The translations under genes were made by a program, and so were the position numbers. Of a stretch of 64,000 nucleotides of DNA, positions 1 to 64,000 are shown one piece after another. The stretch lies in assembly GCA_001800135.1 (NCBI GenBank), contig MGUU01000024.1, positions 31,844 through 95,843 of the forward strand. Direction: 5' to 3'. How positions within the stretch are numbered: position 1 is the stretch's first letter; each line of letters opens with the position of its first letter. This DNA is from Elusimicrobia bacterium RIFCSPLOWO2_02_FULL_39_32. Its GTDB lineage: Bacteria; Elusimicrobiota; Elusimicrobia; 2-02-FULL-39-32. A model generated the notes under the pieces. That model saw nothing but the letters and a program-made list of their open reading frames with translations, did not search any database and was not told where the DNA came from.

Positions 1-1062
1 CTAAAGAATTTTGTTTAAAGATTCAAGGGTGGGTTGGATGGTTTCTGGTTTTTCAATGGTGAGGATCGCTCGTTCCGGGTCTTTTAAGCCGTGTCCTGTT
101 AAGATGCAAACAATTCGCAGTTTAACAATTCTCTTTTCTAACTTTTTTTGAAAGAGAAATTTTTTAAGCCCTGCCACACTGGCAGCGGATGCGGGTTCGC
201 AAAAAATTCCTTCCAGCTCAGCCAACATTTTGTAAGCTTCAATAATCTCGTCATCTGTCACTGAATCAATTGCGCCTGCGGATTCATCCCTGGCTCTGAT
301 CGCCCCATCCCAAGAAGCTGGATTTCCAATTCTAATAGCTGTAGCTAGTGTTTCAGGATTTTTAATTGGGGTTCCTTTTACTAAAGGCGAAGCTCCTTCT
401 GCCTGAAATCCCATCATCTTAGGCAAGTTGACGCATTTCCCTTTGTCACAATATTCTTTATAGCCTTTCCAGTAAGCAGTAATATTGCCCGCATTTCCTA
501 CAGGCATAAATTGATAATCTGGCGCTTCCCCCAACTCATCTACAATTTCAAAAGCAGCGGTTTTTTGTCCTTCAATCCGAAATGGATTGATCGAATTCAC
601 TAAAGTGATTGGGTATTGTTTTGTAGCTTCTTTTACTAAATTTAAGGCATCGTCGAAATTACCCTCTATGGCAATTACTTTTGCTCCGTGCATGAGCGCT
701 TGTGAAAGTTTGCCCAGAGCAATTTGTCCGGAAGGAATTAATACAATGCAGCGCATTCCAGCTTTGGCCGCATATGCCGCAGCCGAGGCAGAGGTGTTGC
801 CAGTGGAGGCGCACATAATCGCTTTGGATCCATTTTCCAGAGCTTTTGAAACTGCCAAGGTCATGCCCCTATCTTTAAATGAGCCGGTAGGATTTAAACC
901 CTCAAATTTTAAATAGATTTCATAGGAATCTGCGCCAAGTTTTTTGGACAGATTCGTTGCCAGGATTAAAGGGGTGTTCCCTTCTTTTAAAGTGATGAGC
1001 GGTGTTTTTTCAGTGATGGGCAGGAAGTCGCGATAACGCTCTATAATTCCTAAAGTTTCCAT
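1..1062 (-). CDS. thrC: Threonine synthase (PLP)
   Basis: [37 protein letters not shown] motifs; downstream of hom. Confidence 0.95.
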
Positions 1063-1110
1063 GGGTTTTAAGTAATTTTTTACAATTCGATTATAAAAAA
1101 GTAAAGATTC

Positions 1111-2421
1111 TTATTCCTCAATTCGGATTAAAACTGTTTTTGATTTTATGGCGGCGAGGCGATTGATTTCTTGAACAGCTTTTTGCACTTTTCCTTCTTC
1201 TGCCAGATGCGTGGTTAAAAGGATTGGCACAACCTCTTTTTTTAATTCTCCATTTTGTTCTGCTGTTTGGGGTTGATAGACAGAGGAAATGGAAACCCCG
1301 TATTGGCCTAAGATGCCTGTAATTTTTGATAATACTCCGGGTTTATCTTCTGTCATAAAACGCAAATAATATTTGGAGTTGCTTTGCTCTTGCGGGAGCA
1401 GATGCACTTTCTTTTTTTGGTCGTAGGTCACATAGGCAAGTCTTCCTGCGGTTCCTTCCGCCACTTGTCGGCTAAGAAAAATAATGTCTGACACCACAGC
1501 TGAAGCCGCAGCCATTTGTCCCGCGCCTTTTCCATAAAACATGACATCGCTCACAGCGTCCCCAACAATTAAAATTGCGTTGTATTCATCATTCACAGGT
1601 AAAAATGGATGGTTGTGGGGTAAGAATGTGGGATGAACTCTCACCTCTATTTTTCCCTTATTTTCTTTGGCAATGCCAAGCAATTTAAGTCCATAGCCAA
1701 ACTCTTTTTGAGCCAGTTGAATATCCATTAAATTTAAACCTGTAATGCCCTCGCAGAAAATGTCGCTGATTTTAATCCAACCGCCAAAAGCAATGGAAGA
1801 AAGTATGGCTAACTTATGCGCAGTATCTATTCCCTCTATGTCAAAGGCAGGGTTAGATTCCGCAAAACCGCTTTTTTGCGCTTGTTTTAAGGCTTCTTCA
1901 AAAGGTATGTTTTTTTCCGTCATTTTGGTTAAGATAAAATTTGTGGTTCCATTTAAAATTCCAATAATTTTTTTAATTTGGTTTGCAGCCAGCCCTTCGT
2001 TTAAACCCTGCACAATCGGGATACCGCCGCCAACCGCAGCTTCAAAATAAACTAGTTTTTTATATTTTTGCGCGGTAAGAAAAATTTCATCCCAATATTT
2101 TGCCAGAACCGCTTTATTGGCAGTGACCACATGTTTGCCGGCTTTTAAAGATTCTAGGATAATGGTGCGGGCAGGTTCATACCCTCCAATGAGTTCCACT
2201 ATAATGTCAATAGAGGGATCATTTAATAATTTTTTATAGTCAGACACAATCTCTTTTGCGCTGAGCCCGATTTCTGGTCTTGATTTTATAAATTTATCGC
2301 AGAATTTTATAAAAGAAAGTTCTGCGCCAACGCGTTTAAGGATTTGACTCTTATTTTTTTCAATAATTTTTACTGTTCCAACGCCCACTGTCCCTAATCC
2401 AATTAACCCTAACCCGATCAT
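1111..2421 (-). CDS. hom: Homoserine dehydrogenase with C-terminal ACT domain
   Basis: GLGTVG Rossmann motif, HVVTANKA, FEAAVGGGIP, GILNGTTNFIL, DKPGVL ACT motif. Confidence 0.95.
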   Translation of the reverse strand: MIGLGLIGLGTVGVGTVKIIEKNKSQILKRVGAELSFIKFCDKFIKSRPEIGLSAKEIVSDYKKLLNDPSIDIIVELIGGYEPARTIILESLKAGKHVVTANKAVLAKYWDEIFLTAQKYKKLVYFEAAVGGGIPIVQGLNEGLAANQIKKIIGILNGTTNFILTKMTEKNIPFEEALKQAQKSGFAESNPAFDIEGIDTAHKLAILSSIAFGGWIKISDIFCEGITGLNLMDIQLAQKEFGYGLKLLGIAKENKGKIEVRVHPTFLPHNHPFLPVNDEYNAILIVGDAVSDVMFYGKGAGQMAAASAVVSDIIFLSRQVAEGTAGRLAYVTYDQKKKVHLLPQEQSNSKYYLRFMTEDKPGVLSKITGILGQYGVSISSVYQPQTAEQNGELKKEVVPILLTTHLAEEGKVQKAVQEINRLAAIKSKTVLIRIEE

Positions 2422-2427
2422 AATAGT

Positions 2428-3630
2428 TTAGCCTCCTTTTTTAGGCGGAGCTATTTTTAAAAAATTTTTTATTCGTAACAAGGCATCATGAAAACGTTTG
2501 TCGTGCGTGACTAAAGCCATGCGGATAAATCCTTCCCCATAAGGTCCAAATCCTACCCCAGGAGAAACCGCAACCCCTGTTTCTTTAATGAGTCTTTCTG
2601 AAAAGCTAAGTGAGCCTTCCGTCTTAAAGGCCTCAGGCAGTTCTGCCCATAAATACATGGTGGCTTTGGGAGTAGGCACATCCCATCCCAGTTTAGCCAA
2701 CCCTTGAACCATAAAATCTCTTCTTTTTTGATATTTTAGCACAGTTTGTTGTACGCACTCCTGGCTTGATTTTAAAGCCCATGAAGCAGCTAACTGGATA
2801 AAGGTAGGGACTCCGTAATCTAAAAAGGATTTTAGTTTTTCAAAAGGAGCGATCCATTTTTCTCCTCCTACGGCAAAACCCACTCTCCACCCTGCCATAT
2901 TGTAAGTTTTAGAAAAAGAGAAAAATTCAATTCCCACATCTTTTGCGCCCGGCACTTGCAGGAAAGAAGGAGCCTCATACCCATCAAAAGTAATTTCTGA
3001 ATAAGCATTGTCGTGCGCTACTAGAATCTCATATTTTTTAGCAAAGTGAACCACTCTTTCGAAAAATTCCAAATTATCTACAGTGGCTGTAGTGGGGTTG
3101 TTGGGATAATTTAGAAATAAAATTTTTGCTTTTTTAGCGATTTTTTCAGGAATTTCTTCTAAATCCGGCAAATAGTTTTTGTCCTTTTTTAAAGGAACAA
3201 AATGAACTTTACCTCCTGTAAGATACACGCCGTTAAAGTGAACTGGGTAACCTGGATTCCCAACTAAAGCCAGATCATCAGGATTTAGATATGCCATGCA
3301 CAAATGCGCAATCCCTTCTTTGGAACCAATCAATGAAAGTATTTCTTTTTCCGGATTTAAAGAAACATGAAAGCGCTTTTCAAACCATTCTGCGATTGAA
3401 GCGCGAAATTTTGGCATGCCTTTTGCCTGCGGATAACGATGGGTTCTGGGATGATCTTTAATGGTTTCACAGAGCCGTTCTACAATATGGGGCGGTGTGG
3501 GAATATCTGGGTTTCCCATTCCTAAGTCAATCACATCTAATTTTTTTTTGTAAGCTTCCAGTTTAAGAAGATTAATTTTAGAAAGAAAATAGGGGGGCAG
3601 CTCTTGTAACTTTTTTGAAGGTTCTATCAC
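2428..3630 (-). CDS. alaC: Class I/II PLP aminotransferase (AlaC/YfdZ-like; DapL is the alternative)
   Basis: DLGMGNPD, NYPNNPT, HDNAY, SFSKTYNMAGWRVG; KSFLDYG is AlaC-like; GTG start. Confidence 0.7.
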   Translation of the reverse strand: MIEPSKKLQELPPYFLSKINLLKLEAYKKKLDVIDLGMGNPDIPTPPHIVERLCETIKDHPRTHRYPQAKGMPKFRASIAEWFEKRFHVSLNPEKEILSLIGSKEGIAHLCMAYLNPDDLALVGNPGYPVHFNGVYLTGGKVHFVPLKKDKNYLPDLEEIPEKIAKKAKILFLNYPNNPTTATVDNLEFFERVVHFAKKYEILVAHDNAYSEITFDGYEAPSFLQVPGAKDVGIEFFSFSKTYNMAGWRVGFAVGGEKWIAPFEKLKSFLDYGVPTFIQLAASWALKSSQECVQQTVLKYQKRRDFMVQGLAKLGWDVPTPKATMYLWAELPEAFKTEGSLSFSERLIKETGVAVSPGVGFGPYGEGFIRMALVTHDKRFHDALLRIKNFLKIAPPKKGG

Positions 3631-3637
3631 AGTTGGG

Positions 3638-3967
3638 TTATTTCAAAAAATCCGCGATCTCTTTTTTTTCTCGCACAATCCATTCAGGAAGAATTTTAGC
3701 ATATTCCCAACAAAGCAGAGCCATTCCTATGCAAGCCATGCCATAGGTAATTTCAAATCCGCTCCAGCGCAGCCACTGTTCTTGAGTAACAAAATCCCAT
3801 TTTTCTGGAGAATAGTAGTTCGCTTCCGGCTCGCCAAAAAACGCATGGTAAATTCCAGCAATTCCGACTATGCTTCCCCAAGAGGAAAAAATCCAGCCTG
3901 CAATTCTCACCAGCCCGCGGATCTTTACTTTTTCTTGAAGAGGTTTTAACTCTTGTATGTTTTCCAT
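3638..3967 (-). CDS. Hypothetical two-TM membrane protein
   Basis: 109-aa ORF, two hydrophobic segments, 7 bp upstream of the aminotransferase. Confidence 0.7.
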   Translation of the reverse strand: MENIQELKPLQEKVKIRGLVRIAGWIFSSWGSIVGIAGIYHAFFGEPEANYYSPEKWDFVTQEQWLRWSGFEITYGMACIGMALLCWEYAKILPEWIVREKKEIADFLK

Positions 3968-4073
3968 AAATAGTTAGCCCGAATCATTCAGTCGGATTCA
4001 AAGAATTCAACAATTTAATTGAATTGCTCGGACTAGGTTTTTTTCTTCGCTCTTATGCATGACTTTAAGTTTT

Positions 4074-4364
4074 TCAAGGAGTTGGAGAAGGGTTTTTAAG
4101 CAGATCTTTAAAGCCTACGCTGGGCTTAAAAGAGATTTTTTTCCCTTCAGGCAAATGAACTGTCTCACCGGTTTGCAGATTTCTAGCTGGTTTAGCTTTT
4201 CTTATCTTTATGCGGAAAGTTCCTAATCCTGTTAGAGTCACTTTTTCTCCTGATTGTATGCTTTCCCCAAGAGATTCAATTAGAGCTTTGATTACTCTTT
4301 TTGCAACTGGGCTTTTAACTTTAGATTTTTCCGCAATTTTAATTAATAATTCTTCTTTTTTCAT
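4074..4364 (-). CDS. hup: HU/IHF family DNA-binding protein
   Basis: GEKVTLTGLGTF, ARNLQTGE, FKPS signature; basic, 96 aa. Confidence 0.9.
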   Translation of the reverse strand: MKKEELLIKIAEKSKVKSPVAKRVIKALIESLGESIQSGEKVTLTGLGTFRIKIRKAKPARNLQTGETVHLPEGKKISFKPSVGFKDLLKNPSPTP

Positions 4365-4493
4365 TTGATTTACCTAAATTTTTTCCTCATAAAAAAGTTC
4401 GTAAATAGTTTTAAATATTCTCTTGCTTTTTCGTTTTGAAAAATGGCGCTTTTTTCCATCTCAGTTCTTATTTTCATAAGAGCAATAGGCGAT

Positions 4494-5114
4494 TTAAAAG
4501 TTAAATTTGTTTAGATACGGCAGTTTGGATTTTACCAAATGAATCTCTTTTAGGCTAGAAAGAAGTTCGCCAGTAGAATTCCAACTCCCTTCAATCAGGG
4601 CTTTGCGCATTTGGGCAGGTTGTTGGACCAAGATGGAAAAATCTCCATAGGTTACTTCTAATTTTTCTAAATCAATTTTAATTTCACAAACTGGATCGTC
4701 TTCCACAAAATTCATCAGATTTTCTATGTCTTCTTTTTTGGCTGTTACTAAAGGCAGTCCTAGAGCAGTGCAGTTATCTGAAAAAATCTCTGCAAAAGAT
4801 TCTCCAATCAGGGCTTTAATCCCATAGCGCAAGAGCGACTGCGGGGCATGTTCTCTGGAGGAGCCGCAGCCAAAGTTTCTATTGACTACCATGATGGTTG
4901 CTCCCTCATATTTTTTTTCATTGAGAGTATGCTCTTTTTTTGAACCGTTTTCATTAAAGCGAACATCGTAAAAAAGGTATTCTCCTAATTTGTCAAAAGT
5001 AACGCATTTCAAATAGCGCGCAGGAATGATGCGGTCTGTGTCTAAGTCATTGCCTTTTAAAGGAATTCCTGGCCCAGAGACAAAAGAGATTTTTTTTATT
5101 TCAGTTGGGTTCAT
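4494..5114 (-). CDS. leuD: 3-isopropylmalate dehydratase small subunit
   Basis: [32 protein letters not shown]. Confidence 0.95.
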
Positions 5115-6511
5115 AGAAATTCTCTTACATCTGTTAAAGAGCCTTGAATCGCCGCAGCTGCCACCATGGCTGGACTCATGAGAATGGTTCTGCCGGTTGC
5201 GCTTCCCTGCCTGCCTTTAAAGTTTCTGTTGGAAGAGGAGGCGCAGAGTTCCCTGCCTTTTAGTTTGTCAGGATTCATGGCTAGACACATGGAGCAGCCA
5301 GCTTCTCTCCACTCAAAACCAGCTTCTTCAAAAATTTTATCCAAACCTTCATTTTCCGCTGCTTTTTGTACTTGTTGAGATCCTGGAACCACTAATGCTT
5401 TTACTCCCGCAGCCACTTTTCTTCCTTTTGCTATTTTTGCCGCTTCTCTTAAATCAGAAATTCTGCTGTTAGTGCAGGATCCAATGAAAGCCACATTGAT
5501 AGGAATCCCTTTTAAGGGTTTTCCTGATTCAAACCCCATATGTTCATAAGCTTCTTTTGCGGTTTCTCTTTCATTTGAGTTGAGGCTCTTAAGGTCTGGC
5601 AAGGTTTTGCTAATGCCAATCGCTTGACCTGGATTAATGCCCCAGGTTACCATGGGTTCAATTTTAGAGCCATCTAGTTCTACTGTATCATCATATTTTG
5701 CATTTGGTTCGGATACGATCGCTTTCCACCAGCTTACAGCTCTTTTGAATTCTTCTCCCTTAGGCGCAAATTCTTTTTCCGAAAGATAATTAAACGTGGT
5801 ATCGTCGGGATTTATATAACCCATGCGCGCGCCGCCCTCAATTGTCATGTTGCAAATTGTCATGCGTTCTTCCATATTGAAATTTTGAATCGCTTCCCCG
5901 CTATACTCATAACAAAAGCCAATGCCGCCATTCACTCCTAGTTTTTGGATAATGGCAAGGATCACATCTTTTGCATATACTCCAATTCCTAATTTACCCT
6001 TTACACTGATTTTTCTGATTTTTGGTTTAGATAAAGCTAAAGTTTGCGTTGCCAGCAAATCTTTAATTTGCGTGGTGCCAATGCCAAAGGCCAAGGATCC
6101 AAATGCGCCGTGGGTGCTGGTATGGCTGTCTCCACAGGCAATGGTCATGCCCGGCTGAGTTATACCAAGTTCAGGCCCAATCACATGCACAATGCCTTGC
6201 TTTACAGTTTTAAAGTCAAAAAATTTAATGCCAGACTCATTTGTGTTATTTTCTAAAGCCACCAACATCTCTTCAGCAAGGGGATCTTTTAATGGACGGC
6301 TTTGATCGTCTGTGGGCACAATATGATCTACCGTAGCAAAAGTATTTTGGGGAAAAAGTACTTTTAGTTTTTCTTCCCTAATCATTTGAAAGGCTTGAGG
6401 GCTGGTTACTTCATGAATTAAATGAAGACCAATAAATATTTGATCCTTGCCATTGGGCAATGTCCGTACCCGATGAAGCTCCCAAATTTTATCTAATAGA
6501 GTTTTTCCCAT
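5111..6511 (-). CDS. leuC: 3-isopropylmalate dehydratase large subunit
   Basis: [48 protein letters not shown]. Confidence 0.96.
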
Positions 6512-6583
6512 TTTAATTTTTTTAGCTTAAGATTTTTAACCAGAATAAAATTTTTAGATTTTTTAAGATAAAGGTAGTTTTCT

Positions 6584-7285
6584 TTAAATTTTTTTGAATA
6601 AAAGATCTTTTTTGATTTCGCCAATAGCCTTGGTAATATTAATGTCTCGAGGACAGGCTTCTACGCAGTTAAAGATTGTTCTACAGCGCCACACGCCTTC
6701 TTTTTGGTTTAGGAGATTTAAACGTTCTTCTCCTCCCTGATCTCTGGAATCAAAAATAAAACGATGCGCTTGCACAATGGAAGCTGGACCTGCATAGTTT
6801 GGATCTGACCAAAAAGAAGGGCAGGCTGTTGTGCAGCAGGCGCAGAGAATACATTTTGTGGTATCTTCAAACCTTTCTTGTTGTTTTTGCGATTGAAGCC
6901 TTTCTTTTTCCGGAGAAGTTTCTTGGTTTATCAAATAGGGTTTAACCGCCACATATTTTTCAAAAAATTGTTTCATATCTACAACTAAATCTTTTACAAT
7001 TTTAAAACCTTTTAATGGTTCTACCACAATTGGCTGCGATACATTTTTTATCAAGACTTTGCAGGCAAGCATGTTTCTGCCATTAATCCGCATCCCATCG
7101 GACCCGCACACCCCATGGCCGCAGGATTTCCTTAAAGTTAAAGAGCCGTCCAATGTTCCTTTAATTGCTAAGAGCGCATCCAGCACCCGATCCGTAGGTT
7201 CACACTCTACAGCATAATCTTTAAAATAAGGTTTAGAATCTTTTTCCGGATTATATCTTTGAATTTTTAGATGAACTTTTATCAT
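6584..7285 (-). CDS. sdhB: Succinate dehydrogenase iron-sulfur subunit
   Basis: SCGHGVCGSD, CILCACCTTACP, CRTIFNCVEACP Fe-S motifs. Confidence 0.95.
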   Translation of the reverse strand: MIKVHLKIQRYNPEKDSKPYFKDYAVECEPTDRVLDALLAIKGTLDGSLTLRKSCGHGVCGSDGMRINGRNMLACKVLIKNVSQPIVVEPLKGFKIVKDLVVDMKQFFEKYVAVKPYLINQETSPEKERLQSQKQQERFEDTTKCILCACCTTACPSFWSDPNYAGPASIVQAHRFIFDSRDQGGEERLNLLNQKEGVWRCRTIFNCVEACPRDINITKAIGEIKKDLLFKKI

Positions 7286-7340
7286 TTATTTTTTTGAATG
7301 CGGCTCTTTTAAAGAACCTGCTCTCTAACCTTTTTTACGT

Positions 7341-9074
7341 TTAGTATTTTCTTTCTTGAGGCTGAAAATTTTTTATCACCACATTTTTATATTTTAATTC
7401 TACACCAATCTCGGAAAGAGTTGCAAGCGTATGTTTAAGCCAGTTCTGGTCATTGCGCTTTGGATAATCTTCCCTGTAGTGAGCTCCGCGAGATTCTTCT
7501 CTGGCTAAAGCGCTGGCAATCGTTACCAAAGATAAAGTGATTAAATTGCCTAATTCTAAAGCGTCTAAAAGTTCTGAATTAAATACCTGGCTTTTATCAG
7601 ATAGAGAGATATTTTGAAAACGTTTTTTTAGTTCCCTAACTTTTTCTTGAGCTTTTTTCAAACCCGCTTCTGTTCTAAATACGCCAACCAAATCCATCAT
7701 GGTTTCTTGTAATTCTTGTCTCAGGGTAGAAATTTTTTCTCCATTTGATTTGGATTTAAACTGTTCTATTTGAGCTTGAATTTTAGTTTGAGGGTTTGAA
7801 GGCAGAGGAGAGAACTCAGTTTTTTTGCAATATTCAGCCATGGAAAGGCCTGCGCGTCTGCCAAAAACTAAAATGTCCACTAAAGAGTTTGTGCCTAAAC
7901 GGTTGCCCCCATGCACTGAAACACAGGCGCATTCCCCGGCTGCGTAGAAGCCTTTTAGGACACTATTTTTTTCATCCCAAACCACCTCTGCATTTACATT
8001 GGTGGGTATTCCGCCCATGGAGTAGTGCGCTGTGGGCTGGATAGGGATTAAATCTTTTACAGGATCTAACCCCATGTAGGTACGCACAAAATCTGTAATG
8101 TCCGGCAATTTTTTTTCAATCACCTCTTTTCCTAAATGCGTTAGATCTAAATGCACATAATCTTTTCCATCAATGCCTCTGCCATCTCGTACTTCAAGAT
8201 AAATACAGCGGGAAACAATGTCTCTTGGCGCGAGATCTTTTATGTTAGGAGCATACCGTTCCATAAAGCGTTCCCCATTTTTATTGCGTAAGATGCCACC
8301 TTCACCTCTGCAGGCTTCAGTTAGAAGAATACCCATTTTATAAATCCCTGTGGGATGGAACTGAAAAAATTCCATATCTTCTAATGGAATTTTATTTCTT
8401 AGGGCAATCGCCATTCCATCTCCTGTAAGAGCATGAGCATTAGAGGTGATTTTAAACATTCTACCAGAACCGCCAGTAGCAAAAAGAACAGCTTTAGCAT
8501 GAAAAATATGAAGCTCTCCAGTTTCAATTGAATAGGCGATGACGCCTCTACAAATTTGCTCTTCAATGATCAAATCCACCACATGAAATTCATCAAAAAA
8601 TTTAACTTCATTTTTAATGCATTGCTGATAAAGAGTTTGCAAAATCATGTGTCCAGTGCGGTCCGCGGCAAAACAAGCGCGTTGCACCGGCCCTTTTCCA
8701 AATTCTTTAGTATGGCCGCCAAACCTGCGTTGATCAATTCTGCCATCTTGCGTGCGGTTAAAAGGCAAACCTAAATGTTCCAGCTCATACACAGTGGTCA
8801 CAGCTTCTTTGCACAATATTTCTACAGCATCTTGATCTGCTAAATAGTCAGAACCTTTAACTGTATCGAACATATGCCATTCAGGGCGGTCTTCTTCTTT
8901 ATTGGCTAGAGCCGCGCCAATCCCTCCTTGAGCTGCTCCAGTGTGGGAGCGTGTTGGGTAGAGTTTGGAAAGCACTGCTGTTTGAACTTTTGCTTGAGAA
9001 AGCGCTAAGGCAGCATAAAGCCCTGCTCCGCCTCCGCCCACTACAATCGCTTCAAACTGATGTATTTTAATCAT
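7341..9074 (-). CDS. sdhA: Succinate dehydrogenase flavoprotein subunit
   Basis: GGGGAG, RSHTGAAQGG (FAD His), QFHPTG, HGGNRLG, ESRGAH; start moved to ATG 9074 to avoid overlap with sdhD. Confidence 0.95.
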   Translation of the reverse strand: MIKIHQFEAIVVGGGGAGLYAALALSQAKVQTAVLSKLYPTRSHTGAAQGGIGAALANKEEDRPEWHMFDTVKGSDYLADQDAVEILCKEAVTTVYELEHLGLPFNRTQDGRIDQRRFGGHTKEFGKGPVQRACFAADRTGHMILQTLYQQCIKNEVKFFDEFHVVDLIIEEQICRGVIAYSIETGELHIFHAKAVLFATGGSGRMFKITSNAHALTGDGMAIALRNKIPLEDMEFFQFHPTGIYKMGILLTEACRGEGGILRNKNGERFMERYAPNIKDLAPRDIVSRCIYLEVRDGRGIDGKDYVHLDLTHLGKEVIEKKLPDITDFVRTYMGLDPVKDLIPIQPTAHYSMGGIPTNVNAEVVWDEKNSVLKGFYAAGECACVSVHGGNRLGTNSLVDILVFGRRAGLSMAEYCKKTEFSPLPSNPQTKIQAQIEQFKSKSNGEKISTLRQELQETMMDLVGVFRTEAGLKKAQEKVRELKKRFQNISLSDKSQVFNSELLDALELGNLITLSLVTIASALAREESRGAHYREDYPKRNDQNWLKHTLATLSEIGVELKYKNVVIKNFQPQERKY

Positions 9075-9078
9075 TAAA

Positions 9079-9468
9079 TCACTTGGGCTGAAAAGTAAAG
9101 AGGGTGAGAAATCCAACAAACAGCAGAATAAAACCTGTTGTGTACATGATGCTTAGCCAAAAAATTCTCCATGCTCCGGGCCTTAAATAATCATCCAAAA
9201 TAGTTCTTAAACCATTCAGCCCATGCAAAAGCGCTAGAAAAAGCATGAGTCCGTCATAACTTCTCCAAAATGGTGTTTTCCAGCGATTTACCACGAATTG
9301 ATAGTCAATCGTATCAATGCTATTGATTAGGTGCATGATCACAAGATGTCCAATGGCTAAGAGTAAAAGAAGGATTCCACTTAGCCTCATAAAGAACCAG
9401 GCAAAAAGTTCAAAAGAACTGTTCACAGGAATGGGCCGTCCGTTTTGAAAAGTTTCTGAATTTTGCAT
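9079..9468 (-). CDS. sdhD: Succinate dehydrogenase hydrophobic anchor subunit
   Basis: WFFMRLSG, LHGLNGLRTILDDY, 3 TM segments, operon position. Confidence 0.9.
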   Translation of the reverse strand: MQNSETFQNGRPIPVNSSFELFAWFFMRLSGILLLLLAIGHLVIMHLINSIDTIDYQFVVNRWKTPFWRSYDGLMLFLALLHGLNGLRTILDDYLRPGAWRIFWLSIMYTTGFILLFVGFLTLFTFQPK

Positions 9469-9555
9469 AGATGAATTTTTAGTTTGAAAAATATATTAAA
9501 AAATAATCAATTTTTTTCGTCTTAGGGTTCTTTTTCATAATTGGTTTAGTCGCGT

Positions 9556-9900
9556 TTAATGAGATAACATCAGAAAAGAGACCGGAATCATTGCCAAGAA
9601 AAAGAGCAGCATTTCTACATAAAAGATTTGACGATGATACTTAGTAGTTTCAGGAATAAAATCTATCAGTATAATTCTAATTCCATTTAAAGCATGGTAG
9701 AGCACTGCGGCAAACAGTCCCACCTCTCCAATTTTAAAAATAGGGTTGCGATAGATCGCTATGACCTTGTTGTAAATTTCCGGGCCCCAGCCTATGAGCA
9801 TGGTGTCAATAATATGAATGGCTAAAAATAGCAGGACGCCAATCCCTGTAATGCGGTGGAAAATCCAAGACCATTGCCCTTCTTTACCCTTATAAATCAT
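9556..9900 (-). CDS. sdhC: Succinate dehydrogenase cytochrome b subunit
   Basis: WIFHRITG, YHALNGIRIILID; ATG at 9900 is the likely start. Confidence 0.9.
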   Translation of the reverse strand: MIYKGKEGQWSWIFHRITGIGVLLFLAIHIIDTMLIGWGPEIYNKVIAIYRNPIFKIGEVGLFAAVLYHALNGIRIILIDFIPETTKYHRQIFYVEMLLFFLAMIPVSFLMLSH

Positions 9901-9923
9901 AAATTTAAATGATGTTATCAAAA

Positions 9924-11294
9924 CTAAAATGGATAATCAATTCCAACAAAAAGAGCGGTTCCTTGCTCAGAAAATCCTAAATCAATAATGCCAACTACAT
10001 TTGGACGAACCACAGTGCGAAAACCCAGACCTCCAACATGGTGCAGGTCCCAAATCCTACCATTATCTGGATCATGGAAAACCATTCCTGTGTCGTAGTA
10101 AGGGGTTAATTCAAAGTCAACATTTACATTAAAGGCGCTTAAGGTATAAACCCGGATCCTTTCTTCTATGGTAAGATTCATCTTGTTTCTGTCAATAAAG
10201 CGCGCGTCTCCAAACCCTCTTAACGAATCTTTGCCTCCTAAAAGAGATTGTTCATAAAAAGGGGTTTTGGAGCCATTTTCTCCTTCCACTAAAAAGCGCC
10301 AGCCTGTAATCCACTGATTATTTTTTAAAGGATAAAACCCTCTAGCTTCCAGACCCATTCTGTCATATTTTGTATCTCCTCCTAAAGGGCCGGCAATTTC
10401 CTCGAACAGATTAAAAAGATGTCCGCGGGTTGGAGCTAGGATCAAGTCGCGTGAATCATAAGAAAGCGTTAAACGCTGCGCTAAGACCGCTTTTTGTATG
10501 TCCACTCCTTCTGGCCTGGGAGAAAAAGTTGTGATGCTTGGCAAAGAATGGATGGGTCCATCTAGCGCATTAGCAAGACGGTAGCGATTGCTAAGAGTCA
10601 AACGCAAGCGCTCTAAAAAGTTGATGCCAGTAAATATTTGAAAATGGTTATCTTTCAAGGTATAGTTAGATTGATTTTTGAATTCTGATCTTGGGCCAAA
10701 GCCAAAAAATCTAAAAGAGCCGTCCCTGCGCACAGTTAGATCGCATTTAAAGTAAAACCATTCAGAAAGAAATTGGGAATCTTCATACCGGAATGTGATT
10801 CTTCTATTGGTTTCTGTGGCATAAGAAGCAATGATAAACATTTGAGCATTTTTATGAGGATACCAATAATGGCGCATGGTGCTGTTGATCCCAAAAGTGT
10901 GGTTGTAGGTTAGAGAAGGAGCAAGAATATGTTGGATTTCTTCTTTTTTATTTACAAATAAAAAAACAGGCAATACCCCAACGGTTAAGCCTGAATTTGG
11001 ATCAGAAGAGGGAGCTGGAAGATAGACCCGTGTTTTTCCCGGAGAGGCTGCTATCATAATATTGATCAGACCTTGCAAGAATTTTTTTCCAAGAGTATGC
11101 GCTTCTTTAGCCGCAGCTTGAACCTCTTCCACTGCTGTGTGAGCGGTTTTGGTGACCATATCTTCCATAGGCTGGGTGACCCGGACAAGCAAGGAATTCT
11201 CAGGCTGGTTTTGAGAAGGCGGTTCTTCAGCGTTACAAAAAGAAAAAAAGAAAAAAATAATGGAGATTAAATAAAAAACTTTCAAAAGTTTCAT
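9924..11294 (-). CDS. Omp85/BamA-TamA family outer-membrane beta-barrel, no obvious POTRA domains
   Basis: Signal peptide from ATG 11294; YDSRD..PTRG, LGGKDSLRGF, C-terminal DYPF beta-signal. Confidence 0.8.
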   Translation of the reverse strand: MKLLKVFYLISIIFFFFSFCNAEEPPSQNQPENSLLVRVTQPMEDMVTKTAHTAVEEVQAAAKEAHTLGKKFLQGLINIMIAASPGKTRVYLPAPSSDPNSGLTVGVLPVFLFVNKKEEIQHILAPSLTYNHTFGINSTMRHYWYPHKNAQMFIIASYATETNRRITFRYEDSQFLSEWFYFKCDLTVRRDGSFRFFGFGPRSEFKNQSNYTLKDNHFQIFTGINFLERLRLTLSNRYRLANALDGPIHSLPSITTFSPRPEGVDIQKAVLAQRLTLSYDSRDLILAPTRGHLFNLFEEIAGPLGGDTKYDRMGLEARGFYPLKNNQWITGWRFLVEGENGSKTPFYEQSLLGGKDSLRGFGDARFIDRNKMNLTIEERIRVYTLSAFNVNVDFELTPYYDTGMVFHDPDNGRIWDLHHVGGLGFRTVVRPNVVGIIDLGFSEQGTALFVGIDYPF

Positions 11295-11302
11295 TTGTAG
11301 AA

Positions 11303-12373
11303 TTACTTTTTTGCGATGTAAAGGAGGAGGATCGTGTCTAAAATCCCCCAAACAAGCCAGAGAGCAAAAATAATATCGAGCAAGATAAAGAAATTGGTGG
11401 AGAGAAATTCCCGGGCTTGGTTGTAAGATTCTTCAATGCGGTTCAGTTTAATTTCCACGGTTTTATAGAGCTCATCAATGTTAAAAACTTTTACCACATC
11501 CTTATAGATGGTTCGTAAATGCCAGTCCATGTCAATTTTAGGGATGTTCTTAGAAACATTGTAAAGAGAATCCACAATGGAGAGTTTGTCTTTGCCAAAA
11601 TCAATCGCATCTTGTGAAAAACGGAGGTAGCGGGATGGGATTTCCCAAAATTTGTAATAAGGGGGAAGCCGGTCCAATAATTTTTGCGCGCTGTCCACTT
11701 CGCTGTCTAAAACAAAATGATAGGATTTTAAGCTCCAGTATTGCGCGTAAGAAAGGGCCACTAGATCTAAGAGAGTGTCGAATTCACTGGAAGAGATCAC
11801 AGCCCCAAAACGTTTGAGCAGGATCAATTCATTTTCATAATAACCTAAGTTTGTCAAAGGATCTTTGGTAAAGACAAAATCAGAAAGCATGTCGAAATTT
11901 GGCTCCCCGGCTACAATGCCGTAGAGGGCTTTATAGTGCTGCCGGATAAAATGATCCGCATTTTTAACATGGGAAGGATGAAAAATAAAAGCAGGAAAGG
12001 TTTCTGATTCTTTTAGCCGTAAATCATAGCGGTGAATGGCAAAATTTTGAGCGCGTTCAATCAGCTCATTCACTCTTTTTTGGCACCATTCAGCGATCGC
12101 AGTTTTTCCAATAAAGAGTTTTTCAACATTGCAGGAAAGTTCCGCGCATTCATTCAGGTTAAACTCCATTTGAAAATTAATTTGTATTAATCCCACACCG
12201 AATCTATAGAGATGTGATTCCGTGTTAGCTTCTGTATAAAGTTTGGAATTAAAGGAGATGGGTGGAAGGGCGTGCGCATAGATTTCATGGGTCATGCTTT
12301 GAGCCTCTTCTCCGGCAAAATCCAGCTCTAAGCCTAAGTCAAAAGGAAAAAAAAGGACTACTTGGGTTTTCAT
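11303..12373 (-). CDS. Hypothetical protein, DUF155/RMD1- or CorA-like soluble domain with C-terminal TM
   Basis: LYRFGVG, helical region ending in a single hydrophobic segment. Confidence 0.55.
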   Translation of the reverse strand: MKTQVVLFFPFDLGLELDFAGEEAQSMTHEIYAHALPPISFNSKLYTEANTESHLYRFGVGLIQINFQMEFNLNECAELSCNVEKLFIGKTAIAEWCQKRVNELIERAQNFAIHRYDLRLKESETFPAFIFHPSHVKNADHFIRQHYKALYGIVAGEPNFDMLSDFVFTKDPLTNLGYYENELILLKRFGAVISSSEFDTLLDLVALSYAQYWSLKSYHFVLDSEVDSAQKLLDRLPPYYKFWEIPSRYLRFSQDAIDFGKDKLSIVDSLYNVSKNIPKIDMDWHLRTIYKDVVKVFNIDELYKTVEIKLNRIEESYNQAREFLSTNFFILLDIIFALWLVWGILDTILLLYIAKK

Positions 12374-12413
12374 ATGAAGGTTTTGAAGGAAATTTTAGCA
12401 GATTTTTTTAGGA

Positions 12414-12442
12414 TTGACAAAAGAGAGTTGGGGGTTTAAAAT
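12414..12442 (+). promoter_or_regulatory. Sigma70-type promoter for the AMMECR1-folK-panB operon
   Basis: TTGACA(12414-12419)-N17-TAAAAT(12437-12442). Confidence 0.6.
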
Positions 12443-12502
12443 GATACTCCACACCCACAAGGTTTGTGATATCTTTAAGAAAGGAAGTTTAATGATTAAA
12501 TC

Positions 12503-13069
12503 ATGTCTTTAAAATTAGATGAAAAACCGATCCTTTTAAAGTTCGCAAGAACAGTTCTTGAACGCTCCGTTAAAGAATCAGGTTTAAGAAATCAGGTGGA
12601 TTGGTTAAAGGAACTGGTTCCTAATTTTTCCGTGAGCGACATGAGCCCTCAATCTCTTTTTGTGACTCTTAAAAAATTTAAAGAGCTGAGAGGCTGCGTG
12701 GGAACGATTTTAACTGAACTCCCTTTATTGCAAGGGCTTGGAAAATTGACCATGCAATCCGCTTTTTTTGATCCTCGTTTTTCCCCTTTAACTTTAGAAG
12801 AACTGCCCTTTATTCAAATAGAAATTTCTTTTTTATCTCCTTTAGAAAAAATTATTAGAATTGAGGAGATCATTCCCGGGGAACATGGCGTTTATCTAAA
12901 AAATGGATTTAATGTTGGACTTTTTCTGCCGCAAGTTTGGCAGGAGCTCCCCCATCTGGAAGAATTTTTGCAAGAGCTTTGCTTCTCTAAGGCTGGGCTT
13001 TCTAAAGACGCATGGAAAGATTCCAAAACAGAACTTTTTATTTTTACAGTGGATCACTTTGCAGAATAA
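12503..13069 (+). CDS. amrA: AMMECR1-domain protein (AmmeMemoRadiSam protein A)
   Basis: FVTL..ELRGCVG, AFFDPRF, IEISFLSP, GLFLPQVW, KAGL. Confidence 0.88.
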   Translation: MSLKLDEKPILLKFARTVLERSVKESGLRNQVDWLKELVPNFSVSDMSPQSLFVTLKKFKELRGCVGTILTELPLLQGLGKLTMQSAFFDPRFSPLTLEELPFIQIEISFLSPLEKIIRIEEIIPGEHGVYLKNGFNVGLFLPQVWQELPHLEEFLQELCFSKAGLSKDAWKDSKTELFIFTVDHFAE

Positions 13070-13556
13070 AATTTTTTTAAGTCTTGGTTCTAATATTGGC
13101 GCAAGAATCAGAAATTTACAAACAGCAATAAAGTTTCTTAAAGCAAACCCAAAAATTCAAGTGGGCAAGCTCTCATCTATCTATGAAACTTCCTCTGTAG
13201 GCCCTAAACAAAGAGATTTTTTAAACTGCGTTTTAGAATTACAAACAGTTTTATCCCCTGAGCAGCTTCTTTTTCAATTAAAAGAGATTGAAAAAAAAAT
13301 GGGAAGAAAAAAGACAATTCAAGATGGGCCGAGACAAATTGATTTAGATTTAATTTTGTATGGAGGGAAAAGGCTTCAATCTCCTTTGTTGACTTTGCCT
13401 CATCCTAGATTTCATAAAAGGAAGTTTGTTTTAAAACCATTACTTGAGATTGCGCCTAACTTAAAACCAATGGGTTTTAAGAAGACAATTTTACAGCTTT
13501 ATCGTCGTTTGACAGACCCAAGTCAAAAAGTTAAACTACATCGAAAACAGATATGA
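13059..13556 (+). CDS. folK: 2-amino-4-hydroxy-6-hydroxymethyldihydropteridine diphosphokinase
   Basis: LSLGSNIG, SSIYET, GPRQIDLDLI, LPHPR; TTG 13059 is the probable start. Confidence 0.92.
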   Translation: MQNKIFLSLGSNIGARIRNLQTAIKFLKANPKIQVGKLSSIYETSSVGPKQRDFLNCVLELQTVLSPEQLLFQLKEIEKKMGRKKTIQDGPRQIDLDLILYGGKRLQSPLLTLPHPRFHKRKFVLKPLLEIAPNLKPMGFKKTILQLYRRLTDPSQKVKLHRKQI

Positions 13557-14353
13557 AAATTAAAAAAATTACTACAGCCGCGCTTTTAGATATGAAAAAA
13601 AATGGGGAAAAGATCACTGCCCTTACAGCTTATGACGCGGCCATGGCAAAAATTTTGAACGCATCTCAAATTGAAATTGTATTGGTTGGGGATTCTGTGG
13701 GCAATGTAAAGTTAGGTTATGAAAATACAATCCCAGTCACTTTGGAAGAGATGCTGCACCACACCAAAGCGGTTAAAAGAGGAAATAGTTTTAGTTTGCT
13801 GGTGACAGACATGCCTTACCTAACTTATCAGCTTTCCATAGAGCAAGCAAAAGTAAATGCCGGCAGGTTAATTAAAGAAGGCGGGGCAGAAGCGGTTAAA
13901 CTTGAAGGTGGTTTGGAAGTGGCTAACACCATTAAAGCGCTTGTGGAAATTCATATTCCAGTGATGGGACATTTAGGTTTAACTCCCCAGTCAATCCATC
14001 AAATTGGGGGATATAAAATCCAGGGAACGACTCAAGAATCTAAAGAAAAAATGGTTCGAGACGCAAAAATTTTAGAAGGCGCAGGAGTTTTTGCCATTGT
14101 TTTAGAGGCGATTCCAGAGGATCTGGCTCAAGAAATTACTAAAAAAATTTCAGTGCCTACCATTGGCATAGGCGCTGGTTCTGGTTGTGATGGTCAAATT
14201 TTAGTGAGCGATGATCTTTTAGGGCTTACAGAAGGACATGTGCCAAAGTTCGTCAAACAATATGCGGATTTAAAAGTAGAAATTTATAAAGCGGTGCGGG
14301 CGTTTAAAAACGAGGTTAAAACCAAACGGTATCCTTGTTCTTCTCGCCCATAA
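13553..14353 (+). CDS. panB: 3-methyl-2-oxobutanoate hydroxymethyltransferase
   Basis: LTAYD, LVGDS, VKLEGG, GHLGLTPQS, IGIGAG..CDGQILV. Confidence 0.96.
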   Translation: MKIKKITTAALLDMKKNGEKITALTAYDAAMAKILNASQIEIVLVGDSVGNVKLGYENTIPVTLEEMLHHTKAVKRGNSFSLLVTDMPYLTYQLSIEQAKVNAGRLIKEGGAEAVKLEGGLEVANTIKALVEIHIPVMGHLGLTPQSIHQIGGYKIQGTTQESKEKMVRDAKILEGAGVFAIVLEAIPEDLAQEITKKISVPTIGIGAGSGCDGQILVSDDLLGLTEGHVPKFVKQYADLKVEIYKAVRAFKNEVKTKRYPCSSRP

Positions 14354-14379
14354 AACAGTTTTTAACTCGAGAGGTTCCA

Positions 14380-15249
14380 ATGTTTCTGGCCATACTTATT
14401 TTAATTTTTACTCTCATCTTTTTTTTGGGGTACCTTTCTTCCAGCATCGTGTTAAAAGTTCCAAGAGCGGCCAATGAGTTTAATCCTAAATCTTTTGGTT
14501 ATGATTATGAATCTTTTGCAACTTTCAGTGAAGACCAGATCAAAATAGAAGGATGGTTTGTCCAAGCAAAAGAGAAAAGCTCTACGCTGCTTTTTGTGCT
14601 GCATGGATGGGGAGCTAATCGAAGCGATGTGCTGGCAACAACTATTTTTTTAGCTAAAAAATATAATCTTGTTTATTTTGACTTTAGAAACCATGGAAGT
14701 TCTGGAGGAGATAAAACTTCTTTAACCTGTTTGGAAATTAAAGATTTTAAAGCAGTAGTTAATTTTATAGAAAAAGAAAAGAAAGAGTTTGTTCAGAAGT
14801 CTGGTGTCTTTGGTTTTTCCATGGGCGGTTCTGTGGCGATTAGCGCTGGAGCAGAGCTGCCTCAGCTGCAAGCGATTGTTGCAGAAAGCCCTTTTGCTTC
14901 TTACGAGGAAACAGTCTATCGTTTTGCTAAACTTTTTTATGGGGCTCCGCGGTTTGTGGTTCCTATCACACTTTATTTTATTCAAGCTCGTTTAGGATTT
15001 AATCCAGAGAAATGCTCTCCGATTCATTTTGTTTCTAAAATTGCGCCCAGAGCTTTATTGATTATTCAAGGCGGAAATGATTTGCGTATGCCGGTAAAAG
15101 AAGGACAGGCTTTGTATGATAGAGCAAGAGAGCCTAAGGAGCTTTGGATTGTTCCAGAAACAGATCATGGCGCTATTTTTGAAAAAAATCCAGAAGAATA
15201 CCAAAAAAAAATATTAGATTTCTTTGACAAAGCGTTTAAAATTCTTTAA
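14380..15249 (+). CDS. Membrane-anchored alpha/beta hydrolase
   Basis: HGWG, DFRNHG, GFSMGG nucleophile elbow, D and H triad residues; ATG 14380 with GAGG RBS. Confidence 0.88.
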   Translation: MFLAILILIFTLIFFLGYLSSSIVLKVPRAANEFNPKSFGYDYESFATFSEDQIKIEGWFVQAKEKSSTLLFVLHGWGANRSDVLATTIFLAKKYNLVYFDFRNHGSSGGDKTSLTCLEIKDFKAVVNFIEKEKKEFVQKSGVFGFSMGGSVAISAGAELPQLQAIVAESPFASYEETVYRFAKLFYGAPRFVVPITLYFIQARLGFNPEKCSPIHFVSKIAPRALLIIQGGNDLRMPVKEGQALYDRAREPKELWIVPETDHGAIFEKNPEEYQKKILDFFDKAFKIL

Positions 15250-15904
15250 ATAGGTCCGGGTTTAAGTCAGGATTAATTTCCAGATTTTTCCATTCGTAGG
15301 ATTCAATCAGTTTTCCATTTTCTTCAAACAGTTCAATTTTTCTTATCAGATGATTTTGATCCATGGTAACACTGCGTTTAAATATCTTTCCATTTTCTAA
15401 ATGTTCAAAAGAGATCTTTTTTAAGCCTTCGATATCAGTTGGAGAAATAAGAAGAGAGTCCCTGCTGTCTTTATTGATTCTTTTTTGCAGGAGTTGGCAG
15501 ATTGTTTCTGCTCGGTGGATTAGCCCCGAGCGATCCACTGTTCCTCCTGAATCAGAAGAGACTTTTTTATCATTTAAAGCATAGTTTAGGACAAAGAATT
15601 TAAGTTTTGGGAAAGGTCTTACTTTTACAAGATTTGAGATCCCTGGATTATAAATCAAAACAGCGCCTTTTTTAGGCTTTTCTATGTCCATGCGGATTTT
15701 ATTGGGAGAAAGATAGGAATAGCGCATGAGAGTCTCTGTTTGTTTGCCTTCATAATAAGTTTTGGCTTGGTAGGTGCATTGATAGGATCGTACTTCTTTA
15801 TAGCGGCTCATGAGAGATTCACAGAGATCGTTGAGATCATTGGAAAAAGAAGGAGAAGAAAAAATAAAGAAAATAGAACTGATCCAGCCTATTTTCTTCA
15901 CCAT
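15236..15904 (-). CDS. LolA-like exported lipoprotein-sorting protein
   Basis: Signal peptide; PNKIRMD; C-terminal NLEINPDLNPDLF is LolA-like. Confidence 0.65.
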   Translation of the reverse strand: MVKKIGWISSIFFIFSSPSFSNDLNDLCESLMSRYKEVRSYQCTYQAKTYYEGKQTETLMRYSYLSPNKIRMDIEKPKKGAVLIYNPGISNLVKVRPFPKLKFFVLNYALNDKKVSSDSGGTVDRSGLIHRAETICQLLQKRINKDSRDSLLISPTDIEGLKKISFEHLENGKIFKRSVTMDQNHLIRKIELFEENGKLIESYEWKNLEINPDLNPDLFKEF

Positions 15905-16630
15905 CTATTTTTTAATGTGGATGTGTAAGCCGCACTCTTTTTGATCTGGATTTTCCCACCACCATCTTCCTGCTCTTAAATCTTCCCCGGCTTTTATGGC
16001 GCGTGTGCAGGGGGAACAGCCAATGGATGTATATCCTAAGTCATATAGCTTATTGTAAGGGACTTTATTTTTTTTAATGTAGTCCCACACCTGCTCATTA
16101 GACCAATCTATTAAAGGGTTAAATTTAACAATACCTTTGCGCGGTTCGTCTAACTCCACTTTGGGTGTATTTGCGCGGGTGACTGCCTGAACCCTGCGTA
16201 AGCCTGTAATCCAGCTATCCAGTTGGCTTAAGATCCTATTGAGAGGAACTACTTTTCTAATGTTACAGCATTCCAGACGATTTTCAATGCTCTGACGAAA
16301 AGAGTAGAGCCCTTTTTCTTTTTCCAGTTTTTCCACAGCTTCTCTATCTGGGAATTGAGATTCTATGGGTACCCCATATTTTTCTCGAATCCGTTCCATG
16401 ATCTCATAGGTTTCTTCATTCAGCCTGCCGGTATCCAGGGTGAAAATTCTAAAATTTTTGTGATTAATTTTATAAAGCATGTCAATCAAAACAGAATCCT
16501 CGCATTGAAAGCTGGATGCCAGGGCTATTTTAGGAGAAAAATTTTCTAAAGCCCATTTTAAGAGCTCTTCAGCAGTTTTGGATTCCAATTCTTTGGTTAT
16601 TTTTGTAATTTCTTCCAGCGGTATTTTCAA
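15905..16630 (-). CDS. cysH: Adenylylsulfate (APS/PAPS) reductase, 4Fe-4S type
   Basis: LDTGRL, CCNIRKV, SIGCSPCT, ECGLH. Confidence 0.93.
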   Translation of the reverse strand: MKIPLEEITKITKELESKTAEELLKWALENFSPKIALASSFQCEDSVLIDMLYKINHKNFRIFTLDTGRLNEETYEIMERIREKYGVPIESQFPDREAVEKLEKEKGLYSFRQSIENRLECCNIRKVVPLNRILSQLDSWITGLRRVQAVTRANTPKVELDEPRKGIVKFNPLIDWSNEQVWDYIKKNKVPYNKLYDLGYTSIGCSPCTRAIKAGEDLRAGRWWWENPDQKECGLHIHIKK

Positions 16631-16814
16631 TTTTTTATTCCTCTTTAGATATAAAAAGTATGGTTTTCAATGGAGATGCTTTTATGCAATATTCGATTTA
16701 ATGAATTTTACAAAAAAAGAGTAAAATGTTAAAGTTATATCCTCAATAAAAATTTCTATTGTTTTTATATTTTTTCAGAAAAAATAGGGTTCATTCTCGA
16801 ATTAAAAATATATT

Positions 16815-17411
16815 ATGAAAGTGAAAATTGCTGTTTTAGCTTCAGGCAATGGCTCTAACTTGCAGGCGATTATTGATGCCACTTCTTCAGAAGTTCTCAA
16901 GTTGGCAGAAGTAGTTCTTGTGATCGCAAATAAGAAAGAAGCTTTTGCTTTAGAAAGAGCTAAAAGAGCAGGGATTGAAGCTCTTTTTTTAGATCCTCTT
17001 TCTTTTTCCACACGTTTCTCTTATTTTGAAAAAATAACAGACGAACTGGAGAATAGAAAGGTGGATTTAGTTTGTCTTGCAGGTTTTCTTTTAAAGTTAG
17101 AAGGTCCCATCCTAAAAAGATTTTCTAAACGACTTTTGAATATTCATCCTGCGCTTTTGCCAAAATTTGGCGGGAAAGGAATGTATGGCCATCATGTGCA
17201 TGAAGCGGTTTTAAAAGCAGGAGAAAAAGAGTCTGGATGCAGCGTGCATGTAGTGGATCAAGATTTTGATCATGGCCCAATCCTTTTACAAAGAAAGGTT
17301 CTAGTTTTACCCGAGGATACTCCGCAAACTTTAGCGGATAGGATTTTGAAAGAGGAACACCTGCTTTATCCAGAAGCGATCCATCTTTACATACAAAAGT
17401 ATCTCAAGTAA
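16815..17411 (+). CDS. purN: Phosphoribosylglycinamide formyltransferase
   Basis: SGNGSNLQA, NIHPALLP, GCSVHVV..DHGPI. Confidence 0.96.
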   Translation: MKVKIAVLASGNGSNLQAIIDATSSEVLKLAEVVLVIANKKEAFALERAKRAGIEALFLDPLSFSTRFSYFEKITDELENRKVDLVCLAGFLLKLEGPILKRFSKRLLNIHPALLPKFGGKGMYGHHVHEAVLKAGEKESGCSVHVVDQDFDHGPILLQRKVLVLPEDTPQTLADRILKEEHLLYPEAIHLYIQKYLK

Positions 17412-17472
17412 GTTTGAATCTCATATTAAATTATTTGTTGGCATCAAAAAAAAAGTTTTTTAAGGAGAGTTC

Positions 17473-17904
17473 TCACCAGGTATAAAAAGGAATATTTTCT
17501 CTATCCGTATGCGTGCAATTCACAGTCACCTCTCCTGATTGAGAAGAGTATATCCATCCCCCAACATCAGTCACATCTGTGCTGGCTACAGTGCTGGTAT
17601 AGACAGTTAGTTCACTAGCAGAATCATTATGATATTTTCCTAATTTAGCGGTAGGAACTACATCTATATATTGGGTTGTTAAAGATATTAAGTTTTGAGC
17701 ATAGACTCCAAATTCACTTGCAGAATACATGGAAGAACCAGACCTTAAAGCGCTTAAAGAGCCTTTGGTAGCGCCTTCTTTAGAGCGGCGAAAGAGTTCA
17801 GCGAATTTTGGGGTTACAACAACCACTAGAATAGCCAGAATAGTAACAGTTAACATTAGTTCTACTAGAGTAAACCCTTTTTTTTGAAGGAATGGGGAGC
17901 GCAT
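17473..17904 (-). CDS. Type IV pilin / T2SS pseudopilin
   Basis: KKG|FTLVELM prepilin cleavage site followed by a hydrophobic helix. Confidence 0.88.
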   Translation of the reverse strand: MRSPFLQKKGFTLVELMLTVTILAILVVVVTPKFAELFRRSKEGATKGSLSALRSGSSMYSASEFGVYAQNLISLTTQYIDVVPTAKLGKYHNDSASELTVYTSTVASTDVTDVGGWIYSSQSGEVTVNCTHTDRENIPFYTW

Positions 17905-18185
17905 AAGAATAATCAATGTTACTAATTTTGTAAGTTAAGACTCAAGCAACGCAATTGATTAATTTTTAATGATTTGTTAAGATCAAAATCTCATGAAAAC
18001 TGAAAAATTTTGTATCTCTAATCTTAAAAAAGAGTATCATTTCACCCTTGCCCTGTAGGGTTATAAAAACTGATTATTTTTCCACTTTTGTTTCGAAAAA
18101 ATGTCTATTTTTTCGTCTTGCCTGTCCATGAGACTATCCTTGGAGCGAAGTCGAGGAGTTCTTATTTTTTAATTCAGTATTCGAG

Positions 18186-19226
18186 TTGAATTGGAGATTT
18201 TTTTTGAATCGTTTAAAGATAGTTTTTTTCATTTATTCTTTACTTCTATTTTGCGCTTGCAAGAAAGAGTCTCATTCTTTGAAAGTGCGTTTAGGTTATT
18301 TTCCGAATATCACGCATGCTCAGGCTTTAGTTGGAGTCTCTCAAAATATTTTTCAAAAACATTTAGGCCAAGTCCTTTTAGAAACAAAAGTTTTCAATGC
18401 CGGACCTCAAGCCATAGAAGCTCTTTTTGCCGGGGCATTGGATGTGGTTTATGTGGGACCTAATCCAGCTATCAATGCTTATGTAAAGTCCAATGGAGCT
18501 TTTAAAATTATCTCTGGCTCTTGTCTGGGAGGAGCCTCTTTGGTGGTTAGAAACGATGCTGGAATTGCTGGCGCGGGAGATTTTAATGGAAAGCGGATCG
18601 CCACGCCTCAAGCGGGAAACACTCAGGATATTGCGGCAAGGATTTGGTTAAGAAACAATCGTCTTAAATTGAGAGAAAAAGGAGGCACAGTCCATCTTTT
18701 ACCCATAGCAAATTCTGATCAGCTCACATTATTTTTAAAAAAAGAGCTGGATGCTGCATGGACCGTTGCTCCATGGACGCATCGTCTCATTCAGGAAGCT
18801 AATGGTAAAATTTTTATGAAGGAAGAAAATTTATGGAAAGATTTAACCGGGGGGCAGTATGCCACTGTTGTTATCTTAGCGAGCGATCAATTTGTAAAGG
18901 CGCATCCGAAAATCATTAAAAATCTCTTGCAAGCGCATATGGAAACAACTGACTTTTTAAAATCTAATTCCAAAGAGGCAAAGGAACTAGTAAATCAAGA
19001 ACTTAAAAAGCTTACAGGTAAATCTTTGGCGCCCGAAGTTTTTGAAAACTCTTTTAAGGAAATTGAGTTTACTTTGGATCCTTTAAAAGTTTCAATCCAG
19101 AAGCAAGCTCAGTGGTCGTTTCAGGAAGGGTTTTTAGGAAAGAAAGAGCCGGAGCTCTCCACCCTTTTTGATCTTTCTATTTTAAATGAATGTTTAAAAG
19201 AAAAGGGAAAAGGTTTGGTGAATTAA
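18186..19226 (+). CDS. ABC substrate-binding lipoprotein, SsuA/TauA (sulfonate/nitrate) family
   Basis: Lipobox-like Cys; RLGYFPNITHA, FNAGP, ATPQAGNTQD. Confidence 0.85.
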   Translation: MNWRFFLNRLKIVFFIYSLLLFCACKKESHSLKVRLGYFPNITHAQALVGVSQNIFQKHLGQVLLETKVFNAGPQAIEALFAGALDVVYVGPNPAINAYVKSNGAFKIISGSCLGGASLVVRNDAGIAGAGDFNGKRIATPQAGNTQDIAARIWLRNNRLKLREKGGTVHLLPIANSDQLTLFLKKELDAAWTVAPWTHRLIQEANGKIFMKEENLWKDLTGGQYATVVILASDQFVKAHPKIIKNLLQAHMETTDFLKSNSKEAKELVNQELKKLTGKSLAPEVFENSFKEIEFTLDPLKVSIQKQAQWSFQEGFLGKKEPELSTLFDLSILNECLKEKGKGLVN

Positions 19227-20044
19227 TGTTTAAAAAGAAATCCAAACATTATTTGGAAACATCCGCGTCAGAACTTATTGTAAGAAATGTGACTAAAACA
19301 TTTCCCACCCGCACAGGGAACACCAATGCTTTAAAGAATGTTAGTTTTGACGTGCGGGAAGGGGAATTCGTCTGCTTGGTTGGCCCCTCTGGCTGCGGTA
19401 AATCCACATTGCTTAATTTGATTGCTGGATTGGAAAAACCAGATAGCGGTGAGATTCTTTTAGATGGGAAAGAGGTGATTGTCCCAGGACCAGACCGGGT
19501 TGTGATTTTTCAGGAAGGAGCGCTTTTCCCTTGGATGAGTGTTTTGGAAAACGTAGAGTACGGTCTTAAGATACGCGGGGTAGGCGCTAAAGAACGACAG
19601 GAGATCGCTTTAGAGTTTTTAAGTTTAGTGCATTTAGATAAATTTGCGCATTCTTTTATTCATGAGCTTTCTGGCGGGATGAGGCAGAGGGTGGCTATTG
19701 CCCGCGGGTTAGTGCTTGAACCAAGAATTTTATTAATGGATGAACCTTTTGCGGCTTTAGACACTCAAACCCGGGATCTTTTAGTGGAAGAGCTAAGAGG
19801 CATTTGGAGCGAATTAGAAAATACGGTTTTTTTTGTGACTCATAATGTGAGAGAGGCGGTCTATCTTGGGGATCGGGTGATCTTGCTTTCTTTTCGACCT
19901 GGGAAAGTAAAGAATATTTTTCCTATTCCAGTCACGCGTCCCAGAGATCCGGACGATCCAAAGTTAGAGCAAATTGTGCGCTCTATAGTGGAAGAACTGC
20001 ACGATGAAGTGGAAAAATCAGTTTCCGAAGAGCTAAAGGAATAG
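19226..20044 (+). CDS. ABC ATP-binding protein, SsuB/TauB family
   Basis: GPSGCGKST, LSGGMRQR, LMDEPFAALD; TAATG coupling at 19224-19228. Confidence 0.9.
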   Translation: MFKKKSKHYLETSASELIVRNVTKTFPTRTGNTNALKNVSFDVREGEFVCLVGPSGCGKSTLLNLIAGLEKPDSGEILLDGKEVIVPGPDRVVIFQEGALFPWMSVLENVEYGLKIRGVGAKERQEIALEFLSLVHLDKFAHSFIHELSGGMRQRVAIARGLVLEPRILLMDEPFAALDTQTRDLLVEELRGIWSELENTVFFVTHNVREAVYLGDRVILLSFRPGKVKNIFPIPVTRPRDPDDPKLEQIVRSIVEELHDEVEKSVSEELKE

Positions 20045-20049
20045 AGCCC

Positions 20050-20811
20050 ATGCGTAAATTTTTTTTACAGATTATATTTTATACCGGTTTAATTTTACTT
20101 TGGCAAGGAGTAGTCAGTTTAAAGATTTGGCCCGAATATCTTTTCCCTTCGCCATTAAAAGTTTTGCAAGCCATGGTTCAGGGTTTCAGTGATGCCAGTT
20201 TTTTTCTAGCTGTGGAGATGAGCATGAAAAGAATCCTTTTAGGTTATGGGCTTTCTATTCTGGGAGGCTTGATCCTTGGATTTTTATTAAGTCAAATTCG
20301 TTTGTTGGAAGAAACCTTGGGCTCTTTAGTTTTAGGATTTCATACTTTACCCAGCATCTGTTGGCTGCCATTGGGAATTTTATGGTTTGGTTTGTCGGAT
20401 GGGGCAATTTTGATAGTGATTCTTTTTGGTTCTCTTTTTTCTCTTACCCTAGCCACCACAGACGCAATCAAAAATATTTCACCTATTTACATTCGGGCTG
20501 CAAAAACCATGGGTTCTAAAGGCTGGCATCTTTATTGGGATGTGGTTTTGCCTGCGGCTTTGCCCACGATTGTCACAGGTCTTAAACAGGGGTGGTCTTT
20601 TGCCTGGAGATCTTTAATGGCAGGGGAACTTTTATTTGTTAGTTTAGGGTTGGGTCACCTTTTACAGATGGGACGAGAACTAAATGATGCGGCTCAAATG
20701 TTTGCAGTGATGATTTTAATTGTTTTAATTGGCGTGGTTGTGGATTTTTGGATTTTTGGTAAAATTGAAAAAAAGGTGCGGCTGCGCTGGGGGTTACTTG
20801 AAAAAAGATAA
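20050..20811 (+). CDS. ABC permease, SsuC/TauC family
   Basis: FPSP, RAAKTMG EAA loop, AWRSLMAGE. Confidence 0.9.
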   Translation: MRKFFLQIIFYTGLILLWQGVVSLKIWPEYLFPSPLKVLQAMVQGFSDASFFLAVEMSMKRILLGYGLSILGGLILGFLLSQIRLLEETLGSLVLGFHTLPSICWLPLGILWFGLSDGAILIVILFGSLFSLTLATTDAIKNISPIYIRAAKTMGSKGWHLYWDVVLPAALPTIVTGLKQGWSFAWRSLMAGELLFVSLGLGHLLQMGRELNDAAQMFAVMILIVLIGVVVDFWIFGKIEKKVRLRWGLLEKR

Positions 20812-21765
20812 ATGACAATAACTCTTCCCAATATTTTAGATACGATTGGCAATACTCCGCTTGTAAAACTAACTTCATTCCAAAGATGGATTCCAAAAGA
20901 GGTTTCTATTTTTGCAAAATTGGAATCTAAGAATCCGGGCGGTTCAGTAAAAGACCGGGCTGCAAAAAAAATGATTTTAGAAGCGGTTCGCTCTGGAGAG
21001 CTAACGCGGGAAAAAACTATTTTGGATTCTTCCTCTGGCAATACCGGGATTGGCTATGCTTTAATTGCCGCGGCTTTAGGATATAAATTAGAGTTAGTGA
21101 TGCCGGAAAATGCCTCAGAAAAAAAGAGGACGATCGAAGCTTTTGGCGCAAAGGTTATTTTTTCCGATCCTTTGGAAGGGTCGGACGGCGCTATCCTGGA
21201 AGCTCAAAAAAGATTTAAAGAAAATCCAGGGAAATATTATATGCCAGACCAGTACAATAATCCTAACAATTGGAAAGCTCATTACGAAACCACGGCTGAA
21301 GAAGTATGGAAACAATCTCATGGGAAGTTAACTCACTTTGTGGCAGGCATTGGCACATCTGGAACTTTGATGGGAACCGGGAAAAGGCTGCGTGAGCTAA
21401 AAAAAGAGATCCAAGTCATAGCGGTAGAGCCGGAAGGCGCGTTGCATGGTTTAGAAGGATTAAAGCATATGGAATCTTCCATTGTGCCCGGGATTTATGA
21501 CCCTAGTGGCTATGATCGGAAAATTTCTGTTTTTACAGAAGATGCTTATGAAATGACTTGCAGGCTGGCTCGGCAAGAAGGGATTTTGGCAGGATACTCT
21601 TCCGGAGCAGCTTTACAAGCCTGTTATCAACTAGCGAATGAAATTAAACAAGGCCTGATTGTGACTATTTTTCCTGATGGCGGAGAACGTTACTTACAAA
21701 CTCAATTTTGGTATGAAGTATTAAAATATTGGGAAGAACACTGGAAATTTTTTGAAACAAGATAG
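20812..21765 (+). CDS. cysM: Cysteine synthase family PLP enzyme (CysM-like)
   Basis: NPGGSVKDR, SSGNTG, QYNNPNN, GIGTSGT, FPDGGERY. Confidence 0.8.
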   Translation: MTITLPNILDTIGNTPLVKLTSFQRWIPKEVSIFAKLESKNPGGSVKDRAAKKMILEAVRSGELTREKTILDSSSGNTGIGYALIAAALGYKLELVMPENASEKKRTIEAFGAKVIFSDPLEGSDGAILEAQKRFKENPGKYYMPDQYNNPNNWKAHYETTAEEVWKQSHGKLTHFVAGIGTSGTLMGTGKRLRELKKEIQVIAVEPEGALHGLEGLKHMESSIVPGIYDPSGYDRKISVFTEDAYEMTCRLARQEGILAGYSSGAALQACYQLANEIKQGLIVTIFPDGGERYLQTQFWYEVLKYWEEHWKFFETR

Positions 21766-21829
21766 TAATTAATCGTTAGAATTGAAAATTTTTGAAAGAC
21801 GCACAAAAAATTATTTAGAGTAACTTCAC

Positions 21830-24800
21830 CTAACGTTGGATCGCAATTTTAACTGTTTTTGTTTTTCCGCTTTCTTTGACTAAAGCAAAATAGATTCCGC
21901 TCTCTACTTTTTGATCAGATTCAGTTTGAGCGTTCCACTTGACCCTGCCGTCGCCATCTTCATCCTTAAGCTGTTTAACTAAATTACCTGAAAGCGTATA
22001 AATCTTAATTTCCGAATAGGCAGGAAGACCTCTAAAGATAATCCCATTATTTATATGCTCACTATTTCCGGGTTTAAATGGATTAGGATAGACCATAATA
22101 TCAGAAGTAATATCCGCTGCATATTCCATAATCGCGAATAAAGTAAGATGATCTACTTTTCCAATCACTCTTTTATTGGTTCTGTCCACGCTTGAATTTG
22201 GAACTAGAACCCAAAGGCCGGTAGATTCGTCATAATAGAAGAGGCGAAGAAGATGTTCATTTAGGTTCGATATATCACTGTCAGCATAAGGAAGATTAAT
22301 TGTTACTTCTTTTTTAAATTTTTTTGTTCCATCAGTTAAGGTAATTTCTCTCATGATTCCAGTTCCTTTTATTTTTGGATCATTTTGCAAAGGAGGAGCG
22401 TTTGTTTTTTCTTCAATCATAATTTGCGTGGAGTTGGCTAAAGCGTCTGGCGGAATTTCCACTTGCACCCCATCTGCTGTGGCAAAGATATTTTTATTCG
22501 TTATGTCAATTAAAGACCGAACCACAAATTTGTAATGAGCGGCTTGTGCGCCGCTATTGCCAGCCCCGTCTTTGGCAATTGAATGAAAGTACCAGGTGTT
22601 ATCTGCTATAGGGATAGATTCTTTGCAAGTTCCATCGCTTGAAAAATTGTCTGACTGAGAGGGAGTAGAATCAGGCAGACTGTCCACTTTCCAGTAATAG
22701 CCTGAAACGCCTGAAGAATCTTCAGGCCCTGAAACTTTAAACTCTGGTTTTGGTTCTGGGTAACTATTAGTTGAATTTGGATGTGTTTTAGAAATAATGG
22801 AACTTGGTTTTTTTGGAGCGGTTAAATCTATTTTAATTCCATTGGAATTGTCAGAATAGCTCCCATAGAGGCCAGCTCCATTTTTTGCCCGTACTCTTGC
22901 ATAGTAAGTTTCCCCTTCTTTTGCGCCTGTGACTGTTTTTGAAAAAACATTGCCTACATCCCCATCAAAAAGGTTCGATCCACCCGGACTATTTCCAACC
23001 TGCAAATAATATCCTGCGATTCCAGTTTCTAAATCTTGAGCCGTGCCAGATTCCCAGCTAAAAGGTATGCTGGTTGAATTCGTGTATGTTCCTTGATCTT
23101 CAGGCACAGATGGGGCGCCAACAACAGGTGTATTATCTTGAATAGTGAGTGAAACTGAAATAGTAACTTCGGAGCTGGAAGAGTTTGGGTCTGAGATCAC
23201 AACTGTGGTTTTGTGAGTTCCTACAGCCAGACCAAATGGTTTTACTGAAACTGTAATTTGGGTTTGATCATTTTTTGCCATATATCCAGAATTAGAAGAA
23301 AGAGTTAACCATGAATTGGAAACTTTTCCTGTCCAGTTTAAAGTGGAATTTTCTGCTCCTGTATTCGTAATGGTAAAAATTTGAGGATCGCTGCTATTAG
23401 ATGCATAAGCAGCAGTGAAACTTAGAGAATTTTTATTAAGAGAGATGGTAGGAATGGGTAAGCTAATATCTGCTGTCATGGTGGCTGAGGAGTTGCTGAT
23501 ATTGGAAATGCTAATATTGCTATTAGAACCATTATAAAATTTGCTGGAAGGATTGGAACTATTATTAAAAGTTTTATTGCCGGATGATCCAGGATATGGA
23601 TCTCCGCTATCTCCATAACTTGAGCTACTGTCTAATTGATTTAAACCATCTGCTTCCACTAAATCCACAAGTTTTCTTGATTCATTTCCATTGCCTGATT
23701 GAGATTCATCAATATGCCAGATTAAAAGCCCTGAGCTAGGCAGCGCCTGATCATATCCGGTTTTTTGCCTATTTTCAATTAAAAAATATTCTCCTGTGCC
23801 GAACATTTCTGGGCCATTAGGGTTAGATAAGAGTTGTTTGATTCCTCTGTCAGAATTTTCAGATGTTTCAACTTGGCTGAAGGAAGCTCCTGTGATAAAG
23901 TTTTTTATCTGGGTAGGAGTGACCCATCCTAAATAAGATTTGCTCCAAGCGCTATGGTGGCTAGGGCTGTCTCCGGCATAGAGTATTCCATTCCATGAAC
24001 CAGAAGCCATAATATCCCAATCTCCAATTCCAGCTGAGGAACCATTTGAACTATCCGTATCATAAAGATCAGGCAGACCTAAATCATGGGACAGTTCATG
24101 ACAAATGATCCCTATTGTGGCTTGATGATTATAGTGCAGTTCGCCAAATTGCGTATATCCGCTTGAAAATCCAGCCACTGTGGCGCCATCTACAACTGGA
24201 GGGTCAACAAAGAAAATTGACCAGCGATGCCCCCAAACAGAGGGTGTGGTTGGGGAGTAGGCTGTTTCATAACCTGCGGGTATGATGACAACATGCAATT
24301 CATCTGTAGAGAGATAACCATCATTATTGGCATCAAAGGAAGCAAAATTTACATAAGAATCAGCTGCGAGAATTGCATCTTTGGTAAGTTGTTGATTGGT
24401 CTCATCAATGTTAGAACCCGTGTTGGGATGGTTGTAAGATAAGGTGACTACTACAATTCCATTGTTAGCAGTCCCATTGCTCTCTTGCGCAGGCGCCATG
24501 GTCAGTTGGTCATAAGAAACTTCTTTAAAATATTTTTTTACGCTGTTGGTTGCGCCAAAAAATTTTTCTTCCCAATCTGCTTCTGTAGTCGTTAAATTTC
24601 GATTTTTAAAATTGACCAGTATCGCTAAAATTTTGTGCGTGCCTAAAGTTGGTTCTACCGATGCTGCTGCTTGCGCGGAAAATTGGGGAGCAAAAAAACT
24701 AGGAGCTCCACGCGTTTTAATTGCTTTAAGAGTCTCTAAGTCAGAAGATGTGATTTTTTTTATGCCTTGCGGCTGGTCTTTGCCAACGATAAGGTTGCTG

Positions 24801-25093
24801 GGAACAAGACCTTTCGTTGAATCTATTTTTGCGTATTCAAAATAAAGGCTTTCTTTATTTAAGATAACAGGATAACCCTCTTCAGTTTCCAGCCAGTTTG
24901 CCCACTCATCTCCTTTATTAAGAACTTTTATTTTAGTTCCATCCGGCTGTTCAATGGATTGCCATTGTTTAAACCCTGGGGCGGAAAATAGAGGGGGCTG
25001 AACCCAGAATAAAATAGAAAAAAGAGTCAGGATAAAGATAAAAAAATCCCGGTTCAAAATCATTTTGCTTTGGCTTTGTGACCTGGTTCTCAT
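21830..25093 (-). CDS. Secreted M6 (immune inhibitor A-like) metalloprotease with BACON/FN3-like domains and C-terminal FlgD/T9SS-CTD-like domain
   Basis: QPDG..GDEW N-domain, HELSHDLGLPDLYD, WDIMASGSW, EYFLIENRQ; C-term VYPNPF..IYTLSG..ESGIY; start may be 25093 or 25063. Confidence 0.88.
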   Translation of the reverse strand: MRTRSQSQSKMILNRDFFIFILTLFSILFWVQPPLFSAPGFKQWQSIEQPDGTKIKVLNKGDEWANWLETEEGYPVILNKESLYFEYAKIDSTKGLVPSNLIVGKDQPQGIKKITSSDLETLKAIKTRGAPSFFAPQFSAQAAASVEPTLGTHKILAILVNFKNRNLTTTEADWEEKFFGATNSVKKYFKEVSYDQLTMAPAQESNGTANNGIVVVTLSYNHPNTGSNIDETNQQLTKDAILAADSYVNFASFDANNDGYLSTDELHVVIIPAGYETAYSPTTPSVWGHRWSIFFVDPPVVDGATVAGFSSGYTQFGELHYNHQATIGIICHELSHDLGLPDLYDTDSSNGSSAGIGDWDIMASGSWNGILYAGDSPSHHSAWSKSYLGWVTPTQIKNFITGASFSQVETSENSDRGIKQLLSNPNGPEMFGTGEYFLIENRQKTGYDQALPSSGLLIWHIDESQSGNGNESRKLVDLVEADGLNQLDSSSSYGDSGDPYPGSSGNKTFNNSSNPSSKFYNGSNSNISISNISNSSATMTADISLPIPTISLNKNSLSFTAAYASNSSDPQIFTITNTGAENSTLNWTGKVSNSWLTLSSNSGYMAKNDQTQITVSVKPFGLAVGTHKTTVVISDPNSSSSEVTISVSLTIQDNTPVVGAPSVPEDQGTYTNSTSIPFSWESGTAQDLETGIAGYYLQVGNSPGGSNLFDGDVGNVFSKTVTGAKEGETYYARVRAKNGAGLYGSYSDNSNGIKIDLTAPKKPSSIISKTHPNSTNSYPEPKPEFKVSGPEDSSGVSGYYWKVDSLPDSTPSQSDNFSSDGTCKESIPIADNTWYFHSIAKDGAGNSGAQAAHYKFVVRSLIDITNKNIFATADGVQVEIPPDALANSTQIMIEEKTNAPPLQNDPKIKGTGIMREITLTDGTKKFKKEVTINLPYADSDISNLNEHLLRLFYYDESTGLWVLVPNSSVDRTNKRVIGKVDHLTLFAIMEYAADITSDIMVYPNPFKPGNSEHINNGIIFRGLPAYSEIKIYTLSGNLVKQLKDEDGDGRVKWNAQTESDQKVESGIYFALVKESGKTKTVKIAIQR

Positions 25094-25100
25094 TACCAAA

Positions 25101-25242
25101 ATTATAGCTAGGTTCCTCTAACTATTCTTCAACTTTTTGTAACAAATTTGTAACACTTTTTGTAACGCTTTTTTCCGTTACAAAATTGTTACAAAAATGT
25201 CACAAAAAGTTTAAGATCAAACGACCTGTTTTGCCGTATAAT
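25101..25242. promoter_or_regulatory. Divergent promoter pair with 3+3 inverted array of TGTAAC boxes at ~11-bp spacing
   Basis: TGTAAC at 25138, 25149, 25161; GTTACA/GTCACA at 25177, 25188, 25199; TATAAT on - strand at 25101-25106 and on + strand at 25237-25242. Confidence 0.7.
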
Positions 25243-25295
25243 AAAAAGGTTATTTTTCACTTTTTTTACTAGAAAATGAAATCTTTTTAAAATTT

Positions 25296-28200
25296 ATGAA
25301 AAAAATGTTTTCCTTAGTTCTGGCAGCTTCTTTGCTCTTTAGCATGGCGGCCCCAAGTTTTGCCCAAGCTAAAATCTATGAAAGGCAAAGAGTTGACCAG
25401 CTGCGCGCTTTAAGCCAATTCACAAAAAATCCTCTTGCTTTAGTTGTGCAACACCTTGCGGAAAAATTGGTTCAGAATCCAAAACAGTTCCATTTATTTT
25501 ACGAACAATATATCCATGAATTAGAAACCATAAGTAAAAAAGAGAATGAGTTTAAAGTTCCATTTAAATCTCTTGCCAACAGATTTCTTTTCGCAACCCC
25601 GATTTTTAGCGTACGAGATGAAAAAATTTATGTTTTAGCCGCAATCAGGGGAAAACATTTTCAAACCAATCTGGCGCTGATATTTTCTAAAGATGGGAAC
25701 TTTGAGTCTAAGGTAGAAAAAGATTTTGAAATCAAAAAATTACTTACAGAAAATGAATTCAAAGTAAATGAAAACTGGGAGCTTAAAGATATAAGAAGAG
25801 GACTATCCTTATGGCCTAACTTCCTTGTAGAGCCTCAGAAAGAGGGATCAAAATTAAATTTTAAACCGAATCAGCTTATCGCCGATCTTCATGCAAAGAG
25901 CCCTTTTAAAAAACAAGACAGGATAAAGAAAAAAAGTTTTGAACCTTGGGTAAAAGCAGCATCCATTCTTTTAGTTTTAAACCTCACTACTCTTTTAACT
26001 CAGGGCTGCGTTTCAGTAATAACGGAACAATCTTCCATGTCTGTAGCTTCTTTTCCTTTTATGAATCTTTATTTTACGGCGATTGCGTTAATCTTATTGA
26101 ATCTATACAGTCTGATCACTAAACATCAAAATTATTTTCCAGCTTTTGTTTTTTACCCCTATTTTTCAGTAAAGAAAGTACGGTTGCCAGATTGGCTATT
26201 TCTATCCAATTTAATACCCGGCAAAGGGAACGAGCCAGAGGGCAAATCAGCCCAACTAAACGAGATTCGCGCTTCTGATGGAGAATCGGAGTTAGAACCG
26301 GCTCCCCAAACAAAAATAAATACAAAACATATCACAGATGGATTTAATAAAGTTCGGCTGATGGATGTTACAGGAGTTGAAAGGCTGGGAGTTATGGGGG
26401 ATGTGCAAGCAAATTATTTGCAGATGTTAAATGCCCTTGAAAAATCCGGATTTATTGACAGCAAAGGAGATTGGATTGCAGGTTCAGCAGTTCTTATCTT
26501 TGATGGAGACTTAATAGACGGCGGGCCAAATCCATGGGAGGTATTACAGTTTGTTTATAGTCTTCAAAACAAGGCGAGCGCTCAAGGAGGAAAAGTCATT
26601 GCAGTGATGGGCAATCATGAATATATGTTTTTAAACAGCGTTGAAGGAAGAGATCGCTACGCGCGAGAGTTGATTTGGACCCATTGGTTGAGTGATGACA
26701 ATGCCATGACCGGGCTCAATACTTTGAAAAAATTGCTTGGCAGAGAACATTTAGATTCAAACTGGGAAAAAGATAGCCATGCTGAGTTAGGGTATGCGGT
26801 TCAAAATAGAGAAGAACTTTTAAGAGAAATTCATGAACGGTATCCGGAATTGAATAACATTCTAAGATGGATGCAGCATTCCATGCCTTATGCGGTGCGA
26901 ATCAATGAAAATGTTTTGGCAGCGCATGCAGCTCCAGATTTTTATGCCAGGACATTTGAAGAGATCGCTTCTAGCGCCAGAGGAGAACTAATGACTATAC
27001 AGGATAGGGAATGGGTCAGTAATTCTCAACGCGTAAGAGAGTGGATGAAAAGGTTGGGATTTGAATATTTTGTTTATGGTCATACCTGCCAAACTCCAAT
27101 TGGTGTAGGGAAAAATGGAGGCATTCAAGGCAAAGTCAGTCAAATCATGCCTAAAATTTACAATATAAATACAACTCCTCGTCAGGCAGCAGAGGGAGGG
27201 GCTGCGGCTGTTCTAGAATTTTTATTTGACAGAAACTTAGCGCATACTGTTAAAGTGACCTATGGGGAGAACGAGTTTGGCTTAGAAGATGAAATTTTTG
27301 AACATTACTCAGTTAAAGTTTATCGCGCTTTTATGGAGGCTGCGGAAAAAATTGGGGCTAAGGGATTACTTGACTTTATTACCAAGAACATTAATCACAA
27401 AAATATGGTTAGACAATCTTCAGAAGGTCAAGTCTATAAAATTGAGGGCTTAGAGGATTATGAACTTCACCTCCCACCAGATATTAAATTTGATGATTTT
27501 AAACCTGTACAGGATCCTTTTCCAAAGAGTAATTTTGGTCAGGCGGTTGCTCAGTTGGGCAGTGTGACTATTCATAAGAGATTATTCGGAGTTCCCTATA
27601 GTGTATCTTCCCTTTCATTTGAAGAGAGTCCAACTTTAGATTCCCTATATGAAAAGCATCTTGAGATTGCCGCAGGAATGGCTCAAAGCGCTTATGACAA
27701 CTTAGCCATAGACTTAAAAAATATTCAGGATGCTGGTTATACGCTTGATTTAACAAATTCAAATAATATTTTTATTGATCCAGAACATTCAAGATTTCAA
27801 CCGCATCAACTGATTTTAGAAAAAGACGATTCATTGACTCATGCTTCAAGGTTGGCGGCTTGTCTCCTCAATCATGAGTTTGCGGCAGAAAAATATAATG
27901 GAAAGGACCCTCGCATATTTTATTGGCGAAGATTAATCCTTGAAAAATCTTTAATCGCAGCTCAAACTAGTGGACTCATATTTTCAAATGAGGATTATCA
28001 GAATCATGCATTATTTAATTTTGATTCTGAAATGGAGTTAGCTTTTGAATGGGCCGGCTTAAAAGGAGAATGGCCAAAAGTACAAAGTAGGATGATGGAA
28101 AAAGTCGAGGTTCAGAAAATTTTTTCAGATTATCCATCTACTTTACCCAAAAAGGGATTGGTTTTGTCTAGCAGACAGAGAGCAGGCTTAAGAGGTTTTG

Positions 28201-31200
28201 AAGAGATTTTTTACAGCGCTCTTTTAGTTGGTGGAATAGGAGAAATCTGGAATCATCTATTTTGGGCAGCTCCCACGATTGGTTATTTAATCGGTTCTGT
28301 TATCAGCCTGCTCCTCTTTATGAAAACACACAAAAAACCAATTTATTTAACCTCTGAAGGCGTTCTCACTCACGCACCTCCTTTAGGAATGGATGAAGAA
28401 GCAGCTCAACTAAGAGCAAAAAAAATTCTTTTTTTAATAGCAGTCACTCTACGATCCATTTATCTTTTAACTCTTTATCTATCTCCCTTTGGAAATATCA
28501 TTGACCTGATCCTTGCAACCATTGCAGCTATTGTTGCGCATGGGTTTATTTATAACAGCAAACTAGCTCCAAGATATTATTGGCCTTTAGCAATGGCTTC
28601 TCCAACTAAGCGAACCGAATTTAAATCAGAACAAGATAGAGAACGTTCAGAAATTGCTGCGCGTTCCATTAAACATGGTTCATGGAATGAACTCTCTATT
28701 AAATTATCCGTTCTTTATAAAGCCATGACACAATTAGATGAGCCAGATCGTTTAAGTTTAGAAACAGGAGATCATCTTCAAGGGCTTAGGGATCGTTTAG
28801 ACCTTTATGCTGAACGAGTCAGCCTTCAATTTCAAGATCATGAACTGCTTGAGTATAGAGAAGTTTTAGAAATTTTAATCGGTTTTTTAAAGAACGAAAT
28901 TGGACCGCGTCTTAATAATAAAGCTTTGATCAGCCTTTCAAACCATTCTACTCTTCAAGTTTATCACACCCGTTCCATTGAAATTATAGAGGATTTAATT
29001 TCTTTTATTGATGGAAATATAGAGGAACGGAAAACAACATTTGGAATTAAGGAAGTAATTGAGGAAGCGTTCGAGAATGTATTTAATGAATCATTTAGGG
29101 AAAGATATGCGAAAAGAGGGAATGAAATTACTTTGGAATTTGAAAGTTTTGAAAATAACCTTATTGAAAGTGCTGGGGACAGAAGAAAAATTCTAAATGT
29201 TTTTAGAACCTTATTTATGAACACAAGGCAGGTATGGCAGGAGAGATTACAAGCTGAAGCTAAAGACAATGTTCCGCCGCCTTTATCCTTAGAGTTGAGC
29301 GTTAAATTAAGATGGGTTGGAGATAAACCTATTCTTGAAATAATAGATAATGCAGGAGGATTTCAGAATGACGGGCTCTTGGATGTCCCAGAGAGTCAAG
29401 AACCAGATCGGCAAAAGATGTTTTTCTTAAATGTTTCAGAACGTAAAGGAGGATCTGGGTTAGGTTTAGCAGAAGTCTGGCATCTCATAAAACTTCACAG
29501 CATTAAAGATCAGCCTGCATGGATTCATGCCAGCAATCTTTCAGATCACAAAAGCAGAAAAAAAGGAGCTAAATTTACTATTTTTCTGCCAGAACTTATT
29601 GTCAAAACTGAAAGTAAATCAGAGGATACACCAGATGATCCAAACATAAAGATACTTAATAAACATAATTGGATTTTGTCTAAAGCTCGAAGGGAATTAG
29701 GACTCAAGCTTGCTGGACGCGGCGGAGGTTATTTTAGATTTTTTAAGGAGAAGGGACTGCTGCGAGAGTTAAAGAAAAAGATCATTGAAAGATTAATTGA
29801 ACACCATTGGAATTTTATTAAAACAGCTCAAAGTTTAGGAATTAACGAAATAACATTAAGAAATTTTAGAAAAGAGCTTAAAATCAAAACTTCTAGAAAA
29901 ATAAAGAATTCTGCTGCTAAAGTCAGATCAGAAAACAATCCAATTATCTTTGAATCTTCAATGATTTCAGATGAGGAATTATTGAGTAGAAAACCTTCAT
30001 TAAAACCTACAGTTAAGAAAAAGAATCAATTTATCCAAGGGCTAGATATTTTTGCAGATATGGTTTTAGCTGACATGAGAAGAAATGGCGTAACCCCTGA
30101 AGATTTTATTAAAGAGGCGGAAAAATATGCGTTAGTTCGTATGGAGATTTTATCTAGGCTTAACCGCAAGGATAGAAAATTCTTTGCGCAATATACAGAT
30201 AATAAAGAGCTGGAACTTATTTTTAAGGCTATGGAAACAGCTGAAACCTATTTGGGAAACTCTTATAAAAATTATTTTGTTGGAATTATAAAAGACTATT
30301 TTGAAAAAGGTTCTTCATTTATTTTTGAAGATTTTTGCAGATTAGACCTTTGGTTTAAACAGAATGATGAATGGTATAAAAATCTTTTTGACATTCCAAT
30401 GGATTATAGACCCAGAGAAAATGATATTGGCGCTCTATTTGAAGAACTTACAGGTTTTAGTTTGGAATCCATTCATGACAGGGATGGGGTACTTTCTATC
30501 CCCTATCTTTATTATGCCATGCAGGTAAGAAAGTCAGTTAATCCTGAACATAAACCACTAGTTGCGGTATATGGCGGAGCAGGCGCTGATATTTCAACAT
30601 TTTTATTATCCACAGATGCTTCTACAGGTTATTTTGTTACGCAAAATCAAGTAGATGCCGAACAACTTAAAAGTATGATGGAACAATGGGATTCAATAAC
30701 ATTTGATGACGATTATGCTAAAGATAAAAGGCTTTATGGTTTTGGAAATGGCGGAACTCTTGATAAAAGAAAGGGCGCAATTTATAAAGCGATAGTCCAA
30801 GAACTAAAAACAATTGGAGTTAGAAAAGAATCTGTAAGAATTGAAAATAAGGATGGTCATACAAAAATTATTTTAGACTGGGTTTACCCGGGGACCAATC
30901 AGCCTAGAACTTATTCAATTACTTATATAAAGCAGCGGTTGCAGAAGATTGGCAGCCCTGAAACAACTGACCCTTTGCTTAATTCTGCGCTTGAAAAAGG
31001 CATTGATATCTACTATCAAAAAGCTGTACAGGATACAAATAACTTATGGGGTCAATTCTTGCCTAGGGTTGCAAAAGCAATTAGAGTGGGAGGCGCTTCC
31101 ATTACAGATGATTACCAATCCATAAGCGGTATTCACAACCCTGAACCGTTTCTTAATACAGAGTCACATCATTTTGTTTCACTTAAACAGAATTCCTCTA

Positions 31201-34200
31201 AAAAAATATTCGATTGGTGGAAAAAAATAATTCCTTCAAAATCTAACTACGGTTGGGACGTAACGATCAGAATAAAAAAAGAACAACCTCAACAACAACT
31301 TATTACTGCTGTCGCAAAAGCCAAAGATAGAACAAGTGGCGTTAAAGCAGAGGACCTGCCTTTAGTGGCATTGGCGGATTTGGTGGCAACAGATATGGTC
31401 AGGGCTCATATCCCTCCAGAAAAATTTGCGGAAAAAGCAGAAGAATATACGATTGCAAGAATTTATGCGCTTTCTAAAATGGATCCGAAATGGTTAGAAG
31501 AAGCTCGAGATTTTACAATAACTAAAAATTTAAAATTAATCTATACGTTACTTCAGACTGCAACTATAAACTGGGGGGCTGAACCCCAAGTTCAGCTTGC
31601 AGGCTTGATAAAAGCTTATTTTAAAAGTAAAGATTTTAAAGCTCTGCTTCCTCAATTTAAGAAAGAATACGATCATGTCCCATCTAATTTTTCTCAGTGG
31701 TTAAATAAAAATAAGAAAATAGTTCTTTCAAAAAGATTTAAGAAAGGTGAATTATCTAAAATTGTCAGCCGCATTACAGGGTTTAACCCAGAAATTATTA
31801 AAGACCGCACCTCAGTTCTTTTACTTCCCTTTGTTCATTACGCAATGTCAGTTTGTGAGATTGTGAACCCGGATCATAAAGATTTAGTGGGACTCTATGG
31901 CGGAGCAGGCGCTGATATTTCTTCCTTCCTGCTTTCAACAGACGCAGGCACAGGGTATTTTGTTACAAACAATAGCGTGGATGTCCATAAATTACAATCC
32001 TATTTAAGGGAATGGGATTCTAAAACAGTCGAGTCTGATTATACTGACCAGGAGTACACTTACAAAAAACGTTTGAGGGGTTTTGGAGAGGGCGCTTTTT
32101 TACAAAACAGTCCTGAAAACATTTATTGGGCAATTGCAGCTGAACTTAAAAGCATGGGAGTAGAACTGAATGCCATTGAGGTTGAACTAGATCAAGGAGA
32201 TACAAAATTAAGTTTCAACTGGGCACATCCGGTTACTAATAAAAATCGTAAATATACAATTTTTTATATTAATTCTAATGTTGAAAGTATTGGCAATGGA
32301 ACAGGGGACAATAATCTTTTAAATAAAATTTTAGATTCAGGCATTGATTTTTATTACGAAAAAGCAGGGATGAACATTCATAAAAGTTGGGGGAAATTTC
32401 TTCCCCGCATTGCAGAAGCTATTAAATTAGATGGAATGGTTATTATTTGCGATTTTGACGGAGATGAAAGACCAATAGACTCAATGCCGCATTTACAAAA
32501 ATTAGGCTCAAAGTTTACTAGTTGGGGAGAATCCCTTTCCATGCGCTGGTGGCGCATGTTTATTCCTTCTCATTCCGGTTATGGATGGGAAGTTAAAATT
32601 AGAAAAAAAATAAGAAATTCCATTGCGATACAATTTGATACAACTGAATGGGATAGCGAACTATTAGAGTTTTACAAGCTGGGAGAAATAGAAAAATTGC
32701 AGAAAATTGTATTAGAAGAATCTGGTCTAAGGCGGATGGGGCAGGCCATGAAAGCGTTTGAATATTTTCTTCAAGAAGATTTAAGCACTGATTTTGGCAA
32801 AACTTTATTTTCGAGCATTCATGAAATTAACAGTAAAAAACCTTTAGCAATTTCTCAATCCCTTGTTTCAGTTTTGGAAGATGTGTTAAGGCGCGGGAAA
32901 CTGAGCGACATCAATTCTGAACAGGTGATAAAATTATTGATGTGGATTATGATGCAACAGCCGCATTTGATTAGCGAATCCATTCGGGAAACATTAGAAA
33001 TTCTGCTGGAAAGAAAAAATCTCAGTTCTCTTGAATTTAACGCGATTGAGAATCTTATTAGCTTAGCAATAGCCAAAAAACGACCGGATAGAATCTCATC
33101 CTTGTTCGTTTTTGCTGCGGTGAACATTCTCAATACTGACAATATTTTTTGGGATCGTCCTAGCAAATGGTTTAAAAAAAGTAGGAGGGACAGCCTTTTT
33201 TATTCTTCCGCATGCGATATTTTAAAAACCATTGCAAAACATAGGCCAGAGCTAATTTTTGATCCAATGATTGTTAGAGCTTTAGAAAGAGTTTTTTCAT
33301 ATGATGAGCTTGAACCTTATGTGGTTTCAGCCGCAGCCCAGGCGATTGAAGCTATTTTCCAGATCCATCCAGATTTTATTAATGCCAATACTCTTTCTGT
33401 ATTGAATAGTTTCATTCATACTGCGAAAAGAAAGAAATTAGAAAGTTATGCAACCCGCCATATTAATCATGCTATTTTAGAAATTATTAAAAAAAGAGGC
33501 AATTTATTATTTAATCCCGATTTATTGTCCACACAAGAAGAAATATTGCGCACTAATGGGCATGAAGATGAAGTCTATAAAAGCGCTGCTGAGTTTATTG
33601 ATATCATTGCTGAAAATCGCTCTTCCTCTATTCAGGTATCAACAGTTGAATCTTTAATTCAATCTTTACAGAGAAAACAGTATGTAGAGGCTCATTTTGT
33701 TGGTAAAGACGAATCAACAACTAATTATGGCATGGTATTAGGCGCTTTGATGCGGATTTTAAAATCTCGTCCTGATCTTGTGGAATTAGAAAGATTAGTT
33801 GAAGCAGTTTGTAAATTTCTAAAGAATTCCGAACGCCTCTATCCCGTTGGCTTTAGCATACTTAAACAGATCACCTTAAAAGCGCCGGCAATTTTGCAAT
33901 CAAACCACATAAAAATATTAGAAAAGCACGCTAGAAGACTTTTAGGTAAAGAAACGGCTCATTACAGTCAATTTCTTAAACCCATTGCTGATTGTTTTAA
34001 AGAAGTTTCAAGAGCCAGAGCTGATCTTATCCAATTGTCCACTGTATCGCTTTTATTCAACCTTTTAAAAATTAAGGACCTTCGTAAAGAAACTTATATG
34101 GCAGTCTTAGACACTTTTAAAAATTTAATTCAGAAAAGACCAGAATTTAATAAAGAAATATTTTTTGCATTAGAGTACTTAATGATGCAAAAAAGGCACG

Positions 34201-37200
34201 AAGCAGAAGAATACCGCTATGCCGCTCGCTTAATGAAAAAAATAATAAAAGCCGAACCAAAATTAGAAAATGGGAGTGTGTTATACCCTATTATAAAAAT
34301 ATTGCCGGAAAAAATATTAGGCCATCCCTTTCATCATTGGCGTATCTATACTGACAATTATTTTAGAGCTTGGATGGAAAAAGTTCAGTCAAATAGTGAG
34401 GCTTATTCGGTTTCTAACGCGGTTTATGAACTTTTAACGTTTTCTAACCTTCGTCTTTCCAAACAAAACATTAAAAAAGGTTTAGATTTGATTTTAATTT
34501 TGAGAAGCGTTTTATCTGTACCTCATCCAGATAACTTAATGTATGGACCCAATGTGACTGCCATCAATATCTTGCATCAAGATGAAGAGTACAGAAAAGA
34601 GAGAATGGAAACGGTTCAGATTTTGGCGCGCGTTAAACCAGAACAGATCAAAACATTCAAAGGATTTGAACAAAAAGAGAATGCTTTAGAAGCGATCAGA
34701 CAAAGCAAAGGTCCAACAACTATCTATATTCATGCGCATGGGGATGGGGAGGGATTTAGTTTGGATAGTAAAGAAGTAAGTTCTCAAAATACTGCCAATG
34801 ACCAGAAACGCCCTATTGATGAACCTTATTCTATCAGTCACCGCGAGTTAGTAGATACTCTTCTAGAAAGAGGAAATTTAAGTGAAGTTAAGATCATATT
34901 TGATTGTTGTTATCCACGCGATCTATCCAGGACTTTTATTAGTTATCTAACTGAAAGGTGTGTGTCCGATCCTGATATAAGAGCCGGATCTCCTTTTATT
35001 ATTACTGCAAATGGTGAAGGCAGATTTATTTATACTGGGATATTCGCAGAAGGCTTAAGAAGCGTGCAAAAAGCAGGCCGTTCACTATATGTGGATGATA
35101 TTTTTAAAGCTGAAGATGTTATGTTTGAATATGAAGATCCTATTATTTTGTTGCCGATTGGCAGCTCATTGTTTGAATATATGCAATCAAAAATACCAAA
35201 AATTCTTTATTCACCGCTCTTAAATATAGGCGCTATTTTTGGAAAAAAGCACAAAGATACAGCGCATTATTGGGAGTGGGTGTATCAGACACCTGTTCTA
35301 TCTATTTTTTCAAATGCGATCGCGCGTATGGTTGGGAAGAAATTAGGAGTCAAAAGAATTGAGGATCATTTAGGAGAAGCCCCTTACTCTAAAACAATCA
35401 GCCTCATTAGCTCTCTAGTTTTGATCAGTAGTTTTTTAACAGGTCACAATCTCATCATTATCGCCGCATCTGTTTTATGGTCTTTAGCCAGCGGCTATGT
35501 TTTTAGCGGAGCTCACAAAGGAAGGGAAAGCTTTAATTTGCAGGTGGTTGGTTCAATTTTAGCAGGAGTGACAATCGCTCCTGCTATTTTATTTTCTTTG
35601 ACTCTTAATTGGCTTGGCTTAGAATTACCATTCGTGGTTAGCGCAATAACTTATGTATTTCTCCTCGTGCTCGGGATGTTCTGGAATATTCATCTCCATA
35701 AGGAATATAACGAAAATATTGATGAAATATCTCAATGGCTGAAAAAAAATAGTCCTCATTCATTTAAGCGTTTCCTGCCATCTCATCTTAGTCCTGCTAT
35801 AATTTTTTCTGAACCCAGTAGATTAAAACAAGTTGAATGGGTTAAGAAATTGCATTTAGAAGAAAATAGAAATTTGATTAATCCTATGGAATTAGCTCTG
35901 GCTGATTTAATGGACTATCTAGATGCTGAGAGTTTTTTTGAAGAGTACTGGTGGTGGAAAAATTATTTAAGCGTTCCTGAAAGTTACCAATTTTCTGAAG
36001 ATGATTTGACTAGAGCGTTTAATTCATACTTAACAGAATTAGATGAAGCCGATCAATTAATTAAAATTGATCTCAATGGAACTGAACTGGACGACTTTAA
36101 ACTTTTTCTTCTTTTAAATCAGGTAGAAATTTTAAAGTCAAGAATAAAATTAAGATGGAGAGAATTTGGTTTATCTCACATCAATCGAGTTGTTTATCAA
36201 AGGACAGGAAGAGTTTTTCCTATTGACGTAATGATTTCCAATCTAAATGAATTAAACCCATATAGAGATCCGTCAGAGTCTAATTCAATTCCTGAAGAAT
36301 TAAATTCCTTATTTGCTAAGCATGAAGATTTTCCACATTTTGTGGAAAGATCCATGATTTCATATTTCGGTCCTTTATCTTCACTCCAAGAAAGATTGCA
36401 AATAGAACTTAAGCAAAGGATCCTTGCGGATCCTGCTCTTATTCATAAATTGGTTCGCTTAAGCTCTGAACAGTTTTTTATGTTATCGGATCCAATCATG
36501 GATTGGATTTTGAATATTAATAGTGAGCGGGTGGAGATCACTACGGGTCATAGAGTTCTTCAAGATGGTTTTGAAACAGAGCAGGTAACCTATGAAGGAA
36601 CACCTTATCATAAAATCAGGGAACTCCTTCCTGCTTTAAACCTTAGCTCATCCGATACTCTTTATGATTTAGGTTCTGGTTACGGCCGTTTGCCGCTTTA
36701 TACAGCAATTACCACAAAGGTAGGAAAAGTAAAAGGAATTGAAATATCTCCTGAAAGAGTCGCTGAAAGCGATCAAGTAAAAGATCAGTTGGGATTAGAG
36801 AATGTTGAATTTGTTCAAGTAAATATCAGAGATTACGATTTTAGCGATGGAACTGTATTTTATTTATTTAACCCTTTTAACGATCAAACTTTAGAAATTG
36901 TGGTTAATAAATTAAAAGAGATGGCTCAGAAAAAAAAGATACGGATTATTTCTTGGGGAAGATCTACATCTTATTTTAACCAGCAAGATTGGCTAAAACT
37001 TGTTGCCACAGTTGGCTCTGGCCCGTGGCCAATGGTGCTTTATGAATCCATGTTTCATAGCGCGAATCCAGAAGTGAATGTATTAGAATCAAAAATTTTA
37101 TCCCAAAAGATCATAAAAGGAATTTTACATTTAGAAAGCTTTTTGGATGATCCGGACCCAGACGTGCGGCGCATGGCAAACGATGTAGCTCAAAGAATTC

Positions 37201-40200
37201 AAGCTGCTTTCATGCTTAAGGAAGATACTCCTTCACCAAGTTCAATATTGGAAGATGAAGAATTGAAGACTGCGGAACAGAGCCTAAAATCACATGATGA
37301 AGAAGCGAGATGCCGAGCTGTGCTTTCACTAAAAAAACATTACCTTGCGATGATTGCAGGGGGAAAAATTCCAGATCTTACTTTGATTGAAGAAAGACTT
37401 TCTGATCCTGATTTTTCTGTTCGAAGAACAGCCGCAATCGCTTTAGGTTACCTCTATTACATGCTAAAGAAAGAAATTTCCCAATTAGAAAAATATTTAG
37501 AAGATGATGAATGGCGCCGCATCATAGGCGTGATTGCATTAGGGGAGATATTTGCTTCTAATATTAGAGAAGGAAAAGTGTTGGAGGAAGACTTTCAAAA
37601 ATATCTTCTTTGGAAGGCGAATAGCCTTCCTTATCAAGAAGAGTTAGTAACTGACTACTTAGAATCAGAAGAACCAAAAAGTTTTATTGATGCTCTTAAA
37701 AGAAAAGCGGAAAAGATTATTCGCGAAGGTTTTAACTATAACCATTCACAAAATTTATGGCTGGCTTTTCTTGGCATTCGATTTAATGGCATTCATGTGA
37801 GCTGGAAGGATTATAGTGAAAGGATGGAAGATGTGATTGAGCTGGATCAAGAGTTACCCGGCTCTTTTCGCGCGCTCTTCTCTAAAACTAAAGGGTTAAA
37901 ACCAATTGAAATCAGCCATAAAGAATCAAAACAGATTGACGCGAGTCAAGTTAATACGCAGATTTTAGATGAACATCTTCAAGAGTTATTAGAAATAAAA
38001 GAACGGATAGATAGCCTTCATTGGCTAAAGGATTTTCAGGGAGACAAAGATTTTAATTTGCGCAATCTCTATTTTATATTTAAGCGCGAGCAAGCGATTG
38101 ACCGCGGTGAAATTAAAAGAGCTGGGAGGTACAGGGTTCTTTACCCTTCTGAAAAAAAGTTGGCGGCGGAATTAAAGACCGACCTTAAACTTTTATATAA
38201 AGTTTTGTTCCAGCTCGCGCATAAAAAAATAGGGAATGAAGCCCTAAGGGATAAATGCGTAAGTCTTATGAGGGATTTAACTTTATCAGAAGCGCTATCA
38301 AACAGGGATCTGGCAAGTGAAATGATGTCGTCTAATATTGAAACCAGAATCATTGCAATTAAGAATTTTTATGAAGATTCTATCCATCACTTGCCGAACC
38401 ATGCGGTCGGTCTAAATGCAAAACAAATTAAATCTTTAGATAAAAGTATTAAAGAACTTTCAAAAGCAGTTTATGCTGAAATAAAAAAAGTTATTTACTT
38501 TGAAACAACTAGCAATGATACCTACCGTTTGATTCCGCAAGGGTTCCTAAGTTTATTTAGAGGGCGATCTGGAATTATTGATTGTTCATTTGATAGAGAG
38601 CGCGGATTCCCGCATACTCGCGCCATGCACGAAGATACCCTTTACTATTTTGTCTATAAAGGCCAAGAACTAAAAGGGTATGTTGGCTTAATGATTGGAA
38701 TAAGAGATGATGGTGAAAAAGTCTTAACTATTGATACGATTAACTCTCCTTCTCTTAACAATGAAGAGATTCTAATAAATCTTTTTAACGAACTTCACAA
38801 GGTCGCGCAAGAATTAGGGGCCATTGGAATTGCGCTGCCACAAAACATTGAAAATGCTCAATACTTTAATTTTGAAAATAAAGACGTGATTCCTAAAATG
38901 AGTTTGTATAAGAACGGTAAAAAAATTAAGTTAAAGCCAGTCCATGACGAAAGCTGGAGCGTTTTTACGGAAAAGTTTGGGGAAGACCGCTACAACAGCA
39001 TGGAAGCAGGAGATTTTATACTGTTAGATTTAGCAGACTTAGCAAACAGAGAAACCAATGCTGTAACGCATCTGAGAATAAAAGAAGAAATGAGTTCCTT
39101 TCTTTCCAATAGTTCTAAAAATAAAGAGGAGATTGAGAACTATCTCACTGAATTCAAACGGGATGGCGAACCATTATTTAAAAGATCAGATATTAAAAGA
39201 ATACTGGAGTTATCTTGGATAAAGTTGGCAAAAAGAGCGGCATTATTGGAATTTTTGATTTTGTTTCAAATTGATAATCGGTTTGTGTTTAATGGCAATC
39301 AAATAGCCAGGATCATGGATAATGCAAAGAGTCCGGAAGTTATTATTAGAACCATTAGGTTCCTTGTTCAAGAAAGTTTTTCAGACGGAGCTCATATAAG
39401 CTCAATTGTAAGTCATCCAAGGAATTTAAAGCAAATTAAGAGATTTATAAATTATTTAGTTCAAGCAGCCATTGAAGATAAATCTCATATGGCTCAAATT
39501 ATGAGTAGTTCCATGAATTTAAAAGAGGTTAAGAAATTCATTGCTCGTCTTTACAAATTAGGGTTTACAAACAGTTCTCACCTGAGCCAAATTTTAGGAA
39601 GTTCAAAAGAGCTAACAACCATTAATGACTTTGTCACTTTTCTAAATGGGTTAGGGATTCTGGATAGCGCTCAAATTTCAAGAATTATCAGGAGAGAAAG
39701 ATATCTTGCCGGTATAAAAAAAGTTGTTGATACCCTTAAAGCTGAAGGAATTCTAGATAAGTTTCAGATCAGGTCTGTTGTGCGAAGCACGATCACCCCA
39801 GCCCACATTAAGCGTTTATTAAATCAAATTGAGAGAATGGGACTAAGTGAAATTGAAAGAAGGTATGGAAAAGATAATCAAGGTCAGTTGGAATTTTATA
39901 GCGCCATCTTTCCAGAAGAACTTTCAAAAATGTCCTTATCAATTCTCTACCTAGTTTTACCAAAAGCGATTAGAAATAATAAAAGAATACTCTGGACAAA
40001 ATTATCCTGCAGTTATAATGATGCAAAAATACTGACAGAAATGAATATAAATAATAGGGGAGAAATTCATGTTGCTAATTTAATATTTCCGTTTCAAGAT
40101 TATAAAGGATATGAAGGATTCACTCGCCTCATCAGTAAAATAAGAATTCAATCAAATACGCTTTTATCTAAATTAGATCCTGCTAAATATTTGTCTAGCG

Positions 40201-43200
40201 TTCCAGATCATATTCGCAAGGAGATGCACTGGTATTATTCCCCCATTCTTTATCTGCTTCAAGACTCTATTCATGGTGAAGAAGATTTTACGGATTCAAG
40301 CATCTTAGGCGCAGGCGATAAAAATGAAGAAACTATAGTTTTAGGCAGGATGAAAGAAGTATTGGGAGAGAATGATTATCATGCTTTAATGGAGCTTCTT
40401 CGCAATCCAAAGCGAACTGCTCAAGAAAGAGAAAAGTACAAAGGACTAATTAGATTGAGCAGAGTAAGGATAGGGTTAGAGACAACTAAGAGATTAAAAG
40501 CCGGGATTATTCCAGAGGTTGAAGATTGGTGGATGAAACATTTTCCTAAAACTCCAAAACCTGTTTATCGGCTTATGATAGCCCCTCTTTTTACAGAGGG
40601 ATCTTGGTTAAATTTAGCTCCGCTTTTAGCAGGAGAACTGTTATTACAGGCGGGGCTTGGCATTGTTCCAACCGGTGTTTTAACATTTTTGCTCAATATT
40701 CTTGTGGGAGCGCGATTTATTGCTTTGCATCCTGCTGGCTCACGCGCTATTCCTATTTTTATCGTTGTCATGAATAGTATCGCACTTCTATATTTTTATC
40801 CTTTTGTTCAGTGGCATTCCAAAGAGATCGTGCTTTTTAATGCTTATTTAGGAGGTATTTTCACCCATATACTTTTGAATGCGTTTCAAATGATAATGGA
40901 TTGGGCTTCTGACGATAACTATAGGAATTATTTATCTAATGAACTGGATAAGCATAAAAGAGATATTGCAATTGGCAGGCAGAGATTTAGATCAGAGTCA
41001 GCTATAAGCAGCGGTCTAAGAGAACCAAATCAGACCCATGCGTTGACCCAGCCAGAGATGCTCTCTCAATTCCTAAGCCGTTATCCTCAAATGGAAAGAG
41101 CATACAGCAGAAGTTTTATTGAAAGGCATTGGCATGCTTTTCAATCTTTGCATTTAATTGCGGGAAAATATGCGGATTCTATATTTTTTGTTGCATTGCC
41201 GGCGTTAAGCCGCTTGGTAACCAAAAATAATATCAAGGAGGTAGGAGATCATCTAATCCTACTTGGGGAAAGAGCCGGAGAAGATTATGAAACTGTTTAC
41301 TATACTTTAGCTGCTCTAAAAGAAATTATTACATTACAAAACCTAAATTCTATATCAGAAGAGACTCTTTTTCTAAATAAATCAGCAAAAGGGAATGCCG
41401 GTCCAATTTTAAGTTTTGCGCTTTATTCGCTTAGAGAAATAATTACACCAAACAATTTTTCAACTGTTGGCGCTGAACTAATCGCCCTGCATCGTTTAGG
41501 AACTAAGAATTCTGGCGCATATTTTTGGATTTCGTTCCTTGCAGTAAGCAGGATTACAACTCCAAAAAATTTGAGATCTGTTTGCCTTGATCTTTTTCTT
41601 TTAGACAAATCTGCCGGAGAGGATGCTCGAATTCTATTTGAAACAGGATTTTTATCAATTAGAGATATGATTACCGCGGAAAATTTAATGAAAATCGGAC
41701 TTGATCTAATCATATTATTAAGAGCCGCAAAACAATATAAAAGATTTCTATTTAATAATATCATCCCAGCGCTAAAGGTTGAATATGGAGAAAGATGGAA
41801 CAAATTAAACTGGGAAGATATTAAGAATCGTATTCTAAAGACATTAGAGGATATTCACAATGGCGTACTAAATACAGCTATTTTTAAAAAGAATACGCAT
41901 GATGTCATTCAAAGAGAGGATGTTTTAACTTATCAGAGGAATAAACCAATTGATATTACAGATCCTATGGTACGACAGCTTTTAAAAAACAAAATAGAAG
42001 ATTCAGCGTATAGAACTGCTGTTCTCAACCAGTTTTATCTCTCTGAAGCATGTGAATATTTTGATTCTCTTGTTAAAGAAGACATGTGGAATAGTTTAGG
42101 AGCTTGGAAATTTTTAAAAGAGATTTATCGAAGATTTGGTTCTCTTAAAGGGAAAACAGTCATAGATTTGTATGCAGGCCCAGGGGTTGGAGTCGAGCAA
42201 TTAATTCGTTTAGGCAGTGTTAATGCAATAGGCATTGAAACAGATCCAAGATTTGTAGAATTTGCCAAGCAATTTGGAATTCCTATTATACATGGCAGCT
42301 TATTAAAAGAAGAACTTAAAACAGCTGTTGAAGAATTGATTGGGAATAGGAAAGTCTCTTTAACTTTTTCTTATGGTCTTTTAAATAATATATCGAATAG
42401 GAAAAAAAGATTAAAGATTTTGCGCTCTATTTCTTCTCTTACTCCAGTAGGCTCTTTTAGCATTCATGGCACAAAGCATCGCATCCCAACTACTAATGAG
42501 GAGTTTAAAAGCGCAGGCTTTAGGATCATTGAAATCAATAGAGAACGGACATTTGTAGTTTTGTTTAAAGAAAATGAACCAGAAGATTGGGATGCTATTG
42601 GCTTTAATCCTTTATTTGATGATACTGAGAAACCAGAAGATGACAAAGAAGATAGAAACAGCGATAAAACTGATGAATCCTCTGTTAATGCTATTCTGAG
42701 CGCAACCATTTCAGCTCTACCTATTTTTCTTGAGCCTATAACCTCTTCTTCTTTTTATTTTGGGCAGAACTCATGGGATAGATTGACTTTAGAAACCCAG
42801 AAGTCATTGAGAAGGTCATTTGGTACAGAGCCATCATCTAATGTTTCTATTTCTCAATGGCTTGGCAGCAGATTGGCGATAGGAGCAAGAATCAATAAAA
42901 ATCCGCTCGCCATCCACTTGCTTAGTGAAAAGATAAATTTTGCGCGTTCACTATTAGAATGGAAACAATTAGATATAAACGAAATAATAGGAAACGCATT
43001 TACATTATTTAGAAAACCCAACTGGGCATTCGTTAAAACTCCTAACATGATATTTCAGATGGGAGGAACTCTATTTAGGGAAAATAGTTCTGCTTCAAAT
43101 GTTCAAAGCAGCATTGAGATGCTGGCTAGGAATTTGAATGAAAAGGCTCCAGAGGTTATCAATCAAAAAGATTCAATAAAAATTACAGTAAGCTATCATG

Positions 43201-43571
43201 AACTTGAAAAATTTACGACCACTATTAAAAAATTAACTAATCTCTTTGAAGAAAAGCAAATTGAACTTTTAGTGGTCGCAGAGAGTCCTTCCATAAAAGA
43301 GCAGGAGATAAAAGGTAAGTTAATTCAAAGAGGAATTGAAAATTTAAAGTTTAGAGTTCTAATACAGCCTAAGAATAATGGCAAGTTTGATTTTCAAGAA
43401 TTAATTGACGCCTATGGATTGTTCAACACCTCTTTAATTCTCTTAAGCGGAGCAAATGAGTGGAATTTAGACCATGTTCTTAAAGAGATTATTCGGATAG
43501 AGACTGAATCAGTTACAAATATCTTAAATATGGAGATAGAAAAGATTAAACTCATCACCTATTCTGCATAG
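25296..43571 (+). CDS. Giant (6091 aa) multidomain membrane protein with signal peptide
   Basis: Single 18276-bp ORF; Sec-type signal; metallophosphoesterase, kinase-like, His kinase, Fis HTH, duplicated Rossmann-like, HEAT, caspase-like, SAM-MTase, GNAT-like and repeat regions plus three multi-TM modules. Confidence 0.9.
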   Translation: MKKMFSLVLAASLLFSMAAPSFAQAKIYERQRVDQLRALSQFTKNPLALVVQHLAEKLVQNPKQFHLFYEQYIHELETISKKENEFKVPFKSLANRFLFATPIFSVRDEKIYVLAAIRGKHFQTNLALIFSKDGNFESKVEKDFEIKKLLTENEFKVNENWELKDIRRGLSLWPNFLVEPQKEGSKLNFKPNQLIADLHAKSPFKKQDRIKKKSFEPWVKAASILLVLNLTTLLTQGCVSVITEQSSMSVASFPFMNLYFTAIALILLNLYSLITKHQNYFPAFVFYPYFSVKKVRLPDWLFLSNLIPGKGNEPEGKSAQLNEIRASDGESELEPAPQTKINTKHITDGFNKVRLMDVTGVERLGVMGDVQANYLQMLNALEKSGFIDSKGDWIAGSAVLIFDGDLIDGGPNPWEVLQFVYSLQNKASAQGGKVIAVMGNHEYMFLNSVEGRDRYARELIWTHWLSDDNAMTGLNTLKKLLGREHLDSNWEKDSHAELGYAVQNREELLREIHERYPELNNILRWMQHSMPYAVRINENVLAAHAAPDFYARTFEEIASSARGELMTIQDREWVSNSQRVREWMKRLGFEYFVYGHTCQTPIGVGKNGGIQGKVSQIMPKIYNINTTPRQAAEGGAAAVLEFLFDRNLAHTVKVTYGENEFGLEDEIFEHYSVKVYRAFMEAAEKIGAKGLLDFITKNINHKNMVRQSSEGQVYKIEGLEDYELHLPPDIKFDDFKPVQDPFPKSNFGQAVAQLGSVTIHKRLFGVPYSVSSLSFEESPTLDSLYEKHLEIAAGMAQSAYDNLAIDLKNIQDAGYTLDLTNSNNIFIDPEHSRFQPHQLILEKDDSLTHASRLAACLLNHEFAAEKYNGKDPRIFYWRRLILEKSLIAAQTSGLIFSNEDYQNHALFNFDSEMELAFEWAGLKGEWPKVQSRMMEKVEVQKIFSDYPSTLPKKGLVLSSRQRAGLRGFEEIFYSALLVGGIGEIWNHLFWAAPTIGYLIGSVISLLLFMKTHKKPIYLTSEGVLTHAPPLGMDEEAAQLRAKKILFLIAVTLRSIYLLTLYLSPFGNIIDLILATIAAIVAHGFIYNSKLAPRYYWPLAMASPTKRTEFKSEQDRERSEIAARSIKHGSWNELSIKLSVLYKAMTQLDEPDRLSLETGDHLQGLRDRLDLYAERVSLQFQDHELLEYREVLEILIGFLKNEIGPRLNNKALISLSNHSTLQVYHTRSIEIIEDLISFIDGNIEERKTTFGIKEVIEEAFENVFNESFRERYAKRGNEITLEFESFENNLIESAGDRRKILNVFRTLFMNTRQVWQERLQAEAKDNVPPPLSLELSVKLRWVGDKPILEIIDNAGGFQNDGLLDVPESQEPDRQKMFFLNVSERKGGSGLGLAEVWHLIKLHSIKDQPAWIHASNLSDHKSRKKGAKFTIFLPELIVKTESKSEDTPDDPNIKILNKHNWILSKARRELGLKLAGRGGGYFRFFKEKGLLRELKKKIIERLIEHHWNFIKTAQSLGINEITLRNFRKELKIKTSRKIKNSAAKVRSENNPIIFESSMISDEELLSRKPSLKPTVKKKNQFIQGLDIFADMVLADMRRNGVTPEDFIKEAEKYALVRMEILSRLNRKDRKFFAQYTDNKELELIFKAMETAETYLGNSYKNYFVGIIKDYFEKGSSFIFEDFCRLDLWFKQNDEWYKNLFDIPMDYRPRENDIGALFEELTGFSLESIHDRDGVLSIPYLYYAMQVRKSVNPEHKPLVAVYGGAGADISTFLLSTDASTGYFVTQNQVDAEQLKSMMEQWDSITFDDDYAKDKRLYGFGNGGTLDKRKGAIYKAIVQELKTIGVRKESVRIENKDGHTKIILDWVYPGTNQPRTYSITYIKQRLQKIGSPETTDPLLNSALEKGIDIYYQKAVQDTNNLWGQFLPRVAKAIRVGGASITDDYQSISGIHNPEPFLNTESHHFVSLKQNSSKKIFDWWKKIIPSKSNYGWDVTIRIKKEQPQQQLITAVAKAKDRTSGVKAEDLPLVALADLVATDMVRAHIPPEKFAEKAEEYTIARIYALSKMDPKWLEEARDFTITKNLKLIYTLLQTATINWGAEPQVQLAGLIKAYFKSKDFKALLPQFKKEYDHVPSNFSQWLNKNKKIVLSKRFKKGELSKIVSRITGFNPEIIKDRTSVLLLPFVHYAMSVCEIVNPDHKDLVGLYGGAGADISSFLLSTDAGTGYFVTNNSVDVHKLQSYLREWDSKTVESDYTDQEYTYKKRLRGFGEGAFLQNSPENIYWAIAAELKSMGVELNAIEVELDQGDTKLSFNWAHPVTNKNRKYTIFYINSNVESIGNGTGDNNLLNKILDSGIDFYYEKAGMNIHKSWGKFLPRIAEAIKLDGMVIICDFDGDERPIDSMPHLQKLGSKFTSWGESLSMRWWRMFIPSHSGYGWEVKIRKKIRNSIAIQFDTTEWDSELLEFYKLGEIEKLQKIVLEESGLRRMGQAMKAFEYFLQEDLSTDFGKTLFSSIHEINSKKPLAISQSLVSVLEDVLRRGKLSDINSEQVIKLLMWIMMQQPHLISESIRETLEILLERKNLSSLEFNAIENLISLAIAKKRPDRISSLFVFAAVNILNTDNIFWDRPSKWFKKSRRDSLFYSSACDILKTIAKHRPELIFDPMIVRALERVFSYDELEPYVVSAAAQAIEAIFQIHPDFINANTLSVLNSFIHTAKRKKLESYATRHINHAILEIIKKRGNLLFNPDLLSTQEEILRTNGHEDEVYKSAAEFIDIIAENRSSSIQVSTVESLIQSLQRKQYVEAHFVGKDESTTNYGMVLGALMRILKSRPDLVELERLVEAVCKFLKNSERLYPVGFSILKQITLKAPAILQSNHIKILEKHARRLLGKETAHYSQFLKPIADCFKEVSRARADLIQLSTVSLLFNLLKIKDLRKETYMAVLDTFKNLIQKRPEFNKEIFFALEYLMMQKRHEAEEYRYAARLMKKIIKAEPKLENGSVLYPIIKILPEKILGHPFHHWRIYTDNYFRAWMEKVQSNSEAYSVSNAVYELLTFSNLRLSKQNIKKGLDLILILRSVLSVPHPDNLMYGPNVTAINILHQDEEYRKERMETVQILARVKPEQIKTFKGFEQKENALEAIRQSKGPTTIYIHAHGDGEGFSLDSKEVSSQNTANDQKRPIDEPYSISHRELVDTLLERGNLSEVKIIFDCCYPRDLSRTFISYLTERCVSDPDIRAGSPFIITANGEGRFIYTGIFAEGLRSVQKAGRSLYVDDIFKAEDVMFEYEDPIILLPIGSSLFEYMQSKIPKILYSPLLNIGAIFGKKHKDTAHYWEWVYQTPVLSIFSNAIARMVGKKLGVKRIEDHLGEAPYSKTISLISSLVLISSFLTGHNLIIIAASVLWSLASGYVFSGAHKGRESFNLQVVGSILAGVTIAPAILFSLTLNWLGLELPFVVSAITYVFLLVLGMFWNIHLHKEYNENIDEISQWLKKNSPHSFKRFLPSHLSPAIIFSEPSRLKQVEWVKKLHLEENRNLINPMELALADLMDYLDAESFFEEYWWWKNYLSVPESYQFSEDDLTRAFNSYLTELDEADQLIKIDLNGTELDDFKLFLLLNQVEILKSRIKLRWREFGLSHINRVVYQRTGRVFPIDVMISNLNELNPYRDPSESNSIPEELNSLFAKHEDFPHFVERSMISYFGPLSSLQERLQIELKQRILADPALIHKLVRLSSEQFFMLSDPIMDWILNINSERVEITTGHRVLQDGFETEQVTYEGTPYHKIRELLPALNLSSSDTLYDLGSGYGRLPLYTAITTKVGKVKGIEISPERVAESDQVKDQLGLENVEFVQVNIRDYDFSDGTVFYLFNPFNDQTLEIVVNKLKEMAQKKKIRIISWGRSTSYFNQQDWLKLVATVGSGPWPMVLYESMFHSANPEVNVLESKILSQKIIKGILHLESFLDDPDPDVRRMANDVAQRIQAAFMLKEDTPSPSSILEDEELKTAEQSLKSHDEEARCRAVLSLKKHYLAMIAGGKIPDLTLIEERLSDPDFSVRRTAAIALGYLYYMLKKEISQLEKYLEDDEWRRIIGVIALGEIFASNIREGKVLEEDFQKYLLWKANSLPYQEELVTDYLESEEPKSFIDALKRKAEKIIREGFNYNHSQNLWLAFLGIRFNGIHVSWKDYSERMEDVIELDQELPGSFRALFSKTKGLKPIEISHKESKQIDASQVNTQILDEHLQELLEIKERIDSLHWLKDFQGDKDFNLRNLYFIFKREQAIDRGEIKRAGRYRVLYPSEKKLAAELKTDLKLLYKVLFQLAHKKIGNEALRDKCVSLMRDLTLSEALSNRDLASEMMSSNIETRIIAIKNFYEDSIHHLPNHAVGLNAKQIKSLDKSIKELSKAVYAEIKKVIYFETTSNDTYRLIPQGFLSLFRGRSGIIDCSFDRERGFPHTRAMHEDTLYYFVYKGQELKGYVGLMIGIRDDGEKVLTIDTINSPSLNNEEILINLFNELHKVAQELGAIGIALPQNIENAQYFNFENKDVIPKMSLYKNGKKIKLKPVHDESWSVFTEKFGEDRYNSMEAGDFILLDLADLANRETNAVTHLRIKEEMSSFLSNSSKNKEEIENYLTEFKRDGEPLFKRSDIKRILELSWIKLAKRAALLEFLILFQIDNRFVFNGNQIARIMDNAKSPEVIIRTIRFLVQESFSDGAHISSIVSHPRNLKQIKRFINYLVQAAIEDKSHMAQIMSSSMNLKEVKKFIARLYKLGFTNSSHLSQILGSSKELTTINDFVTFLNGLGILDSAQISRIIRRERYLAGIKKVVDTLKAEGILDKFQIRSVVRSTITPAHIKRLLNQIERMGLSEIERRYGKDNQGQLEFYSAIFPEELSKMSLSILYLVLPKAIRNNKRILWTKLSCSYNDAKILTEMNINNRGEIHVANLIFPFQDYKGYEGFTRLISKIRIQSNTLLSKLDPAKYLSSVPDHIRKEMHWYYSPILYLLQDSIHGEEDFTDSSILGAGDKNEETIVLGRMKEVLGENDYHALMELLRNPKRTAQEREKYKGLIRLSRVRIGLETTKRLKAGIIPEVEDWWMKHFPKTPKPVYRLMIAPLFTEGSWLNLAPLLAGELLLQAGLGIVPTGVLTFLLNILVGARFIALHPAGSRAIPIFIVVMNSIALLYFYPFVQWHSKEIVLFNAYLGGIFTHILLNAFQMIMDWASDDNYRNYLSNELDKHKRDIAIGRQRFRSESAISSGLREPNQTHALTQPEMLSQFLSRYPQMERAYSRSFIERHWHAFQSLHLIAGKYADSIFFVALPALSRLVTKNNIKEVGDHLILLGERAGEDYETVYYTLAALKEIITLQNLNSISEETLFLNKSAKGNAGPILSFALYSLREIITPNNFSTVGAELIALHRLGTKNSGAYFWISFLAVSRITTPKNLRSVCLDLFLLDKSAGEDARILFETGFLSIRDMITAENLMKIGLDLIILLRAAKQYKRFLFNNIIPALKVEYGERWNKLNWEDIKNRILKTLEDIHNGVLNTAIFKKNTHDVIQREDVLTYQRNKPIDITDPMVRQLLKNKIEDSAYRTAVLNQFYLSEACEYFDSLVKEDMWNSLGAWKFLKEIYRRFGSLKGKTVIDLYAGPGVGVEQLIRLGSVNAIGIETDPRFVEFAKQFGIPIIHGSLLKEELKTAVEELIGNRKVSLTFSYGLLNNISNRKKRLKILRSISSLTPVGSFSIHGTKHRIPTTNEEFKSAGFRIIEINRERTFVVLFKENEPEDWDAIGFNPLFDDTEKPEDDKEDRNSDKTDESSVNAILSATISALPIFLEPITSSSFYFGQNSWDRLTLETQKSLRRSFGTEPSSNVSISQWLGSRLAIGARINKNPLAIHLLSEKINFARSLLEWKQLDINEIIGNAFTLFRKPNWAFVKTPNMIFQMGGTLFRENSSASNVQSSIEMLARNLNEKAPEVINQKDSIKITVSYHELEKFTTTIKKLTNLFEEKQIELLVVAESPSIKEQEIKGKLIQRGIENLKFRVLIQPKNNGKFDFQELIDAYGLFNTSLILLSGANEWNLDHVLKEIIRIETESVTNILNMEIEKIKLITYSA
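30036..32610 (+). repeat. Tandem duplication of a ~440-aa domain inside the giant gene
   Basis: YGGAGADIS at 30570 and 31896 (26 identical nt, 1326 bp apart); both copies end YGW(D/E)VxIRxK. Confidence 0.9.
39288..39842 (+). repeat. Six ~31-aa helical tandem repeats inside the giant protein
   Basis: Units start FNGNQ, FSDGAH, IEDKSH, FTNSSH, ILDSAQ, ILDKFQ. Confidence 0.8.
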
Positions 43572-43623
43572 GCAGGCTTTATAAACTAAAGTGTTGCTTT
43601 AACGCCTTGAACTTAAGAACGTA

Positions 43624-43670
43624 TAATAATAACACTTGACATTATTAACGCATTGTGTTATTATTAGGGC
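43624..43670 (+). promoter_or_regulatory. higBA promoter with 12-bp inverted-repeat operator
   Basis: TTGACA(43636)-N17-TATTAT(43659); TAATAATAACAC(43624-43635) / GTGTTATTATTA(43655-43666). Confidence 0.75.
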
Positions 43671-43952
43671 GTGATTCGTTCATTCAAAGACAAAGAAGCA
43701 GAAGCTGTATTTCATAGGAAATTTTCTCGTAAACTGCCAGTAGATTTGCAAAGAACCGCGCTGCGAAAGTTGATAATGGTCAATGCGGCAATGGACTTGG
43801 CGGATCTACGAATACCCCCTGCAAATCGCCTAGAAGCTTTAGGAGGAGATCGGAAGGGACAACACAGTATTCGGATCAATCGGCAATGGCGCATTTGCTT
43901 TCGTTGGCAGAACGGACAAGCGGATGATGTAGAAATTGTGGATTACCATTAG
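43671..43952 (+). CDS. higB: HigB (RelE-like) toxin
   Basis: MIRSFKDK, DLRIPPANRLEAL.GDRKGQHSIRINRQWRICF, VEIVDYH. Confidence 0.95.
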   Translation: MIRSFKDKEAEAVFHRKFSRKLPVDLQRTALRKLIMVNAAMDLADLRIPPANRLEALGGDRKGQHSIRINRQWRICFRWQNGQADDVEIVDYH

Positions 43953-43963
43953 GAGATGAAATT

Positions 43964-44278
43964 ATGAAACGAAAAAAGATGAGTCCTGTGCACCCAGGTG
44001 AAATATTAATGGAAGAATTCCTGAAGCCGCTTGAGATCAGCCAATACCGGCTGGCCAAAGATATCAACGTCCCACCGCGCCGAATCAATGAAATTGTCCA
44101 TGGAGCAAGAGCTATTTCGGCAAATACTGCGTTACGACTTAGCTGTTATTTCGGTAATTCAGCTCAATTCTGGCTGAATTTACAAACTCATTTTGAATTA
44201 GAAATAGAGGAAGAACGCTTGTCCCCTCGCCTCGAACAAGAAGTGCACAGATTTTCTTTACCAATACATGCAACCTAG
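43964..44278 (+). CDS. higA: HigA HTH antitoxin
   Basis: PVHPGEILMEEFL, RRINEIVHG, TALRLS.YFG.SAQFWLNLQ. Confidence 0.95.
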   Translation: MKRKKMSPVHPGEILMEEFLKPLEISQYRLAKDINVPPRRINEIVHGARAISANTALRLSCYFGNSAQFWLNLQTHFELEIEEERLSPRLEQEVHRFSLPIHAT

Positions 44279-44372
44279 ATAAAATAGAAAATAGTTTTAT
44301 TTTGATCTAATCGAAATGACTAACCCCGGGGTTTAGCAATAGACATTGACATAACCAAAGCTGCAAGTTTAA

Positions 44373-44401
44373 TTGCAAGAATCCCACTAAAAATCTATAA
44401 T
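44373..44401 (+). promoter_or_regulatory. Sigma70-type promoter for tRNA-Leu/tig
   Basis: TTGCAA-N17-TATAAT. Confidence 0.55.
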
Positions 44402-44477
44402 AATAAATTCCCTTTTTTACAGTTAAAAAGGGAATTTTTACTTATAAAAGGGGAGAAGATTAGAAGCCTCTGTTAAA

Positions 44478-44558
44478 GCCGGGATGGCGGAATGGCAGAC
44501 GCGCTAGCCTTAGGAGCTAGTAGGGAAACCTGTGGAGGTTCGAATCCTCTTCCCGGCA
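44478..44558 (+). tRNA. trnL: tRNA-Leu(TAG)
   Basis: GCCGGGA/TCCCGGC acceptor stem, CTAGC-CT TAG GA-GCTAG anticodon arm, long variable arm, GGTTCGAATCC; CCA not encoded. Confidence 0.95.
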
Positions 44559-44583
44559 TTTTTTAGGAAGGAAAATTAAATTT

Positions 44584-45894
44584 ATGGAACTAACTTTAGA
44601 GAAAATAAAATTTAAAACAAAAGAAGAGAATCCTTGCAAGATCATTTTTGCCGTGCAGATACCTCAAGATCTGGTCAATATAAAAGAAGAAGAGGTGACT
44701 TTGGAATTTAAGAAACAGGCTCAACTTCCGGGTTTTAGGGTGGGGAAGGCGCCCGTGGAGCTGGTGCGCAAAAATTATCTGGAAAAAGTAAAAAGCAGAA
44801 CTCAAGATAAACTCTTATCAGCTTTTGTGCCGCAGATTTTAAAAGAAAAAGAGATCTCCCCTATTGTCACTCCTTTAGCCAGCCAAATAGAATATGACGG
44901 CAATAACAACCTTAGTTTTGAGCTGATTGTAGAGAGGAGCCCAAAGTTTAAGGTAAAAAATTATAAAGGGATCGCGGTAGAAAAAAAGATTAAAAAAATT
45001 AAAGATGAGGATGTGTTAAAGGAATTAGAAAACATGCGGGAAAGAAACGCCCGTCTCGTGCCTTCTTCCGCAAAAACTTTAGAGAAAACTCATTTCGCGG
45101 TGATTGATTATGCGGCTTTCCTAGATGGCAAAGAGATTCCAGATTTAAAATATGAAAATCAACTGATTGATTGTTCTGCCCCGCAGACTGTAGAGGGGCT
45201 GGCAGAAGCTATTTTAGGGCTTAAATCCGGGGAAACAAAAGATGTCCCTTTTCAGTTTCCTAAAGAATATCCGAGGAAAGAACTCTCCGGCAAGTCAGTT
45301 ACTTTTAAAGTAGTTTTAAGGGAAATTAAAGAAAAAGTTTTGCCTGCCATGGATGACGAATTTTCCAAAGACTATGGTTTAAAAACCTTGGCAGAATTAA
45401 AAGAGAAAATGTTAGCGACTATGCAAGGATGGGCGGATACCGCATCCCAGGAGCAAGTAGAAAAAGCTATTTTTGACAAATTGATTCTTGAAAATCCAAT
45501 TTCAGTGCCTGAAAGTTTGGTTTTTTTACAGCTAGAATCTTTAGTGGACCAGGCTTTAAAAAGAGAGTATGGCAAAGCCATGGAAGATGCGTCTTTTAGG
45601 CAAAGTTTAGAGGAGCAAAAAAAGATTTTAAGGGAGAAATTTAAAAACCAAGCTGAGAAGTTAGTGCGGCTCTCTTATTTAATTGATGGGGTTGGCAGGT
45701 CAGAGCATATAGAAACCCTAGAGGAAGATTTTAAAAAAGATAAAGAAAACGCTTTAGAAAAAAATCCAGAGCTTAAAGCGGAAATTGAAAAATATTATGA
45801 GGAAAACCAACAAAATATTTTAGACCAGCTTCACCGTCACAAAATTGTAAAATTTTTAACAGATCAAGCGAAAATTAAAGAAATACAAGAGTAG
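44584..45894 (+). CDS. tig: Trigger factor
   Basis: LPGFRVGKAP ribosome-binding motif, FKBP domain, upstream of clpP. Confidence 0.93.
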   Translation: MELTLEKIKFKTKEENPCKIIFAVQIPQDLVNIKEEEVTLEFKKQAQLPGFRVGKAPVELVRKNYLEKVKSRTQDKLLSAFVPQILKEKEISPIVTPLASQIEYDGNNNLSFELIVERSPKFKVKNYKGIAVEKKIKKIKDEDVLKELENMRERNARLVPSSAKTLEKTHFAVIDYAAFLDGKEIPDLKYENQLIDCSAPQTVEGLAEAILGLKSGETKDVPFQFPKEYPRKELSGKSVTFKVVLREIKEKVLPAMDDEFSKDYGLKTLAELKEKMLATMQGWADTASQEQVEKAIFDKLILENPISVPESLVFLQLESLVDQALKREYGKAMEDASFRQSLEEQKKILREKFKNQAEKLVRLSYLIDGVGRSEHIETLEEDFKKDKENALEKNPELKAEIEKYYEENQQNILDQLHRHKIVKFLTDQAKIKEIQE

Positions 45895-45975
45895 ATACCA
45901 CTTAAGAAACGGCTGCGATCTCTGCCTTGTAGAGCTTTAGCAGCCTTTACAGATAGAATCCCAGGAGGTAATGTT

Positions 45976-46590
45976 ATGCCAGGATTAGTCCCTACGATTA
46001 TAGAGCGTTGGAATCAAGGAGCCGCAGTAGGTTATGACATCTATTCGCGACTCTTAAAGGATCGGATTATCTTTGTTGGAGGTTATGAAGGCGCAGTTAC
46101 CACAGATTCCGCTAATCTGATTATTGCCCAGCTGCTTTATTTGGAAGCGGAAGATCCTGAAAAAGATATTAATCTATACATTAATTCTCCGGGCGGCATG
46201 GTCAGCGCTGGTTTGGCTGTATATGATACCATGCAGTATATCCGACCGCCCATCACCACGATTTGCATGGGTATGGCCATGTCTTTTGGCGCTCTGCTTT
46301 TAGCAGCAGGCACTAAGGGTAGAAGATTTGCTTTGCCTCATTCCAGAATTATGATTCATCAGCCTTTGATTTATGGGGAGGGCATTTCAGGATCTGTTAC
46401 GGATATTGACATTGAAACCAAAGAGTTGGTAAGCACAAAAGCAAAACTTTTAGATATTCTTGCCAGGCATACAGGCCAAACTTTGGAAAAAGTAAAACAG
46501 GACTCAGAAAGGAATTTTTATATGTCTGCTGAAGATGCTAAAGCCTATGGCCTTTTAGATGTAGTGATAGAGACAAGGAAAAAATCTTAA
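45976..46590 (+). CDS. clpP: ATP-dependent Clp protease proteolytic subunit
   Basis: [25 protein letters not shown] catalytic Ser, MIHQP. Confidence 0.97.
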
Positions 46591-46594
46591 AAAA

Positions 46595-47884
46595 ATGGTT
46601 GCCCCTAGGGACGGAAAAGAAAATTTTGAGTGCGTCTTTTGCTCTAAATCCAAAAAAGATGGATTAAAGCTGATTGGCGGCAATGGGGTCTATGTTTGCG
46701 AGGAGTGCATTCGCAATTCTTTTGCCCTGCTGCAGAAAATTAGCGATGAAGATGAAAAAAGGACGACTCGCAGCATCCTGAAGCCTGCGGACATAAAAAG
46801 GGCTTTAGATGAATATGTGATTGGCCAGGAACGCGCTAAAAGAATTCTTTCAGTTGCTGTTTATTCTCATTTTCGCAGAATAGAGGCAATGGACCCTAAT
46901 GCTAATGCAAGAAATTCTATTCCTAAATTAGATCCTTATCATGCGATTGAACTGCAAAAATCAAATATTCTTTTAATTGGACCTACTGGCACAGGAAAAA
47001 CTCTTTTGGCTCAAACTCTGGCAAAACTTTTGCACGTTCCTTTTGCTATTGCTGATTCTACCACTTTAACTGAAGCTGGTTATGTGGGTGAAGATGTGGA
47101 GAACATTCTTTTAAGGCTTTTGCAGAATGCGGCTTATGATGTAAAGCGGGCGGAAAAAGGGATTGTCTATATAGATGAGATTGATAAAATTTCCAGAAAA
47201 ACAGATGGCCCTAGCATTACCCGGGATGTTTCCGGCGAAGGGGTACAACAGGCATTGTTAAAAATTTTGGAAGGGACCACAGCCGCTATTCCGCCGCAAG
47301 GAGGCAGAAAACATCCGCAGCAGGAATATATTCAGTTAAACACCACGAATATTCTTTTTATTTGCGGAGGCGCTTTTGAGGGATTAGATAAAATTATAGA
47401 GCAGCGAATAGGCAAAAAAACTTTAGGCTTTGGCGCGGAATTAAAAAAGAAAGAGGAAAAAAGAGCTTATCAACTTTTAAAGCACTTGCAGCCTGAAGAT
47501 CTAATTCGTTACGGCTTAATTCCAGAATTGGTGGGACGTTTGCCTGCCATAGCTTCCTTAGAAGATTTGGATGAAGAAGCTTTAATTAATATTCTTACGT
47601 TGCCAAAAAATGCGATTGTAAAACAGTATAAAAAAATGTTTGCGATTGAAGGGGTAGAGCTCTTTTTTACTCCTGAAGCTTTGCGGGAAGTGGCCAATGT
47701 CAGCCTTACTAGAGGCTCTGGCGCCAGAGGTTTGCGCTCTACTTTAGAAGAGATTTTGTTGGATGTGATGTATGATTTGCCGGAAGATAAAACTCTAAAA
47801 CAGTGCGTTGTGGATTTGCCTAGCGTGCAAAAGAAAAGAGCGCCTTTATTGATCAGAGAAAAAGAATTAAAAGAGAGCGCTTAA
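46595..47884 (+). CDS. clpX: ClpX ATPase
   Basis: N-terminal CxxC..CxxC zinc finger, [23 protein letters not shown] loop, GARGLR. Confidence 0.97.
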
Positions 47885-47888
47885 AGAT

Positions 47889-50216
47889 ATGGCCGACACA
47901 GAAAAAATTCCTACGATTCTTCCTTTACTCCCCATTAGAGATGTGGTGGTTTATCCTCTTATGGTGCTTCCCCTTGCTGTGGGCAGGGAACGCTCGGTGC
48001 GGGCTTTAGAAGAGGCCATGGCCACGCATCGCTTTATTTTTTTAGTGACTCAAAAAAGAGTGCAGGTGGATGAGCCTCAAGATTTAGATCTTTATTCCAC
48101 AGGCACGGTTTGTGAAGTGCTGCAGTTGGCTAAAATGCCGGATGGGACTTTAAAAATTTTAGTGGAGGGGATTAAAAGAGCTCAAATTAAAGATTTTAAG
48201 TTTGTGCAGGAAAAAAATTACATGGCTGTTAAGCTGGAATGGCTGGAAGAGTTGTATGAAGAAAGTACGGAAATCGAAGCGCTTAAAAGACAAACCCTAT
48301 CGCTTTTTGAACAATATGTTAAATTGAATCGCAGGGTGCCGGCAGAGGTTGCGGGCTCTTTTCAATCTATTGAAGATCCTTCTCGTTTGTCTGACCTTGT
48401 GGCCAGTCATCTTTTTCTTAAAATCGCGGATAAACAAAAATTGCTTGAACTGACTTTAGTGCAATCCCGCTTGGAAAAAATTATTGAGTTCTTAAGCGCG
48501 GAGATTGAAATTTTAAATGTGGAAAAGAAAATCCAAGCCAGAGTAAGAACCCAAATAGAAAAAAGTCAGAAAGAGTATTATTTAAACGAACAAATGAAAG
48601 CGATTCAAAAAGAGCTGCGGCAGAAAGATGATTTTGCCAAAGAGGTGCAGGAGCTTTATGTAAAAATTAAAGAAGTTAAAATGAGCGAAGAGGCATTTCT
48701 TGTGGCGAAAAAAGAGTGCGAGCGGTTGGAAAAAATGATGCCCTACTCTCCGGAAGCAACGGTGGTGCGCAATTATTTAGATTGGCTGATTCAGCTCCCT
48801 TGGTCTAGCCGCACTAAAGATCAGCTGGATTTAGGAGCTAGCCAAAAAATTTTAGATGAGGAACATTTTGGTTTAGAAAAAGCAAAAGAAAGAATTTTAG
48901 AGTATCTGGCTGTTTTAAAACTTGTAAAAAAAATAAAAGGTCCAATTTTATGTTTTGTGGGTCCTCCGGGAGTTGGCAAAACATCTCTGGCAAAATCCAT
49001 TGCCCATGCCTTGGGCAGAAATTTTGTTCGGGTATCTTTAGGCGGGGTAAGGGATGAAGCTGAAATTAGAGGGCACAGGCGCACCTATATTGGTTCCTTG
49101 CCCGGACGGATCATGCAGTCTTTAAAAAAAGCAAAATCCAGAAATCCTGTTTTTCTTTTGGATGAAATTGACAAGATGGGCACAGATTGGAGAGGGGATC
49201 CTTCCTCAGCTTTGCTGGAGGTCTTAGATCCAGAACAAAATACAAATTTTGTGGACCATTATCTGGATGTTGGTTTTGATTTAAGCGACATCCTTTTTAT
49301 AACCACAGCCAATACCCTTTATAATATTCCAGTTTCATTGCAAGACCGTTTGGAAATAGTTCGTTTTCCGGGATATACGGATTTGGAAAAGATCGCGATT
49401 GCAAGAGGTTTTTTAATTCCTAAGCAACTTAAAGAACATGGCTTGGTAGAATCCTGTTTAGAAATAGAGGAACCTATTCTGCAAGAAGCGATTCGCAGTT
49501 ACACGCGAGAAGCCGGGGTGCGCAATTTAGAAAGGCAGATCGCTAAAATTTGCAGAAAAATAGCTATGGATGTGGCTAAAGAAGAAAAACAAAGCGTTTA
49601 TAAAATTAACTCTTCAAAACTTTCAGACTATTTAGGAATACCTGAATTTTATAAAGAGGTAAGAACTGAAAACCAAATTGGGGTTTCTACAGGACTTGCT
49701 TGGACCGAACATGGCGGGGAACTCCTTTCTATAGAAGTGAATGCCATGCCGGGAAAAGGAAAATTAATTTTAACAGGAAAGTTAGGTGAGGTGATGCGGG
49801 AGTCTGCTCAGGCTGCTCTTTCTTATGTGAAAGCATCTTCTAAAAATTTGAATATTCAAAATGGATATTTTAAGGAAACAGATTTTCATGTGCATGTGCC
49901 TGAAGGAGCGGTTCCTAAAGACGGCCCTTCTGCAGGGATCGCTATTGGCACAGCGATCGCTAGTCTTTGCTCAGGAAGAGCTGTAAATAAAGATTTAGCC
50001 ATGACCGGTGAAATTACTTTAAGAGGTCAGGTGCTTCCTATTGGGGGCTTTAAAGAAAAAGTGATTGCAGCGCACAGGGAAGGAATTAAAAAGGTGCTTT
50101 ATCCTGAAGGCAACAAAAAAGATTTACCTGAAATTCCTAAAGAAATTTTAATATCTCTGGAGTTAATCCCGGTCAAACATATGGATCAAGTCCTTCAGCA
50201 GGCGCTTACAATTTAG
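47889..50216 (+). CDS. lon: Lon protease
   Basis: [28 protein letters not shown]. Confidence 0.97.
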
Positions 50217-50362
50217 CTGCCTGATAAATTGGGAAAATAAAGAAAAGTTTTATTGATTGGGAAAAAAACAAAAAGTAGTAACGACAAGACCACCAAGGGC
50301 ATTAAGGATAAGCCTTAAAGGGTATCTATCATAAAGAACAGCTGTAAAAGAGGAGCAAGAAA

Positions 50363-51445
50363 ATGGATCGTCAGATTTTGTTAACCCCAGGACCCACACC
50401 TATTCCTCCAGAAACTCTAAAGATGGAATCTTTGCCCATCATCCATCACCGCACAAAAGAGTTTATGGATCTTTTTAATGAGCTGCATGAGAATTTGCAA
50501 TATTTATTTCAAACTAAAAATAAGGTTTATAGTTTAGCTTCTTCTGGAACAGGGGCAATGGAATGCGCAGTAGCCAATTTAGTTTCTCCCGGAGACAAAG
50601 TGATTGCTGTTGCCTGCGGCGTTTTTGGAGAACGTTGGATTAAGATTTTAACTGCTTTTAGCGCCAATGTCATTCCACTTCGTTCAGAATGGGGCGCGCA
50701 GGTAAAACCAGAGGAGCTGGAAAAAGTTTTAAAAGAAAATCCAGACGTAAAAACGGTTTTTTCTACTCATACAGATACTTCTACGGCTGTGCTTTGCGAC
50801 ATTAAAAAGTATGCGGAAATCACGGCTAAGACAAAAGCAATCATTGTGGTGGACTCTATTTCCGGTTTAGGGGGACAAGAGCTTTATATGGATGATTGGC
50901 ATTTGGATGCGGTGGTTTCTGCTTCTCAAAAAGGGTTAATGTCTGCGCCAGGTCTTGGTTTTATTTCTGTAAGTCCAAAAGCTTGGGGGTTAGTTCAAGA
51001 ATCTAAATCTCCCAGATTTTATTGGGATTTAAGAGCTTTTGAAAAAGTTTTTGCAACCGGCCAAACTCCTTTCACCCCTCCTGTTTCTCTTTTAAGAGCC
51101 ACAAACGAAAGTTTAAAGATGATTCGCAAAAAAACATTAAAAAATGTTTGGCAGGAGACTAAAGAGCTGGCACAATTTACCCGCGAGGTTGGCTCTTCCT
51201 TGGGGCTTAAAATGTTTCCTAAAGATCCTTGCGAAATTTTAACCTCATTTAAAGTTCCAGAAGGTTTAGACGGGCAAAAAATTGTAAAACAGATTGTGGA
51301 GAAATATAATATTTCTCTTGCTGGCGGGCAGGACAAACTTAAAGGAAAAGTGGTGCGCATAGCCCATATGGGATATATTCAAAAAGCGGATATCCAAAAA
51401 GGGATGAAGGCTTTAGCTGAAACCCTTTCCTCAGGAGTTTTTTAA
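50363..51445 (+). CDS. Class V aminotransferase (serine-pyruvate/phosphoserine aminotransferase-like)
   Basis: LLTPGPTP, SSGTGAME, SASQKGLM, RIAHMG; adjacent to serA. Confidence 0.85.
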   Translation: MDRQILLTPGPTPIPPETLKMESLPIIHHRTKEFMDLFNELHENLQYLFQTKNKVYSLASSGTGAMECAVANLVSPGDKVIAVACGVFGERWIKILTAFSANVIPLRSEWGAQVKPEELEKVLKENPDVKTVFSTHTDTSTAVLCDIKKYAEITAKTKAIIVVDSISGLGGQELYMDDWHLDAVVSASQKGLMSAPGLGFISVSPKAWGLVQESKSPRFYWDLRAFEKVFATGQTPFTPPVSLLRATNESLKMIRKKTLKNVWQETKELAQFTREVGSSLGLKMFPKDPCEILTSFKVPEGLDGQKIVKQIVEKYNISLAGGQDKLKGKVVRIAHMGYIQKADIQKGMKALAETLSSGVF

Positions 51446-51450
51446 ATACC

Positions 51451-53034
51451 ATGATAAAAATTATTGTAACTGACGGCATAGACAAAGAAGGGCTGGAATC
51501 TCTCGCCTCACACAATGGTTTTAAGCTTTATGTTACAGAAGATTCCAAAGAACTTCTAAAAGAGCTTCCAGACGCGGATGCTCTTTTAGTTCGCTCCAAA
51601 ACAAAAGTGAATCAGGAACTCATTTCTCAAGGGAAAAAGTTAAGGTTTGTGGGCCGCGCAGGCGTGGGAGTGGATAACATTGATGTGGAAACTGCCACAA
51701 AAAAAGGGATTGTAGTGGCTAATGTGCCTGGAGGAAATACTATTTCTGCCGCGGAACATACCTTTGCTTTGCTTTTAGCTTTGGCGCGTAATGTGCCTCA
51801 ATCTGACGCGAGCGTGCGCAAAGGGGTCTGGAAAAGAGAAAAATTTATTGGCTCTGAACTTTTAGGAAAATCTTTAGGGTTGCTTGGTTTTGGCAGAATT
51901 GGCAGGGAAGTTGCAAAAAGAGCGCTTGCTTTTGGCATGAAGGTTTTTGCTTATGATCCTTTTATTTCTGAGGCGAATATGAAAGCTTCTAGTGTTCAAG
52001 CAGGTTCTTTAGAGGCGCTTTTAAAAGAATGCGATTATATTTCTCTTCATCTTCCTATTACAGATGAAACCAAAAAAATTATAAATCAGAAAACCATTGC
52101 TCTTATGAAACCAGATGCAAGACTGATTAATTGCGCTCGCGGAGAACTGATTGATGAGACTAGCTTAATTAGCGCATTAGAACTTAAGAAAATTAAAGGA
52201 GCGGCTCTGGATGTTTTTACTAAAGAGCCTTTAGAAAACAGCCCTTTTTTTGGATTAGAAAACGTGATTTTAACCCCTCATTTAGGCGCTTCTACGGAAG
52301 AGGCGCAAATTAAAGTAGCCAAAGAATTGTCGGATTCAGTAAAAGAATTTTTTGAAAAAGGTTTAATTCGCAATGCGGTGAATGTTCCTTCCCTAGACAT
52401 AGAAAATTTAGAAAAAGTATCCCCGTACATCGCTTTAGCTGAAAATTTAGGAAAGTTTATTTTTCAAATTGCAAAGGGCGGGATCGAAGAGATTAAAATT
52501 ACTTTTAGCGGGGATTTTTCAAGCGCTGTGTCTCACCTTCTTGCCATTACAGTGGTTAGGGGAGTTCTTTCCAGCGCCATAGGAAAAGCTGAAGTGAATT
52601 GGGTCAATGCCCTGCCGATTGCTAAAGAAAGAGGGATTAGAGTAGAGGAGATTGCAGTTTCAGAAGTTGAAGATTACACGAATTTAATGACGGTTCAAGT
52701 TAAAACCGCTCTGCAAAAACGCTCTGTTTCCGGCAGTATCTTAACCAAAGGAATTCCTAGAATTGTGCGGATTGATGATCTTCCTGTAGATGTGATTCCA
52801 AGCGGCCACCTTTTAGTTTTAACTAATCTGGATAGGCCGGGCGTGGTTGGTTTTATTGGCACGCTTCTTGGACAAAACCAAATCAATATTGCGGAGTTCC
52901 AAGTAGGTAGAAGGTCTCAGGGCGGGGAAGCGGTCTCAATTCTTAATATTGATTCGCCGGTAAGCCAAGAGGTTATTAAAAAAATAGGCGAGTTTTCCGG
53001 AATTACCAGTGTTTGCGTTGTGAATTTAACATGA
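51451..53034 (+). CDS. serA: D-3-phosphoglycerate dehydrogenase (long form, ASB+ACT)
   Basis: GRAGVGVDNID, GFGRIG, NCARG, TPHLGAST, DRPGVVG. Confidence 0.95.
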   Translation: MIKIIVTDGIDKEGLESLASHNGFKLYVTEDSKELLKELPDADALLVRSKTKVNQELISQGKKLRFVGRAGVGVDNIDVETATKKGIVVANVPGGNTISAAEHTFALLLALARNVPQSDASVRKGVWKREKFIGSELLGKSLGLLGFGRIGREVAKRALAFGMKVFAYDPFISEANMKASSVQAGSLEALLKECDYISLHLPITDETKKIINQKTIALMKPDARLINCARGELIDETSLISALELKKIKGAALDVFTKEPLENSPFFGLENVILTPHLGASTEEAQIKVAKELSDSVKEFFEKGLIRNAVNVPSLDIENLEKVSPYIALAENLGKFIFQIAKGGIEEIKITFSGDFSSAVSHLLAITVVRGVLSSAIGKAEVNWVNALPIAKERGIRVEEIAVSEVEDYTNLMTVQVKTALQKRSVSGSILTKGIPRIVRIDDLPVDVIPSGHLLVLTNLDRPGVVGFIGTLLGQNQINIAEFQVGRRSQGGEAVSILNIDSPVSQEVIKKIGEFSGITSVCVVNLT

Positions 53035-53038
53035 ATAA

Positions 53039-53803
53039 ATGGAAACTTTACTTAAACTTTCAAATCTAACCAAAGAATACAAAAAATCCCATCTTTGGAA
53101 AACTAAAAGAACCATAGGCGTAAAAGATTTATCCCTGGAAATTTATAAGGGAGAAATCTTTGGGCTGCTTGGCCAAAATGGGGCTGGAAAAACAACCACA
53201 TTAAAATTAATCCTTGGTCTCCTTTTTCAAAATAAAGGAGAAATTTTTTTAGAAGGCAAAATATTGCCCAACCGTTCCGCAATCCAAAAAACAGGTTTTG
53301 TTCCGGAAGTGCCCTATTTCCCTCGCTATCTTACTGTAAAAGAAGTTTTAGAATTTTATGGACTTCTTTCCAATATCCCTAAATCTCAAATTATCCAGAG
53401 GACTGTGGAAGTGCTGAAATTAATGAGAATGTTTGAGCACAAAGATAAAAGAATTAGGGAGTGTTCCAAAGGCATGCTGCAGCGCCTTTCTTTGGCGCAA
53501 AGCTTAATTCATGACCCGGAACTTCTTATTTTAGACGAGCCTATTACAGGTCTCGATCCTTTAGGGTTAGCTGAGATGAGAGAACTTTTGCTGGATCTTA
53601 ACTCTAAAGGAAAAACCATTCTTTTTTCTTCTCATATTATAGCGGAAGTAGAAAAAATCGCTCATCGGGTTGGAATTTTGGTGGATGGCAAACTTGTTAA
53701 ACTATTAAACTCCAGTGAATGGAATCAAAATGGGGAGACTGGAAAATTAGAAAAGATTTATATAGATACTGTCAGAGAGTTTGGGGTCAGTAGTTTATTA
53801 TGA
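53039..53803 (+). CDS. ABC exporter ATP-binding protein
   Basis: GQNGAGKTT, SKGMLQR, LDEP..GLDP. Confidence 0.9.
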   Translation: METLLKLSNLTKEYKKSHLWKTKRTIGVKDLSLEIYKGEIFGLLGQNGAGKTTTLKLILGLLFQNKGEIFLEGKILPNRSAIQKTGFVPEVPYFPRYLTVKEVLEFYGLLSNIPKSQIIQRTVEVLKLMRMFEHKDKRIRECSKGMLQRLSLAQSLIHDPELLILDEPITGLDPLGLAEMRELLLDLNSKGKTILFSSHIIAEVEKIAHRVGILVDGKLVKLLNSSEWNQNGETGKLEKIYIDTVREFGVSSLL

Positions 53804-54573
53804 AATTTTTATCCATTGCCAAATACACTTTTATCAGCAATTTTAGAAATAAAATATTTCTGGTGCTTCTTATCTTTGGTTTTCTTCTTTTAGCCAGCTC
53901 CATTTTGCTTGGGCTTTTAAGCCAGGAACAGGAAGTGCGGATGCTAGTGGACTTAGGATTAACTTGCATAGAAAAGTTATCTTTATTAACCGCTGTATTT
54001 TTAATGGTAACCCTTGTTTTAGAAGAGATGGATTCTCGCACTATTTATTTAGTGCTCACTCGCTCTATTAGCAAAAAAGGGTATCTTTTTGGCAGGTTTT
54101 TAGGCACCATGAGTTCAGTTTTAGCTTGCGTTTTACTGATGGCGGCAGCTCATCTTTTTTTGATCCTTTTTAAAGGATGGAATTTAAAAGAGGAGGGGTT
54201 GCTTTACTTTTTATCGCTATTCATGTCTTTTGAAAAAGTGATTTTAATATCCTCTTTGGCTCTATTTTTTTCTTTATTTTCTTCTTCTGCTTTAGTCTCA
54301 ATAGCTTTTACCTTTTTTTTCTGGATTTTAGGGCACTTTGCCATGGAACTTAAGTTTTTAGCCACTTCGGTTTCAAGCGAATTTTCTAAATTAATTTTTA
54401 AAGGCTTTTATTTTTTAATCCCGCATTTTCAATATTTGAACGCCAGAGATCTCTGGCTTACTGTTTTAGATCGTCTGCCTATTTTTATTGTTTACGGAAC
54501 TCTCTATACCGCGCTTTACAGTAGTTTTGCTTTAACCCTTGCTATTTTAGTTTTCCGAAAAAAAGAGTTTTAA
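53800..54573 (+). CDS. ABC-2 type permease
   Basis: About six TM segments, EMDSRTIYLVLTR..GRFLG; ATGA overlap. Confidence 0.85.
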   Translation: MKFLSIAKYTFISNFRNKIFLVLLIFGFLLLASSILLGLLSQEQEVRMLVDLGLTCIEKLSLLTAVFLMVTLVLEEMDSRTIYLVLTRSISKKGYLFGRFLGTMSSVLACVLLMAAAHLFLILFKGWNLKEEGLLYFLSLFMSFEKVILISSLALFFSLFSSSALVSIAFTFFFWILGHFAMELKFLATSVSSEFSKLIFKGFYFLIPHFQYLNARDLWLTVLDRLPIFIVYGTLYTALYSSFALTLAILVFRKKEF

Positions 54574-54575
54574 GT

Positions 54576-55325
54576 GTGACAAAAGTTTTTTCCTTCTTTA
54601 TTCTTCCTTTTTTAATTTTTTTTATATCTTTTAAGATTCACTCTAATTTTATTTTTCCATTTCCTCCTTTTAACCAACTTATTTTTGATATTGGCAAAGA
54701 ATTTTCTGATCGTATTTCTTACGATCAGCCTCTGGGTTCTAAAGGAGGGTTTAGGGATTTTATTGGGCTTCTTTTTGGCGCGCGCCGTTTAACCGCAGAT
54801 ATCGCATGGTTAAGCGTTTTGCAGTATTACGGTTCTCATGAAAAAGATCAAGGAGGGGAGGAGTCCCATTCTCATGAGTTTGGAGGCGGAGAATATGATG
54901 CGTTAAAAAAAATGGTTTTACGCGTGGTGCGTTTAGACCCATCCCTTTATTACGCTACTCTTTATGGAGCTGGAGCTCTTGCTTTTAATTTAAATCGTCC
55001 CAATGAGGCGATGGAAATTTTAGAAGAAGGAATAAAACAAAATCCTTTTTATTGGCGGTTTCAGCTCTATGTAGGAGCGATTATTTATAAACAAAAAGGG
55101 CAGTTGGACAACATGGTTCACCTTTTAGAAAATGCGATTCGTTATCCGGATTGTCCTACCATGATTAAATCCATTTTGGCTAATATTTATAGAGAGAGAG
55201 GAAATGATAAAAGAGCTTTAGAAATTTGGCTGGATGTTTACGAGTCAGGCAAAGATCCTTGGTATGTAGAACAGGCAAAAAAACAAATTGAAGAGTTAAG
55301 GCAGAAACTTGGGTCTGGAGTTTAA
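54576..55325 (+). CDS. Membrane-anchored TPR-like protein
   Basis: N-terminal TM, ADIAWL.VLQY, LDP..Y, TPR-like helical pairs. Confidence 0.7.
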   Translation: MTKVFSFFILPFLIFFISFKIHSNFIFPFPPFNQLIFDIGKEFSDRISYDQPLGSKGGFRDFIGLLFGARRLTADIAWLSVLQYYGSHEKDQGGEESHSHEFGGGEYDALKKMVLRVVRLDPSLYYATLYGAGALAFNLNRPNEAMEILEEGIKQNPFYWRFQLYVGAIIYKQKGQLDNMVHLLENAIRYPDCPTMIKSILANIYRERGNDKRALEIWLDVYESGKDPWYVEQAKKQIEELRQKLGSGV

Positions 55326-55409
55326 ACTAGATTTCGCAATCCAATTGTTTATTCGGAGCTGAATTACAGTTATTGATTCCAATAATTTGATAGAATTCTA
55401 ATTGATTTT

Positions 55410-56522
55410 ATGAATTTTAATCAACTTATTTCTGCCATTGAAACGACTCATCACTCCATGCAAGGGCAAGCAGCACAAAGCGTTAATACAGCTTTAACGC
55501 TTCGGAATTGGCTGATTGGATATTACATTGTTGAATTTGAACAGAAAGGACAGGATCGAGCTATCTATGGGAAACAGCTTCTTAAACTCCTTGCGGACAA
55601 ACTACAAGCCAAAAAAATTAAAGGCATTTCCCAGACTAACTTAATTCTTTATCGTCAATTTTATGTTGTTTATCCTCAAATTTATCAGACAGTGTCCAAT
55701 AAATTGAGTGGTACAAAATCACTGTCCACGATCCCAAAAAACCAAGTCCAGATTTATCAGACAGTGTCTGATAAATTAAGTATTGTTCCGAACCTGCTTC
55801 TCAAACGCCTAACTTTTTCTCATTTTGTAGAATTAGTAAAAGTTGAATATCCGCTCAAGAGAACCTTTTATGAATCTCAATGTATTAAATCAAACTGGTC
55901 TGTTCGTGAACTTAAACGTCAGATTGGCAGCCTTCTTTTTGAGCGAACAGGAAAATCTAAAAATAAGAAGAGTTTTCTTAAAAAACTTCAAAAATTACCT
56001 TTAAGTCCGGAAGAAATCATAAAAAATCCTTACGTCTTTGAGTTTTTAAACTTAGAAGAAAAAAGTGAATACACCGAAAGTCTTTTGGAAACGGAACTGG
56101 TTGATCATCTGCAAAAATTCTTGCTCGAGCTGGGTAGAGGTTTTTGTTTTGAAGCGCGTCAGAAACGCATTACGGTTAATAACCAACATTATTATATTGA
56201 TTTAGTTTTCTACCACCGTATTTTAAAATGTCATGTGCTGATTGATTTAAAAGTTCGAGAGTTTGCCCACACCGATGCAGGTCAAATGAATTTTTATTTA
56301 AATTACATGAATGAAAACGAAATGGAGAAAAACGACAATCCTCCAGTAGGGATTATTCTTTGCACTCATGACAATAAAGCTGAAGTCAAATACGCTACTG
56401 CTGGCATAAATAACCGATTATTTGTTTCGCGCTATATGCTACAACTCCCAACCGAGAATGAACTGAAAGCATTTCTTCAAAAAGACATTCAGGTATTAAA
56501 CGAAGAAAACACTGGAAAATAG
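55410..56522 (+). CDS. YhcG/DUF1016 PD-(D/E)xK nuclease-domain protein
   Basis: RNWLIGYYIVE, WSVREL.RQI, KNPYVFEFL, FLLELGRGF, IDLVFYHR.LKC.VLIDLK, GQMNFYL. Confidence 0.92.
   Translation: MNFNQLISAIETTHHSMQGQAAQSVNTALTLRNWLIGYYIVEFEQKGQDRAIYGKQLLKLLADKLQAKKIKGISQTNLILYRQFYVVYPQIYQTVSNKLSGTKSLSTIPKNQVQIYQTVSDKLSIVPNLLLKRLTFSHFVELVKVEYPLKRTFYESQCIKSNWSVRELKRQIGSLLFERTGKSKNKKSFLKKLQKLPLSPEEIIKNPYVFEFLNLEEKSEYTESLLETELVDHLQKFLLELGRGFCFEARQKRITVNNQHYYIDLVFYHRILKCHVLIDLKVREFAHTDAGQMNFYLNYMNENEMEKNDNPPVGIILCTHDNKAEVKYATAGINNRLFVSRYMLQLPTENELKAFLQKDIQVLNEENTGK
55679..55776. repeat. Two palindromic ~25-bp repeats inside the YhcG coding sequence
   Basis: ATTTATCAGACA-G-TGTCTGATAAAT (55752-55776, perfect) and a 2-mismatch copy at 55679-55705. 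Confidence 0.85.
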
Positions 56523-56699
56523 TCTTGAAATTGTTTTAGAAAGAATCCTAGTTTGTTTATAGTTTTAGAGTTGGTCAGAATAGTTCCAATATTGTCCTGT
56601 TAGGGAACACCAATTTTTTTATGGATACTTCTATTTAGTTAGCAATAAGCTTACATTTTAGGATTGAGTAGTTATTAGTTACTTTAAAAGGAGAAGGAA

Positions 56700-56834
56700 A
56701 TGGCAAATGACAATTATTCATATAAAAAGAAACAAAAAGAATTGGCAAGAAAAAAAAGACAAGAAGAAAAGAAGCAAGACAAATTAAACAGAAAAAACTT
56801 ACAGGCTAAAACAGATTCTTTGCAAATTCAATAA
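56700..56834 (+). CDS. Small basic protein (44 aa), absent from ORF track
   Basis: AGGAG RBS; MANDNYSYKKKQKELARKKRQEEKKQDKLNRKNLQAKTDSLQIQ. Confidence 0.65.
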   Translation: MANDNYSYKKKQKELARKKRQEEKKQDKLNRKNLQAKTDSLQIQ

Positions 56835-56910
56835 GAAATTCATTTTAGAATAAAAAATTGCGTAAAGTGATAGTAATAAAATAGAACTAAAAATCAATAG
56901 GAGGCTAACT

Positions 56911-57063
56911 ATGCCATACCAAGATAACTTCGGTGGACCGCGGGAGATGCATAAAGCAATTTGCGCGGAGTGTAAGAAAGAATGCGATGTCCCTTTTAAG
57001 CCCAGCGGGAATCGTCCCGTATATTGCAAGGATTGTTACTCCAAGCGTAAAGGTTCTCGTTAA
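56911..57063 (+). CDS. CxxC-x17-CxxC zinc-ribbon protein (50 aa), absent from ORF track
   Basis: AGGAGG RBS; REMHKAICAECKKECDVPFKPSGNRPVYCKDCY. Confidence 0.9.
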   Translation: MPYQDNFGGPREMHKAICAECKKECDVPFKPSGNRPVYCKDCYSKRKGSR

Positions 57064-57065
57064 TA

Positions 57066-57088
57066 AGACCCCACTTTAAGTGGGGTCT
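57066..57088 (+). terminator. Hairpin after the CxxC gene
   Basis: AGACCCCACT-TTA-AGTGGGGTCT 10-bp stem; weak U-tract. Confidence 0.55.
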
Positions 57089-57106
57089 CTTAAAGAGTCA
57101 GTCCGC

Positions 57107-58672
57107 ATGACCGTTTCTTCTGTTGAGATTAACGGGCAATTCCAAAAAGCTTTGGACGGGATAGAGTCCAAAAAAAATCTTTTTATCACTGGCAAGGCTG
57201 GTACAGGTAAATCCACTCTTCTCAATTATTTTCGGCAACACACTCAACGTAAAGTCGTGGTGCTGGCTCCGACTGGAGTCGCGGCCCTTAATGTGCAGGG
57301 CGAAACTATCCATTCCTTTTTCGGTTTCAAACCTGATATTACGTTTGAGAAAATCAAAAAATTAAAAGAGAGGAGAGCCCGCCTTTACCAAGAAATCGAA
57401 GCGATTATCATAGATGAAATTTCCATGGTTCGCGCTGATTTACTGGATTATGTGGACCGGTTTCTGCGTTTGAATGCTAAATCATCTAGGCTTCCGTTCG
57501 GAGGTGTACAGATGATCCTGATTGGCGATCTGTACCAACTTCCTCCTGTTGTCATTTCTAAAGAAAAAAAGATTTTTGAGACACAGTATGAAAGCCCTTA
57601 CTTTTTTGATTCGCAGCTCTTTCGCGCTCATCCAATGGAGATGATCGAACTTGAGAAAGTATATCGTCAAAAAGATCAGCGTTTCATCAAACTGTTGAAT
57701 GCGATCCGCAATAACACCATTACCGAGGATCAGTTGCAGAACTTAAACTCAAGGGTGGGAGCAAAACTCGCTCCTGTTAAAGAGACAGACTACACCATTC
57801 ATCTAACTCCGACTAATGCCATGGCTGCTGAAATTAACGCAGAACACTTAAGCCGTCTCAAGGAGCAAGTCCATACCTATTCTGCCCTGATTTCAGGACG
57901 GTTCGAGAGCCATGCCCATCCTGCGGATGAGAAGCTTCAAATGGCAGCGGAAGCGCAGGTCATGCTTTTAAATAATGATTCCAGCGGGCGGTGGGTGAAT
58001 GGCACACTGGGCAGGGTGGAAGCGATCGAGTACGACCATGAAACGGGCGAAGACATCATTCAGGTGAGGCTCTCCAACGGACTCATAGAAGATGTCCAGC
58101 CATATACTTGGGATATATTTCATTTTACATTTAACAGTGAGAGACAAATAATAGAGACAGAGACTTTGGGCTCATTCAGGCAGTATCCCTTAAAACTAGC
58201 ATGGGCCGTAACCATTCATAAGAGCCAAGGGAAGACATTTGATCGTGTGGTAATTAATATGGGACACGGGGCTTTTGCGCACGGACAAACTTATGTGGCA
58301 TTAAGCCGATGCAGATCCCTGGAAGGCATGAGCTTTGTAAAACCTGTGCAAAAAACGCACATTTGGACTGACTGGAGGATTGTCCGGTTCATGACGCGCC
58401 ACCAATACGAAGATTCCGAGCAGAAGTTGCCGCTAAACCAGAAACTCGAAACAATTCAAAAAGCGATTGAGAGTGAATCCCATTTAGACATCGTTTACTT
58501 AAAGGCAACCGATGACAAAACACGGCGCACTATTATCCCACGCGAAGTCGGACCTATGGAATACCAAGGCAAATCTTTTACTGGGCTCGCAGCCTATTGC
58601 CTAAAACGCAGGGATGAACGCGTTTTCCGTGTGGACCGGATTCTAGAGATGAAAGTGGTAGAGAGAAAATGA
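57107..58672 (+). CDS. Pif1-family SF1B helicase with C-terminal WYL domain
   Basis: GKAGTGKS, APTGVAA, IIDEISM, GDLYQLPP, TIHKSQG, YVALSR; C-term AYCLKRRDERVFRVDRI; ATG 57107. Confidence 0.9.
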   Translation: MTVSSVEINGQFQKALDGIESKKNLFITGKAGTGKSTLLNYFRQHTQRKVVVLAPTGVAALNVQGETIHSFFGFKPDITFEKIKKLKERRARLYQEIEAIIIDEISMVRADLLDYVDRFLRLNAKSSRLPFGGVQMILIGDLYQLPPVVISKEKKIFETQYESPYFFDSQLFRAHPMEMIELEKVYRQKDQRFIKLLNAIRNNTITEDQLQNLNSRVGAKLAPVKETDYTIHLTPTNAMAAEINAEHLSRLKEQVHTYSALISGRFESHAHPADEKLQMAAEAQVMLLNNDSSGRWVNGTLGRVEAIEYDHETGEDIIQVRLSNGLIEDVQPYTWDIFHFTFNSERQIIETETLGSFRQYPLKLAWAVTIHKSQGKTFDRVVINMGHGAFAHGQTYVALSRCRSLEGMSFVKPVQKTHIWTDWRIVRFMTRHQYEDSEQKLPLNQKLETIQKAIESESHLDIVYLKATDDKTRRTIIPREVGPMEYQGKSFTGLAAYCLKRRDERVFRVDRILEMKVVERK

Positions 58673-58689
58673 ACCACTTCGATGGGAGG

Positions 58690-58953
58690 CTATGCTGCGT
58701 GATGTAAGAGAGTTTCATTGATAATCGTCTGATAGCCTATTCCCTTCTTTTTAGCTTGAGTTCGTGCCCATTGAATAGCTTTTGGATGCAATCGAATGTG
58801 AATATCTTGATACTTGTCTTGTTCTTTTGGTGGACGGCCGCGCGATCGGCGTTTGATGTGAAAAGTCTTCTCGATAGCTTCTCGAAACATCTGGTTCTCT
58901 TGAGGAGTAACTCTCCGCGCTTTAGAAAAGTTAAACTCTCTTATTTTCTTCAT
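58690..58953 (-). CDS. brnA: BrnA antitoxin
   Basis: EFNFSKARR, RGRP, IHIRL, GIGYQTIINETL; ATG 58953 overlaps the toxin end. Confidence 0.85.
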   Translation of the reverse strand: MKKIREFNFSKARRVTPQENQMFREAIEKTFHIKRRSRGRPPKEQDKYQDIHIRLHPKAIQWARTQAKKKGIGYQTIINETLLHHAA

Positions 58954-59215
58954 AGGATCTCCTTTCTTTATGATTAGCTCTGCGGGCACTAATAATCCTT
59001 ATCGTTTGACCCGGAGGACGTATTGTAAACACCACAACCAGTACACTGGTGACTGAATCCCCAATTAACCATTGCCTGGTCTCGTGGGCGGAATGTTTTG
59101 AGTCTTCCATGATAAGAGCATATGGATCATCGAATGCAAAAGTAGCGGTCTTAAAGCTGATTCCATGTTTGAGGGCATTTCTTTTTGCCTTTTCATTGTT
59201 CCATTCAAACGTCAT
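58931..59215 (-). CDS. brnT: BrnT toxin
   Basis: FEWNNEKA.RN..KHGISF, LVVVFT, IRIISARRA; ATG 59215. Confidence 0.92.
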   Translation of the reverse strand: MTFEWNNEKAKRNALKHGISFKTATFAFDDPYALIMEDSKHSAHETRQWLIGDSVTSVLVVVFTIRPPGQTIRIISARRANHKERRSYEENKRV

Positions 59216-59250
59216 ATTTATAGTGTACACAGAAATTAGCCGAATGTCAA
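59216..59250 (-). promoter_or_regulatory. brnTA promoter (leaderless geometry)
   Basis: TTGACA-N17-TACACT-N6-ATG on the minus strand. Confidence 0.7.
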
Positions 59251-59523
59251 GTTCCACATGAGCGGCATCTCCACAGAACATCTTAGCTTTTTTCCTTTTC
59301 ATTCTATTTTGGTTTGTTTCTTTTAATTGCTATGGGTTCTGTCGTTGGCAAACAAATTCTGCCTTTAAGCCGGTAACTTTTGCCTTCAAATGGAACGATA
59401 TTAGTGGGTTTGGGTTTGATCTCTGGGAACTGAGCAACCTTTGTCTCGTCACTAGTCTCTTTAGGTTGAGTGCATTTTGCTTCTCCTCTACTCTCTGTAG
59501 GTTGAGCGCTCTCTGCTGTCTGA

Positions 59524-59988
59524 GCAGCCTCGCGCTGGCTGGATGTTTTAGAAACTTTCCATTATCATTTTAGGATATACCCATTTGCACGAGTTCCTTA
59601 TCGTTCTCTTAAAAAAGTTCCAAAGCTATACCTATGTGACTGGTCGGAAGTTTCCAACGAAGCCGCCCGTTTTGAAAATATGGTTGCCTCTCACTTCTTT
59701 AAATTCGTCAGCTGGTGGCATGACCGTGAAGGTTACAAGGCAAAGCTATATTTCTTGCGTGATTCTTCCCATCGGGAAGTAGATTTTTTGGTGACCGTTG
59801 ATGAAAAACCATGGTTTGCAGTTGAAGTTAAAATGGAAGATGACAGCATCTCGTCTAATTTAAAATATTTTCAAGAAAGGTTAAAAATTCCTTTTGTTTA
59901 CCAGGGTGTGAGAAAAAAAGGGGTTGATAGATTTATAAATGGGATTCGAATTATTTCTGCTGATAAGCTGCTTGTTGGGTTAGTTTGA
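59524..59988 (+). pseudogene. C-terminal remnant of AAA_14/DUF4143 ATPase-nuclease
   Basis: Frame open from TGA 59521: SRWLDVLE..RSLKKVPKLYLCDWS..ARFENMVA..REVDF..AVEVK; N-terminal ATPase missing. Confidence 0.75.
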
Positions 59989-59998
59989 TCAGAATAGG

Positions 59999-62900
59999 TT
60001 ATGCTTGGAATTTAAAATGTAAGGTTTGTCTGTGATATTCTTCTGTTTTGTTTAATTCTAACCCTAGTGTCTCTTTTTGAAGAATAAGTTCATTATCTTT
60101 AAATAGAATTTTTCCATTTTTTCCTGATAGTTTTCCTTGCAGCATATTTTTTAATATTTTTAATTCTTTGCCTCTTACTTTTAGTTCATCTCCAGAGCTT
60201 AAAGTTATAGCCCACTTTACAGTCTGTTTCCAATACTCATTTTCAGGCCGATCTGTAAATAGAGTAACAATGGATGCGTTTTTTTCTATTGCAAGATTTA
60301 CCGCCTGTTCTGGCGTTTGAACTGTAAAGAGCACCATCTCTTCTGGAATTTCTAACTCAAGCAACATGGTCTGAATGATTCTTTTTGCCTGATTTGATTG
60401 CACAATAAACCCGATCTTAGGATTTCGGTTGTTTTCAGAACTAGAGTGAAGAGAGATAAATTTTACTAGACCTAGGATCCAATCCTGATATTTTTGAGGT
60501 AGATCAAAACCATCTTCTTCTATTGCCATATCTTCTGGAAAATCAATGAGATGGAGCGGAAATTGTTTTGTATTAGATTCAGCCTGAATCGCAGCCTGAT
60601 TGATTTGGTAAGAACCATAAGAAAAGGGTGAGAGCTCTTGTTTTACAATTAACTCAATCTCATTTTCAATTTTTTCTTTAGTTTTAGTGATATTCTTCTC
60701 TGACTCATTGGAATTTTTTGGATGGGAGTTTAAAGAAGGCGTAAGCAATTCAGGAAGCAAATTTTTAAGCAGCGCTGCGCTATAAAGACCATGAGCTAGA
60801 ACCACAATAAAGTAGGGAACCAGATGGTTTAAGATAGAAGATGGCAGCGGCAGAAAGTTGAGAGAGACTATGTAGATAAGACTAAATAGTAAGGCAGGGA
60901 TTAGATATTTAATAAAATTGGGCCAATCCTCTTTTTCTTTGTAGTTCCAAAGAAGAATACCTTTATCCCAGTTTTGATCGTTCGCTCTTATGACCCATCT
61001 TACCATGATGTGAGAAAGGGCAAAGCCAAAGGTCATCCAACCAAGTAAGGAGGAGGTATATAATAATTCTTGAGTATTAAAACCTAAACTGCTGATTAAA
61101 ATAATAGGAAGAACTCTAAACAGCGTTTCCTCCCAGATGGGCGCAACTACTTTTGGTTCTCCTAACCAGTAGAGAAGGTTATGGAACCGTTCTCCAAGAT
61201 GAGAAGGATTGCGAATTCGTCCTTTTAAGTAATAGGGGTAAAAAATTGAAGCTGGGATTCCTCCATTTCTGAACTCTGCTAAAAATTGAGTTCTTGTATG
61301 AGCTTTTGTTTCAGATTCTGCAATGTCGTCCGCGCTATAGCGAATAGTCTCTGGCCCATTTCTTCCATGCCGTCCTATGAATCGTTCTAGAACTTGCTGC
61401 ATTTTGGCAGGCACGTCTCGGGTGGATTCAGCCCATACTCCTTGACCTTTATGGTAGAGATCTAAAATCAGTTCAGCTCCTTTTCCTATTCCAAGCCCAA
61501 CCACCACAATATGAGGTTTACTGTTAATCCATTTTCTAAATCTGTCGCGGCTGAACTGGAAGTTAGGATCTCCATCGGAAAAATGAATTACAAGATTTAA
61601 TGTGTTTTTTTCTTTTAAAGGAATTCTTTTAAAAGCATGGTACATGGCTCTTAGATCATTATTCCCAAGATATGTCTTAGCCACCTTACTCATCACTTCT
61701 ACAACTTTTTGTTTGTTGAGTTTTTCTCCATACTTAAAATAGAATTCCATGGGTAGATTATCATGGAATCCAACCACTTCTAATATAATTCCTTTTTTCT
61801 GGTCCTCTTGGATAGCAAGAAGCATCATCAATACAGCATCTGCCGCTGCTTCAATCTTAGCCCCATCCATACTTCCGCTCTGGTCAATTAAAAGAGATAT
61901 TCTGACTTTATATTGTTTTGGAATTTTTCTTTGCTTAAAGATCAGATCCTCGCCCGCTACAGCTAAAGGCAGCGCCGCATCATCCAGCATTCCTTTTTCT
62001 CTCCACCTCTGCCAATATCCCACCTGTCTTTGATAGAACTTCCTAAACACAGTTTTCATTCGGTTCACATCTGTTTGCACTCTTTCGTAACGCGCATTGT
62101 AATCAGCCTGTTCTTTTTCTGTGATTCCTTCTCGATCTCTTTCTTCTTTATCTCTTTTTGCAGCTTCCTCCTCTTCTTCCAAGCGTTTTTGTTCCTGTTC
62201 TTCATCATAACGATCCTGTTCTTCTTGCGCCCTTTCAATGGATTCTTTAAGGGATTGGATCGCTTCTTTTAATTTATCTTTGTCTAACGGATTTCCATCT
62301 TCGCCGACCATTAAGGGTGGAGCTATCTCTGGCCGATTTTTATCTTTTTCCCCTAATTCTTGTTTAGCTTGCTTAAGTAACTCTAATTTTTCTTCTGGAC
62401 TTAAACTGTCCCAAGCTTTTTTTAACTGCTGCAACAACTCCTTTTTTTCTTGGTCTGACAGTTTTTCCCATGGAATTCTATCTCCAGCTTCTTTTCCTTC
62501 TCCTCCTTTTCCTCCTGCAATTGCTTTAGATTGAGCTTTGTCTTCTATAGATTTCTGAACCAAAGCTTGGAATTCTTCTGTGTCATAGAGTTCTTCCATC
62601 TTTTTTTTGTGTTCAGCCACCTCTTTTGTTAAATAAACCTCTTTTGCGCGATCTTGTAAAGTCTCAATCGCATCTAAAACTTGCTGGTTAAGAATCGTTG
62701 GATCTTTTTTTCCATAGACCCATTCATAGATGACCCCTAATGTAAATTGAAAATATAAAGGTTGTTGCGCCATAAGAATTTGGTGTTCTTCCAGGCTTTT
62801 ACCATAACGGGTAGGAGAATAGGTTTCATCATATCTTGCCATCAGCCAGTTGCGGCTGCCTACAAAATCTTCAATACCTTTGAGATTGATCCAAATATCT

Positions 62901-64000
62901 CCAACTCCATTATCTAAGAGAGCAGCGCCCAGTTTAGATAAGAATTCGCTGCTGGATGCTTCTGGATGGCGATAGAGAAGTTCAAATAGTTCATGATAAA
63001 GAACTCCTAAAACACTTTCTTCACTTCCAGGCTGAATCATATCTTCTGCTACGAAATTCATCTCTCTGGGTTTCATATCTTTTGTATTCCATATGCACCG
63101 CCATGTCCTCATCATTCCCAATTCACCTGCTTCAGGAATAGGGTACCATGCTTTTAAAGGTATGCCCAATCCTGTTGTGATTTGCATGACTCTTTCTAAT
63201 ACCCGTCTCCTTTCTCTAGCTCTTCCTTGATCTTGTAAGGAAGGGTTGCCAACCTCCCACCATCTTTCTGGATTATATTTTTCTTCTCCATCTTCATCCT
63301 TATTCCCAGTTGCTAAATTCATGGAAAGAGCTGCTACAGCTCCTATTTTTGTGACTGCTCTAAGCGCAACATTTTTTGCTATAGGAACAACTTTTTTAAA
63401 AGTTTTGCCAAATTCTTTTGCGAGCAGCGCCACTGCTAAAGATTCTCTCTCTGCTTTTGGTCTTAATGCCATTCCCATTTTTTGTTCTAAAAGTTCTATA
63501 GGATCTTGGTTAGGATAATGCTTGATACTTTCAACGATTCGTTCTAAAGCGCGGAAGGATGGTTTTTTAAGACTTGTTTTTCTCATGTTATTCGCGTAAG
63601 AAACCAATGTTTCAATATCTTTTCTTAAAATTTCATTCCCTTTTCCAGCAATTCTCATCAAGAGATCCACTTCTTCCTCTTCTGGCAAATACCCTATCTC
63701 TACCCCATACATTCTGTCCATAAAGTCCGCCATCATGTCGTTCACTTCCACTCTTCCTCCCGGAGGGTTCATGGTCATCACTAAACTAAATCCCTGTTTA
63801 GCTTTAATTCTATTAGTAAGAATCTTTCTGCCATCAGGCAATGTGAGTTCTATTTCTCTAGGCAATATCAGCTCTTTAAACTGTAACGCGTGGTTCAATA
63901 CTGCTAAGACTCCGGGAGTGGCTCTATTGACTTCATCTGCAATAAAGGGTCTTCCTTCTAACATGGCTCGAGCGAGTGGAGACAGTTCATAATCTGTGGA
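59999..64000 (-). CDS. Large multidomain protein, 5'-partial: MoxR/midasin-type AAA+, peptidase-like, coiled coil, VWA, CPBP-like TM module, C-terminal domain
   Basis: Frame stays open to 64000 (STDYELSPLARAM); FIADEVNRA Walker B, TMNP, DRM; DQSGS MIDAS; APIWEETLFR. Confidence 0.85.
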   Translation of the reverse strand, partial: STDYELSPLARAMLEGRPFIADEVNRATPGVLAVLNHALQFKELILPREIELTLPDGRKILTNRIKAKQGFSLVMTMNPPGGRVEVNDMMADFMDRMYGVEIGYLPEEEEVDLLMRIAGKGNEILRKDIETLVSYANNMRKTSLKKPSFRALERIVESIKHYPNQDPIELLEQKMGMALRPKAERESLAVALLAKEFGKTFKKVVPIAKNVALRAVTKIGAVAALSMNLATGNKDEDGEEKYNPERWWEVGNPSLQDQGRARERRRVLERVMQITTGLGIPLKAWYPIPEAGELGMMRTWRCIWNTKDMKPREMNFVAEDMIQPGSEESVLGVLYHELFELLYRHPEASSSEFLSKLGAALLDNGVGDIWINLKGIEDFVGSRNWLMARYDETYSPTRYGKSLEEHQILMAQQPLYFQFTLGVIYEWVYGKKDPTILNQQVLDAIETLQDRAKEVYLTKEVAEHKKKMEELYDTEEFQALVQKSIEDKAQSKAIAGGKGGEGKEAGDRIPWEKLSDQEKKELLQQLKKAWDSLSPEEKLELLKQAKQELGEKDKNRPEIAPPLMVGEDGNPLDKDKLKEAIQSLKESIERAQEEQDRYDEEQEQKRLEEEEEAAKRDKEERDREGITEKEQADYNARYERVQTDVNRMKTVFRKFYQRQVGYWQRWREKGMLDDAALPLAVAGEDLIFKQRKIPKQYKVRISLLIDQSGSMDGAKIEAAADAVLMMLLAIQEDQKKGIILEVVGFHDNLPMEFYFKYGEKLNKQKVVEVMSKVAKTYLGNNDLRAMYHAFKRIPLKEKNTLNLVIHFSDGDPNFQFSRDRFRKWINSKPHIVVVGLGIGKGAELILDLYHKGQGVWAESTRDVPAKMQQVLERFIGRHGRNGPETIRYSADDIAESETKAHTRTQFLAEFRNGGIPASIFYPYYLKGRIRNPSHLGERFHNLLYWLGEPKVVAPIWEETLFRVLPIILISSLGFNTQELLYTSSLLGWMTFGFALSHIMVRWVIRANDQNWDKGILLWNYKEKEDWPNFIKYLIPALLFSLIYIVSLNFLPLPSSILNHLVPYFIVVLAHGLYSAALLKNLLPELLTPSLNSHPKNSNESEKNITKTKEKIENEIELIVKQELSPFSYGSYQINQAAIQAESNTKQFPLHLIDFPEDMAIEEDGFDLPQKYQDWILGLVKFISLHSSSENNRNPKIGFIVQSNQAKRIIQTMLLELEIPEEMVLFTVQTPEQAVNLAIEKNASIVTLFTDRPENEYWKQTVKWAITLSSGDELKVRGKELKILKNMLQGKLSGKNGKILFKDNELILQKETLGLELNKTEEYHRQTLHFKFQA

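Follow-up and report, generated by a model that had tools for sequence, protein, structure and literature searches.

This study focused on the control region between a secreted M6-family metalloprotease gene and a divergently oriented giant gene in Elusimicrobia bacterium RIFCSPLOWO2_02_FULL_39_32 (genome G000), within a window of 64,000 nt, which is the whole stretch of contig MGUU01000024.1 that was analysed. The region consists of two back-to-back promoter modules, each a putative activator array of the OmpR/PhoB family and probably that of the regulator RR2. As judged from sequence, the module is likely to place about a seventh of the genome under simultaneous activation by one two-component regulator. 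The type of mechanism is itself a textbook one; the module is a promoter class of this lineage, and it would serve giant and secreted proteins in the manner of known OmpR/PhoB activation sites.

Architecture of the divergent control region

A first-pass annotation, made from the sequence alone, had described six phased boxes, namely TGTAAC at 25138, 25149 and 25161 (spacing 11 and 12), then GTTACA at 25177 and 25188 and GTCACA at 25199 (spacing 11 and 11), flanked by ATTATA at 25101 and TATAAT at 25237, which stand 31 nt outside the first box and 32 nt outside the last, respectively. All of these were present. The reported lack of a good -35 also stood, as neither -10 was part of a sigma-70 promoter in a consensus scan, and the two window modules have AAGAAT or AGATCA where a -35 would normally be. 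The inventory of six was, however, incomplete, as the GTTKAAG and GTT boxes closest to each -10 (boxes 3 and 4) had been overlooked. The region and its flanking genes comprise the following parts:

21830..25093, minus strand: secreted M6-family metalloprotease gene, 1,089 codons (PF05547, TIGR03296)
25101..25106, minus strand: -10 TATAAT of the leftward module, 48 nt after the start of box 1; reads ATTATA on the plus strand
25116..25122, minus strand: leftward box 4, GTTAGAG, 9 nt before the -10; register taken from other copies
25127..25133, minus strand: leftward box 3, GTTGAAG, about -39 to -33
25138..25143, minus strand: leftward box 2, GTTACA; TGTAAC on the plus strand
25149..25154, minus strand: leftward box 1, GTTACA; TGTAAC on the plus strand
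25161..25166, minus strand: leftward extra upstream box 0, GTTACA, at 12-nt spacing; absent at the orthologous locus of G005
25177..25182, plus strand: rightward extra upstream box 0, GTTACA
25188..25193, plus strand: rightward box 1, GTTACA
25199..25204, plus strand: rightward box 2, GTCACA
25209..25215, plus strand: rightward box 3, GTTTAAG, about -40 to -34
25220..25226, plus strand: rightward box-4 position, degenerate (AACGACC), 10 nt before the -10
25237..25242, plus strand: -10 TATAAT of the rightward module, 49 nt after the start of box 1
25296..43571, plus strand: ORF for the 6,091-aa giant protein, with an N-terminal leader common to 35 ORFs of G000 (leader genes)

The imperfect palindrome described earlier is genuine in its symmetry but not in its extent, which is about 91 bp (25126-25216) rather than about 77 bp (25133-25209), and the enlarged symmetry takes in two more boxes per side, GTTGAAG/GTTTAAG and the degenerate GTT. 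In the outer arms (25126-25157 versus 25185-25216, centre 25171), 27 of 32 positions pair, and in the inner arms (25158-25167 versus 25176-25185, centre 25171.5) all 10 do, with an offset of one base between the two sets.

This symmetry had been read as a single bidirectional element, a view that did not hold. Each half is a complete one-way module, and 43 of the 45 copies detected in G000 lie outside this pair; a search of that genome with a strict pattern revealed no further back-to-back pair within 1 kb. The gap between divergent halves is 34 bp in G000 and in a genome of the same genus (G001), 21 bp in a genome of another genus (G005), and 9 bp at an unrelated locus of family f10, and the difference between 34 bp here and 21 bp in G005 means that the halves have no fixed phase. 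The mirror is thus two divergent copies of a one-way promoter module, and not one unit.

The M6 protease has an intact HELSHDLGLPD motif and a C-terminal T9SS-type-A-like tail. Its ATG (25093) lies 7 nt past the -10, the same distance as at the corresponding G001 locus (L042, C19:60068-60220), which makes a leaderless mRNA probable; by the ORF finder the start is placed at TTG 25099 instead. The 6,091-aa protein gave metallophosphoesterase, methyltransferase and HEAT matches. L042 agrees with G000 in all six hexamer boxes and in both -10s, and both changes in box 3 fall at the G/T-variable position, while the spacers adjoining the -10s have changed at 4 of 9 and 3 of 10 bases. In G005, an M6 orthologue (58% identity) again diverges from a leader gene across two modules, without the extra boxes. 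The M6/giant pairing is therefore conserved and the phasing is not. Recurrence of the pairing in G001 and G005 favours the earlier suggestion that protease and giant gene would be under shared control. No module was seen in the fetched flanks of the remaining 15 M6-like loci that were scanned, most of which are distant paralogues.

Module copies, target genes and distribution

The matches of a genome scan for TGTAAC-N4-7-TGTAAC, a looser form of the proposed repeat, share a 43-bp context, and this led to the module, KTTACA-N5-KTTACA-N4-GTTKAAG-N4-GTT(N4)-N9/10-TANNNT. The gene-strand consensus is GTTACA-N5-KTTACA-N4-GTTKAAG-AAAA-GTT, with boxes starting at 0, 11, 21 and 32 nt (spacing 11-10-11), TANNNT at 48 or 49 nt, and no -35. 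With the -10 taken as -12 to -7, the four core boxes cover about -61 to -22. The spacer columns of the 45-copy alignment carry almost no information, box 4 excepted.

A first matrix built from 21 seeds gave 59 matches above 12 bits in G000, which merged to 45 copies after removal of overlaps, and none in shuffles. The refined matrix, derived like the first from the very copies of G000 that it scores, gave 49 non-redundant matches of at least 10 bits, three of them variant copies without a -10, versus 0 in two locally shuffled genomes, which argues that the array is not due to chance. An ORF follows 42 of the copies, and 39 of these are oriented towards it; in 34 of 45 copies the best -10 takes one of two offsets, 13 or 14 nt after GTT. 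TANNNT stands at 48 or 49 nt in 121 of 142 modules pooled from the genome and fetched loci, a set that includes near-identical G000/G001 pairs and 30 loci found by a pattern already containing the -10. In the same pool, none of the ATGs opening long ORFs lies 3-5 nt past the -10 and 40 lie at 6-13 nt, a distribution that would fit transcription start sites about 7 nt beyond the -10. Half-modules seldom stand alone in G000, where intergenic DNA away from modules contained only 4 distal pairs and 6 proximal matches.

Among the 1,816 ORFs returned by a simple ORF caller, a module lies directly upstream of 23 of the 37 that encode at least 2,000 aa, versus 16 of the 1,779 others. The leader family accounts for 26 direct targets among its 35 ORFs, leaving nine without a direct module, and all direct targets together sum to 361 kb, or 14% of G000. 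In five of the 14 giants that lack a module, a contig end lies no more than about 130 nt from the start; small module-bearing genes precede two, and upstream of two there are c-di-GMP-I riboswitch matches. Among the other targets are a LacI regulator, the M6 protease, NHL-repeat and UPF0164 proteins, receiver proteins, and genes without a Pfam match.

The strict pattern was found in 10 of 11 genomes of the family of G000 (f1) and in 0 of 29 genomes of other families; with a relaxed pattern the figures were 11 of 11 in f1 and 5 of 5 in f10, genomes that are kin and so not independent. No match to the relaxed pattern was found in 294 further genomes of the phylum, a result that holds for that pattern only, because it is blind to the variant form of a third family, f3 (0 of 3). 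In a GTDB-wide search, 51 of 53 matches were titled Elusimicrobia; one of the remaining two has an Elusimicrobia-type leader gene downstream and the other lacks a -10.

Module and leader-gene counts track each other across 12 related f1 genomes (rho 0.98). Leader genes are abundant in f1, f10 and f3, with 0-3 weak matches elsewhere, and one genome (G006) has RR2 and two modules and no leader gene. Template-seeded EM recovered the four-box geometry upstream of leader genes at 28 of 30 f10 loci (the best 30 of 68 matches) and 26 of 30 f3 loci (the best 30 of 75), versus 0-3 in shuffles. In each of the three families boxes 3-4 are unlike boxes 1-2, the proximal pair being CTTAAG-N5-CTTAAT in f3 and GTTKAAG/GTT in f1. 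In the converse, motif-first search, a leader gene lay downstream of 27 of the 50 genome matches and 19 of the 37 metagenome matches, and on the opposite side of 1 of 50 and 0 of 37. Related giant genes in f10 and f3 are thus preceded by variants that keep the 11-10-11 spacing.

The candidate regulator and rival readings

Only three OmpR-type DNA-binding domains were detected in G000, in a census that covered OmpR-type and sigma-70 families: RR1 (C8:46043), RR2 (C17:37507) and RR3 (C17:17560-18255). RR2 is a 232-aa protein whose best NCBIfam matches are PhoB models, below cut-off. Its orthologues form an f1, f10 and f3 clade (96/93) in a tree of 56 proteins sampled from about 155 regulator matches; RR3 likewise forms a clade of these three families, so that co-occurrence does not separate the two. 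Boxes lie 9-13 nt before the RR2 start in 7 of the 9 f1 orthologues with an intact 5' end (G000, G001, G003, G006, G007, G010 and G011), with only the distal pair upstream of the gene in G007 and G011. G008 and G002 have no boxes at that position, the G002 module preceding the adjacent receiver gene, and the G004 copy is cut off. Of five f10 genomes, four have a module no more than about 700 nt from RR2. No boxes were seen beside RR2 at four f3 loci, in G008 or in G020, nor at the 8 RR3 loci viewed, and no RR2 orthologue was found in two module-bearing genomes, G005 (80% complete) and G009 (73% complete). In f3 and f10 the RR2 gene follows a Cache-HAMP kinase gene, the best G000 match to which (C3:13579) lies between two module-bearing giant genes. 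Some member of the OmpR family is very probably the cognate activator, and RR2 by itself, which the position of boxes next to its gene favours, is a reasonably probable candidate for that role. PDB similarity was discarded as evidence on the cognate regulator, since RR2 has GlnR as its best match but RR1 matches GlnR more strongly, and the likeness of RR2 is not specific.

An OmpR/PhoB-type operator taking the place of the -35, as suggested at the outset, draws support from the tandem direct half-sites of 10-11 bp period, their single orientation and fixed distance to the -10, and the co-occurring OmpR-family regulator. RR2 would be phosphorylated, probably through the Cache-HAMP kinase (its operon partner in f3 and f10), and two RR2 dimers would bind head-to-tail at about -61 to -22, contacting sigma region 4 in place of a -35. 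Transcription would start about 7 nt past the -10, often giving leaderless or short-leader mRNAs, and the M6 protease and the 6,091-aa protein would be turned on together with about 40 other genes, mostly giant or secreted, while the boxes overlapping the start of RR2 itself would provide feedback control.

The TGTWAH-N5-TGTWAH or (G/T)TTACA repeats of the WalR box, the RpaB HLR1 element and the core sites of B. subtilis PhoP resemble boxes 1-2, and the likeness includes four-repeat arrays upstream of a -10; a literature search for the B. subtilis four-repeat description found nothing, and no response regulator of G000 reaches the YycF or RpaB cut-offs. PhoB is described as binding 11-nt direct-repeat units head-to-tail (PMC4415409), and at pstS it occupies -41 to -25 (PMC10570014), compared with about -40 to -23 for the proximal pair of the module. 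The pmra-box is likewise said to replace the -35, and its XTTAAY repeats, 5 nt apart (PMC10570014), are close to the f3 proximal pair, but it consists of one pair, four bases further downstream than the PhoB site and without a distal TTACA pair, and the f1 proximal pair has diverged from it. The Actinobacterial GlnR complex (PDB 8HIH, 8HML), as described in PMC10235972, has four protomers head-to-tail around a non-optimal -35 on unlike half-sites (a-site gTnAc); its a and b sites alternate, however, in two 22-bp boxes 6 nt apart, whereas the module is arranged A-A-B-B'.

Several other readings were weighed. An AND gate, in which RR2 would take the distal KTTACA pair and RR3 the proximal TTAAG-type pair, would account for the sequence difference between the pairs in all three families and for the distal pair standing alone upstream of RR2 in G007 and G011. 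The distal pair and the RR2 recognition helix are also near constant while the proximal pair and the RR3 helix both change, although one change on a tree is not co-evolution. Aligned by eye, RR3 of f3 and f10 has His where RR2 has Arg at the position of PhoB Arg201, a residue reported to read guanine and replaced by Asn in PmrA, which binds CTTAAT (PMC3973317); the PmrA counterpart is N196 by that source, and an assignment to N188 was wrong. Half-modules hardly ever occur alone, however, 8 RR3 loci have no boxes, and GlnR is described as binding two unlike half-sites by itself (PMC10235972), so the gate is considered unlikely. It would form part of a broader, unlikely scheme, a lifestyle master switch in which RR2 (TTACA pair) and RR3 (TTAAG pair) are both required at some 40 promoters, for a giant-protein arsenal and secreted enzymes in three families; c-di-GMP riboswitches would then gate some of the largest genes a second time. 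That the module is instead a Pho box read by the PhoB orthologue RR1, making the giants phosphate-starvation genes, is very improbable. RR1, which heads phoR-porin-pstSCAB-phoU in G000, was present in all module-bearing genomes among the 41 searched, the half-sites are similar (the G000 pst promoter reads GTCATA-GTTACA-TTTACC at 11-bp spacing, and some modules contain GTCACA), and a module-bearing 4,084-aa giant gene follows directly on the phoU end of the pho operon (C8:38376-46717). But pst promoters carry TGTCAY repeats at strict 11-bp spacing in f1 and f3 as in the module-free families f5 and f13, so that a true pho box, with its own PhoB, exists apart in this lineage, and the module, with its KTTACA and TTAAG-type half-sites, 11-10-11 spacing, and giant and secreted targets, is not one. 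The G000 pst promoter is also absent from the 49 module matches, and seven families with RR1 orthologues yielded no module and no abundance of leader genes. A protein-family search found pstS in 27 of 41 genomes (9 of 41 with a single-protein query), and a repeat scan found pho-type boxes within 1.5 kb at only about half of 30 pstS loci.

Binding of the boxes by a non-OmpR factor, either an unrecognised winged-helix protein or the LacI-family regulator C20:65457, or a repressing array, is very unlikely. The LacI gene carries a module, all 4 strand matches in G000 of the perfect palindrome TGAAACGTTTCA, which we take to be LacI-like, adjoin modules, and the regulator census was limited to two families; yet the core is a direct repeat of 10-11 bp period and not a dyad, the boxes cluster at RR2, and in the absence of a -35 there is little basal activity to repress. 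The LacI regulator is a possible second, carbon-linked input. If GTTKAAG were the -35 of an alternative sigma factor or of a long-spacer (MerR-type) promoter, its resemblance as TTGAAG/TTTAAG to TTGACA, the presence of a group-2 sigma, and the higher frequency of TATACT at modules (31 of 121, compared with 6 of 92 TTGAC-type promoters) would find an explanation. This is highly improbable, as the upstream repeats would be left unexplained, the 20-21 nt spacer has no conserved dyad between -35 and -10, and the group-2 sigma, on which the comparison was centred in a genome that also encodes two ECF sigmas, has an RpoD-like region 4.2, occurs also in module-free families and showed no co-variation with the module; it may nonetheless be the holoenzyme used at modules. 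Most improbable is a passive origin, in which the copies came along with giant-gene duplication or belong to a small mobile repeat. Most targets are indeed paralogous at the N-terminus, but conservation is confined to the boxes and their spacing, the spacer sequences being variable; the module also stands before unrelated genes (M6, LacI, receiver, NHL-repeat, UPF0164) and is conserved over three families.

For the module, no description was found in the literature on Elusimicrobia giant genes, promoters and regulons, in a search that covered mainly open-access papers. Elusimicrobiota are described as among the bacteria richest in huge proteins (PMC11573180), and a 2026 preprint reports no recognisable promoter before an Omnitrophota giant gene (bioRxiv 10.64898/2026.06.04.730025). 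A keyword search did not find the word 'promoter' in two giant-gene papers, and bioRxiv 10.1101/2023.11.21.568195 was also among the sources. A conserved promoter before most giant genes is evidence that these are real, co-regulated units, and in fragmented assemblies the module also shows where genes truly start and which of them belong to the regulon. Naming a candidate regulator and sensor kinase reduces the question to 60-bp DNAs and a 232-aa protein, without culturing.

Further observations at module loci

In the window, the giant gene is followed by an Xre-type HTH gene and a tRNA (43964-44558), then by trigger factor-clpP-clpX-lon. The G001 orthologue of the giant gene at L042 has an open frame of only about 968 codons, which may reflect a shorter gene, a frameshift or an assembly error. 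One contig titled Nitrospinota (L065) carries a full module and an Elusimicrobia-type leader gene, and is probably mis-binned.

Four of six c-di-GMP-I riboswitch matches, one of them below cut-off, lie upstream of giant leader genes (C16:383082-383176, C16:154201-154304, C25:158722-158839 and C10:50483-50617; also loci L089 and L038); one is between module and gene, one upstream of the module, and two at giants without a forward module. In several genomes, proteins of 230-305 aa with the motif F..GLNNG(F/Y)T are encoded between module and giant gene (C16:331263-332129 and C16:284599-285438; loci L015, L064, L086 and L013), and two that were compared with Pfam and NCBIfam had no match. Two small gene pairs, presumably toxin-antitoxin-like, and a 112-aa leader fragment occupy C16:230955-232419, between two module-less giant genes, and a module-led operon at C16:200131-205052 encodes unannotated, secreted-looking proteins, with one weak WxL-interacting match.

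Variant arrays (GTTTTGAAAAAGTT, no -10) at C10:50710 and C10:109173 lie just upstream of an opposite-strand TTGAC-type promoter. A subtype seen at C8:38376, C17:7148 and about ten other modules has TGAAAC(G/T)TT(T/A)CA just upstream of a GTCACA first box, and tandem modules about 100 bp apart precede one gene each at C16:332117 and 332230, and at C6:19026 and 19124.

Follow-up and report, generated by a model that had tools for sequence, protein, structure and literature searches.

Embedded membrane modules with probable distant kinship to CPBP/Rce1 proteases in giant proteins of an Elusimicrobia bacterium

Do the four-helix membrane modules that recur in two giant proteins of this bacterium belong to the CPBP/Rce1 intramembrane proteases, and do they cut the proteins in which they are embedded or anchor them? 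Both giants are encoded in the window, i.e., the whole 64,000-nt stretch of DNA analysed here. In the published description, four helices (TM4–TM7) make up the CPBP domain, EExxxR being located on TM4 and HxxxN on TM7, and the Glu/His/His/Asn set of Rce1 and MrtX has been assigned to water activation and the oxyanion hole (PMC11980579).

The first giant open reading frame (ORF), P0001 (6091 aa; positions 25296..43571, + strand), carries the modules m1, m2 and m3. A hydropathy scan revealed a hydrophobic signal-like segment at its N-terminus and a 2-TM hairpin, m0 (aa 221–274; 25956..26117, + strand), in which the CPBP motifs are absent and for which an iterated HMM search of the genome returned the self match but no paralogues. 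Pfam matches comprised Metallophos (aa 363–598), a SAM methyltransferase (aa 3784–3857) and HEAT repeats (about aa 3995–4081), and weak matches to HATPase_c-like and Fis-type HTH domains were seen downstream of m1. The second giant carries m4 and lies on the − strand; the C-terminal 1333 aa are inside the window (59999..64000), the ORF runs past the window end, and the open frame in the genome comprises 2644 aa. Upstream of m4, Pfam matched the final part of an AAA_5 domain and, in addition, a VWA domain. Since this protein has a single module, about 260 aa before its C-terminus, it is capped rather than partitioned. The initial annotation had described both giants as partitioned, which applies to the first, with its three modules, but not to the second.

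All four modules of about four TM helices were found where they had been placed, with every quoted motif string. Module m1 (aa 959–1101; 28170..28598, + strand), recognized by its motifs and family alignment, has four helices and the strings EEIFYS (EE at 969–970), FMKTH (H1012) and HGFIYN (H1082, N1087). The Arg of EExxxR is absent and the spacing of the third motif is H-x4-N. In the family alignment (13 sequences, enlarged to 22) E11, H54 and H124 are invariant, and the final Asn is kept in 13 of 13 sequences. Module m2 (aa 3313–3476; 35232..35723, + strand) was defined by motifs, family alignment and an AF2 model (pLDDT 93.7, pTM 0.87) with two short pre-helices followed by four long helices. 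Its strings are WEWVYQ (WEW, E3327), FSGAH (H3407) and HKEYN (H3468, N3472). In the model, the conserved E3327 sits in a short amphipathic pre-helix and the four core helices lack Glu. The m2 family alignment (26 sequences, enlarged to 42) has invariant F91 and H95 and a nearly invariant H156. Module m3 (aa 5069–5205; 40500..40910, + strand), defined by the same three kinds of evidence, was modelled as four long helices preceded by one pre-helix (pLDDT 90.7, pTM 0.79). It contains APLFTEG (TE, E5101), FIALH (H5145) and HILLN (H5191, N5195), with one Glu only and no Arg of EExxxR, and its alignment (9 sequences, enlarged to 43) shows invariant H77 and H123. Module m4 (60779..61201, − strand), recognized by motifs and a sub-threshold PF02517 match, has APIWEETLFR with the canonical motif 1 (EETLFR), FALSH and HGLYS; m4 and its family retain the His of motif 3 and lack the Asn. 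The reading of these strings as CPBP motifs with retained polar residues therefore needed qualification. The His are kept throughout, while Glu and Asn are kept in part: the Glu of m2 is displaced to a pre-helix, m3 has a single Glu without Arg, the Asn of m1 is shifted by one position and that of m4 is absent.

Direct searches did not assign the modules to a family. In the PF02517 check that had been proposed for them, none of m1–m4 reached the cut-off; m1–m3 were without a match even at E ≤ 10, and m4 gave E = 0.017 and 15.8 bits (16.3 bits in a six-frame search; cut-off 22.4). An NCBIfam scan returned no match, profile searches of PDB sequences matched nothing relevant, Rce1 was not among the structures retrieved by fold searches with the two AF2 models (m2 and m3), and in the ESM Atlas m3 matched generic membrane families only (≤0.86) and m2 nothing. 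Apart from the fold searches, these results would agree with a resemblance by chance, i.e., generic four-helix bundles with His and Glu but without CPBP kinship. The same applies to the motif statistics within the 6091-aa ORF. We counted 5 occurrences of the pattern F...H(25–110)H...[ND] where 1.25 were expected, and three or more arose in 12% of 1000 block-shuffles; the motif count within this single protein is not beyond chance.

Comparison of the families argues against such a chance resemblance. In profile–profile alignments, the m1–m4 families were interconnected at 84–97% with motifs in register, while controls reached at most 20.7% (next 2.1%) for 156 reversed templates, 7.3% for reversed controls with the deep m3, m2 and m1 alignments, and 11.6% for 50 pairs with unrelated, motif-less TM-module families. 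The hhalign values were 94.6–95.7% for m1 with the m4 family (110 columns with all three motifs in register in the 94.6% alignment), 94.6% and 89.6% for m3 (43 sequences) with m4 and m1, and 83.8–94.3% for m2 with m1, the second and third motifs being aligned with each other. In each of the separately built m1–m3 families the motif His belong to the small number of invariant or nearly invariant columns. Invariant motif residues persist across families at 21–40% identity, and the motif His are invariant or near-invariant in the m1–m3 families and, where covered, in the m4 family. In the AF2 models of m2 and m3, FxxxH ends the second long helix and HxxxN lies within the fourth.

Links to the CPBP proteins themselves were also obtained. 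With an alignment of 38 CPBP domains from relatives, mostly of standalone ORFs, module m3 (43 sequences) reached 89.8% (E 1.8e-6), and motifs 1 and 2 fell into register. Against standalone CPBPs, m4 reached 56% and m1 67.3% with 13 sequences and 79.7% with 22, a value that may be inflated by the partial sequence L226 with its canonical EExxxR. The scores of m1 and m4 against standalone CPBPs (28.9–33.7) did not stand above the single best reversed control (31.4) and were far above the second best (22.6). In HMMER searches the m1 profile directly matched the PF02517-positive ORFs G052:C154 (350 aa) and G022:C41 (PF02517 47–49 bits; m1-profile E 1e-5 to 3e-4 per genome), and the enlarged m3 HMM matched the PF02517-positive module of a 6542-aa ORF on contig C16 (E 9.4e-5). 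Many m3 relatives have the full EExxxR, and the m3 profile recruits such proteins, e.g., P0014 (E 5.5e-11 against the whole library). Counting against the kinship, PF02517 itself matched only 1 of 13 m1-family members (E 0.12) and, of the 29 m3-family proteins found, only 2 of the 10 shorter ones that were scanned (E 0.27 and 0.8). Giants of this genome contain about 10 modules of the m4 family, one of which, on contig C17, passes PF02517 at 25.5 bits and so strengthens the case for m4. Directly compared with standalone CPBPs, m2 gave 6–9%, which is not significant, and it is placed in the superfamily via the m1 link only. We concluded that distant membership of m1–m4 in the CPBP/Rce1 superfamily, as claimed in the initial annotation, is supported, at the profile–profile level only. 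Homology to CPBP is highly probable for m1, m3 and m4 and still probable for m2, and a chance resemblance appears very improbable.

The arrangement extends beyond this locus. Taken over all 46 of the genome's ORFs that reach 1500 aa, the same F/H/H/[ND] pattern was enriched, with 77 occurrences against 26.4 ± 5.1 in shuffles (n = 100, maximum 46). A census of the genome yielded 33 modules of five divergent subfamilies in 18 of these 46 ORFs, with up to four modules per giant. G000 and 60 relatives together gave 101 PF02517 matches, 19 of them within open frames of 1500 aa or more; of these 19, which were spread over 12 of the 61 genomes, 16 exceeded the cut-off. Embedded Rce1-like modules in giant proteins are thus a general arrangement, not confined to the window. 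At class level (393 genomes), the m1 and m2 families were each present in 26 genomes and the m3 family in 10; 26 of the 39 m1 match rows fell within frames of at least 1500 aa. Among 1.84 billion representatives, the m3 family is rare, with 29 proteins at E ≤ 0.001.

These distributions bear on the possibility that the modules are active CPBP proteases with substrates in trans, such as lipidated or C-terminally tagged envelope proteins (cf. myxosortase) or bacteriocin-like peptides, the fusion merely co-localising the protease with the other activities of the giant. Characterised CPBPs are described as cutting separate substrates, prenylated CAAX proteins in the case of Rce1 and MYXO-CTERM proteins in the case of MrtX (PMC11980579), and the genome encodes two standalone CPBP ORFs (349 aa, 61.5 bits; 237 aa, 34.3 bits). 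However, a few substrates would hardly explain 33 modules of five subfamilies in 18 giants, and the m1–m3 families lie mostly inside long frames in the class-level searches. We regard this explanation as unlikely.

The charge distribution of m1–m3 suggests how the modules may sit in the membrane. Lys plus Arg numbered 5/3/4 (m1), 5/2/4 (m2) and 5/1/5 (m3) in the N-flank, the loop between helices 2 and 3, and the C-flank, and 0 in loops 1–2 and 3–4 of all three, from which we infer an in-in topology with cytoplasmic flanks. Read literally, the N-terminal signal-like segment and the 2-TM hairpin would place the blocks outside the cell, which conflicts with the in-in reading.

As the best explanation overall, to which we give about an even chance, we propose that the CPBP-related bundles tether the giant and that at least m1 and m3 also cleave it or its siblings. 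Each module would be a self-contained four-helix bundle that the chain enters and leaves on the same, cytoplasmic side, so that large soluble blocks (putative phosphoesterase, histidine-kinase-like/HTH, methyltransferases, HEAT repeats) would be separated by dips of the chain into the membrane. The loop with the motif-2 His would share a face with both flanking linkers. Modules m1 and m3 retain a Glu on core helix 1, FxxxH where helix 2 ends, and H-x3/4-N on helix 4; m4 retains EExxxR and both His but no Asn, and m2 both His and Asn but no core Glu. The modules would hold the giant at the inner membrane, and at least m1 and m3 would cut juxtamembrane segments of their own giant or of sibling giants, turning the precursor into membrane-proximal enzyme units. 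Catalytic competence and the substrate, self or sibling, are predictions from sequence. We put the chances of proteolytic activity in at least one module of the first giant at about even, and consider self or sibling processing less likely than not. No cleavage-site motif was established.

Alternatively, the CPBP-derived modules may have lost the ability to cut and may serve as membrane staples or scaffolds, keeping cytoplasmic enzyme blocks at the inner membrane, with the conserved His and Glu serving helix packing, metal or lipid binding, or a non-proteolytic reaction. The canonical set is broken in every module: m1 and m3 lack the Arg, m1 has H-x4-N, m2 has its Glu outside the core and m4 lacks the Asn. 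Non-proteolytic uses of the CPBP fold have been described, with LnsB acting in lipoprotein N-acylation (PMC7387801) and CflP reported as noncatalytic (PMC13692083), and some such members lack catalytic residues. The TM-module families c0, c2, c4, c6 and c7 of the same genome are without such motifs, indicating that plain anchoring modules are common in these giants. When the two closest genomes were compared, the modules (76–91% identity) were about as similar as their flanks (80–86%). On the other hand, the invariant intramembrane polar residues are those that do the chemistry in Rce1 and MrtX and would not be needed by an anchor, and the m1 and m3 families, embedded in contrast to the stand-alone LnsB and CflP, keep the full Glu/His/His/Asn set. 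We consider the loss of cutting possible but less likely than not; a derived anchoring role and built-in cleavage units are, in our judgement, equally alive.

Compared with MmRce1, eukaryotic Rce1 and MrtX as described, the modules share the four-helix core with the acidic, FxxxH and H-x3-N motifs on helices 1, 2 and 4, and m4 shares the canonical EETLFR. The known enzymes stand alone, are a few hundred residues long and have 7–8 TM helices (MrtX, 239 aa; PMC11980579), whereas m1–m4 are bare cores of about 130–165 aa, one to three per protein, and the hosts of embedded modules comprise 2600–14000 aa. Among published cases, the one that comes closest to an intramembrane cleavage unit built into its own substrate is that of the PrsW peptidases, which are fused in cis to polymorphic toxin domains and were proposed to process and release them; PrsW is described as a distant relative of CPBP and APH-1 (Zhang et al. 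2012, PMC3482391). In those fusions a single 8-TM peptidase is N-terminal and the toxin C-terminal, whereas in the giants studied here several 4-TM modules lie internally, flanked by enzyme-like blocks, and toxin domains were not identified. PrsW (PF13367) had no match in the genome at E ≤ 1.

Giant proteins with many interspersed TM helices have been described from Omnitrophota and further phyla of the PVC group (West-Roberts et al. 2023; PMC11573180; 2026 Omnitrophota preprint), and the giants described here share this very long build. Elusimicrobiota are named in these papers among the phyla enriched in giant proteins, and self-cleavage into smaller polypeptides was proposed, via C39 and S8 peptidase domains; C39 is absent from this genome at E ≤ 0.01. 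TM regions were deliberately omitted from structure prediction in the 2023 preprint. The main text of these papers makes no mention of CAAX, CPBP or Rce1, nor, where sought, of PF02517, and within this scope the initial view of the arrangement as undescribed stands. The distant kinship of the modules with Rce1/CPBP proteases suggests that these two giants may be cut up or anchored by enzymes embedded in their own chains.

A scan for open reading frames identified a first giant of 6091 aa on the plus strand (positions 25296-43571) and the C-terminal 1333 aa of a second giant on the minus strand (59999-64000), the open frame of which comprises 2644 aa in the genome. According to the hydropathy scan, the first giant has an N-terminal hydrophobic segment and a hairpin of two TM helices (aa 221-274), and its further membrane helices group into three clusters (about aa 966-1090, 3330-3475 and 5090-5205). 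A single membrane-helix cluster is present near the C-terminus of the second giant. The initial annotation had described four modules of about four TM helices with the motifs EExxxR, FxxxH and HxxxN (motifs 1 to 3) of CPBP/Rce1 intramembrane proteases. We found all four modules at these positions (m1, aa 959-1101; m2, aa 3313-3476; m3, aa 5069-5205 of the first giant; m4, 60779-61201 on the minus strand), and all quoted residue strings were present.

The Pfam domains of the first giant were Metallophos, SAM methyltransferase and HEAT repeats, those of the second giant AAA_5 and VWA. The block directly after m1 (about 29292-29936, aa 1333-1547) gave weak matches to HATPase_c (E 0.0015) and to a Fis-type HTH_8 (E 0.035). 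If true, these matches would represent a membrane-tethered signalling or DNA-binding unit beside a protease-like module. The first giant also contains a tandem duplication at about 30051-32609 (aa 1586-2438). The two copies (about aa 1586-1994 and 2026-2438) share 38.9% identity over 422 aa (E 2.9e-94), each carries a YGGAGADIS motif, and no Pfam family was assigned. Directly upstream of m2, the strings HAHGDG and DCCY (aa 3146 and 3203; about 34731-34910) are located about 57 aa apart. They resemble a caspase-like His/Cys dyad, as in clan-CD-type peptidases, a reading that received no support from Pfam or from PDB sequences. Downstream of the first giant (44584-50216, plus strand) a housekeeping proteostasis cluster encodes trigger factor, ClpP, ClpX and Lon, and upstream on the opposite strand (21830-25099) lies the gene of a 1089-aa protein that carries a peptidase domain of the M6 (immune inhibitor A) type.

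An orthologue of the first giant is present in the sister genome (G001, locus L008, G001:C19:55206-58673) and corresponds to about 26800-28300 of the window. About 50 aa ahead of m1 its reading frame changes over a gap of some 160 nt; one frame aligned with residues 506-908 at 92% identity, another with residues 907-1000 at 86% identity. As a consequence of this frame change, the open frame of 5104 aa in the sister genome begins just before m1. An assembly error, a pseudogene or a genuine split at the boundary of the module could account for the frame change.

The genome of 2.52 Mb (97% complete) comprises 46 frames that run from stop to stop over at least 1500 aa and add up to 213,822 aa or about one quarter of the genome. 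The longest frame has at least 18984 aa and runs off the contig end; others have 13472, 11491 and 10747 aa. Interspersed TM clusters occurred in nearly all 46 giant frames, and 117 clusters were counted under a looser rule. As far as the accessible parts of two studies report (PMC11573180; a 2023 preprint), Elusimicrobiota are among the phyla most enriched in huge, poorly characterised proteins. Giant bacterial proteins are known to be frequent in Elusimicrobiota, in Omnitrophota and in phyla related to them, yet they are almost uncharacterised, and in the same parts of both studies it is an open question whether they act as a single chain or are cut into pieces. The TM regions of giants have mostly been viewed as plain anchors, and the 2023 preprint left them out of structure prediction.

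We compared the three motifs within the family alignments of the modules. Motif 2 was present in all of them (FMKTH in m1, FSGAH in m2, FIALH in m3, FALSH in m4), and its His was invariant in the m1, m2 and m3 families and conserved in the m4 family. In the m1-m3 families the His of motif 3 was fully or almost invariant; in the m4 family it was found in all 9 rows that reach this column, 2 of the 11 rows ending before it. For motif 1, a full EExxxR was present in m4 (EETLFR). Module m1 (EEIFYS) has the first Glu (E11) invariant in 13 of 13 members and the second Glu conserved, with no Arg. Module m3 has a single Glu (TEGSWL); the consensus of its 43-member family is EE, and many members have the full EExxxR. 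The first long helix of m2 has no acidic residue, and a conserved Glu is located in the pre-helix. The complete HxxxN of motif 3 was found in m2 (HKEYN) and m3 (HILLN), while most members of the m1 family have H-x4-N with the final Asn in 13 of 13 members, and m4 and its family lack the Asn.

The catalytic-type positions stand out in the families as a whole. E11, H54 and H124 are the sole invariant columns of the m1 family, and F50 is nearly invariant. In the m2 family F91 and H95 are invariant and H156 nearly so (consensus vFSGAHkGr ... H..YN). H77 and H123 are invariant in the m3 family, for which 43 sequences gave the consensus P..EE ... F...Hp.g.R ... H...N, and the m4 family has the consensus wEe..fr ... 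gF.fsHtiVrW ... H. The earlier claim that polar E/H/H/N residues are retained in all modules thus stood for the His residues in all families; it did not for the Glu of m2, which lies outside the core, nor for the Asn, which is shifted in m1 and absent in m4. These motif deviations lend support to the main rival to a proteolytic function, namely that the modules are protease-derived staples without a proteolytic role, as do the non-proteolytic members of the CPBP family known from the parts of the literature that were accessible. A conserved GG(I/V)IP string, common to the m3 family and to a further family of TM modules in giants (c1), marks the start of an amphipathic pre-helix about 30 residues before motif 1 (e.g., at 40500-40520). 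Candidate roles of this string are structural, or that of a recognition or cleavage site.

The assignment to the CPBP family was not confirmed by the Pfam model PF02517 itself, since none of m1-m4 reached its gathering cut-off of 22.4 bits. Only m4 gave a match below the cut-off, with 15.8 bits (E 0.017) for the module alone and 16.3 bits in a six-frame search of the genome. No PF02517 match was obtained for m1, m2 or m3 at E<=10 with the modules alone, nor in the Pfam scan of the whole protein, and the NCBIfam scan of the modules returned no family match. Among the family members, PF02517 was detected in 1 of 13 of the m1 family (E 0.12) and in 2 of 10 shorter proteins of the m3 family that were scanned (E 0.27 and 0.8). 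The six-frame search of the genome resulted in six PF02517 matches. Two of these were standalone ORFs (349 aa, 61.5 bits; 237 aa, 34.3 bits) and four were located in giant frames: one in a 4880-aa frame (25.5 bits), two in a 6542-aa frame (25 and 13.1 bits) and m4. The 25.5-bit module, which passes the cut-off like the 25-bit module of the 6542-aa frame, is a paralogue from the m4 family. Since PF02517 matches lie inside giant frames, embedded CPBP domains are a fact in this genome, independently of the motifs that were noticed at first.

To relate the modules to CPBP we used local profile-profile alignments (hhalign). The CPBP reference, built by iterating the domain of the 349-aa ORF over the PF02517 loci of this genome and its relatives, comprised 38 aligned domains, mostly from standalone ORFs. 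The m1 alignment matched CPBP with a probability of 67.3%, with EE and FxxxH in register. An m1 alignment of 22 sequences reached 79.7%, a figure which may be helped by a single partial sequence in which motif 1 is canonical. The values against CPBP were 56.1% for m4 and 6% for m2. Shallow m3 alignments of 5-9 sequences gave 2.8-12% against CPBP and no significant link to any family (<=12%). The m3 link emerged only once a library-wide profile search had added 29 proteins: the alignment of 43 sequences matched CPBP with 89.8% (E 1.8e-6), m4 with 94.6%, m1 with 89.6% and c1 with 96.6%. The m1 alignment of 22 sequences matched m4, m2 and m3 with 95.7%, 94.3% and 91.4%, respectively. An m2 alignment of 42 sequences matched m1 with 90.8% and all others with at most 19%, and m2 is tied to CPBP only via m1 (83.8-94.3%). 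In the pairwise alignments the motifs were in register.

Reversed templates served as controls. The maximum among 156 such comparisons was 20.7% (score 31.4) and the next value 2.1%; 50 control pairs with TM-module families lacking the motifs stayed at or below 11.6%, and reversed controls of the deep alignments at or below 7.3%. The scores for m1 and m4 against CPBP (28.9-33.7) were about level with the best reversed control (31.4), and these two links therefore rest more on bridges found with HMMER. The m1 profile matched two ORFs of related genomes (G052:C154 and G022:C41) that have PF02517 scores of 47-49 bits, and the enlarged m3 HMM matched the PF02517-positive module of the 6542-aa frame (E 9.4e-5). 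When the m1, m2 and m3 alignments were searched against PDB sequences, only chance-level matches to GPCR, transporter and ribosomal chains were returned (best E=0.012, the rest E>=0.2). At the level of sequence profiles, the hhalign and HMMER comparisons demonstrated a detectable, distant homology to CPBP for m1, m3 and m4, and through m1 for m2.

A count with HMM profiles of m1, m2, m3, m4 and c1 over all frames of the genome yielded 33 modules, distributed over 18 of the 46 giant frames. Two more came from shorter frames or fragments of 1330 and 315 aa, and both standalone CPBP ORFs were recovered with a sixth profile, which had been derived from standalone CPBPs. Iterated HMM searches within the genome found no paralogue of m1, m3 or the hairpin, about 8 modules of the m2 family across 4 giants, and about 10 of the m4 family including the 25.5-bit module. 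Homologues of m1 were present in 12 of 61 relatives and, across the class, in 26 of 393 genomes, with 26 of 39 match rows in frames of at least 1500 aa; those of m2 in 10 of 61 and 26 of 393, and those of m3 in 6 of 61 and 10 of 393 genomes. The homologues of m1-m3 in related genomes lay mostly within very long frames. Module m3 is rare: a search of 1.84 billion representatives matched just 29 proteins at E<=0.001. A search with m2 alone found no homologue among longer proteins (388-2000 aa searched), and the region 3300-3520 of the first giant retrieved only itself and the orthologue from the sister genome.

Embedding in giants was also seen for PF02517 matches beyond this genome. In this genome and 60 relatives, 19 of the 101 matches at E<=0.001 lay in frames of at least 1500 aa, 16 of these 19 exceeded the cut-off, and the 19 were spread over 12 of the 61 genomes. 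Examples are a 2423-aa frame (59.9 bits) and a 13760-aa frame (56.8 and 41 bits). Other TM-module families of the giants (c0, c2, c4, c6 and c7) had no link to CPBP by hhalign, so the CPBP-like cassette is one of several kinds of membrane modules in giants. The c0 family (10 copies; for example C10:29527-50514, C12, C15, C17:3-7145 and C27) has a strongly conserved stretch of roughly FFAPhYEFLDTFNPvQFFKSH. Like c0, the families c2 (10 copies; for example C16:232571-284045) and c4 (7 copies) are unannotated and have no CPBP motifs. The arrangement of the modules is variable: homologues of m2 and m3 are separated by about 336 aa in one relative (G005) versus about 1600 aa in the first giant, and the block content varies.

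AlphaFold2 models were obtained for m3 (pLDDT 90.7, pTM 0.79), with one short helix and four long helices, and for m2 (pLDDT 93.7, pTM 0.87), with two short and four long helices. In both models FxxxH closes the second long helix at its C-terminal end and HxxxN lies in the fourth. The Glu of m3 is located in the first long helix. In m2 the conserved Glu lies outside the core and belongs to the first of the two short helices. The models thus predict a four-TM-helix catalytic core for m2 and m3. For m1 a four-segment layout was deduced from sequence and hydropathy, with three segments flagged at the threshold. In the accessible part of PMC11980579, the CPBP domain has four helices (TM4-TM7), of which TM4 carries EExxxR and TM7 carries HxxxN; Glu and the motif-2 His hold a water molecule, and His and Asn form the oxyanion hole. 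The models of m2 and m3 matched the layout published there, except for the Glu of m2. Foldseek searches against the PDB gave best E values of 0.59 (m3) and 1.3 (m2) and none at E<=0.001. These searches and VIA-align of both models against 48161 representative chains gave four lists with generic helical bundles and no Rce1 or CPBP among the 50 matches listed in each, all without a positive control. In the ESM Atlas the best score of m3 was 0.86 (Wzy-like, generic), and m2 had no usable match.

Lys and Arg were counted in the three modules of the first giant. The counts for the N-terminal flank, loop 2-3 and the C-terminal flank (25 residues on each side of the module) were 5/3/4 for m1, 5/2/4 for m2 and 5/1/5 for m3, and loops 1-2 and 3-4 had none in m1, m2 or m3. 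Under the positive-inside rule, this distribution places both flanks and the motif-2 loop in the cytoplasm. We infer an in-in topology, in which the active-site face would be directed toward the flanking linkers. A cytoplasmic location fits the domains of the blocks, the SAM methyltransferases and the weak HATPase_c and Fis-type HTH after m1. It is at odds with the N-terminal signal-like segment and the two-TM hairpin if these are taken literally.

Our results established that the modules exist, recur, conserve catalytic-type residues and have a four-helix core. Catalytic competence would be most plausible for m1 and m3, and the predicted substrate of active modules would be the giant itself or sibling giants. 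We tentatively propose, as a rather improbable reading, that the giant membrane proteins of Elusimicrobia-like bacteria are bacterial polyproteins in which several embedded minimal CPBP-type proteases cut the precursor at juxtamembrane linkers. The products would be enzymes and regulators, either tethered to the membrane or released, such as the histidine-kinase-like/HTH block that follows m1 and the methyltransferase blocks that follow m2 and m3. One gene of 18 kb would then supply a stoichiometric and co-localised enzyme set, and dozens of giant genes would have acquired the CPBP core as a portable "cut-here and anchor-here" cassette.

The closest proposal in the literature concerns the peptidase PrsW in fusion with polymorphic toxins: the accessible part of PMC3482391 suggests that it extrudes and processes them. 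This 2012 toxin paper was the only publication found on giant proteins together with CPBP. At E<=1 the genome had no match to PrsW (PF13367), and Pfam scans of the modules at E<=10 showed none either. As for Omnitrophota giants, the available parts of the source suggest that their precursor is cut by peptidase domains of the C39 and S8 types. Neither C39 peptidase nor PrsW, as alternative processing enzymes, had a match in the genome studied here. The terms CAAX, CPBP and Rce1 were absent from the main texts of the papers on giant bacterial proteins that were searched, and PF02517 was absent where searched; supplementary domain catalogues may list PF02517. The CPBP family itself is known, and less divergent embedded copies will already be flagged by automatic annotation. 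What appears to be new is that giant proteins repeatedly contain the bare four-helix CPBP core as an internal cassette, that several CPBP-like subfamilies escape Pfam and NCBIfam, and that giants can be given a testable processing hypothesis.

The profiles of m1, m2, m3, m4 and c1 cover what the current Pfam and NCBIfam models miss, and the module boundaries allow the giants to be divided into foldable or expressible units. In this genome, a large share of the TM clusters of giants consists of minimal relatives of an intramembrane protease family that conserve its residues, which supplies a concrete and mutable hypothesis for the processing of these proteins. If the modules are active in cis, the CPBP fold would have been put to a new use; if they are inactive, a protease core would have been recycled as a membrane staple.

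Follow-up and report, generated by a model that had tools for sequence, protein, structure and literature searches.

The window analyzed here, a stretch of 64,000 nucleotides from Elusimicrobia bacterium RIFCSPLOWO2_02_FULL_39_32, contains a giant open reading frame on the forward strand (25296..43571, +) that encodes a protein of 6,091 aa. The protein starts with a signal-like segment, and a hydropathy scan revealed four hydrophobic clusters (residues ~221–274, ~991–1086, ~3366–3467, and ~5115–5171). Pfam domains were identified for a metallophosphatase (Metallophos, residues 363–598), a methyltransferase (3784–3852), and HEAT repeats (3995–4081). Its neighbors in the window are the housekeeping genes tig, clpP, clpX, lon, and an ABC transporter, together with an M6 peptidase. 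Direct pairwise comparison shows an internal duplication within the giant protein; a self-BLAST, which gave no off-diagonal match, was uninformative on this point.

The domain of interest was searched and modeled as residues 3050–3320 (34443..35255, +) and consists of an N-terminal helix followed by a caspase-like α/β core. In the predicted model, the core that can be overlaid on experimentally solved clan CD structures comprises residues 3085–3289 (34548..35162, +), which coincides with the interval 34540–35170 delimited in an earlier note on this DNA. Two short motifs stand out. The first, IYIHAHG, starts at residue 3143 (nt 34722), and the His preceding its terminal Gly is His3148 (codon 34737–34739); His3148–Gly3149 (34737..34742, +) aligns with the HG of Peptidase_C14, and this His is predicted to be catalytic. 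The second, IIFDCCY, starts at residue 3200 (nt 34893), and its second Cys is Cys3205 (codon 34908–34910), the last residue of Asp3203-Cys3204-Cys3205 (34902..34910, +) and the predicted nucleophile as judged from family conservation and the C14 alignment. Hydrophobic runs precede both motifs (TTIYIH and VKIIF) and form strands in the model (E92–97 and E149–154 of the 271-aa query). The earlier note had described His3148 and Cys3205 as each following a hydrophobic strand ahead of a transmembrane module, and all of these positions proved exact: the third hydrophobic cluster (residues ~3366–3467; 35391..35696, +), with three or four predicted spans, follows the domain, and both motifs lie ~160 residues ahead of it. 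The motifs are more than a coincidence: the giant protein has merely 18 Cys and six HG dipeptides in 6,091 residues, and it matches a strand-HG...strand-DxC pattern, defined post hoc, a single time. Among 2,000 residue shuffles, 0 and 1 contained the pattern, depending on which of two versions was used. A family HMM run with filters off (E ≤ 100) returned no additional copy, not even a degenerate one, from the giant protein, leaving this as the only known one, nor was a second copy found elsewhere in the genome (a single match in 2.52 Mb at 97% completeness).

To relate the domain to known peptidase families, we used several sequence-based approaches. Neither a Pfam scan of the giant protein nor one of a 300-aa piece around the motifs gave any match on the domain, even at E ≤ 10, and NCBIfam had no match for the query either. 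With respect to the individual Pfam models, Peptidase_C14 (PF00656, gathering cut-off 21.4 bits) left the query below its cut-off and without a match even at E ≤ 10, and reached two of 30 relatives at E ≤ 1 (best 0.016). Peptidase_C13 (PF01650, cut-off 22.8 bits) had no match for the query, but reached seven of the 30 relatives at E ≤ 1 (best 1e-4) and two full-length sequences at 16.3 and 16.5 bits, both below cut-off. Peptidase_C80 (PF11713, cut-off 23.8 bits) likewise missed the query and reached two of 30 relatives (best E 5.8e-5) as well as P0071, which scored 21.2 bits, again below cut-off. Taken over the 30 members, clan CD families head the sub-threshold Pfam matches, with C13 (seven), C25 (three), C80 (two), C14 (two), Raptor_N (one), and C11 (one); over 58 full-length sequences, they include C13 (two), C11 (one), and C80 (one). 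The NCBIfam model ‘caspase, EACC1-associated type’ weakly matched seven of 30 members, and 26 of 30 named matches in the ESM Atlas were Peptidase_C14 clusters (score 0.93). Searching the PDB by sequence with phmmer yielded chance matches only (E ≥ 0.47), and the profile of the 30-row family alignment A1 retrieved only designed ‘Pizza’ propellers, via one short strand (E ≥ 0.026). A genome search with PF00656 at E ≤ 1e-8 did not find the giant ORF, but two other genes; the same genome thus carries two canonical C14 genes elsewhere.

The earlier note had named profile comparisons with C14 and CHAT among the ways to place the domain, and these two diverged: the C14 relationship stood, the CHAT relationship did not. 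Alignment A1 compared by hhalign with 12 PF00656 domains of the same phylum gave a probability of 96.9% (E 1.7e-10, 161 columns), with GHG and DSC of both sides in register, so that Cys3205 aligns with the Cys, and Asp3203 with the Asp, of the C14 motif ‘DSCFSG’. Controls with the reversed alignment reached 16.2%, and 20 column shuffles ≤1.1%. Against seven CHAT (PF12770) domains of the phylum, A1 gave 0.4% over 10 columns confined to the HG strand, whereas the C14 set scored 85.6% against the same CHAT set. At the profile level, the family shows no similarity to CHAT outside that strand, and CHAT gave no Pfam match either. A C13 comparison set could not be drawn from the phylum in the same way, as one of 151 genomes matched and that match lay inside a C14 locus. 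At the level of sequence profiles, and with the C14 and CHAT sets compared, Peptidase_C14 is the sole known family with a significant match.

In total, 134 representative proteins matched the domain region with E ≤ 1e-3, including 38 with an E-value of 1e-10 or lower, and the family ranges over Elusimicrobiota, Omnitrophota, and DPANN-type archaea. Over the aligned family segments, His3148 is conserved in 136/137, Gly3149 in 134/137, Cys3205 in 138/138, and Asp3203 in 87/138 sequences; the conservation of His, Gly, and Cys spans bacteria and archaea at 25–35% identity. The invariant columns of A1 are G3123, H3148, G3149, E3184, C3205, and P3233. Within Elusimicrobiota genomes, HG and Cys are kept in all 13 matches (12 distinct copies at 11 loci), and SCHSG, as in metacaspases, is read in three of them. 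All named family members are called ‘hypothetical’ or bear a repeat name, and the papers listed by a literature search included no description of the family.

Structure prediction from the single sequence was unusable (pLDDT 39.1), so the alignment-based AlphaFold model was used instead (mean pLDDT 87.2, pTM 0.87). Its core elements follow the order β1-α1-β2-α2-β3-(three short strands)-α3-β4-α4-β5-α5-β6. The available sections of PMC4357240 describe the clan CD fold as a six-stranded sheet with about five helices in the order β1-α1-β2-α2-β3-α3-β4-α4-β5-α5-β6, and the model agrees with that description, including the three short strands between β3 and α3. In the predicted topology, His3148-Gly3149 comes right after strand 3141–3146 (β3) and Cys3205 right after strand 3198–3203 (β4); the modeled dyad thus has the order His then Cys at the C-terminal ends of β3 and β4, as in clan CD enzymes, where the catalytic His is usually part of a His-Gly pair. 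Comparison with solved structures by VIA-align placed an asparaginyl endopeptidase (AEP) and legumain first (Z 14.9; rmsd 2.7–2.8 Å over 172–174 residues), followed by metacaspase-4 and MALT1 (Z 14.1), PIGK (13.8), and Raptor (13.4), with caspases within the Z 14.9–11 band. Lower values were obtained for SAVED-CHAT (12.0), c-FLIP (11.3), the type VI secretion effector complex Hcp3-Tce1 (8.3), separase (8.2), and the CHAT-bearing anti-sigma factor DdvA (8.2), and the first unrelated fold was a response regulator at Z 8.0. Among the Foldseek matches listed, 39 of 40 were clan CD proteins, with 8tl0, of the CHAT/separase group, at rank 1, at modest scores (best E 4.8e-4, TM 0.34–0.47). No C80 structure was among the 50 VIA-align and 40 Foldseek matches listed, an absence that does not count against that family.

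Based on the in-register C14 profile match (96.9%), the confident model with its clan CD best matches, and the near-invariant His, Gly, and Cys, the domain is almost certainly a homologue of caspases and metacaspases with a predicted clan CD (caspase–hemoglobinase) fold, with His3148 and Cys3205 as its candidate dyad. The earlier note had proposed both the clan and the dyad, and the two proposals held up. That note had named a fold that is not caspase-like as one refuting outcome; the predicted model does not bear this out, as its legumain, metacaspase, and caspase matches stand above unrelated folds. On the other refuting outcome, a His and Cys that are not juxtaposed, the analysis covered topology, which places the two residues directly after β3 and β4, respectively. 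Family-wide conservation, the silence of Pfam and NCBIfam, the C14 profile match, and the predicted fold lead us to conclude that the domain is a new, as yet unmodeled clan CD family absent from current domain libraries.

With family C14 (caspases, metacaspases, and orthocaspases; PF00656), the domain shares the fold and strand order and the HG and (D)xC motifs, which are in register in the profile alignment, and some relatives read SCHSG. However, the family continues after the Cys with Y-P/S-x-D-F/L instead of HSG or RG, and it has an extra conserved N-terminal helix. It also differs from C14 in that the model has no long linker after the Cys, helix 158–172 beginning two residues on; caspase-type activation by cleavage at that place is therefore unlikely. 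Asp3203 aligns with the Asp at position −2 relative to the catalytic Cys of the Arg/Lys-specific C14B enzymes, where Asp211 of TbMCA2 is an S1-pocket residue according to the available text of PMC4357240, and from this alignment a preference for Arg or Lys at P1 may be inferred.

The conservation also bears on whether the domain is an enzyme at all. Raptor and c-FLIP are among the structural matches, and the domain could in principle serve as a non-catalytic caspase-fold module for binding only, a pseudo-protease scaffold like these two proteins. We consider this highly improbable, since the family retains His, Gly, and Cys in bacteria and archaea alike, at the frequencies given above, whereas pseudo-enzymes of the clan have lost these residues, as reported for pseudo-orthocaspases in the available part of PMC6426788. 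The domain is predicted, with good confidence, to be an active peptidase or transpeptidase.

As for the second of these activities, PIGK has a caspase-like domain that is followed by a membrane helix. The domain might resemble C13 enzymes such as PIGK/Gpi8 or the asparaginyl peptide ligases, and join a cleaved protein to an acceptor at the membrane. C13 provides the top structural matches, namely an AEP ligase proenzyme and legumain (14.9 each) besides PIGK, and Peptidase_C13 is also the commonest sub-threshold Pfam match among the 30 members. These Z values are, however, within 1–2 units of those for C14, and as the values for C13, metacaspase, MALT1, and caspases differ by less than 2, C13 is not set apart from the others by structure. 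Among profile comparisons, C14 alone gave a significant match; C13 does not score at the Pfam cut-off, and a C-terminal prodomain of the LSAM type was not seen. Furthermore, the Asp before the Cys would point to basic rather than Asn specificity, unlike in C13, and no sequence feature separates ligation from hydrolysis. Ligation is a very unlikely role.

We next consider how the domain is embedded in the giant protein and in its relatives. In closer relatives (P0007, P0009, P0041, P0005, P0022, and P0053), residues 2809–3049 (33720..34442, +) co-align together with the domain. This upstream region is probably a helical-repeat (HEAT-like) region, as suggested by a weak SYMPK_PTA1_N match at residues 2922–2985 and by HEAT repeats that Pfam identified upstream of the domain in two relatives (P0030 and P0040). 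In a scan of the phylum, family matches were located in open frames of 1,037–9,162 aa, in Elusimicrobiota usually of 1,800–9,200 aa and followed by a membrane cluster. A hydrophobic cluster similar to that of the giant protein begins 50–115 residues after the domain in 11 of the 12 distinct Elusimicrobiota copies, a count that was taken from the best-scoring loci rather than from a random sample and relies on a crude hydropathy scan. The recurring order in Elusimicrobiota is thus helical region, domain, and membrane cluster within very long open frames. One frame of 4,620 aa carries three copies of the domain, each with an intact dyad, two of which are followed by a membrane cluster, while the first copy has none nearby. 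Of the 134 representative matches, 90 have the domain no more than 120 residues from the C-terminus, mostly in ~1,000-aa proteins; a TM-like segment follows it in just 14/134, and a TM or signal-like segment precedes it in 56/134.

Our main reading is that residues ~3050–3320 would form a built-in cysteine peptidase that probably uses His3148 and Cys3205 as its catalytic dyad and would split its own giant protein, whether in cis or from one copy to another, into separate modules. Self-processing is deduced here from analogy and architecture, and we regard it as a plausible function, though one a little short of an even chance. Counted in its favor are the internal position of the domain in a multi-enzyme protein with several membrane clusters, the range of open-frame lengths found in the phylum, and the three intact-dyad copies in a single frame. 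By analogy, internal caspase-like domains of polymorphic toxins have been read as releasing peptidases, with arrays of such domains taken to indicate several cuts (PMC3482391), and the C39 and S8 domains of multi-TM giant Omnitrophota proteins have been proposed to cut those proteins (bioRxiv 10.1101/2023.11.21.568195, available part). The latter are likewise peptidase domains embedded in very long multi-TM proteins, and some members of the family found here are Omnitrophota proteins; however, C39 and S8 belong to other peptidase clans, no clan CD or caspase domain is mentioned in the relevant passages of that preprint, and the word ‘caspase’ has 0 occurrences in it. The C80 cysteine protease domains (CPDs) of MARTX and large clostridial toxins would be a parallel if self-processing is true, as there an internal clan CD domain cuts its own huge protein between modules (available sections of PMC4357240 and PMC3482391). 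In contrast to the domain described here, the CPD fold combines a sheet of seven strands with three major helices, and InsP6 of the eukaryotic host activates these proteases; such a switch would not be expected in a free-living bacterium, and the giant protein is without toxin context. Counting against self-processing, a C-terminal domain, as in the 90 of 134 matches, leaves nothing downstream to release. The rarity of TM-like segments after the domain and the cluster-less first copy in the 4,620-aa frame are further points on this side. With regard to the compartment, the domain presumably sits on the cytoplasmic face, as suggested by a four-span, positive-inside reading of the next cluster and by the SAM-dependent methyltransferase downstream; as this cluster may have three or four spans, the compartment is uncertain.

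The same C-terminal layout brings in a membrane-tethered clan CD protease that acts in trans, in which the upstream helical repeats would bind a substrate or regulator, as in separase and the TPR- and SAVED-CHAT proteases, and the membrane cluster would be a mere anchor. A domain at the C-terminus of a long protein, combined with the TM or signal-like segments ahead of it, is a layout of the separase/CHAT type: CHAT proteins (SAVED-CHAT and Csx29) and separase (C50) also have a long helical-repeat region and then a caspase-fold domain close to the unit's end, and SAVED-CHAT, separase, and DdvA are among the structural matches. The 100–240 residues upstream of the domain that closer relatives share, and the HEAT repeats in P0030 and P0040, fit this explanation as well. 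At the profile level, however, the family is far from CHAT (0.4% versus 96.9% for C14), and SAVED, TPR, or CRISPR context is missing. The three intact dyads on one polypeptide are more easily explained by processing of that polypeptide, and among the housekeeping genes and the M6 peptidase that neighbor the giant ORF in the window, we found no candidate substrate or partner gene for the domain. Action in trans is possible, but we regard it as less likely than self-processing.

The earlier note had also offered a toxic effector as an alternative to autoprocessing, and for this role we found no support. Neither the giant protein nor any of the 12 neighboring ORFs scanned with Pfam carries a toxin, RHS, filamentous-hemagglutinin, secretion-system, or immunity domain that Pfam reports. 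A domain delivered to another cell would resemble the C-terminal caspase-like domains of polymorphic toxins that have been read as toxins (PMC3482391, available part); Hcp3-Tce1 is among the structural matches, and the family is present in Omnitrophota, for which host dependence or predation has been reported. However, the domain is internal, ~2,800 residues from the C-terminus, with membrane clusters on either side, and it shares its polypeptide with cofactor-dependent enzymes (methyltransferases). Delivery as a toxin is most improbable.

Returning to self-processing, a broader and more tentative proposal, which we put forward as possible rather than likely, is that the domain is the founding example of a clan CD peptidase family whose members, from within, process the membrane-threaded ‘polyproteins’ of Elusimicrobiota and Omnitrophota with small genomes, while DPANN archaea have single-unit versions. 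In this view, the cassette of helical arm, caspase-fold protease, and membrane cluster, present up to three times per protein, would then mark cut points that give rise to separately anchored enzymes.

With this family, a missing piece is added to the known range of caspase relatives in prokaryotes; it comprises at least 134 representative clusters from lineages known mainly from metagenomes. Unseen by Pfam, NCBIfam, and PDB sequence searches, it merits a profile model of its own. Whether bacterial giant proteins exist as one chain or as cut pieces is a question that has been raised for Omnitrophota (bioRxiv 10.1101/2023.11.21.568195, available part), and a caspase-fold domain that is conserved, keeps its dyad intact, and precedes membrane clusters is a concrete handle on it, as self-processing is approachable through a single point mutation (Cys3205) and one recombinant fragment. 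If the domain is an ordinary protease acting in trans, the gain would be that several hundred ‘hypothetical’ proteins can be annotated more accurately. If the polyprotein proposal is true, it would answer the whole-or-pieces question for this class of giant proteins.

Window positions 25296-43571 (+) hold a single open frame of 6,091 codons, in whose translation the motifs IYIHAHG (from residue 3143) and IIFDCCY (from residue 3200) each come after a hydrophobic run. The earlier note had taken these motifs as the His3148-Cys3205 dyad of a candidate caspase-like (clan CD) protease lying before a transmembrane (TM) module; given the motif starts, its numbering is correct, and a hydrophobic cluster does lie downstream of both, at residues ~3366-3467. 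The giant protein is very poor in Cys, with 18 among its 6,091 residues, including an adjacent pair at the predicted active site, and contains six HG dipeptides. A strand-HG...strand-DxC pattern, defined post hoc, occurs in it once; when the residues were shuffled 2,000 times, two versions of this pattern turned up in 0 and 1 shuffles. The G+C content of the window is 38.1%. Over its whole length, the protein has only one near relative, a 5,070-aa protein from an Elusimicrobia MAG (89% identity over residues 3000-3500). In the sister genome G112 (same genus), the giant gene is found in two frames (L033:1393-4263 and L033:2-1396, both on the - strand); a 956-aa ORF, 90% identical to residues 1-908, where the similarity stops, overlaps the start of the 5,070-aa ORF by 4 bases. 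A frameshift, whether real or introduced in assembly, seems a better reading of this than a designed split.

A phmmer search of 1.84 billion representatives with residues 3050-3320 matched 134 proteins at E ≤ 1e-3, 38 of them at ≤ 1e-10 and one, the near relative, at ≤ 1e-30. Named members are "hypothetical proteins", save one "tetratricopeptide repeat protein", and come from Endomicrobiales/Elusimicrobia, Candidatus Omnitrophota, and "archaeon" and Nanoarchaeota MAGs. One local HMM round on the 134 proteins yielded 137 segments, which were aligned with the query: the His3148 column holds H in 136/137, the adjoining Gly3149 column G in 134/137, and the Cys3205 column C in 138/138. Further conserved columns are G3123 (134/135), K3127 (124/136), E3184 (123/138), E3273 (116/129), and D3281 (115/125), while H3094 is kept in 107/131 and replaced by N in 18/131, and Asp3203 is D in 87/138. 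In a 30-row MAFFT alignment (A1; query, 20 segments, and 9 short whole proteins), G3123, H3148, G3149, E3184, C3205, and P3233 are invariant. Residues ~3050-3320 form a real, conserved domain with near-invariant His-Gly and Cys. A non-catalytic module is very unlikely, as His, Gly, and Cys would not stay invariant in a scaffold at 25-35% identity; for the same reason, we infer that the domain is an active cysteine peptidase.

Modelling from the single sequence was useless (pLDDT 39.1); the model built with A1 reached a mean pLDDT of 87.2 and a pTM of 0.87. Its elements (query position + 3049 = protein residue) are helix 7-25, strand 39-44, helix 52-61, strand 69-73, helix 75-87, strand 92-97, short strands 99-101, 104-106, and 130-132, helix 133-143, strand 149-154, helix 158-172, strand 185-188, helices 200-208 and 218-227, strand 234-238, and helix 241-250, with His99 directly after strand 92-97 and Cys156 directly after strand 149-154. 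According to PMC4357240, clan CD proteins have a six-stranded sheet and five helices; a small sheet of three strands separates beta3 from alpha3, and the dyad residues sit where beta3 and beta4 end C-terminally. The modelled elements fit this description, and their topology suggests that His and Cys are juxtaposed. A VIA-align search of 48,161 PDB representatives placed asparaginyl ligase proenzyme and legumain first (Z 14.9, rmsd 2.7-2.8 Å over 172-174 residues); that the domain works as a transpeptidase appears improbable to us. Metacaspase-4 and MALT1 (14.1), PIGK (13.8), metacaspase-9, Raptor, and caspase-8, -9, and -3 (13.0-13.4), SAVED-CHAT (12.0), gingipains (9.5-9.7), C11 enzymes (8.5-9.5), and separase (8.2) followed. 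By title, 28 of the best 29 rows were clan CD enzymes or pseudo-enzyme relatives, the remaining one being an unnamed Geobacter protein, and the first clearly unrelated fold was a response regulator (Z 8.0). Foldseek E-values were modest (best 4.8e-4, SAVED-CHAT), with clan CD in 39 of the 40 matches listed. The predicted fold is thus that of clan CD, which, together with the C14 profile match described below, supports the caspase-like reading.

For profile-profile comparison, 12 canonical PF00656 domains, all drawn from this phylum's genomes, were aligned and compared with A1 by hhalign (probability 96.9%, E 1.7e-10, 161 columns). The register places F-x-G-H-G of the family on F-S-G-H-G of C14, and I-D-S-C-Y-S on L-D-S-C-F-S-G; a reversed C14 alignment gave 16.2% and 20 column shuffles ≤ 1.1%. 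No profile-level similarity to CHAT emerged (0.4% against seven CHAT domains of the phylum, a set that C14 itself matched at 85.6%). The tests covered C14 and CHAT sets from the phylum. The nearest known family at the sequence level is therefore C14, with which the profiles demonstrate common ancestry, yet the domain lies beyond PF00656 recognition.

Known libraries miss the domain, yet the weak matches of its relatives point one way. Pfam found no family in the query domain even at E ≤ 10, and none at E ≤ 0.01 in 50 of the 58 full-length matches scanned; the homologous region of these 58 gave only Peptidase_C13 (P0006, P0061), Peptidase_C11 (P0029), and Peptidase_C80 (P0071), all below cut-off. 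Among the 30 A1 members (E ≤ 1), the top four families were C13 (7 members), C25 (3), C80 (2), and C14 (2), besides Raptor_N and C11 (one each), one unrelated antitoxin family (2), and 13 unrelated single matches. The sole NCBIfam family among these members was "caspase, EACC1-associated type" (7/30, best E 4.5e-4), with no NCBIfam match in the query. PDB sequence searches returned chance matches and no relative; as a lead only, Peptidase_C14 clusters made up 26 of the 30 named matches listed in an ESM Atlas feature search (score 0.93). Membership in C14, C13, or CHAT as modelled by Pfam or NCBIfam was rejected on cut-offs or profile tests, and C80 gave weak matches in relatives and none in the query; the domain appears to stand outside every family of these libraries. 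Literature searches, supplements excluded, found no description of it.

The domain lies ≤ 120 residues from the C-terminus in 90/134 representative matches, with a TM or signal-like segment before it in 56/134 and after it in only 14/134; 18/134 exceed 2,000 aa. That most members carry it at the extreme C-terminus of ~1,000-aa proteins would agree no less with a trans-acting protease of the separase/CHAT kind than with self-processing, and we rate such a protease as a lesser possibility. Within the phylum, 19 of 201 genomes have a match at E ≤ 1e-5 (15/63 in one family), with ≤ 6 matches per genome and open frames of 1,037-9,162 aa, mostly > 1,800; a single copy is present in the window's own genome, which spans 2.52 Mb at 97% completeness. 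In 11 loci, which are the best-scoring matches and no random sample, HG and C are intact in all 13 matches (12 distinct copies), and by a crude hydropathy scan a TM-like cluster begins 50-115 residues past the domain in 11 of the 12 copies. The position before membrane clusters thus recurs in giant proteins of this phylum. A 4,620-aa frame of another Elusimicrobiota genome (G087:C16:102466-112465, + frame 0) has three copies, all with HG and C, and TM-like clusters after the second and third copies and none after the first. In closer relatives the similarity extends 100-240 residues upstream of the domain, and P0024 also has the downstream linker and membrane cluster in common. HEAT repeats precede the domain in two relatives; residues 2922-2985 of the giant protein give a weak HEAT-like match.

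Elsewhere, the giant protein (+) has an N-terminal signal-like segment and, by Pfam, a calcineurin-like phosphoesterase (residues 363-598), a SAM methyltransferase (3784-3852), and HEAT repeats (3995-4081). An internal tandem duplication of ~400 residues (window 29973-32675, residues ~1560-2460; 39% identity, E 2e-93) carries a YGGAGADIS-FLLSTDA-TGYFV motif in each copy and has no Pfam match. Residues ~1290-1470 (window ~29150-29700, IIDNAGGF...GGSGLGL) presumably resemble a histidine-kinase-type ATPase, judged by eye, with no tool match. Residues ~5540-5780 (window ~41900-42600) look like a second methyltransferase by eye (VIDLYAGPGVG, resembling SAM-binding motif I), with no Pfam match at E ≤ 0.1. 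Weak HTH matches fall on residues 1491-1547 (HTH_Tnp_1, E 0.03; HTH_8, E 0.073); a DNA-binding module within a membrane-threaded giant protein would require release to act. Divergently and directly upstream lies an M6 (immune inhibitor A-like) metallopeptidase with fn3 (1,089 aa, window 21830-25099, -); other neighbours are an HTH_3 gene, tig, clpP, clpX, lon, and an ABC transporter. Pfam scans of the neighbours found no family of toxins, secretion systems, or immunity proteins, and the toxic effector that the earlier note offered as an alternative is unsupported and has little probability. Two canonical Peptidase_C14 genes lie elsewhere in the genome (C25:82592-83296, 62.2 bits, and C25:51252-51953, 49.6 bits; open frames of 481 and 467 aa), so that the giant-protein domain is not the organism's sole caspase relative.

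The domain would lie on the cytoplasmic side of the membrane, because the Lys/Arg-rich flanks and middle loop of the cluster fit four spans (three being a further possibility) and a SAM-dependent enzyme follows downstream. Arg/Lys would be preferred at P1, because Asp3203 is aligned with an Asp of C14 located two positions ahead of Cys; in TbMCA2 this position is occupied by Asp211 of the proposed S1 pocket, and cleavage by C14B enzymes follows basic residues (PMC4357240). The substrate would be the giant protein itself. Autoprocessing is plausible, and we hold self-processing of this protein as a tentative though serious possibility, on the basis of architecture and precedent: internal caspase-like domains are read as releasing peptidases whose arrays imply several cuts (PMC3482391), CPDs of MARTX and clostridial toxins cleave their own proteins (PMC4357240), and peptidase domains of Omnitrophota giant proteins are proposed to cleave those proteins (bioRxiv 10.1101/2023.11.21.568195). 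The domain shares descent with clan CD peptidases and would work like them. It differs from the known families by its C-Y-S/P-x-D-F/L motif, a conserved N-terminal helix, and the lack of a long linker after Cys, and in Elusimicrobiota by forming a cassette with the following membrane cluster inside giant proteins. The finding would be of greater interest if self-processing of a membrane-threaded polyprotein were shown.

Follow-up and report, generated by a model that had tools for sequence, protein, structure and literature searches.

A single-chain giant protein combining MoxR-class ATPase units, WD40 propellers, a CobT-type VWA domain and a CPBP-like module in an Elusimicrobia bacterium

The right-hand end of the window (the whole 64,000-nucleotide stretch of DNA analysed here) holds a minus-strand reading frame carrying ATPase, peptidase-like, VWA and membrane-module motifs, which raises the question of whether these belong to one real gene and, if so, what its product might do. 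As had been observed, the frame is open at the window edge: positions 59999 to 64000 (4,002 nt) contain the last 1,333 codons (P0001) of a giant gene and its stop codon at 59999–60001. The gene does not begin near 64000 but runs on to the end of the contig (G000:C24:95844-99776 beyond the window), for 2,644 amino acids in total, and the 5' remainder is reached via a metagenome locus (L031) leading to the end of contig C19, with identical overlaps of 642 amino acids with the C19 part and 488 with the C24 part. The joined frame is free of stops over 3,699 codons (about 3,670 counted from the likely ATG), with 2,366 codons past position 64000, and the window thus contains the final third of one real gene. 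Its ortholog in a genome of the same genus (G001) has 92% amino acid identity and no stops, dN/dS against this sister species is 0.21 (1,259 codons; 0.14–0.32 by module), and a Logan contig from another run (X6; 3,730 nt), which reaches from the stop codon as far as the AAA domain, shows 0 differences; a chance open reading frame is therefore ruled out.

From the N-terminus, the full-length protein comprises a leader (or signal-anchor) and one further transmembrane helix, an N-domain, an AAA_5 unit of type B', a seven-blade WD40 array, AAA_5 units A1 and B, a ten-blade WD40 array (both blade counts may be wrong, given near-identical repeats in short-read assemblies), AAA_5 unit A2, a degenerate zincin-like domain, a K/E coil, a VWA domain with its MIDAS, a four-helix CPBP-like module and a C-terminal domain. 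The units follow the order B'-A1-B-A2, with both WD40 arrays placed between a B unit and the next A unit. One chain thus includes the co-chaperone part (zincin-like N-domain, charged linker and CobT-type VWA/MIDAS) that is elsewhere a separate protein. The original prediction held that MoxR and VWA partners are usually encoded by separate genes in bacteria; this needs correction, as AAA-VWA fusions are not rare among the relatives found, with AAA_5, WD40, HExxH and VWA domains likewise fused in P0010 and P0019.

The window cuts through the fourth AAA_5 unit, A2, of which the C-terminal two thirds and the helical lid occupy 63254..64000 (minus strand, as are all features below), with Walker B FIADEV at 63929–63946, sensor 1 TMN and Arg finger DRM. 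This fragment exceeds the Pfam cut-off for AAA_5 (PF07728, 35 bits against 22, E 1.7e-08), bearing out the predicted AAA domain as MoxR-class, and in the full-length protein each unit matches with E of 2e-20 to 2e-22. All four units have Walker B DE, sensor 1 TMN and a DRF or DRM Arg finger, and they alternate between two types, the A units with GKS in Walker A and the B units with GKD instead of GK[ST]. Their solved relatives are midasin, NorQ and CbbQ, and the A1 lid matches CbbQ_C (E 0.00019). The likeness to midasin suggested previously needs qualifying, since there are four units rather than six and individually they are as near to NorQ as to midasin. Blades within one WD40 array share 83–89% DNA identity, the differences being concentrated at repeat positions 9–13 and 26–30.

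Downstream of A2 lies the zincin-like domain (62534..63256; dN/dS 0.14), which by family alignment corresponds to the N-domain of CobT-like VWA partners and has no match in Pfam, NCBIfam or PHROG families. The HELFE motif lies exactly at 62981–62995. Since relatives of this domain carry HExxH followed by (E/D)DPRVN (17 of the 21 aligned), the label 'peptidase-like' was correct as to the kind of domain, but the metal site is degenerate here, the second His being replaced by Glu (HELFE) and the ED of EDPRVN by GD. The predicted charged coiled coil is present as a K/E/D-rich, probably helical linker (~61964..62536, from reading of the sequence) that the profile search matches to acidic tracts in CobT and midasin. 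It leads into the VWA domain (61289..61966), identified by Pfam VWA (PF00092, 29.4 bits against 23.8) and VWA_2 (PF13519, 27.3 against 27), a PDB profile search and motif columns. Here the anticipated MIDAS is found, with DQSGS at 61871–61885, SDG at 61571–61579 and Asn at the Thr position, and the VWA profile matches CobT (9uka_G, 8.8e-32) ahead of midasin (8.7e-19) and NorD (9e-12).

The four-helix module at 60674..61291 resembles the CPBP (Rce1/Abi-type) family, the motifs being defined as in PMC13692083. EETLFR (EExxxR, 61115–61132) and FALSH (FxxxH, 61010–61024) lie in successive helices, as in Rce1, Abi, MroQ and SpdC (PF02517), and a later helix has HGLYS (60779–60793), in which Ser occupies the N/D position in G000 and G001 alike, whereas the module family has Hxxx(N); motifs 2 and 3 are also separated by a long insert. 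The Pfam Rce1-like score of 14.5 bits falls short of the cut-off of 22.4, and hhalign gives E 0.0029 and a probability of 10.7% with the motifs in register. Paralogous modules occur internally in 8 other giant ORFs, one of which (on C17) passes the Pfam cut-off at 25.5 bits, and the motifs are kept in paralogs and relatives. The motifs and this one paralog point to a CPBP-like module; the EExxxR noted previously is there, and so are the other motif positions, bar the Ser. Known CPBP proteins are small and free-standing in the membrane, unlike this module embedded in giant multi-domain chains, and some without catalysis are mentioned in PMC13692083. The remaining ~225 amino acids (60002..60676; dN/dS 0.16) form a C-terminal domain with no family match that is common to P0006, P0011, P0126 and a 1,330-aa ORF on C22.

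An upstream GTTACA (TGTAAC) box and an N-terminal leader were found, and both are common to approximately 20 other giant genes of this genome, including the neighbour encoding 6,091 amino acids. The leader has an AxA site and resembles a cleavable Sec signal; with its conserved PFAxA site at the extreme N-terminus it recurs on 25 other G000 ORFs, of which 23 reach 1,000 aa or more, and ORFs of that size make up 29% of this 2.5-Mb genome. Membership of the same giant-protein class as the 6,091-aa protein, as originally proposed, therefore holds for leader and box but not for catalytic or cargo modules, none of which were found in common; the gene neither starts shortly beyond the window nor lacks shared features with that neighbour. 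In a hydropathy scan, which is the sole basis for the topology, the leader is followed by a second hydrophobic helix (186–208) and then a strongly basic stretch. The bulk of the protein would lie in the cytoplasm, since the ATPases require ATP and the even number of helices in the CPBP-like module leaves the VWA domain and the tail facing the same side. If the second helix is not a true transmembrane segment, the bulk would be outside the cell, which makes no sense for ATPases.

We propose, with a probability of roughly 55%, that the giant acts as an ATP-driven remodeller or processor of proteins at the inner membrane face, in overall agreement with the protein-remodelling module suggested previously. 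The bulk of the chain would be cytoplasmic and membrane-tethered, and would act on the model of the solved MoxR-VWA motors NorQD, CobST and midasin (mechanisms as outlined in PMC13036017 for NorQD and bioRxiv 10.64898/2026.10.09.757910 for CobST). The VWA/MIDAS may grip an acidic residue of a client, while the AAA units form a ring, within or between chains (a single chain could not close a six-membered ring, since it has only four units), and pull on the VWA linker such that the client is remodelled or extracted. The two propellers, whose blades vary mainly in surface loops, could be docking sites for client or partner, and the CPBP-like module may anchor the machine to the membrane and possibly cleave the client or its own giant chain. 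Several features sit awkwardly with a remodeller, namely GKD in the B-type units, Asn at the MIDAS Thr position and the degenerate zincin-like site, and, for the CPBP part, the Ser in motif 3 and the low Pfam and hhalign scores.

Comparison with known systems places the giant nearest, among named families, to the CobS/CobT-like (MoxR-VWA) pairs. Like aerobic cobaltochelatase CobS-CobT, the giant combines an AAA_5 MoxR-class ATPase with an N-domain, acidic linker and C-terminal VWA, but it unites them in a single polypeptide that has four ATPase units and adds two propellers and a membrane module; CobT_C scores 13.3–16.3 bits against a Pfam cut-off of 21, NCBIfam CobT and CobS lie far under their cut-offs, and the HExxH N-domain of the family profile does not align to the N-terminus of solved CobT. 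Phage CobS/CobT-like pairs (phrog_249, phrog_17276, phrog_5298) are also similar (AAA against phrog_249, 1.3e-23; VWA against phrog_17276, 7.7e-09), and the HExxH N-domain of P0009 resembles phage clusters (score 0.96), one of which has PF06213 CobT in 20% of members. NorQ (33 bits) equals midasin in per-domain AAA similarity, and in NorQD a VWA finger in the AAA hexamer pore remodels the VWA linker, as described in PMC13036017; NorQ-NorD and CbbQ-CbbO are, however, homo-hexamers of a small ATPase with a separate VWA protein serving a known enzyme, whereas the giant strings together units of two types and has propellers interposed. Midasin (Rea1/MDN1) likewise has multiple AAA_5 units, a charged stretch and, towards the C-terminus, a MIDAS in a single chain, and is the top solved AAA match by summed score (E 3.9e-28), but it has six units, its best single domain (31.3 bits) is not above NorQ, its linker domain was not evident in the giant, and inter-unit propellers, the CPBP-like module and predicted membrane binding are particular to the giant. 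The likeness in concatenation is a resemblance, not evidence of common descent.

The closest full-length relative is P0004, a 3,261-aa protein of the archaeon Methanosalsum zhilinae DSM 4017 (with relatives P0154 and P0156). With 54% identity over the A1-B pair, it shares the alternation of B and A types, its B units likewise having GKD; a WD40 region again separates a B unit from an A unit, and the HExxE-type domain, charged linker and VWA domain are present too. Unlike the giant, it has six AAA_5 units, one propeller region and no leader, transmembrane helix or CPBP module, and its VWA domain ends the chain.

Alternatively, the protein could be a conflict-system (immunity) sensor, in which variable WD40 blades detect invader proteins, the MoxR-VWA core sets a threshold and the CPBP module or tail is an effector or immunity part, a reading we consider possible though unlikely. 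Near-identical blades with variation concentrated in two loop stretches would fit, the genes flanking the 3' end encode BrnT/BrnA, a PIF1+WYL helicase and a YhcG nuclease, and some X6/X7 contigs part from the 3' flank straight after the stop codon. MoxR-vWA is also the core of the NTP-dependent ternary conflict systems proposed by Kaur, Burroughs, Iyer and Aravind (2020; PMC7159879), in one class of which MoxR, vWA and a beta-propeller cooperate near the membrane. However, in the account given there that class has separate genes, a propeller of about four blades after the vWA and a P-loop GxxxTAKS, traits which the giant lacks; its bpMoxR (PF20030) scores are 13.8–14.9 bits against a cut-off of 27, and no PADLOC families were matched, bar a weak mad8 match on the AAA units (E 8.4e-05). 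As the box and leader are found on some 20 giant genes with metabolic-type cargo, they suggest a function in cell biology common to these genes, not a defence island.

We think it distinctly improbable that the giant is an exported or injected polyprotein, sent out by its leader, perhaps into an ATP-containing host or prey, with CPBP-like modules inserting or cutting themselves to free cargo. The recurrence of the leader on so many long ORFs, the internal position of the CPBP-like modules in other giants and the share of the genome devoted to such ORFs are consistent with this, and giant genes have been tied to predation in the work of West-Roberts et al. (bioRxiv 10.1101/2023.11.21.568195). 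Against it, helix 186–208 and the basic stretch are compatible with a return to the cytoplasm, and the CPBP module, having four helices, leaves both its flanks on the same side.

A chelatase-type motor (CobST-, NorQD- or CbbQO-like) for metal or cofactor insertion into a membrane enzyme complex would explain the ranking of cobaltochelatase CobT as top solved VWA match, the NorD match, CbbQ_C on the A1 lid and the matched PHROG families named 'porphyrin biosynthesis' and 'CobT', but is very unlikely: the CobN/ChlH family (PF02514) was not found in this 97% complete genome, NCBIfam CobT (TIGR01651) reaches 16.2 bits where the cut-off is 759, neither chelatase nor NOR genes adjoin the giant gene, and the propellers, CPBP module and giant-gene box lack counterparts in chelatase systems. 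That the long frame is a repeat chimera or functionless relic is scarcely credible: the C24, C19 and G001 C9 assemblies do all end within repeated AAA/WD units, Logan coverage between L003 4571 and 7500 consists of short pieces only, and several catalytic-type motifs are degenerate, but these motifs are identical in G001 and in P0005, and thus conserved states, and the stop-free frame, difference-free overlaps, ortholog and dN/dS (low for all modules) speak for a functional gene.

If the remodeller reading is correct, single-chain MoxR motors joined to propellers, a VWA domain and a membrane module would represent a rare, midasin-like design among prokaryotes. Should the CPBP-like module also cut, the giant would be an ATP-dependent membrane processing machine like FtsH, built from other parts.

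The open reading frame at window positions 59999..64000 on the minus strand is open at the right window edge in the ORF listing, and its translation within the window (P0001) runs for 1,333 codons with no stop. The window corresponds to C24:31844-95843, and the frame stays open as far as the end of contig C24, yielding a 2,644-aa part (P0002) that still lacks a start. The start of a gene is found at the end of contig C19, where an AAA_5 unit shares 89% identity with the second such unit in P0002, and a metagenome contig retrieved with the first 430 residues of P0002 as query (L031) bridges the two. This contig has the upstream genes gltB, gltD and a Fic gene in common with C19, and contains one ORF of 1,543 aa (P0153) that matches without any difference all 642 residues of the C19 part and 488 residues of P0002. 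This bridge, with its identical overlaps, rules out another candidate for the missing upstream half, the right end of contig C18, where a 4,332-aa ORF ends in WD40 blades. The gene joined from C19, L031 and C24 comprises 3,699 codons counted from the first in-frame TTG. Since that TTG sits inside a conserved DNA box, we take the two consecutive ATG codons 29 and 30 (MMIYFW) as the likely start, giving a protein of about 3,670 aa. Residue numbers of the full-length protein are nevertheless counted here from the TTG, so that a P0001 residue + 2,366 equals the full-length number.

An ortholog with 92% identity is present in a second genome of the genus (G001), and the parts of the chain are under purifying selection, with dN/dS between the two of 0.21 overall and 0.14–0.32 per module. 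Assemblies break inside repeated units in three cases (C24, C19 and contig C9 of G001), and positions 4571-7500 of the fetched locus L003 are resolved only in short pieces by Logan contigs of four runs, in which depth gives no copy number. The number of WD40 blades, and in principle that of AAA units too, could therefore be under-counted in short-read assemblies. Among the 20 sequencing runs listed with the gene, none is of RNA. Elsewhere in the source genome, at C11:90115-90273, there is a 53-residue fragment, 72% identical to the extreme C-terminus of the protein and containing one TGA, which looks like the remnant of a second gene copy.

From its N-terminus the chain consists of a hydrophobic leader (residues 46-64), a second hydrophobic helix detected by hydropathy (186-208) and followed by a very basic stretch, an N-domain without family assignment that has the motif HELYH (about 215-495), the first AAA_5 unit with its lid (B', 505 to about 770), seven WD40 blades ('IQFSPDG', 780-1100), AAA_5 units A1 (about 1167-1480) and B (1485-1770), ten further WD40 blades ('FTWSNDG', 1784-2240), and a last AAA_5 unit, A2 (about 2290-2615), within which the window begins. 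There follow a zincin-like domain (2615-2855), a K/E-rich linker (2855-3045), a VWA domain (3045-3270), a CPBP-like module (3270-3475) and a tail domain (3475-3699). Pfam agrees with the AAA and VWA domains that the original prediction had picked out by eye, with AAA_5, VWA and VWA_2 all above cut-off, and the motifs HELFE (window 62981-62995), DQSGS (61871-61885), SDG (61571-61579) and EETLFR (61115-61132) are all confirmed on the minus strand, HELFE exactly where it had been placed.

The ATPase units are assigned to the MoxR class. The partial unit in the window matches AAA_5 (PF07728) with 35 bits (E 1.7e-08, cut-off 22 bits), the three whole units on C24 score 72–80 bits, and the B' unit, truncated by the contig end in the C19 part, 73.7 bits. 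Their order, B'-A1-B-A2, alternates two types. A units have GPVGTGKS, FIADEV, TMN and DRM with long insertions both behind helix 2 and ahead of sensor 1, and B units have GEAGVGKD, IIIDEV, TMN and DRF. Walker A (GxxxxGK[ST]), Walker B (hhhhDE), the sensor 1 Asn and the Arg finger are complete in A1 and A2. In B' and B, GKD stands where GK[ST] is expected; the same is seen in all three B units of P0004, a 3,261-aa archaeal relative, and this is thus a conserved deviation. Among solved structures the top match of the AAA units is midasin (E 3.9e-28), with CbbQ ranking after NorQ, and PHROGs place the units in phrog_249 ('porphyrin biosynthesis', CobS-like family; 1.3e-23). The midasin E-value is a sum over six domains, and we therefore claim membership of the MoxR class and not a special kinship with midasin (31.3 bits for the best single midasin domain vs 33 bits for NorQ). 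Midasin (Rea1/MDN1) has six tandem AAA units, whereas the joined 3,699-aa chain has four, with a collapsed repeat unit possible. Of the features of midasin, the charged tract followed by a MIDAS domain is present here, and the six AAA units and a specific AAA kinship were not found.

The two WD40 arrays are each internally homogeneous, with mean DNA identity among blades of 89% in array 1 and 83% in array 2, and are only 53% alike when compared with each other. Amino-acid differences between blades concentrate at repeat positions 9-13 and 26-30, which we take to be the top-face loops of the WD40 fold. Propellers usually have seven blades and ten is unusual; the count of ten may be an effect of assembly. 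The beta-propeller class of MoxR-vWA ternary systems described by Kaur et al. (2020) has, in the available text (PMC7159879), a propeller with about four blades placed behind the vWA and a P-loop GxxxTAKS, whereas here AAA units flank the propellers and the P-loops read GPVGTGKS and GEAGVGKD. The bpMoxR model (PF20030) reached 13.8–14.9 bits on the parts of the gene, below its cut-off of 27.

The stretch from the zincin-like domain to the VWA corresponds to the VWA partner of MoxR ATPases. The VWA domain scores 29.4 bits with PF00092 (cut-off 23.8) and 27.3 with VWA_2 (PF13519, cut-off 27). A MIDAS is made up of the residues DxSxS, T and D; in this gene DQSGS and the Asp of SDGD are kept, and Asn, as also in the relative P0005, occupies the column where most relatives have Thr. 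Residues 2595-3699, searched against 1.84 billion representatives, gave 351 matches at E <= 0.001, 34 at <= 1e-10 and 14 at <= 1e-30. Many of these are proteins of 600–900 aa, collinear from the zincin-like domain to the VWA. Among the other matches, AAA_5 precedes this stretch in P0005, P0012, P0020 and P0022, and AAA_5 together with WD40 in P0010, P0019 and P0014. A family alignment was built from 22 matches and the protein under study (23 sequences; alignment A2, distinct from the unit A2), with 21 matches covering the motif region. At the position of HELFE, 17 of these 21 have HExxH, and most have (E/D)DPRVN about 30 residues on, where this protein has GDIWIN. The peptidase-like character read from HELFE is thus borne out by the relatives, but in this gene the site is degenerate, with HELFE and GD instead of the HExxH and third ligand by which zincin metallopeptidases are recognized. 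The same degenerate state occurs in P0005 and in the G001 ortholog, and on its motifs we consider the domain zincin-like with a degenerate metal site. It is covered by no model in Pfam, NCBIfam or PHROG. The corresponding domain of another relative, P0009, resembles phage protein clusters (score 0.96).

The profile of the family alignment matched the solved chains of the cobaltochelatase subunit CobT (8.8e-32), midasin (8.7e-19) and NorD (9e-12); its positions 228-604 align with midasin 4377-4785 at that E-value of 8.7e-19, a score that low-complexity charge may inflate. CobT_C was found at E <= 0.05 in 17 of the 23 aligned sequences, including our own (E 0.022), P0020 reaches into a Pfam CobT match, and the VWA matches the CobT family phrog_17276 (7.7e-09). 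Against the curated CobT/CobS families (NCBIfam TIGR01651/TIGR01650 and Pfam CobT_C), scores were below threshold (TIGR01651, 16.2 bits vs a cut-off of 759; CobT_C, 13.3–16.3 vs 21 bits), nothing in NCBIfam came near any cut-off for the parts of the gene, and PADLOC returned no defence family for the protein. CobN/ChlH (PF02514) was not found in the source genome, which is 97% complete, in a search whose control was positive in 5 of 14 genomes; a chelatase role for the gene is therefore unlikely.

The module that follows the VWA had been proposed to be CPBP-like, and it shows four hydrophobic stretches, with two of them above the hydropathy threshold, along with the motifs EETLFR, FALSH and HGLYS. 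A description of the CPBP family (PMC13692083) gives, in its available text, the motifs EExxxR, FxxxH and HxxxB (B = D or N) with their catalytic roles, and also mentions non-catalytic CPBP proteins. In both the source genome and G001, Ser occupies position B of motif 3, where most members of the module family have HxxxN. The first two motifs are present. The Rce1-like match on the window part is weak (PF02517, E 0.36), with 11.6 bits for the whole window part and 14.5 for the module alone, both below the cut-off of 22.4. That cut-off is passed by a paralog of the module family on contig C17 (25.5 bits) and by a separate site in a 6,542-aa ORF of contig C16 (25 bits). In an iterated search the module recurred in eight further giant ORFs of the source genome, with nine copies between them, and also in several proteins from metagenomes; WEExxFR, FxxSH and HxxxN are conserved among the copies. 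A profile of eight modules aligned by hhalign with a true CPBP protein of the same genome with motifs 1 and 2 in register (E 0.0029, probability 10.7%); with a second true CPBP as target nothing aligned. From motifs and transitive homology, we regard the module as CPBP-like. For the C-terminal domain, the protein atlas gave only leads at 0.80, to helicase C-terminal-like clusters, and these were set aside.

The gene had also been assigned to the same class of giant proteins as its 6,091-aa neighbour. In the source genome (2.52 Mb), 71 stop-to-stop ORFs reach 1,000 aa or more and together account for 29% of the sequence, the longest being 18,984 aa on contig C20 and open at the contig end. TGTAAC boxes, which the original prediction had proposed to look for upstream, precede the gene's own start, and five also lie before the 6,091-aa gene at window 25138-25193; in the genome, 15 of 28 clusters of at least two boxes are no more than 400 nt away from the upstream edge of an ORF that reaches 1,000 aa or more. 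The boxes form an 11-bp-phased composite motif, GTT[AG]CA-N5-GTT[AG]CA-..-A[AG]TT.[AG]AGA (typical form GTTACAAAAATGTTACAAAAAGTTGAAGAAAAGTT), which occurs 21 times in the genome, with an ORF of at least 1,000 aa within 300 nt downstream in 14 cases. Among the remaining seven, one is at the start of this gene on C19, and three are situated either 375 nt upstream of the 6,542-aa ORF or in front of a small ORF ahead of an 11,491-aa ORF. The gene's own box is at C19:15847-15875 (7848-7876 of the fetched locus L014) and ends about 65 nt before the ATG. The composite box is probably a promoter or operator of a giant-gene regulon. The box in the window is bidirectional: on one side of it is a 1,089-aa gene on the minus strand, on the other the 6,091-aa gene on the plus strand.

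The second shared feature is the leader, the first 50–75 residues, with the consensus MIxFW...SFLFTTVSAPFAQA followed by NLWxERR; the gene's own sequence is MIYFWNK...APAYA against a consensus of MIxFW...PFAxA. An iterated search, in which drift is possible, placed it at the extreme N-terminus of 25 other ORFs of the genome, 23 of them no shorter than 1,000 aa; the 6,091-aa neighbour (iE 6.5e-08) and a 7,356-aa ORF at the start of C24 are among these. In extended form it reads MIxFWxxKxNRxWLQxTA..SFLFTTVSAPFAQA and then NLWxERRKAVEE (L031 7475-7680, residues 30 to about 95), with an AxA-type site. The leader resembles a signal peptide or anchor specific to this family. As box and leader are common to both, the gene belongs to the same class as the 6,091-aa neighbour, although no cargo domain is common to the two: none of ten pieces of the protein matches this neighbour, which contains Metallophos, methyltransferase and HEAT domains. 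The 4,332-aa ORF of C18 (L020, C18:103429-116425), open at the contig end, has the same leader and upstream box and contains, in order, 12 NHL repeats, an HExxE-type domain, a VWA, two AAA_5 units and WD40 repeats; it is a paralogous mosaic in another order. The 1,961-aa metagenome protein P0006 has both of its ends in common with the gene, the leader region at residues 7-117 and, at 1588-1961, the CPBP module together with the tail; its middle is different. The leader end and the CPBP/tail end may constitute a frame that holds differing cargo.

Matches to the protein at E <= 1e-8 were present in 10 of the 61 genomes searched, including the source genome. In the length class of 1,454–4,627 aa, only seven proteins match the A1-B pair at E <= 1e-10, among them a JGI 'MoxR-like ATPase/WD40 repeat protein' and P0004 from Methanosalsum zhilinae DSM 4017 (3,261 aa, six AAA_5 units, 54% identity). 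The closest full-length relative, P0004, is thus archaeal, and a locus search with it found only a Methanosalsum MAG containing a copy at 88–90% identity (L038, L039). This pattern suggests transfer between domains. Directly after the stop codon of the gene, window 55410-59988 contains a fragment of DUF4143, a toxin-antitoxin pair (BrnT/BrnA), a fusion of a PIF1-like helicase with WYL, and a nuclease of YhcG type. Some contigs of the sequencing runs X6 and X7 diverge from this 3' flank at L003 837 (window 59993), and the flank is therefore polymorphic in the population.

The topology that we infer would leave the bulk of the protein in the cytoplasm, given that the ATPases need ATP, that a basic stretch follows helix 186-208, and that four CPBP helices leave both flanks on one side. 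By analogy with NorQD (PMC13036017) and CobST (bioRxiv 10.64898/2026.10.09.757910), whose descriptions in the available text serve as the mechanistic model, the VWA/MIDAS would grip a client and the AAA units would act on the VWA linker. The propellers would dock the client or partners, and the CPBP-like module would anchor the machine and may also cut. Because there are only two B-A pairs, a six-membered ring could be closed only by combining chains or by recruiting units of another protein; that these might come from the C18 paralog with its two AAA_5 units is pure speculation. Less likely alternatives for the gene are a conflict sensor, an exported polyprotein, a chelatase-type motor and an artefact.

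A joint reading of these observations, to which we give roughly one chance in five, is that prokaryotic concatenated MoxR motors arose independently of the midasin/dynein line, with the B-A pair as building block, and that in this organism the motor was welded to an intramembrane CPBP protease within a giant-gene regulon. The three B-A pairs of the archaeal relative would then form a built-in ring, and the two pairs here would combine between chains. The result would be an ATP-dependent membrane processing machine, FtsH-like in logic and made wholly of different parts. The regulon would include about 20 giant genes marked by box and leader, and the machine's job could be the handling or cutting of giant chains.

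To our knowledge, MoxR-VWA motors are widespread and a client is known for only a few. The textbook view, given in the available text of one study (PMC3495828), places the concatenation of AAA units into one chain of six tandem units early in eukaryotes, and a 2023 preprint on giant genes of Omnitrophota (bioRxiv 10.1101/2023.11.21.568195) mentions AAA_5, in its available text, only in the legend of a supplementary figure. Neither 'bacterial midasin' nor 'prokaryotic midasin' occurs as a phrase in the searched literature, and no work there joins Methanosalsum with midasin. The kind of motor is thus known, and its single-chain variant is without description in the literature searched. With its archaeal and bacterial relatives, the gene represents prokaryotic single-chain arrays of four to six units in which propellers and a VWA adaptor are built in. 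It also connects a motor with the repertoire of giant genes in small-genome groundwater bacteria, which is poorly understood, and provides two handles on that repertoire, a common upstream DNA box and a common leader peptide.
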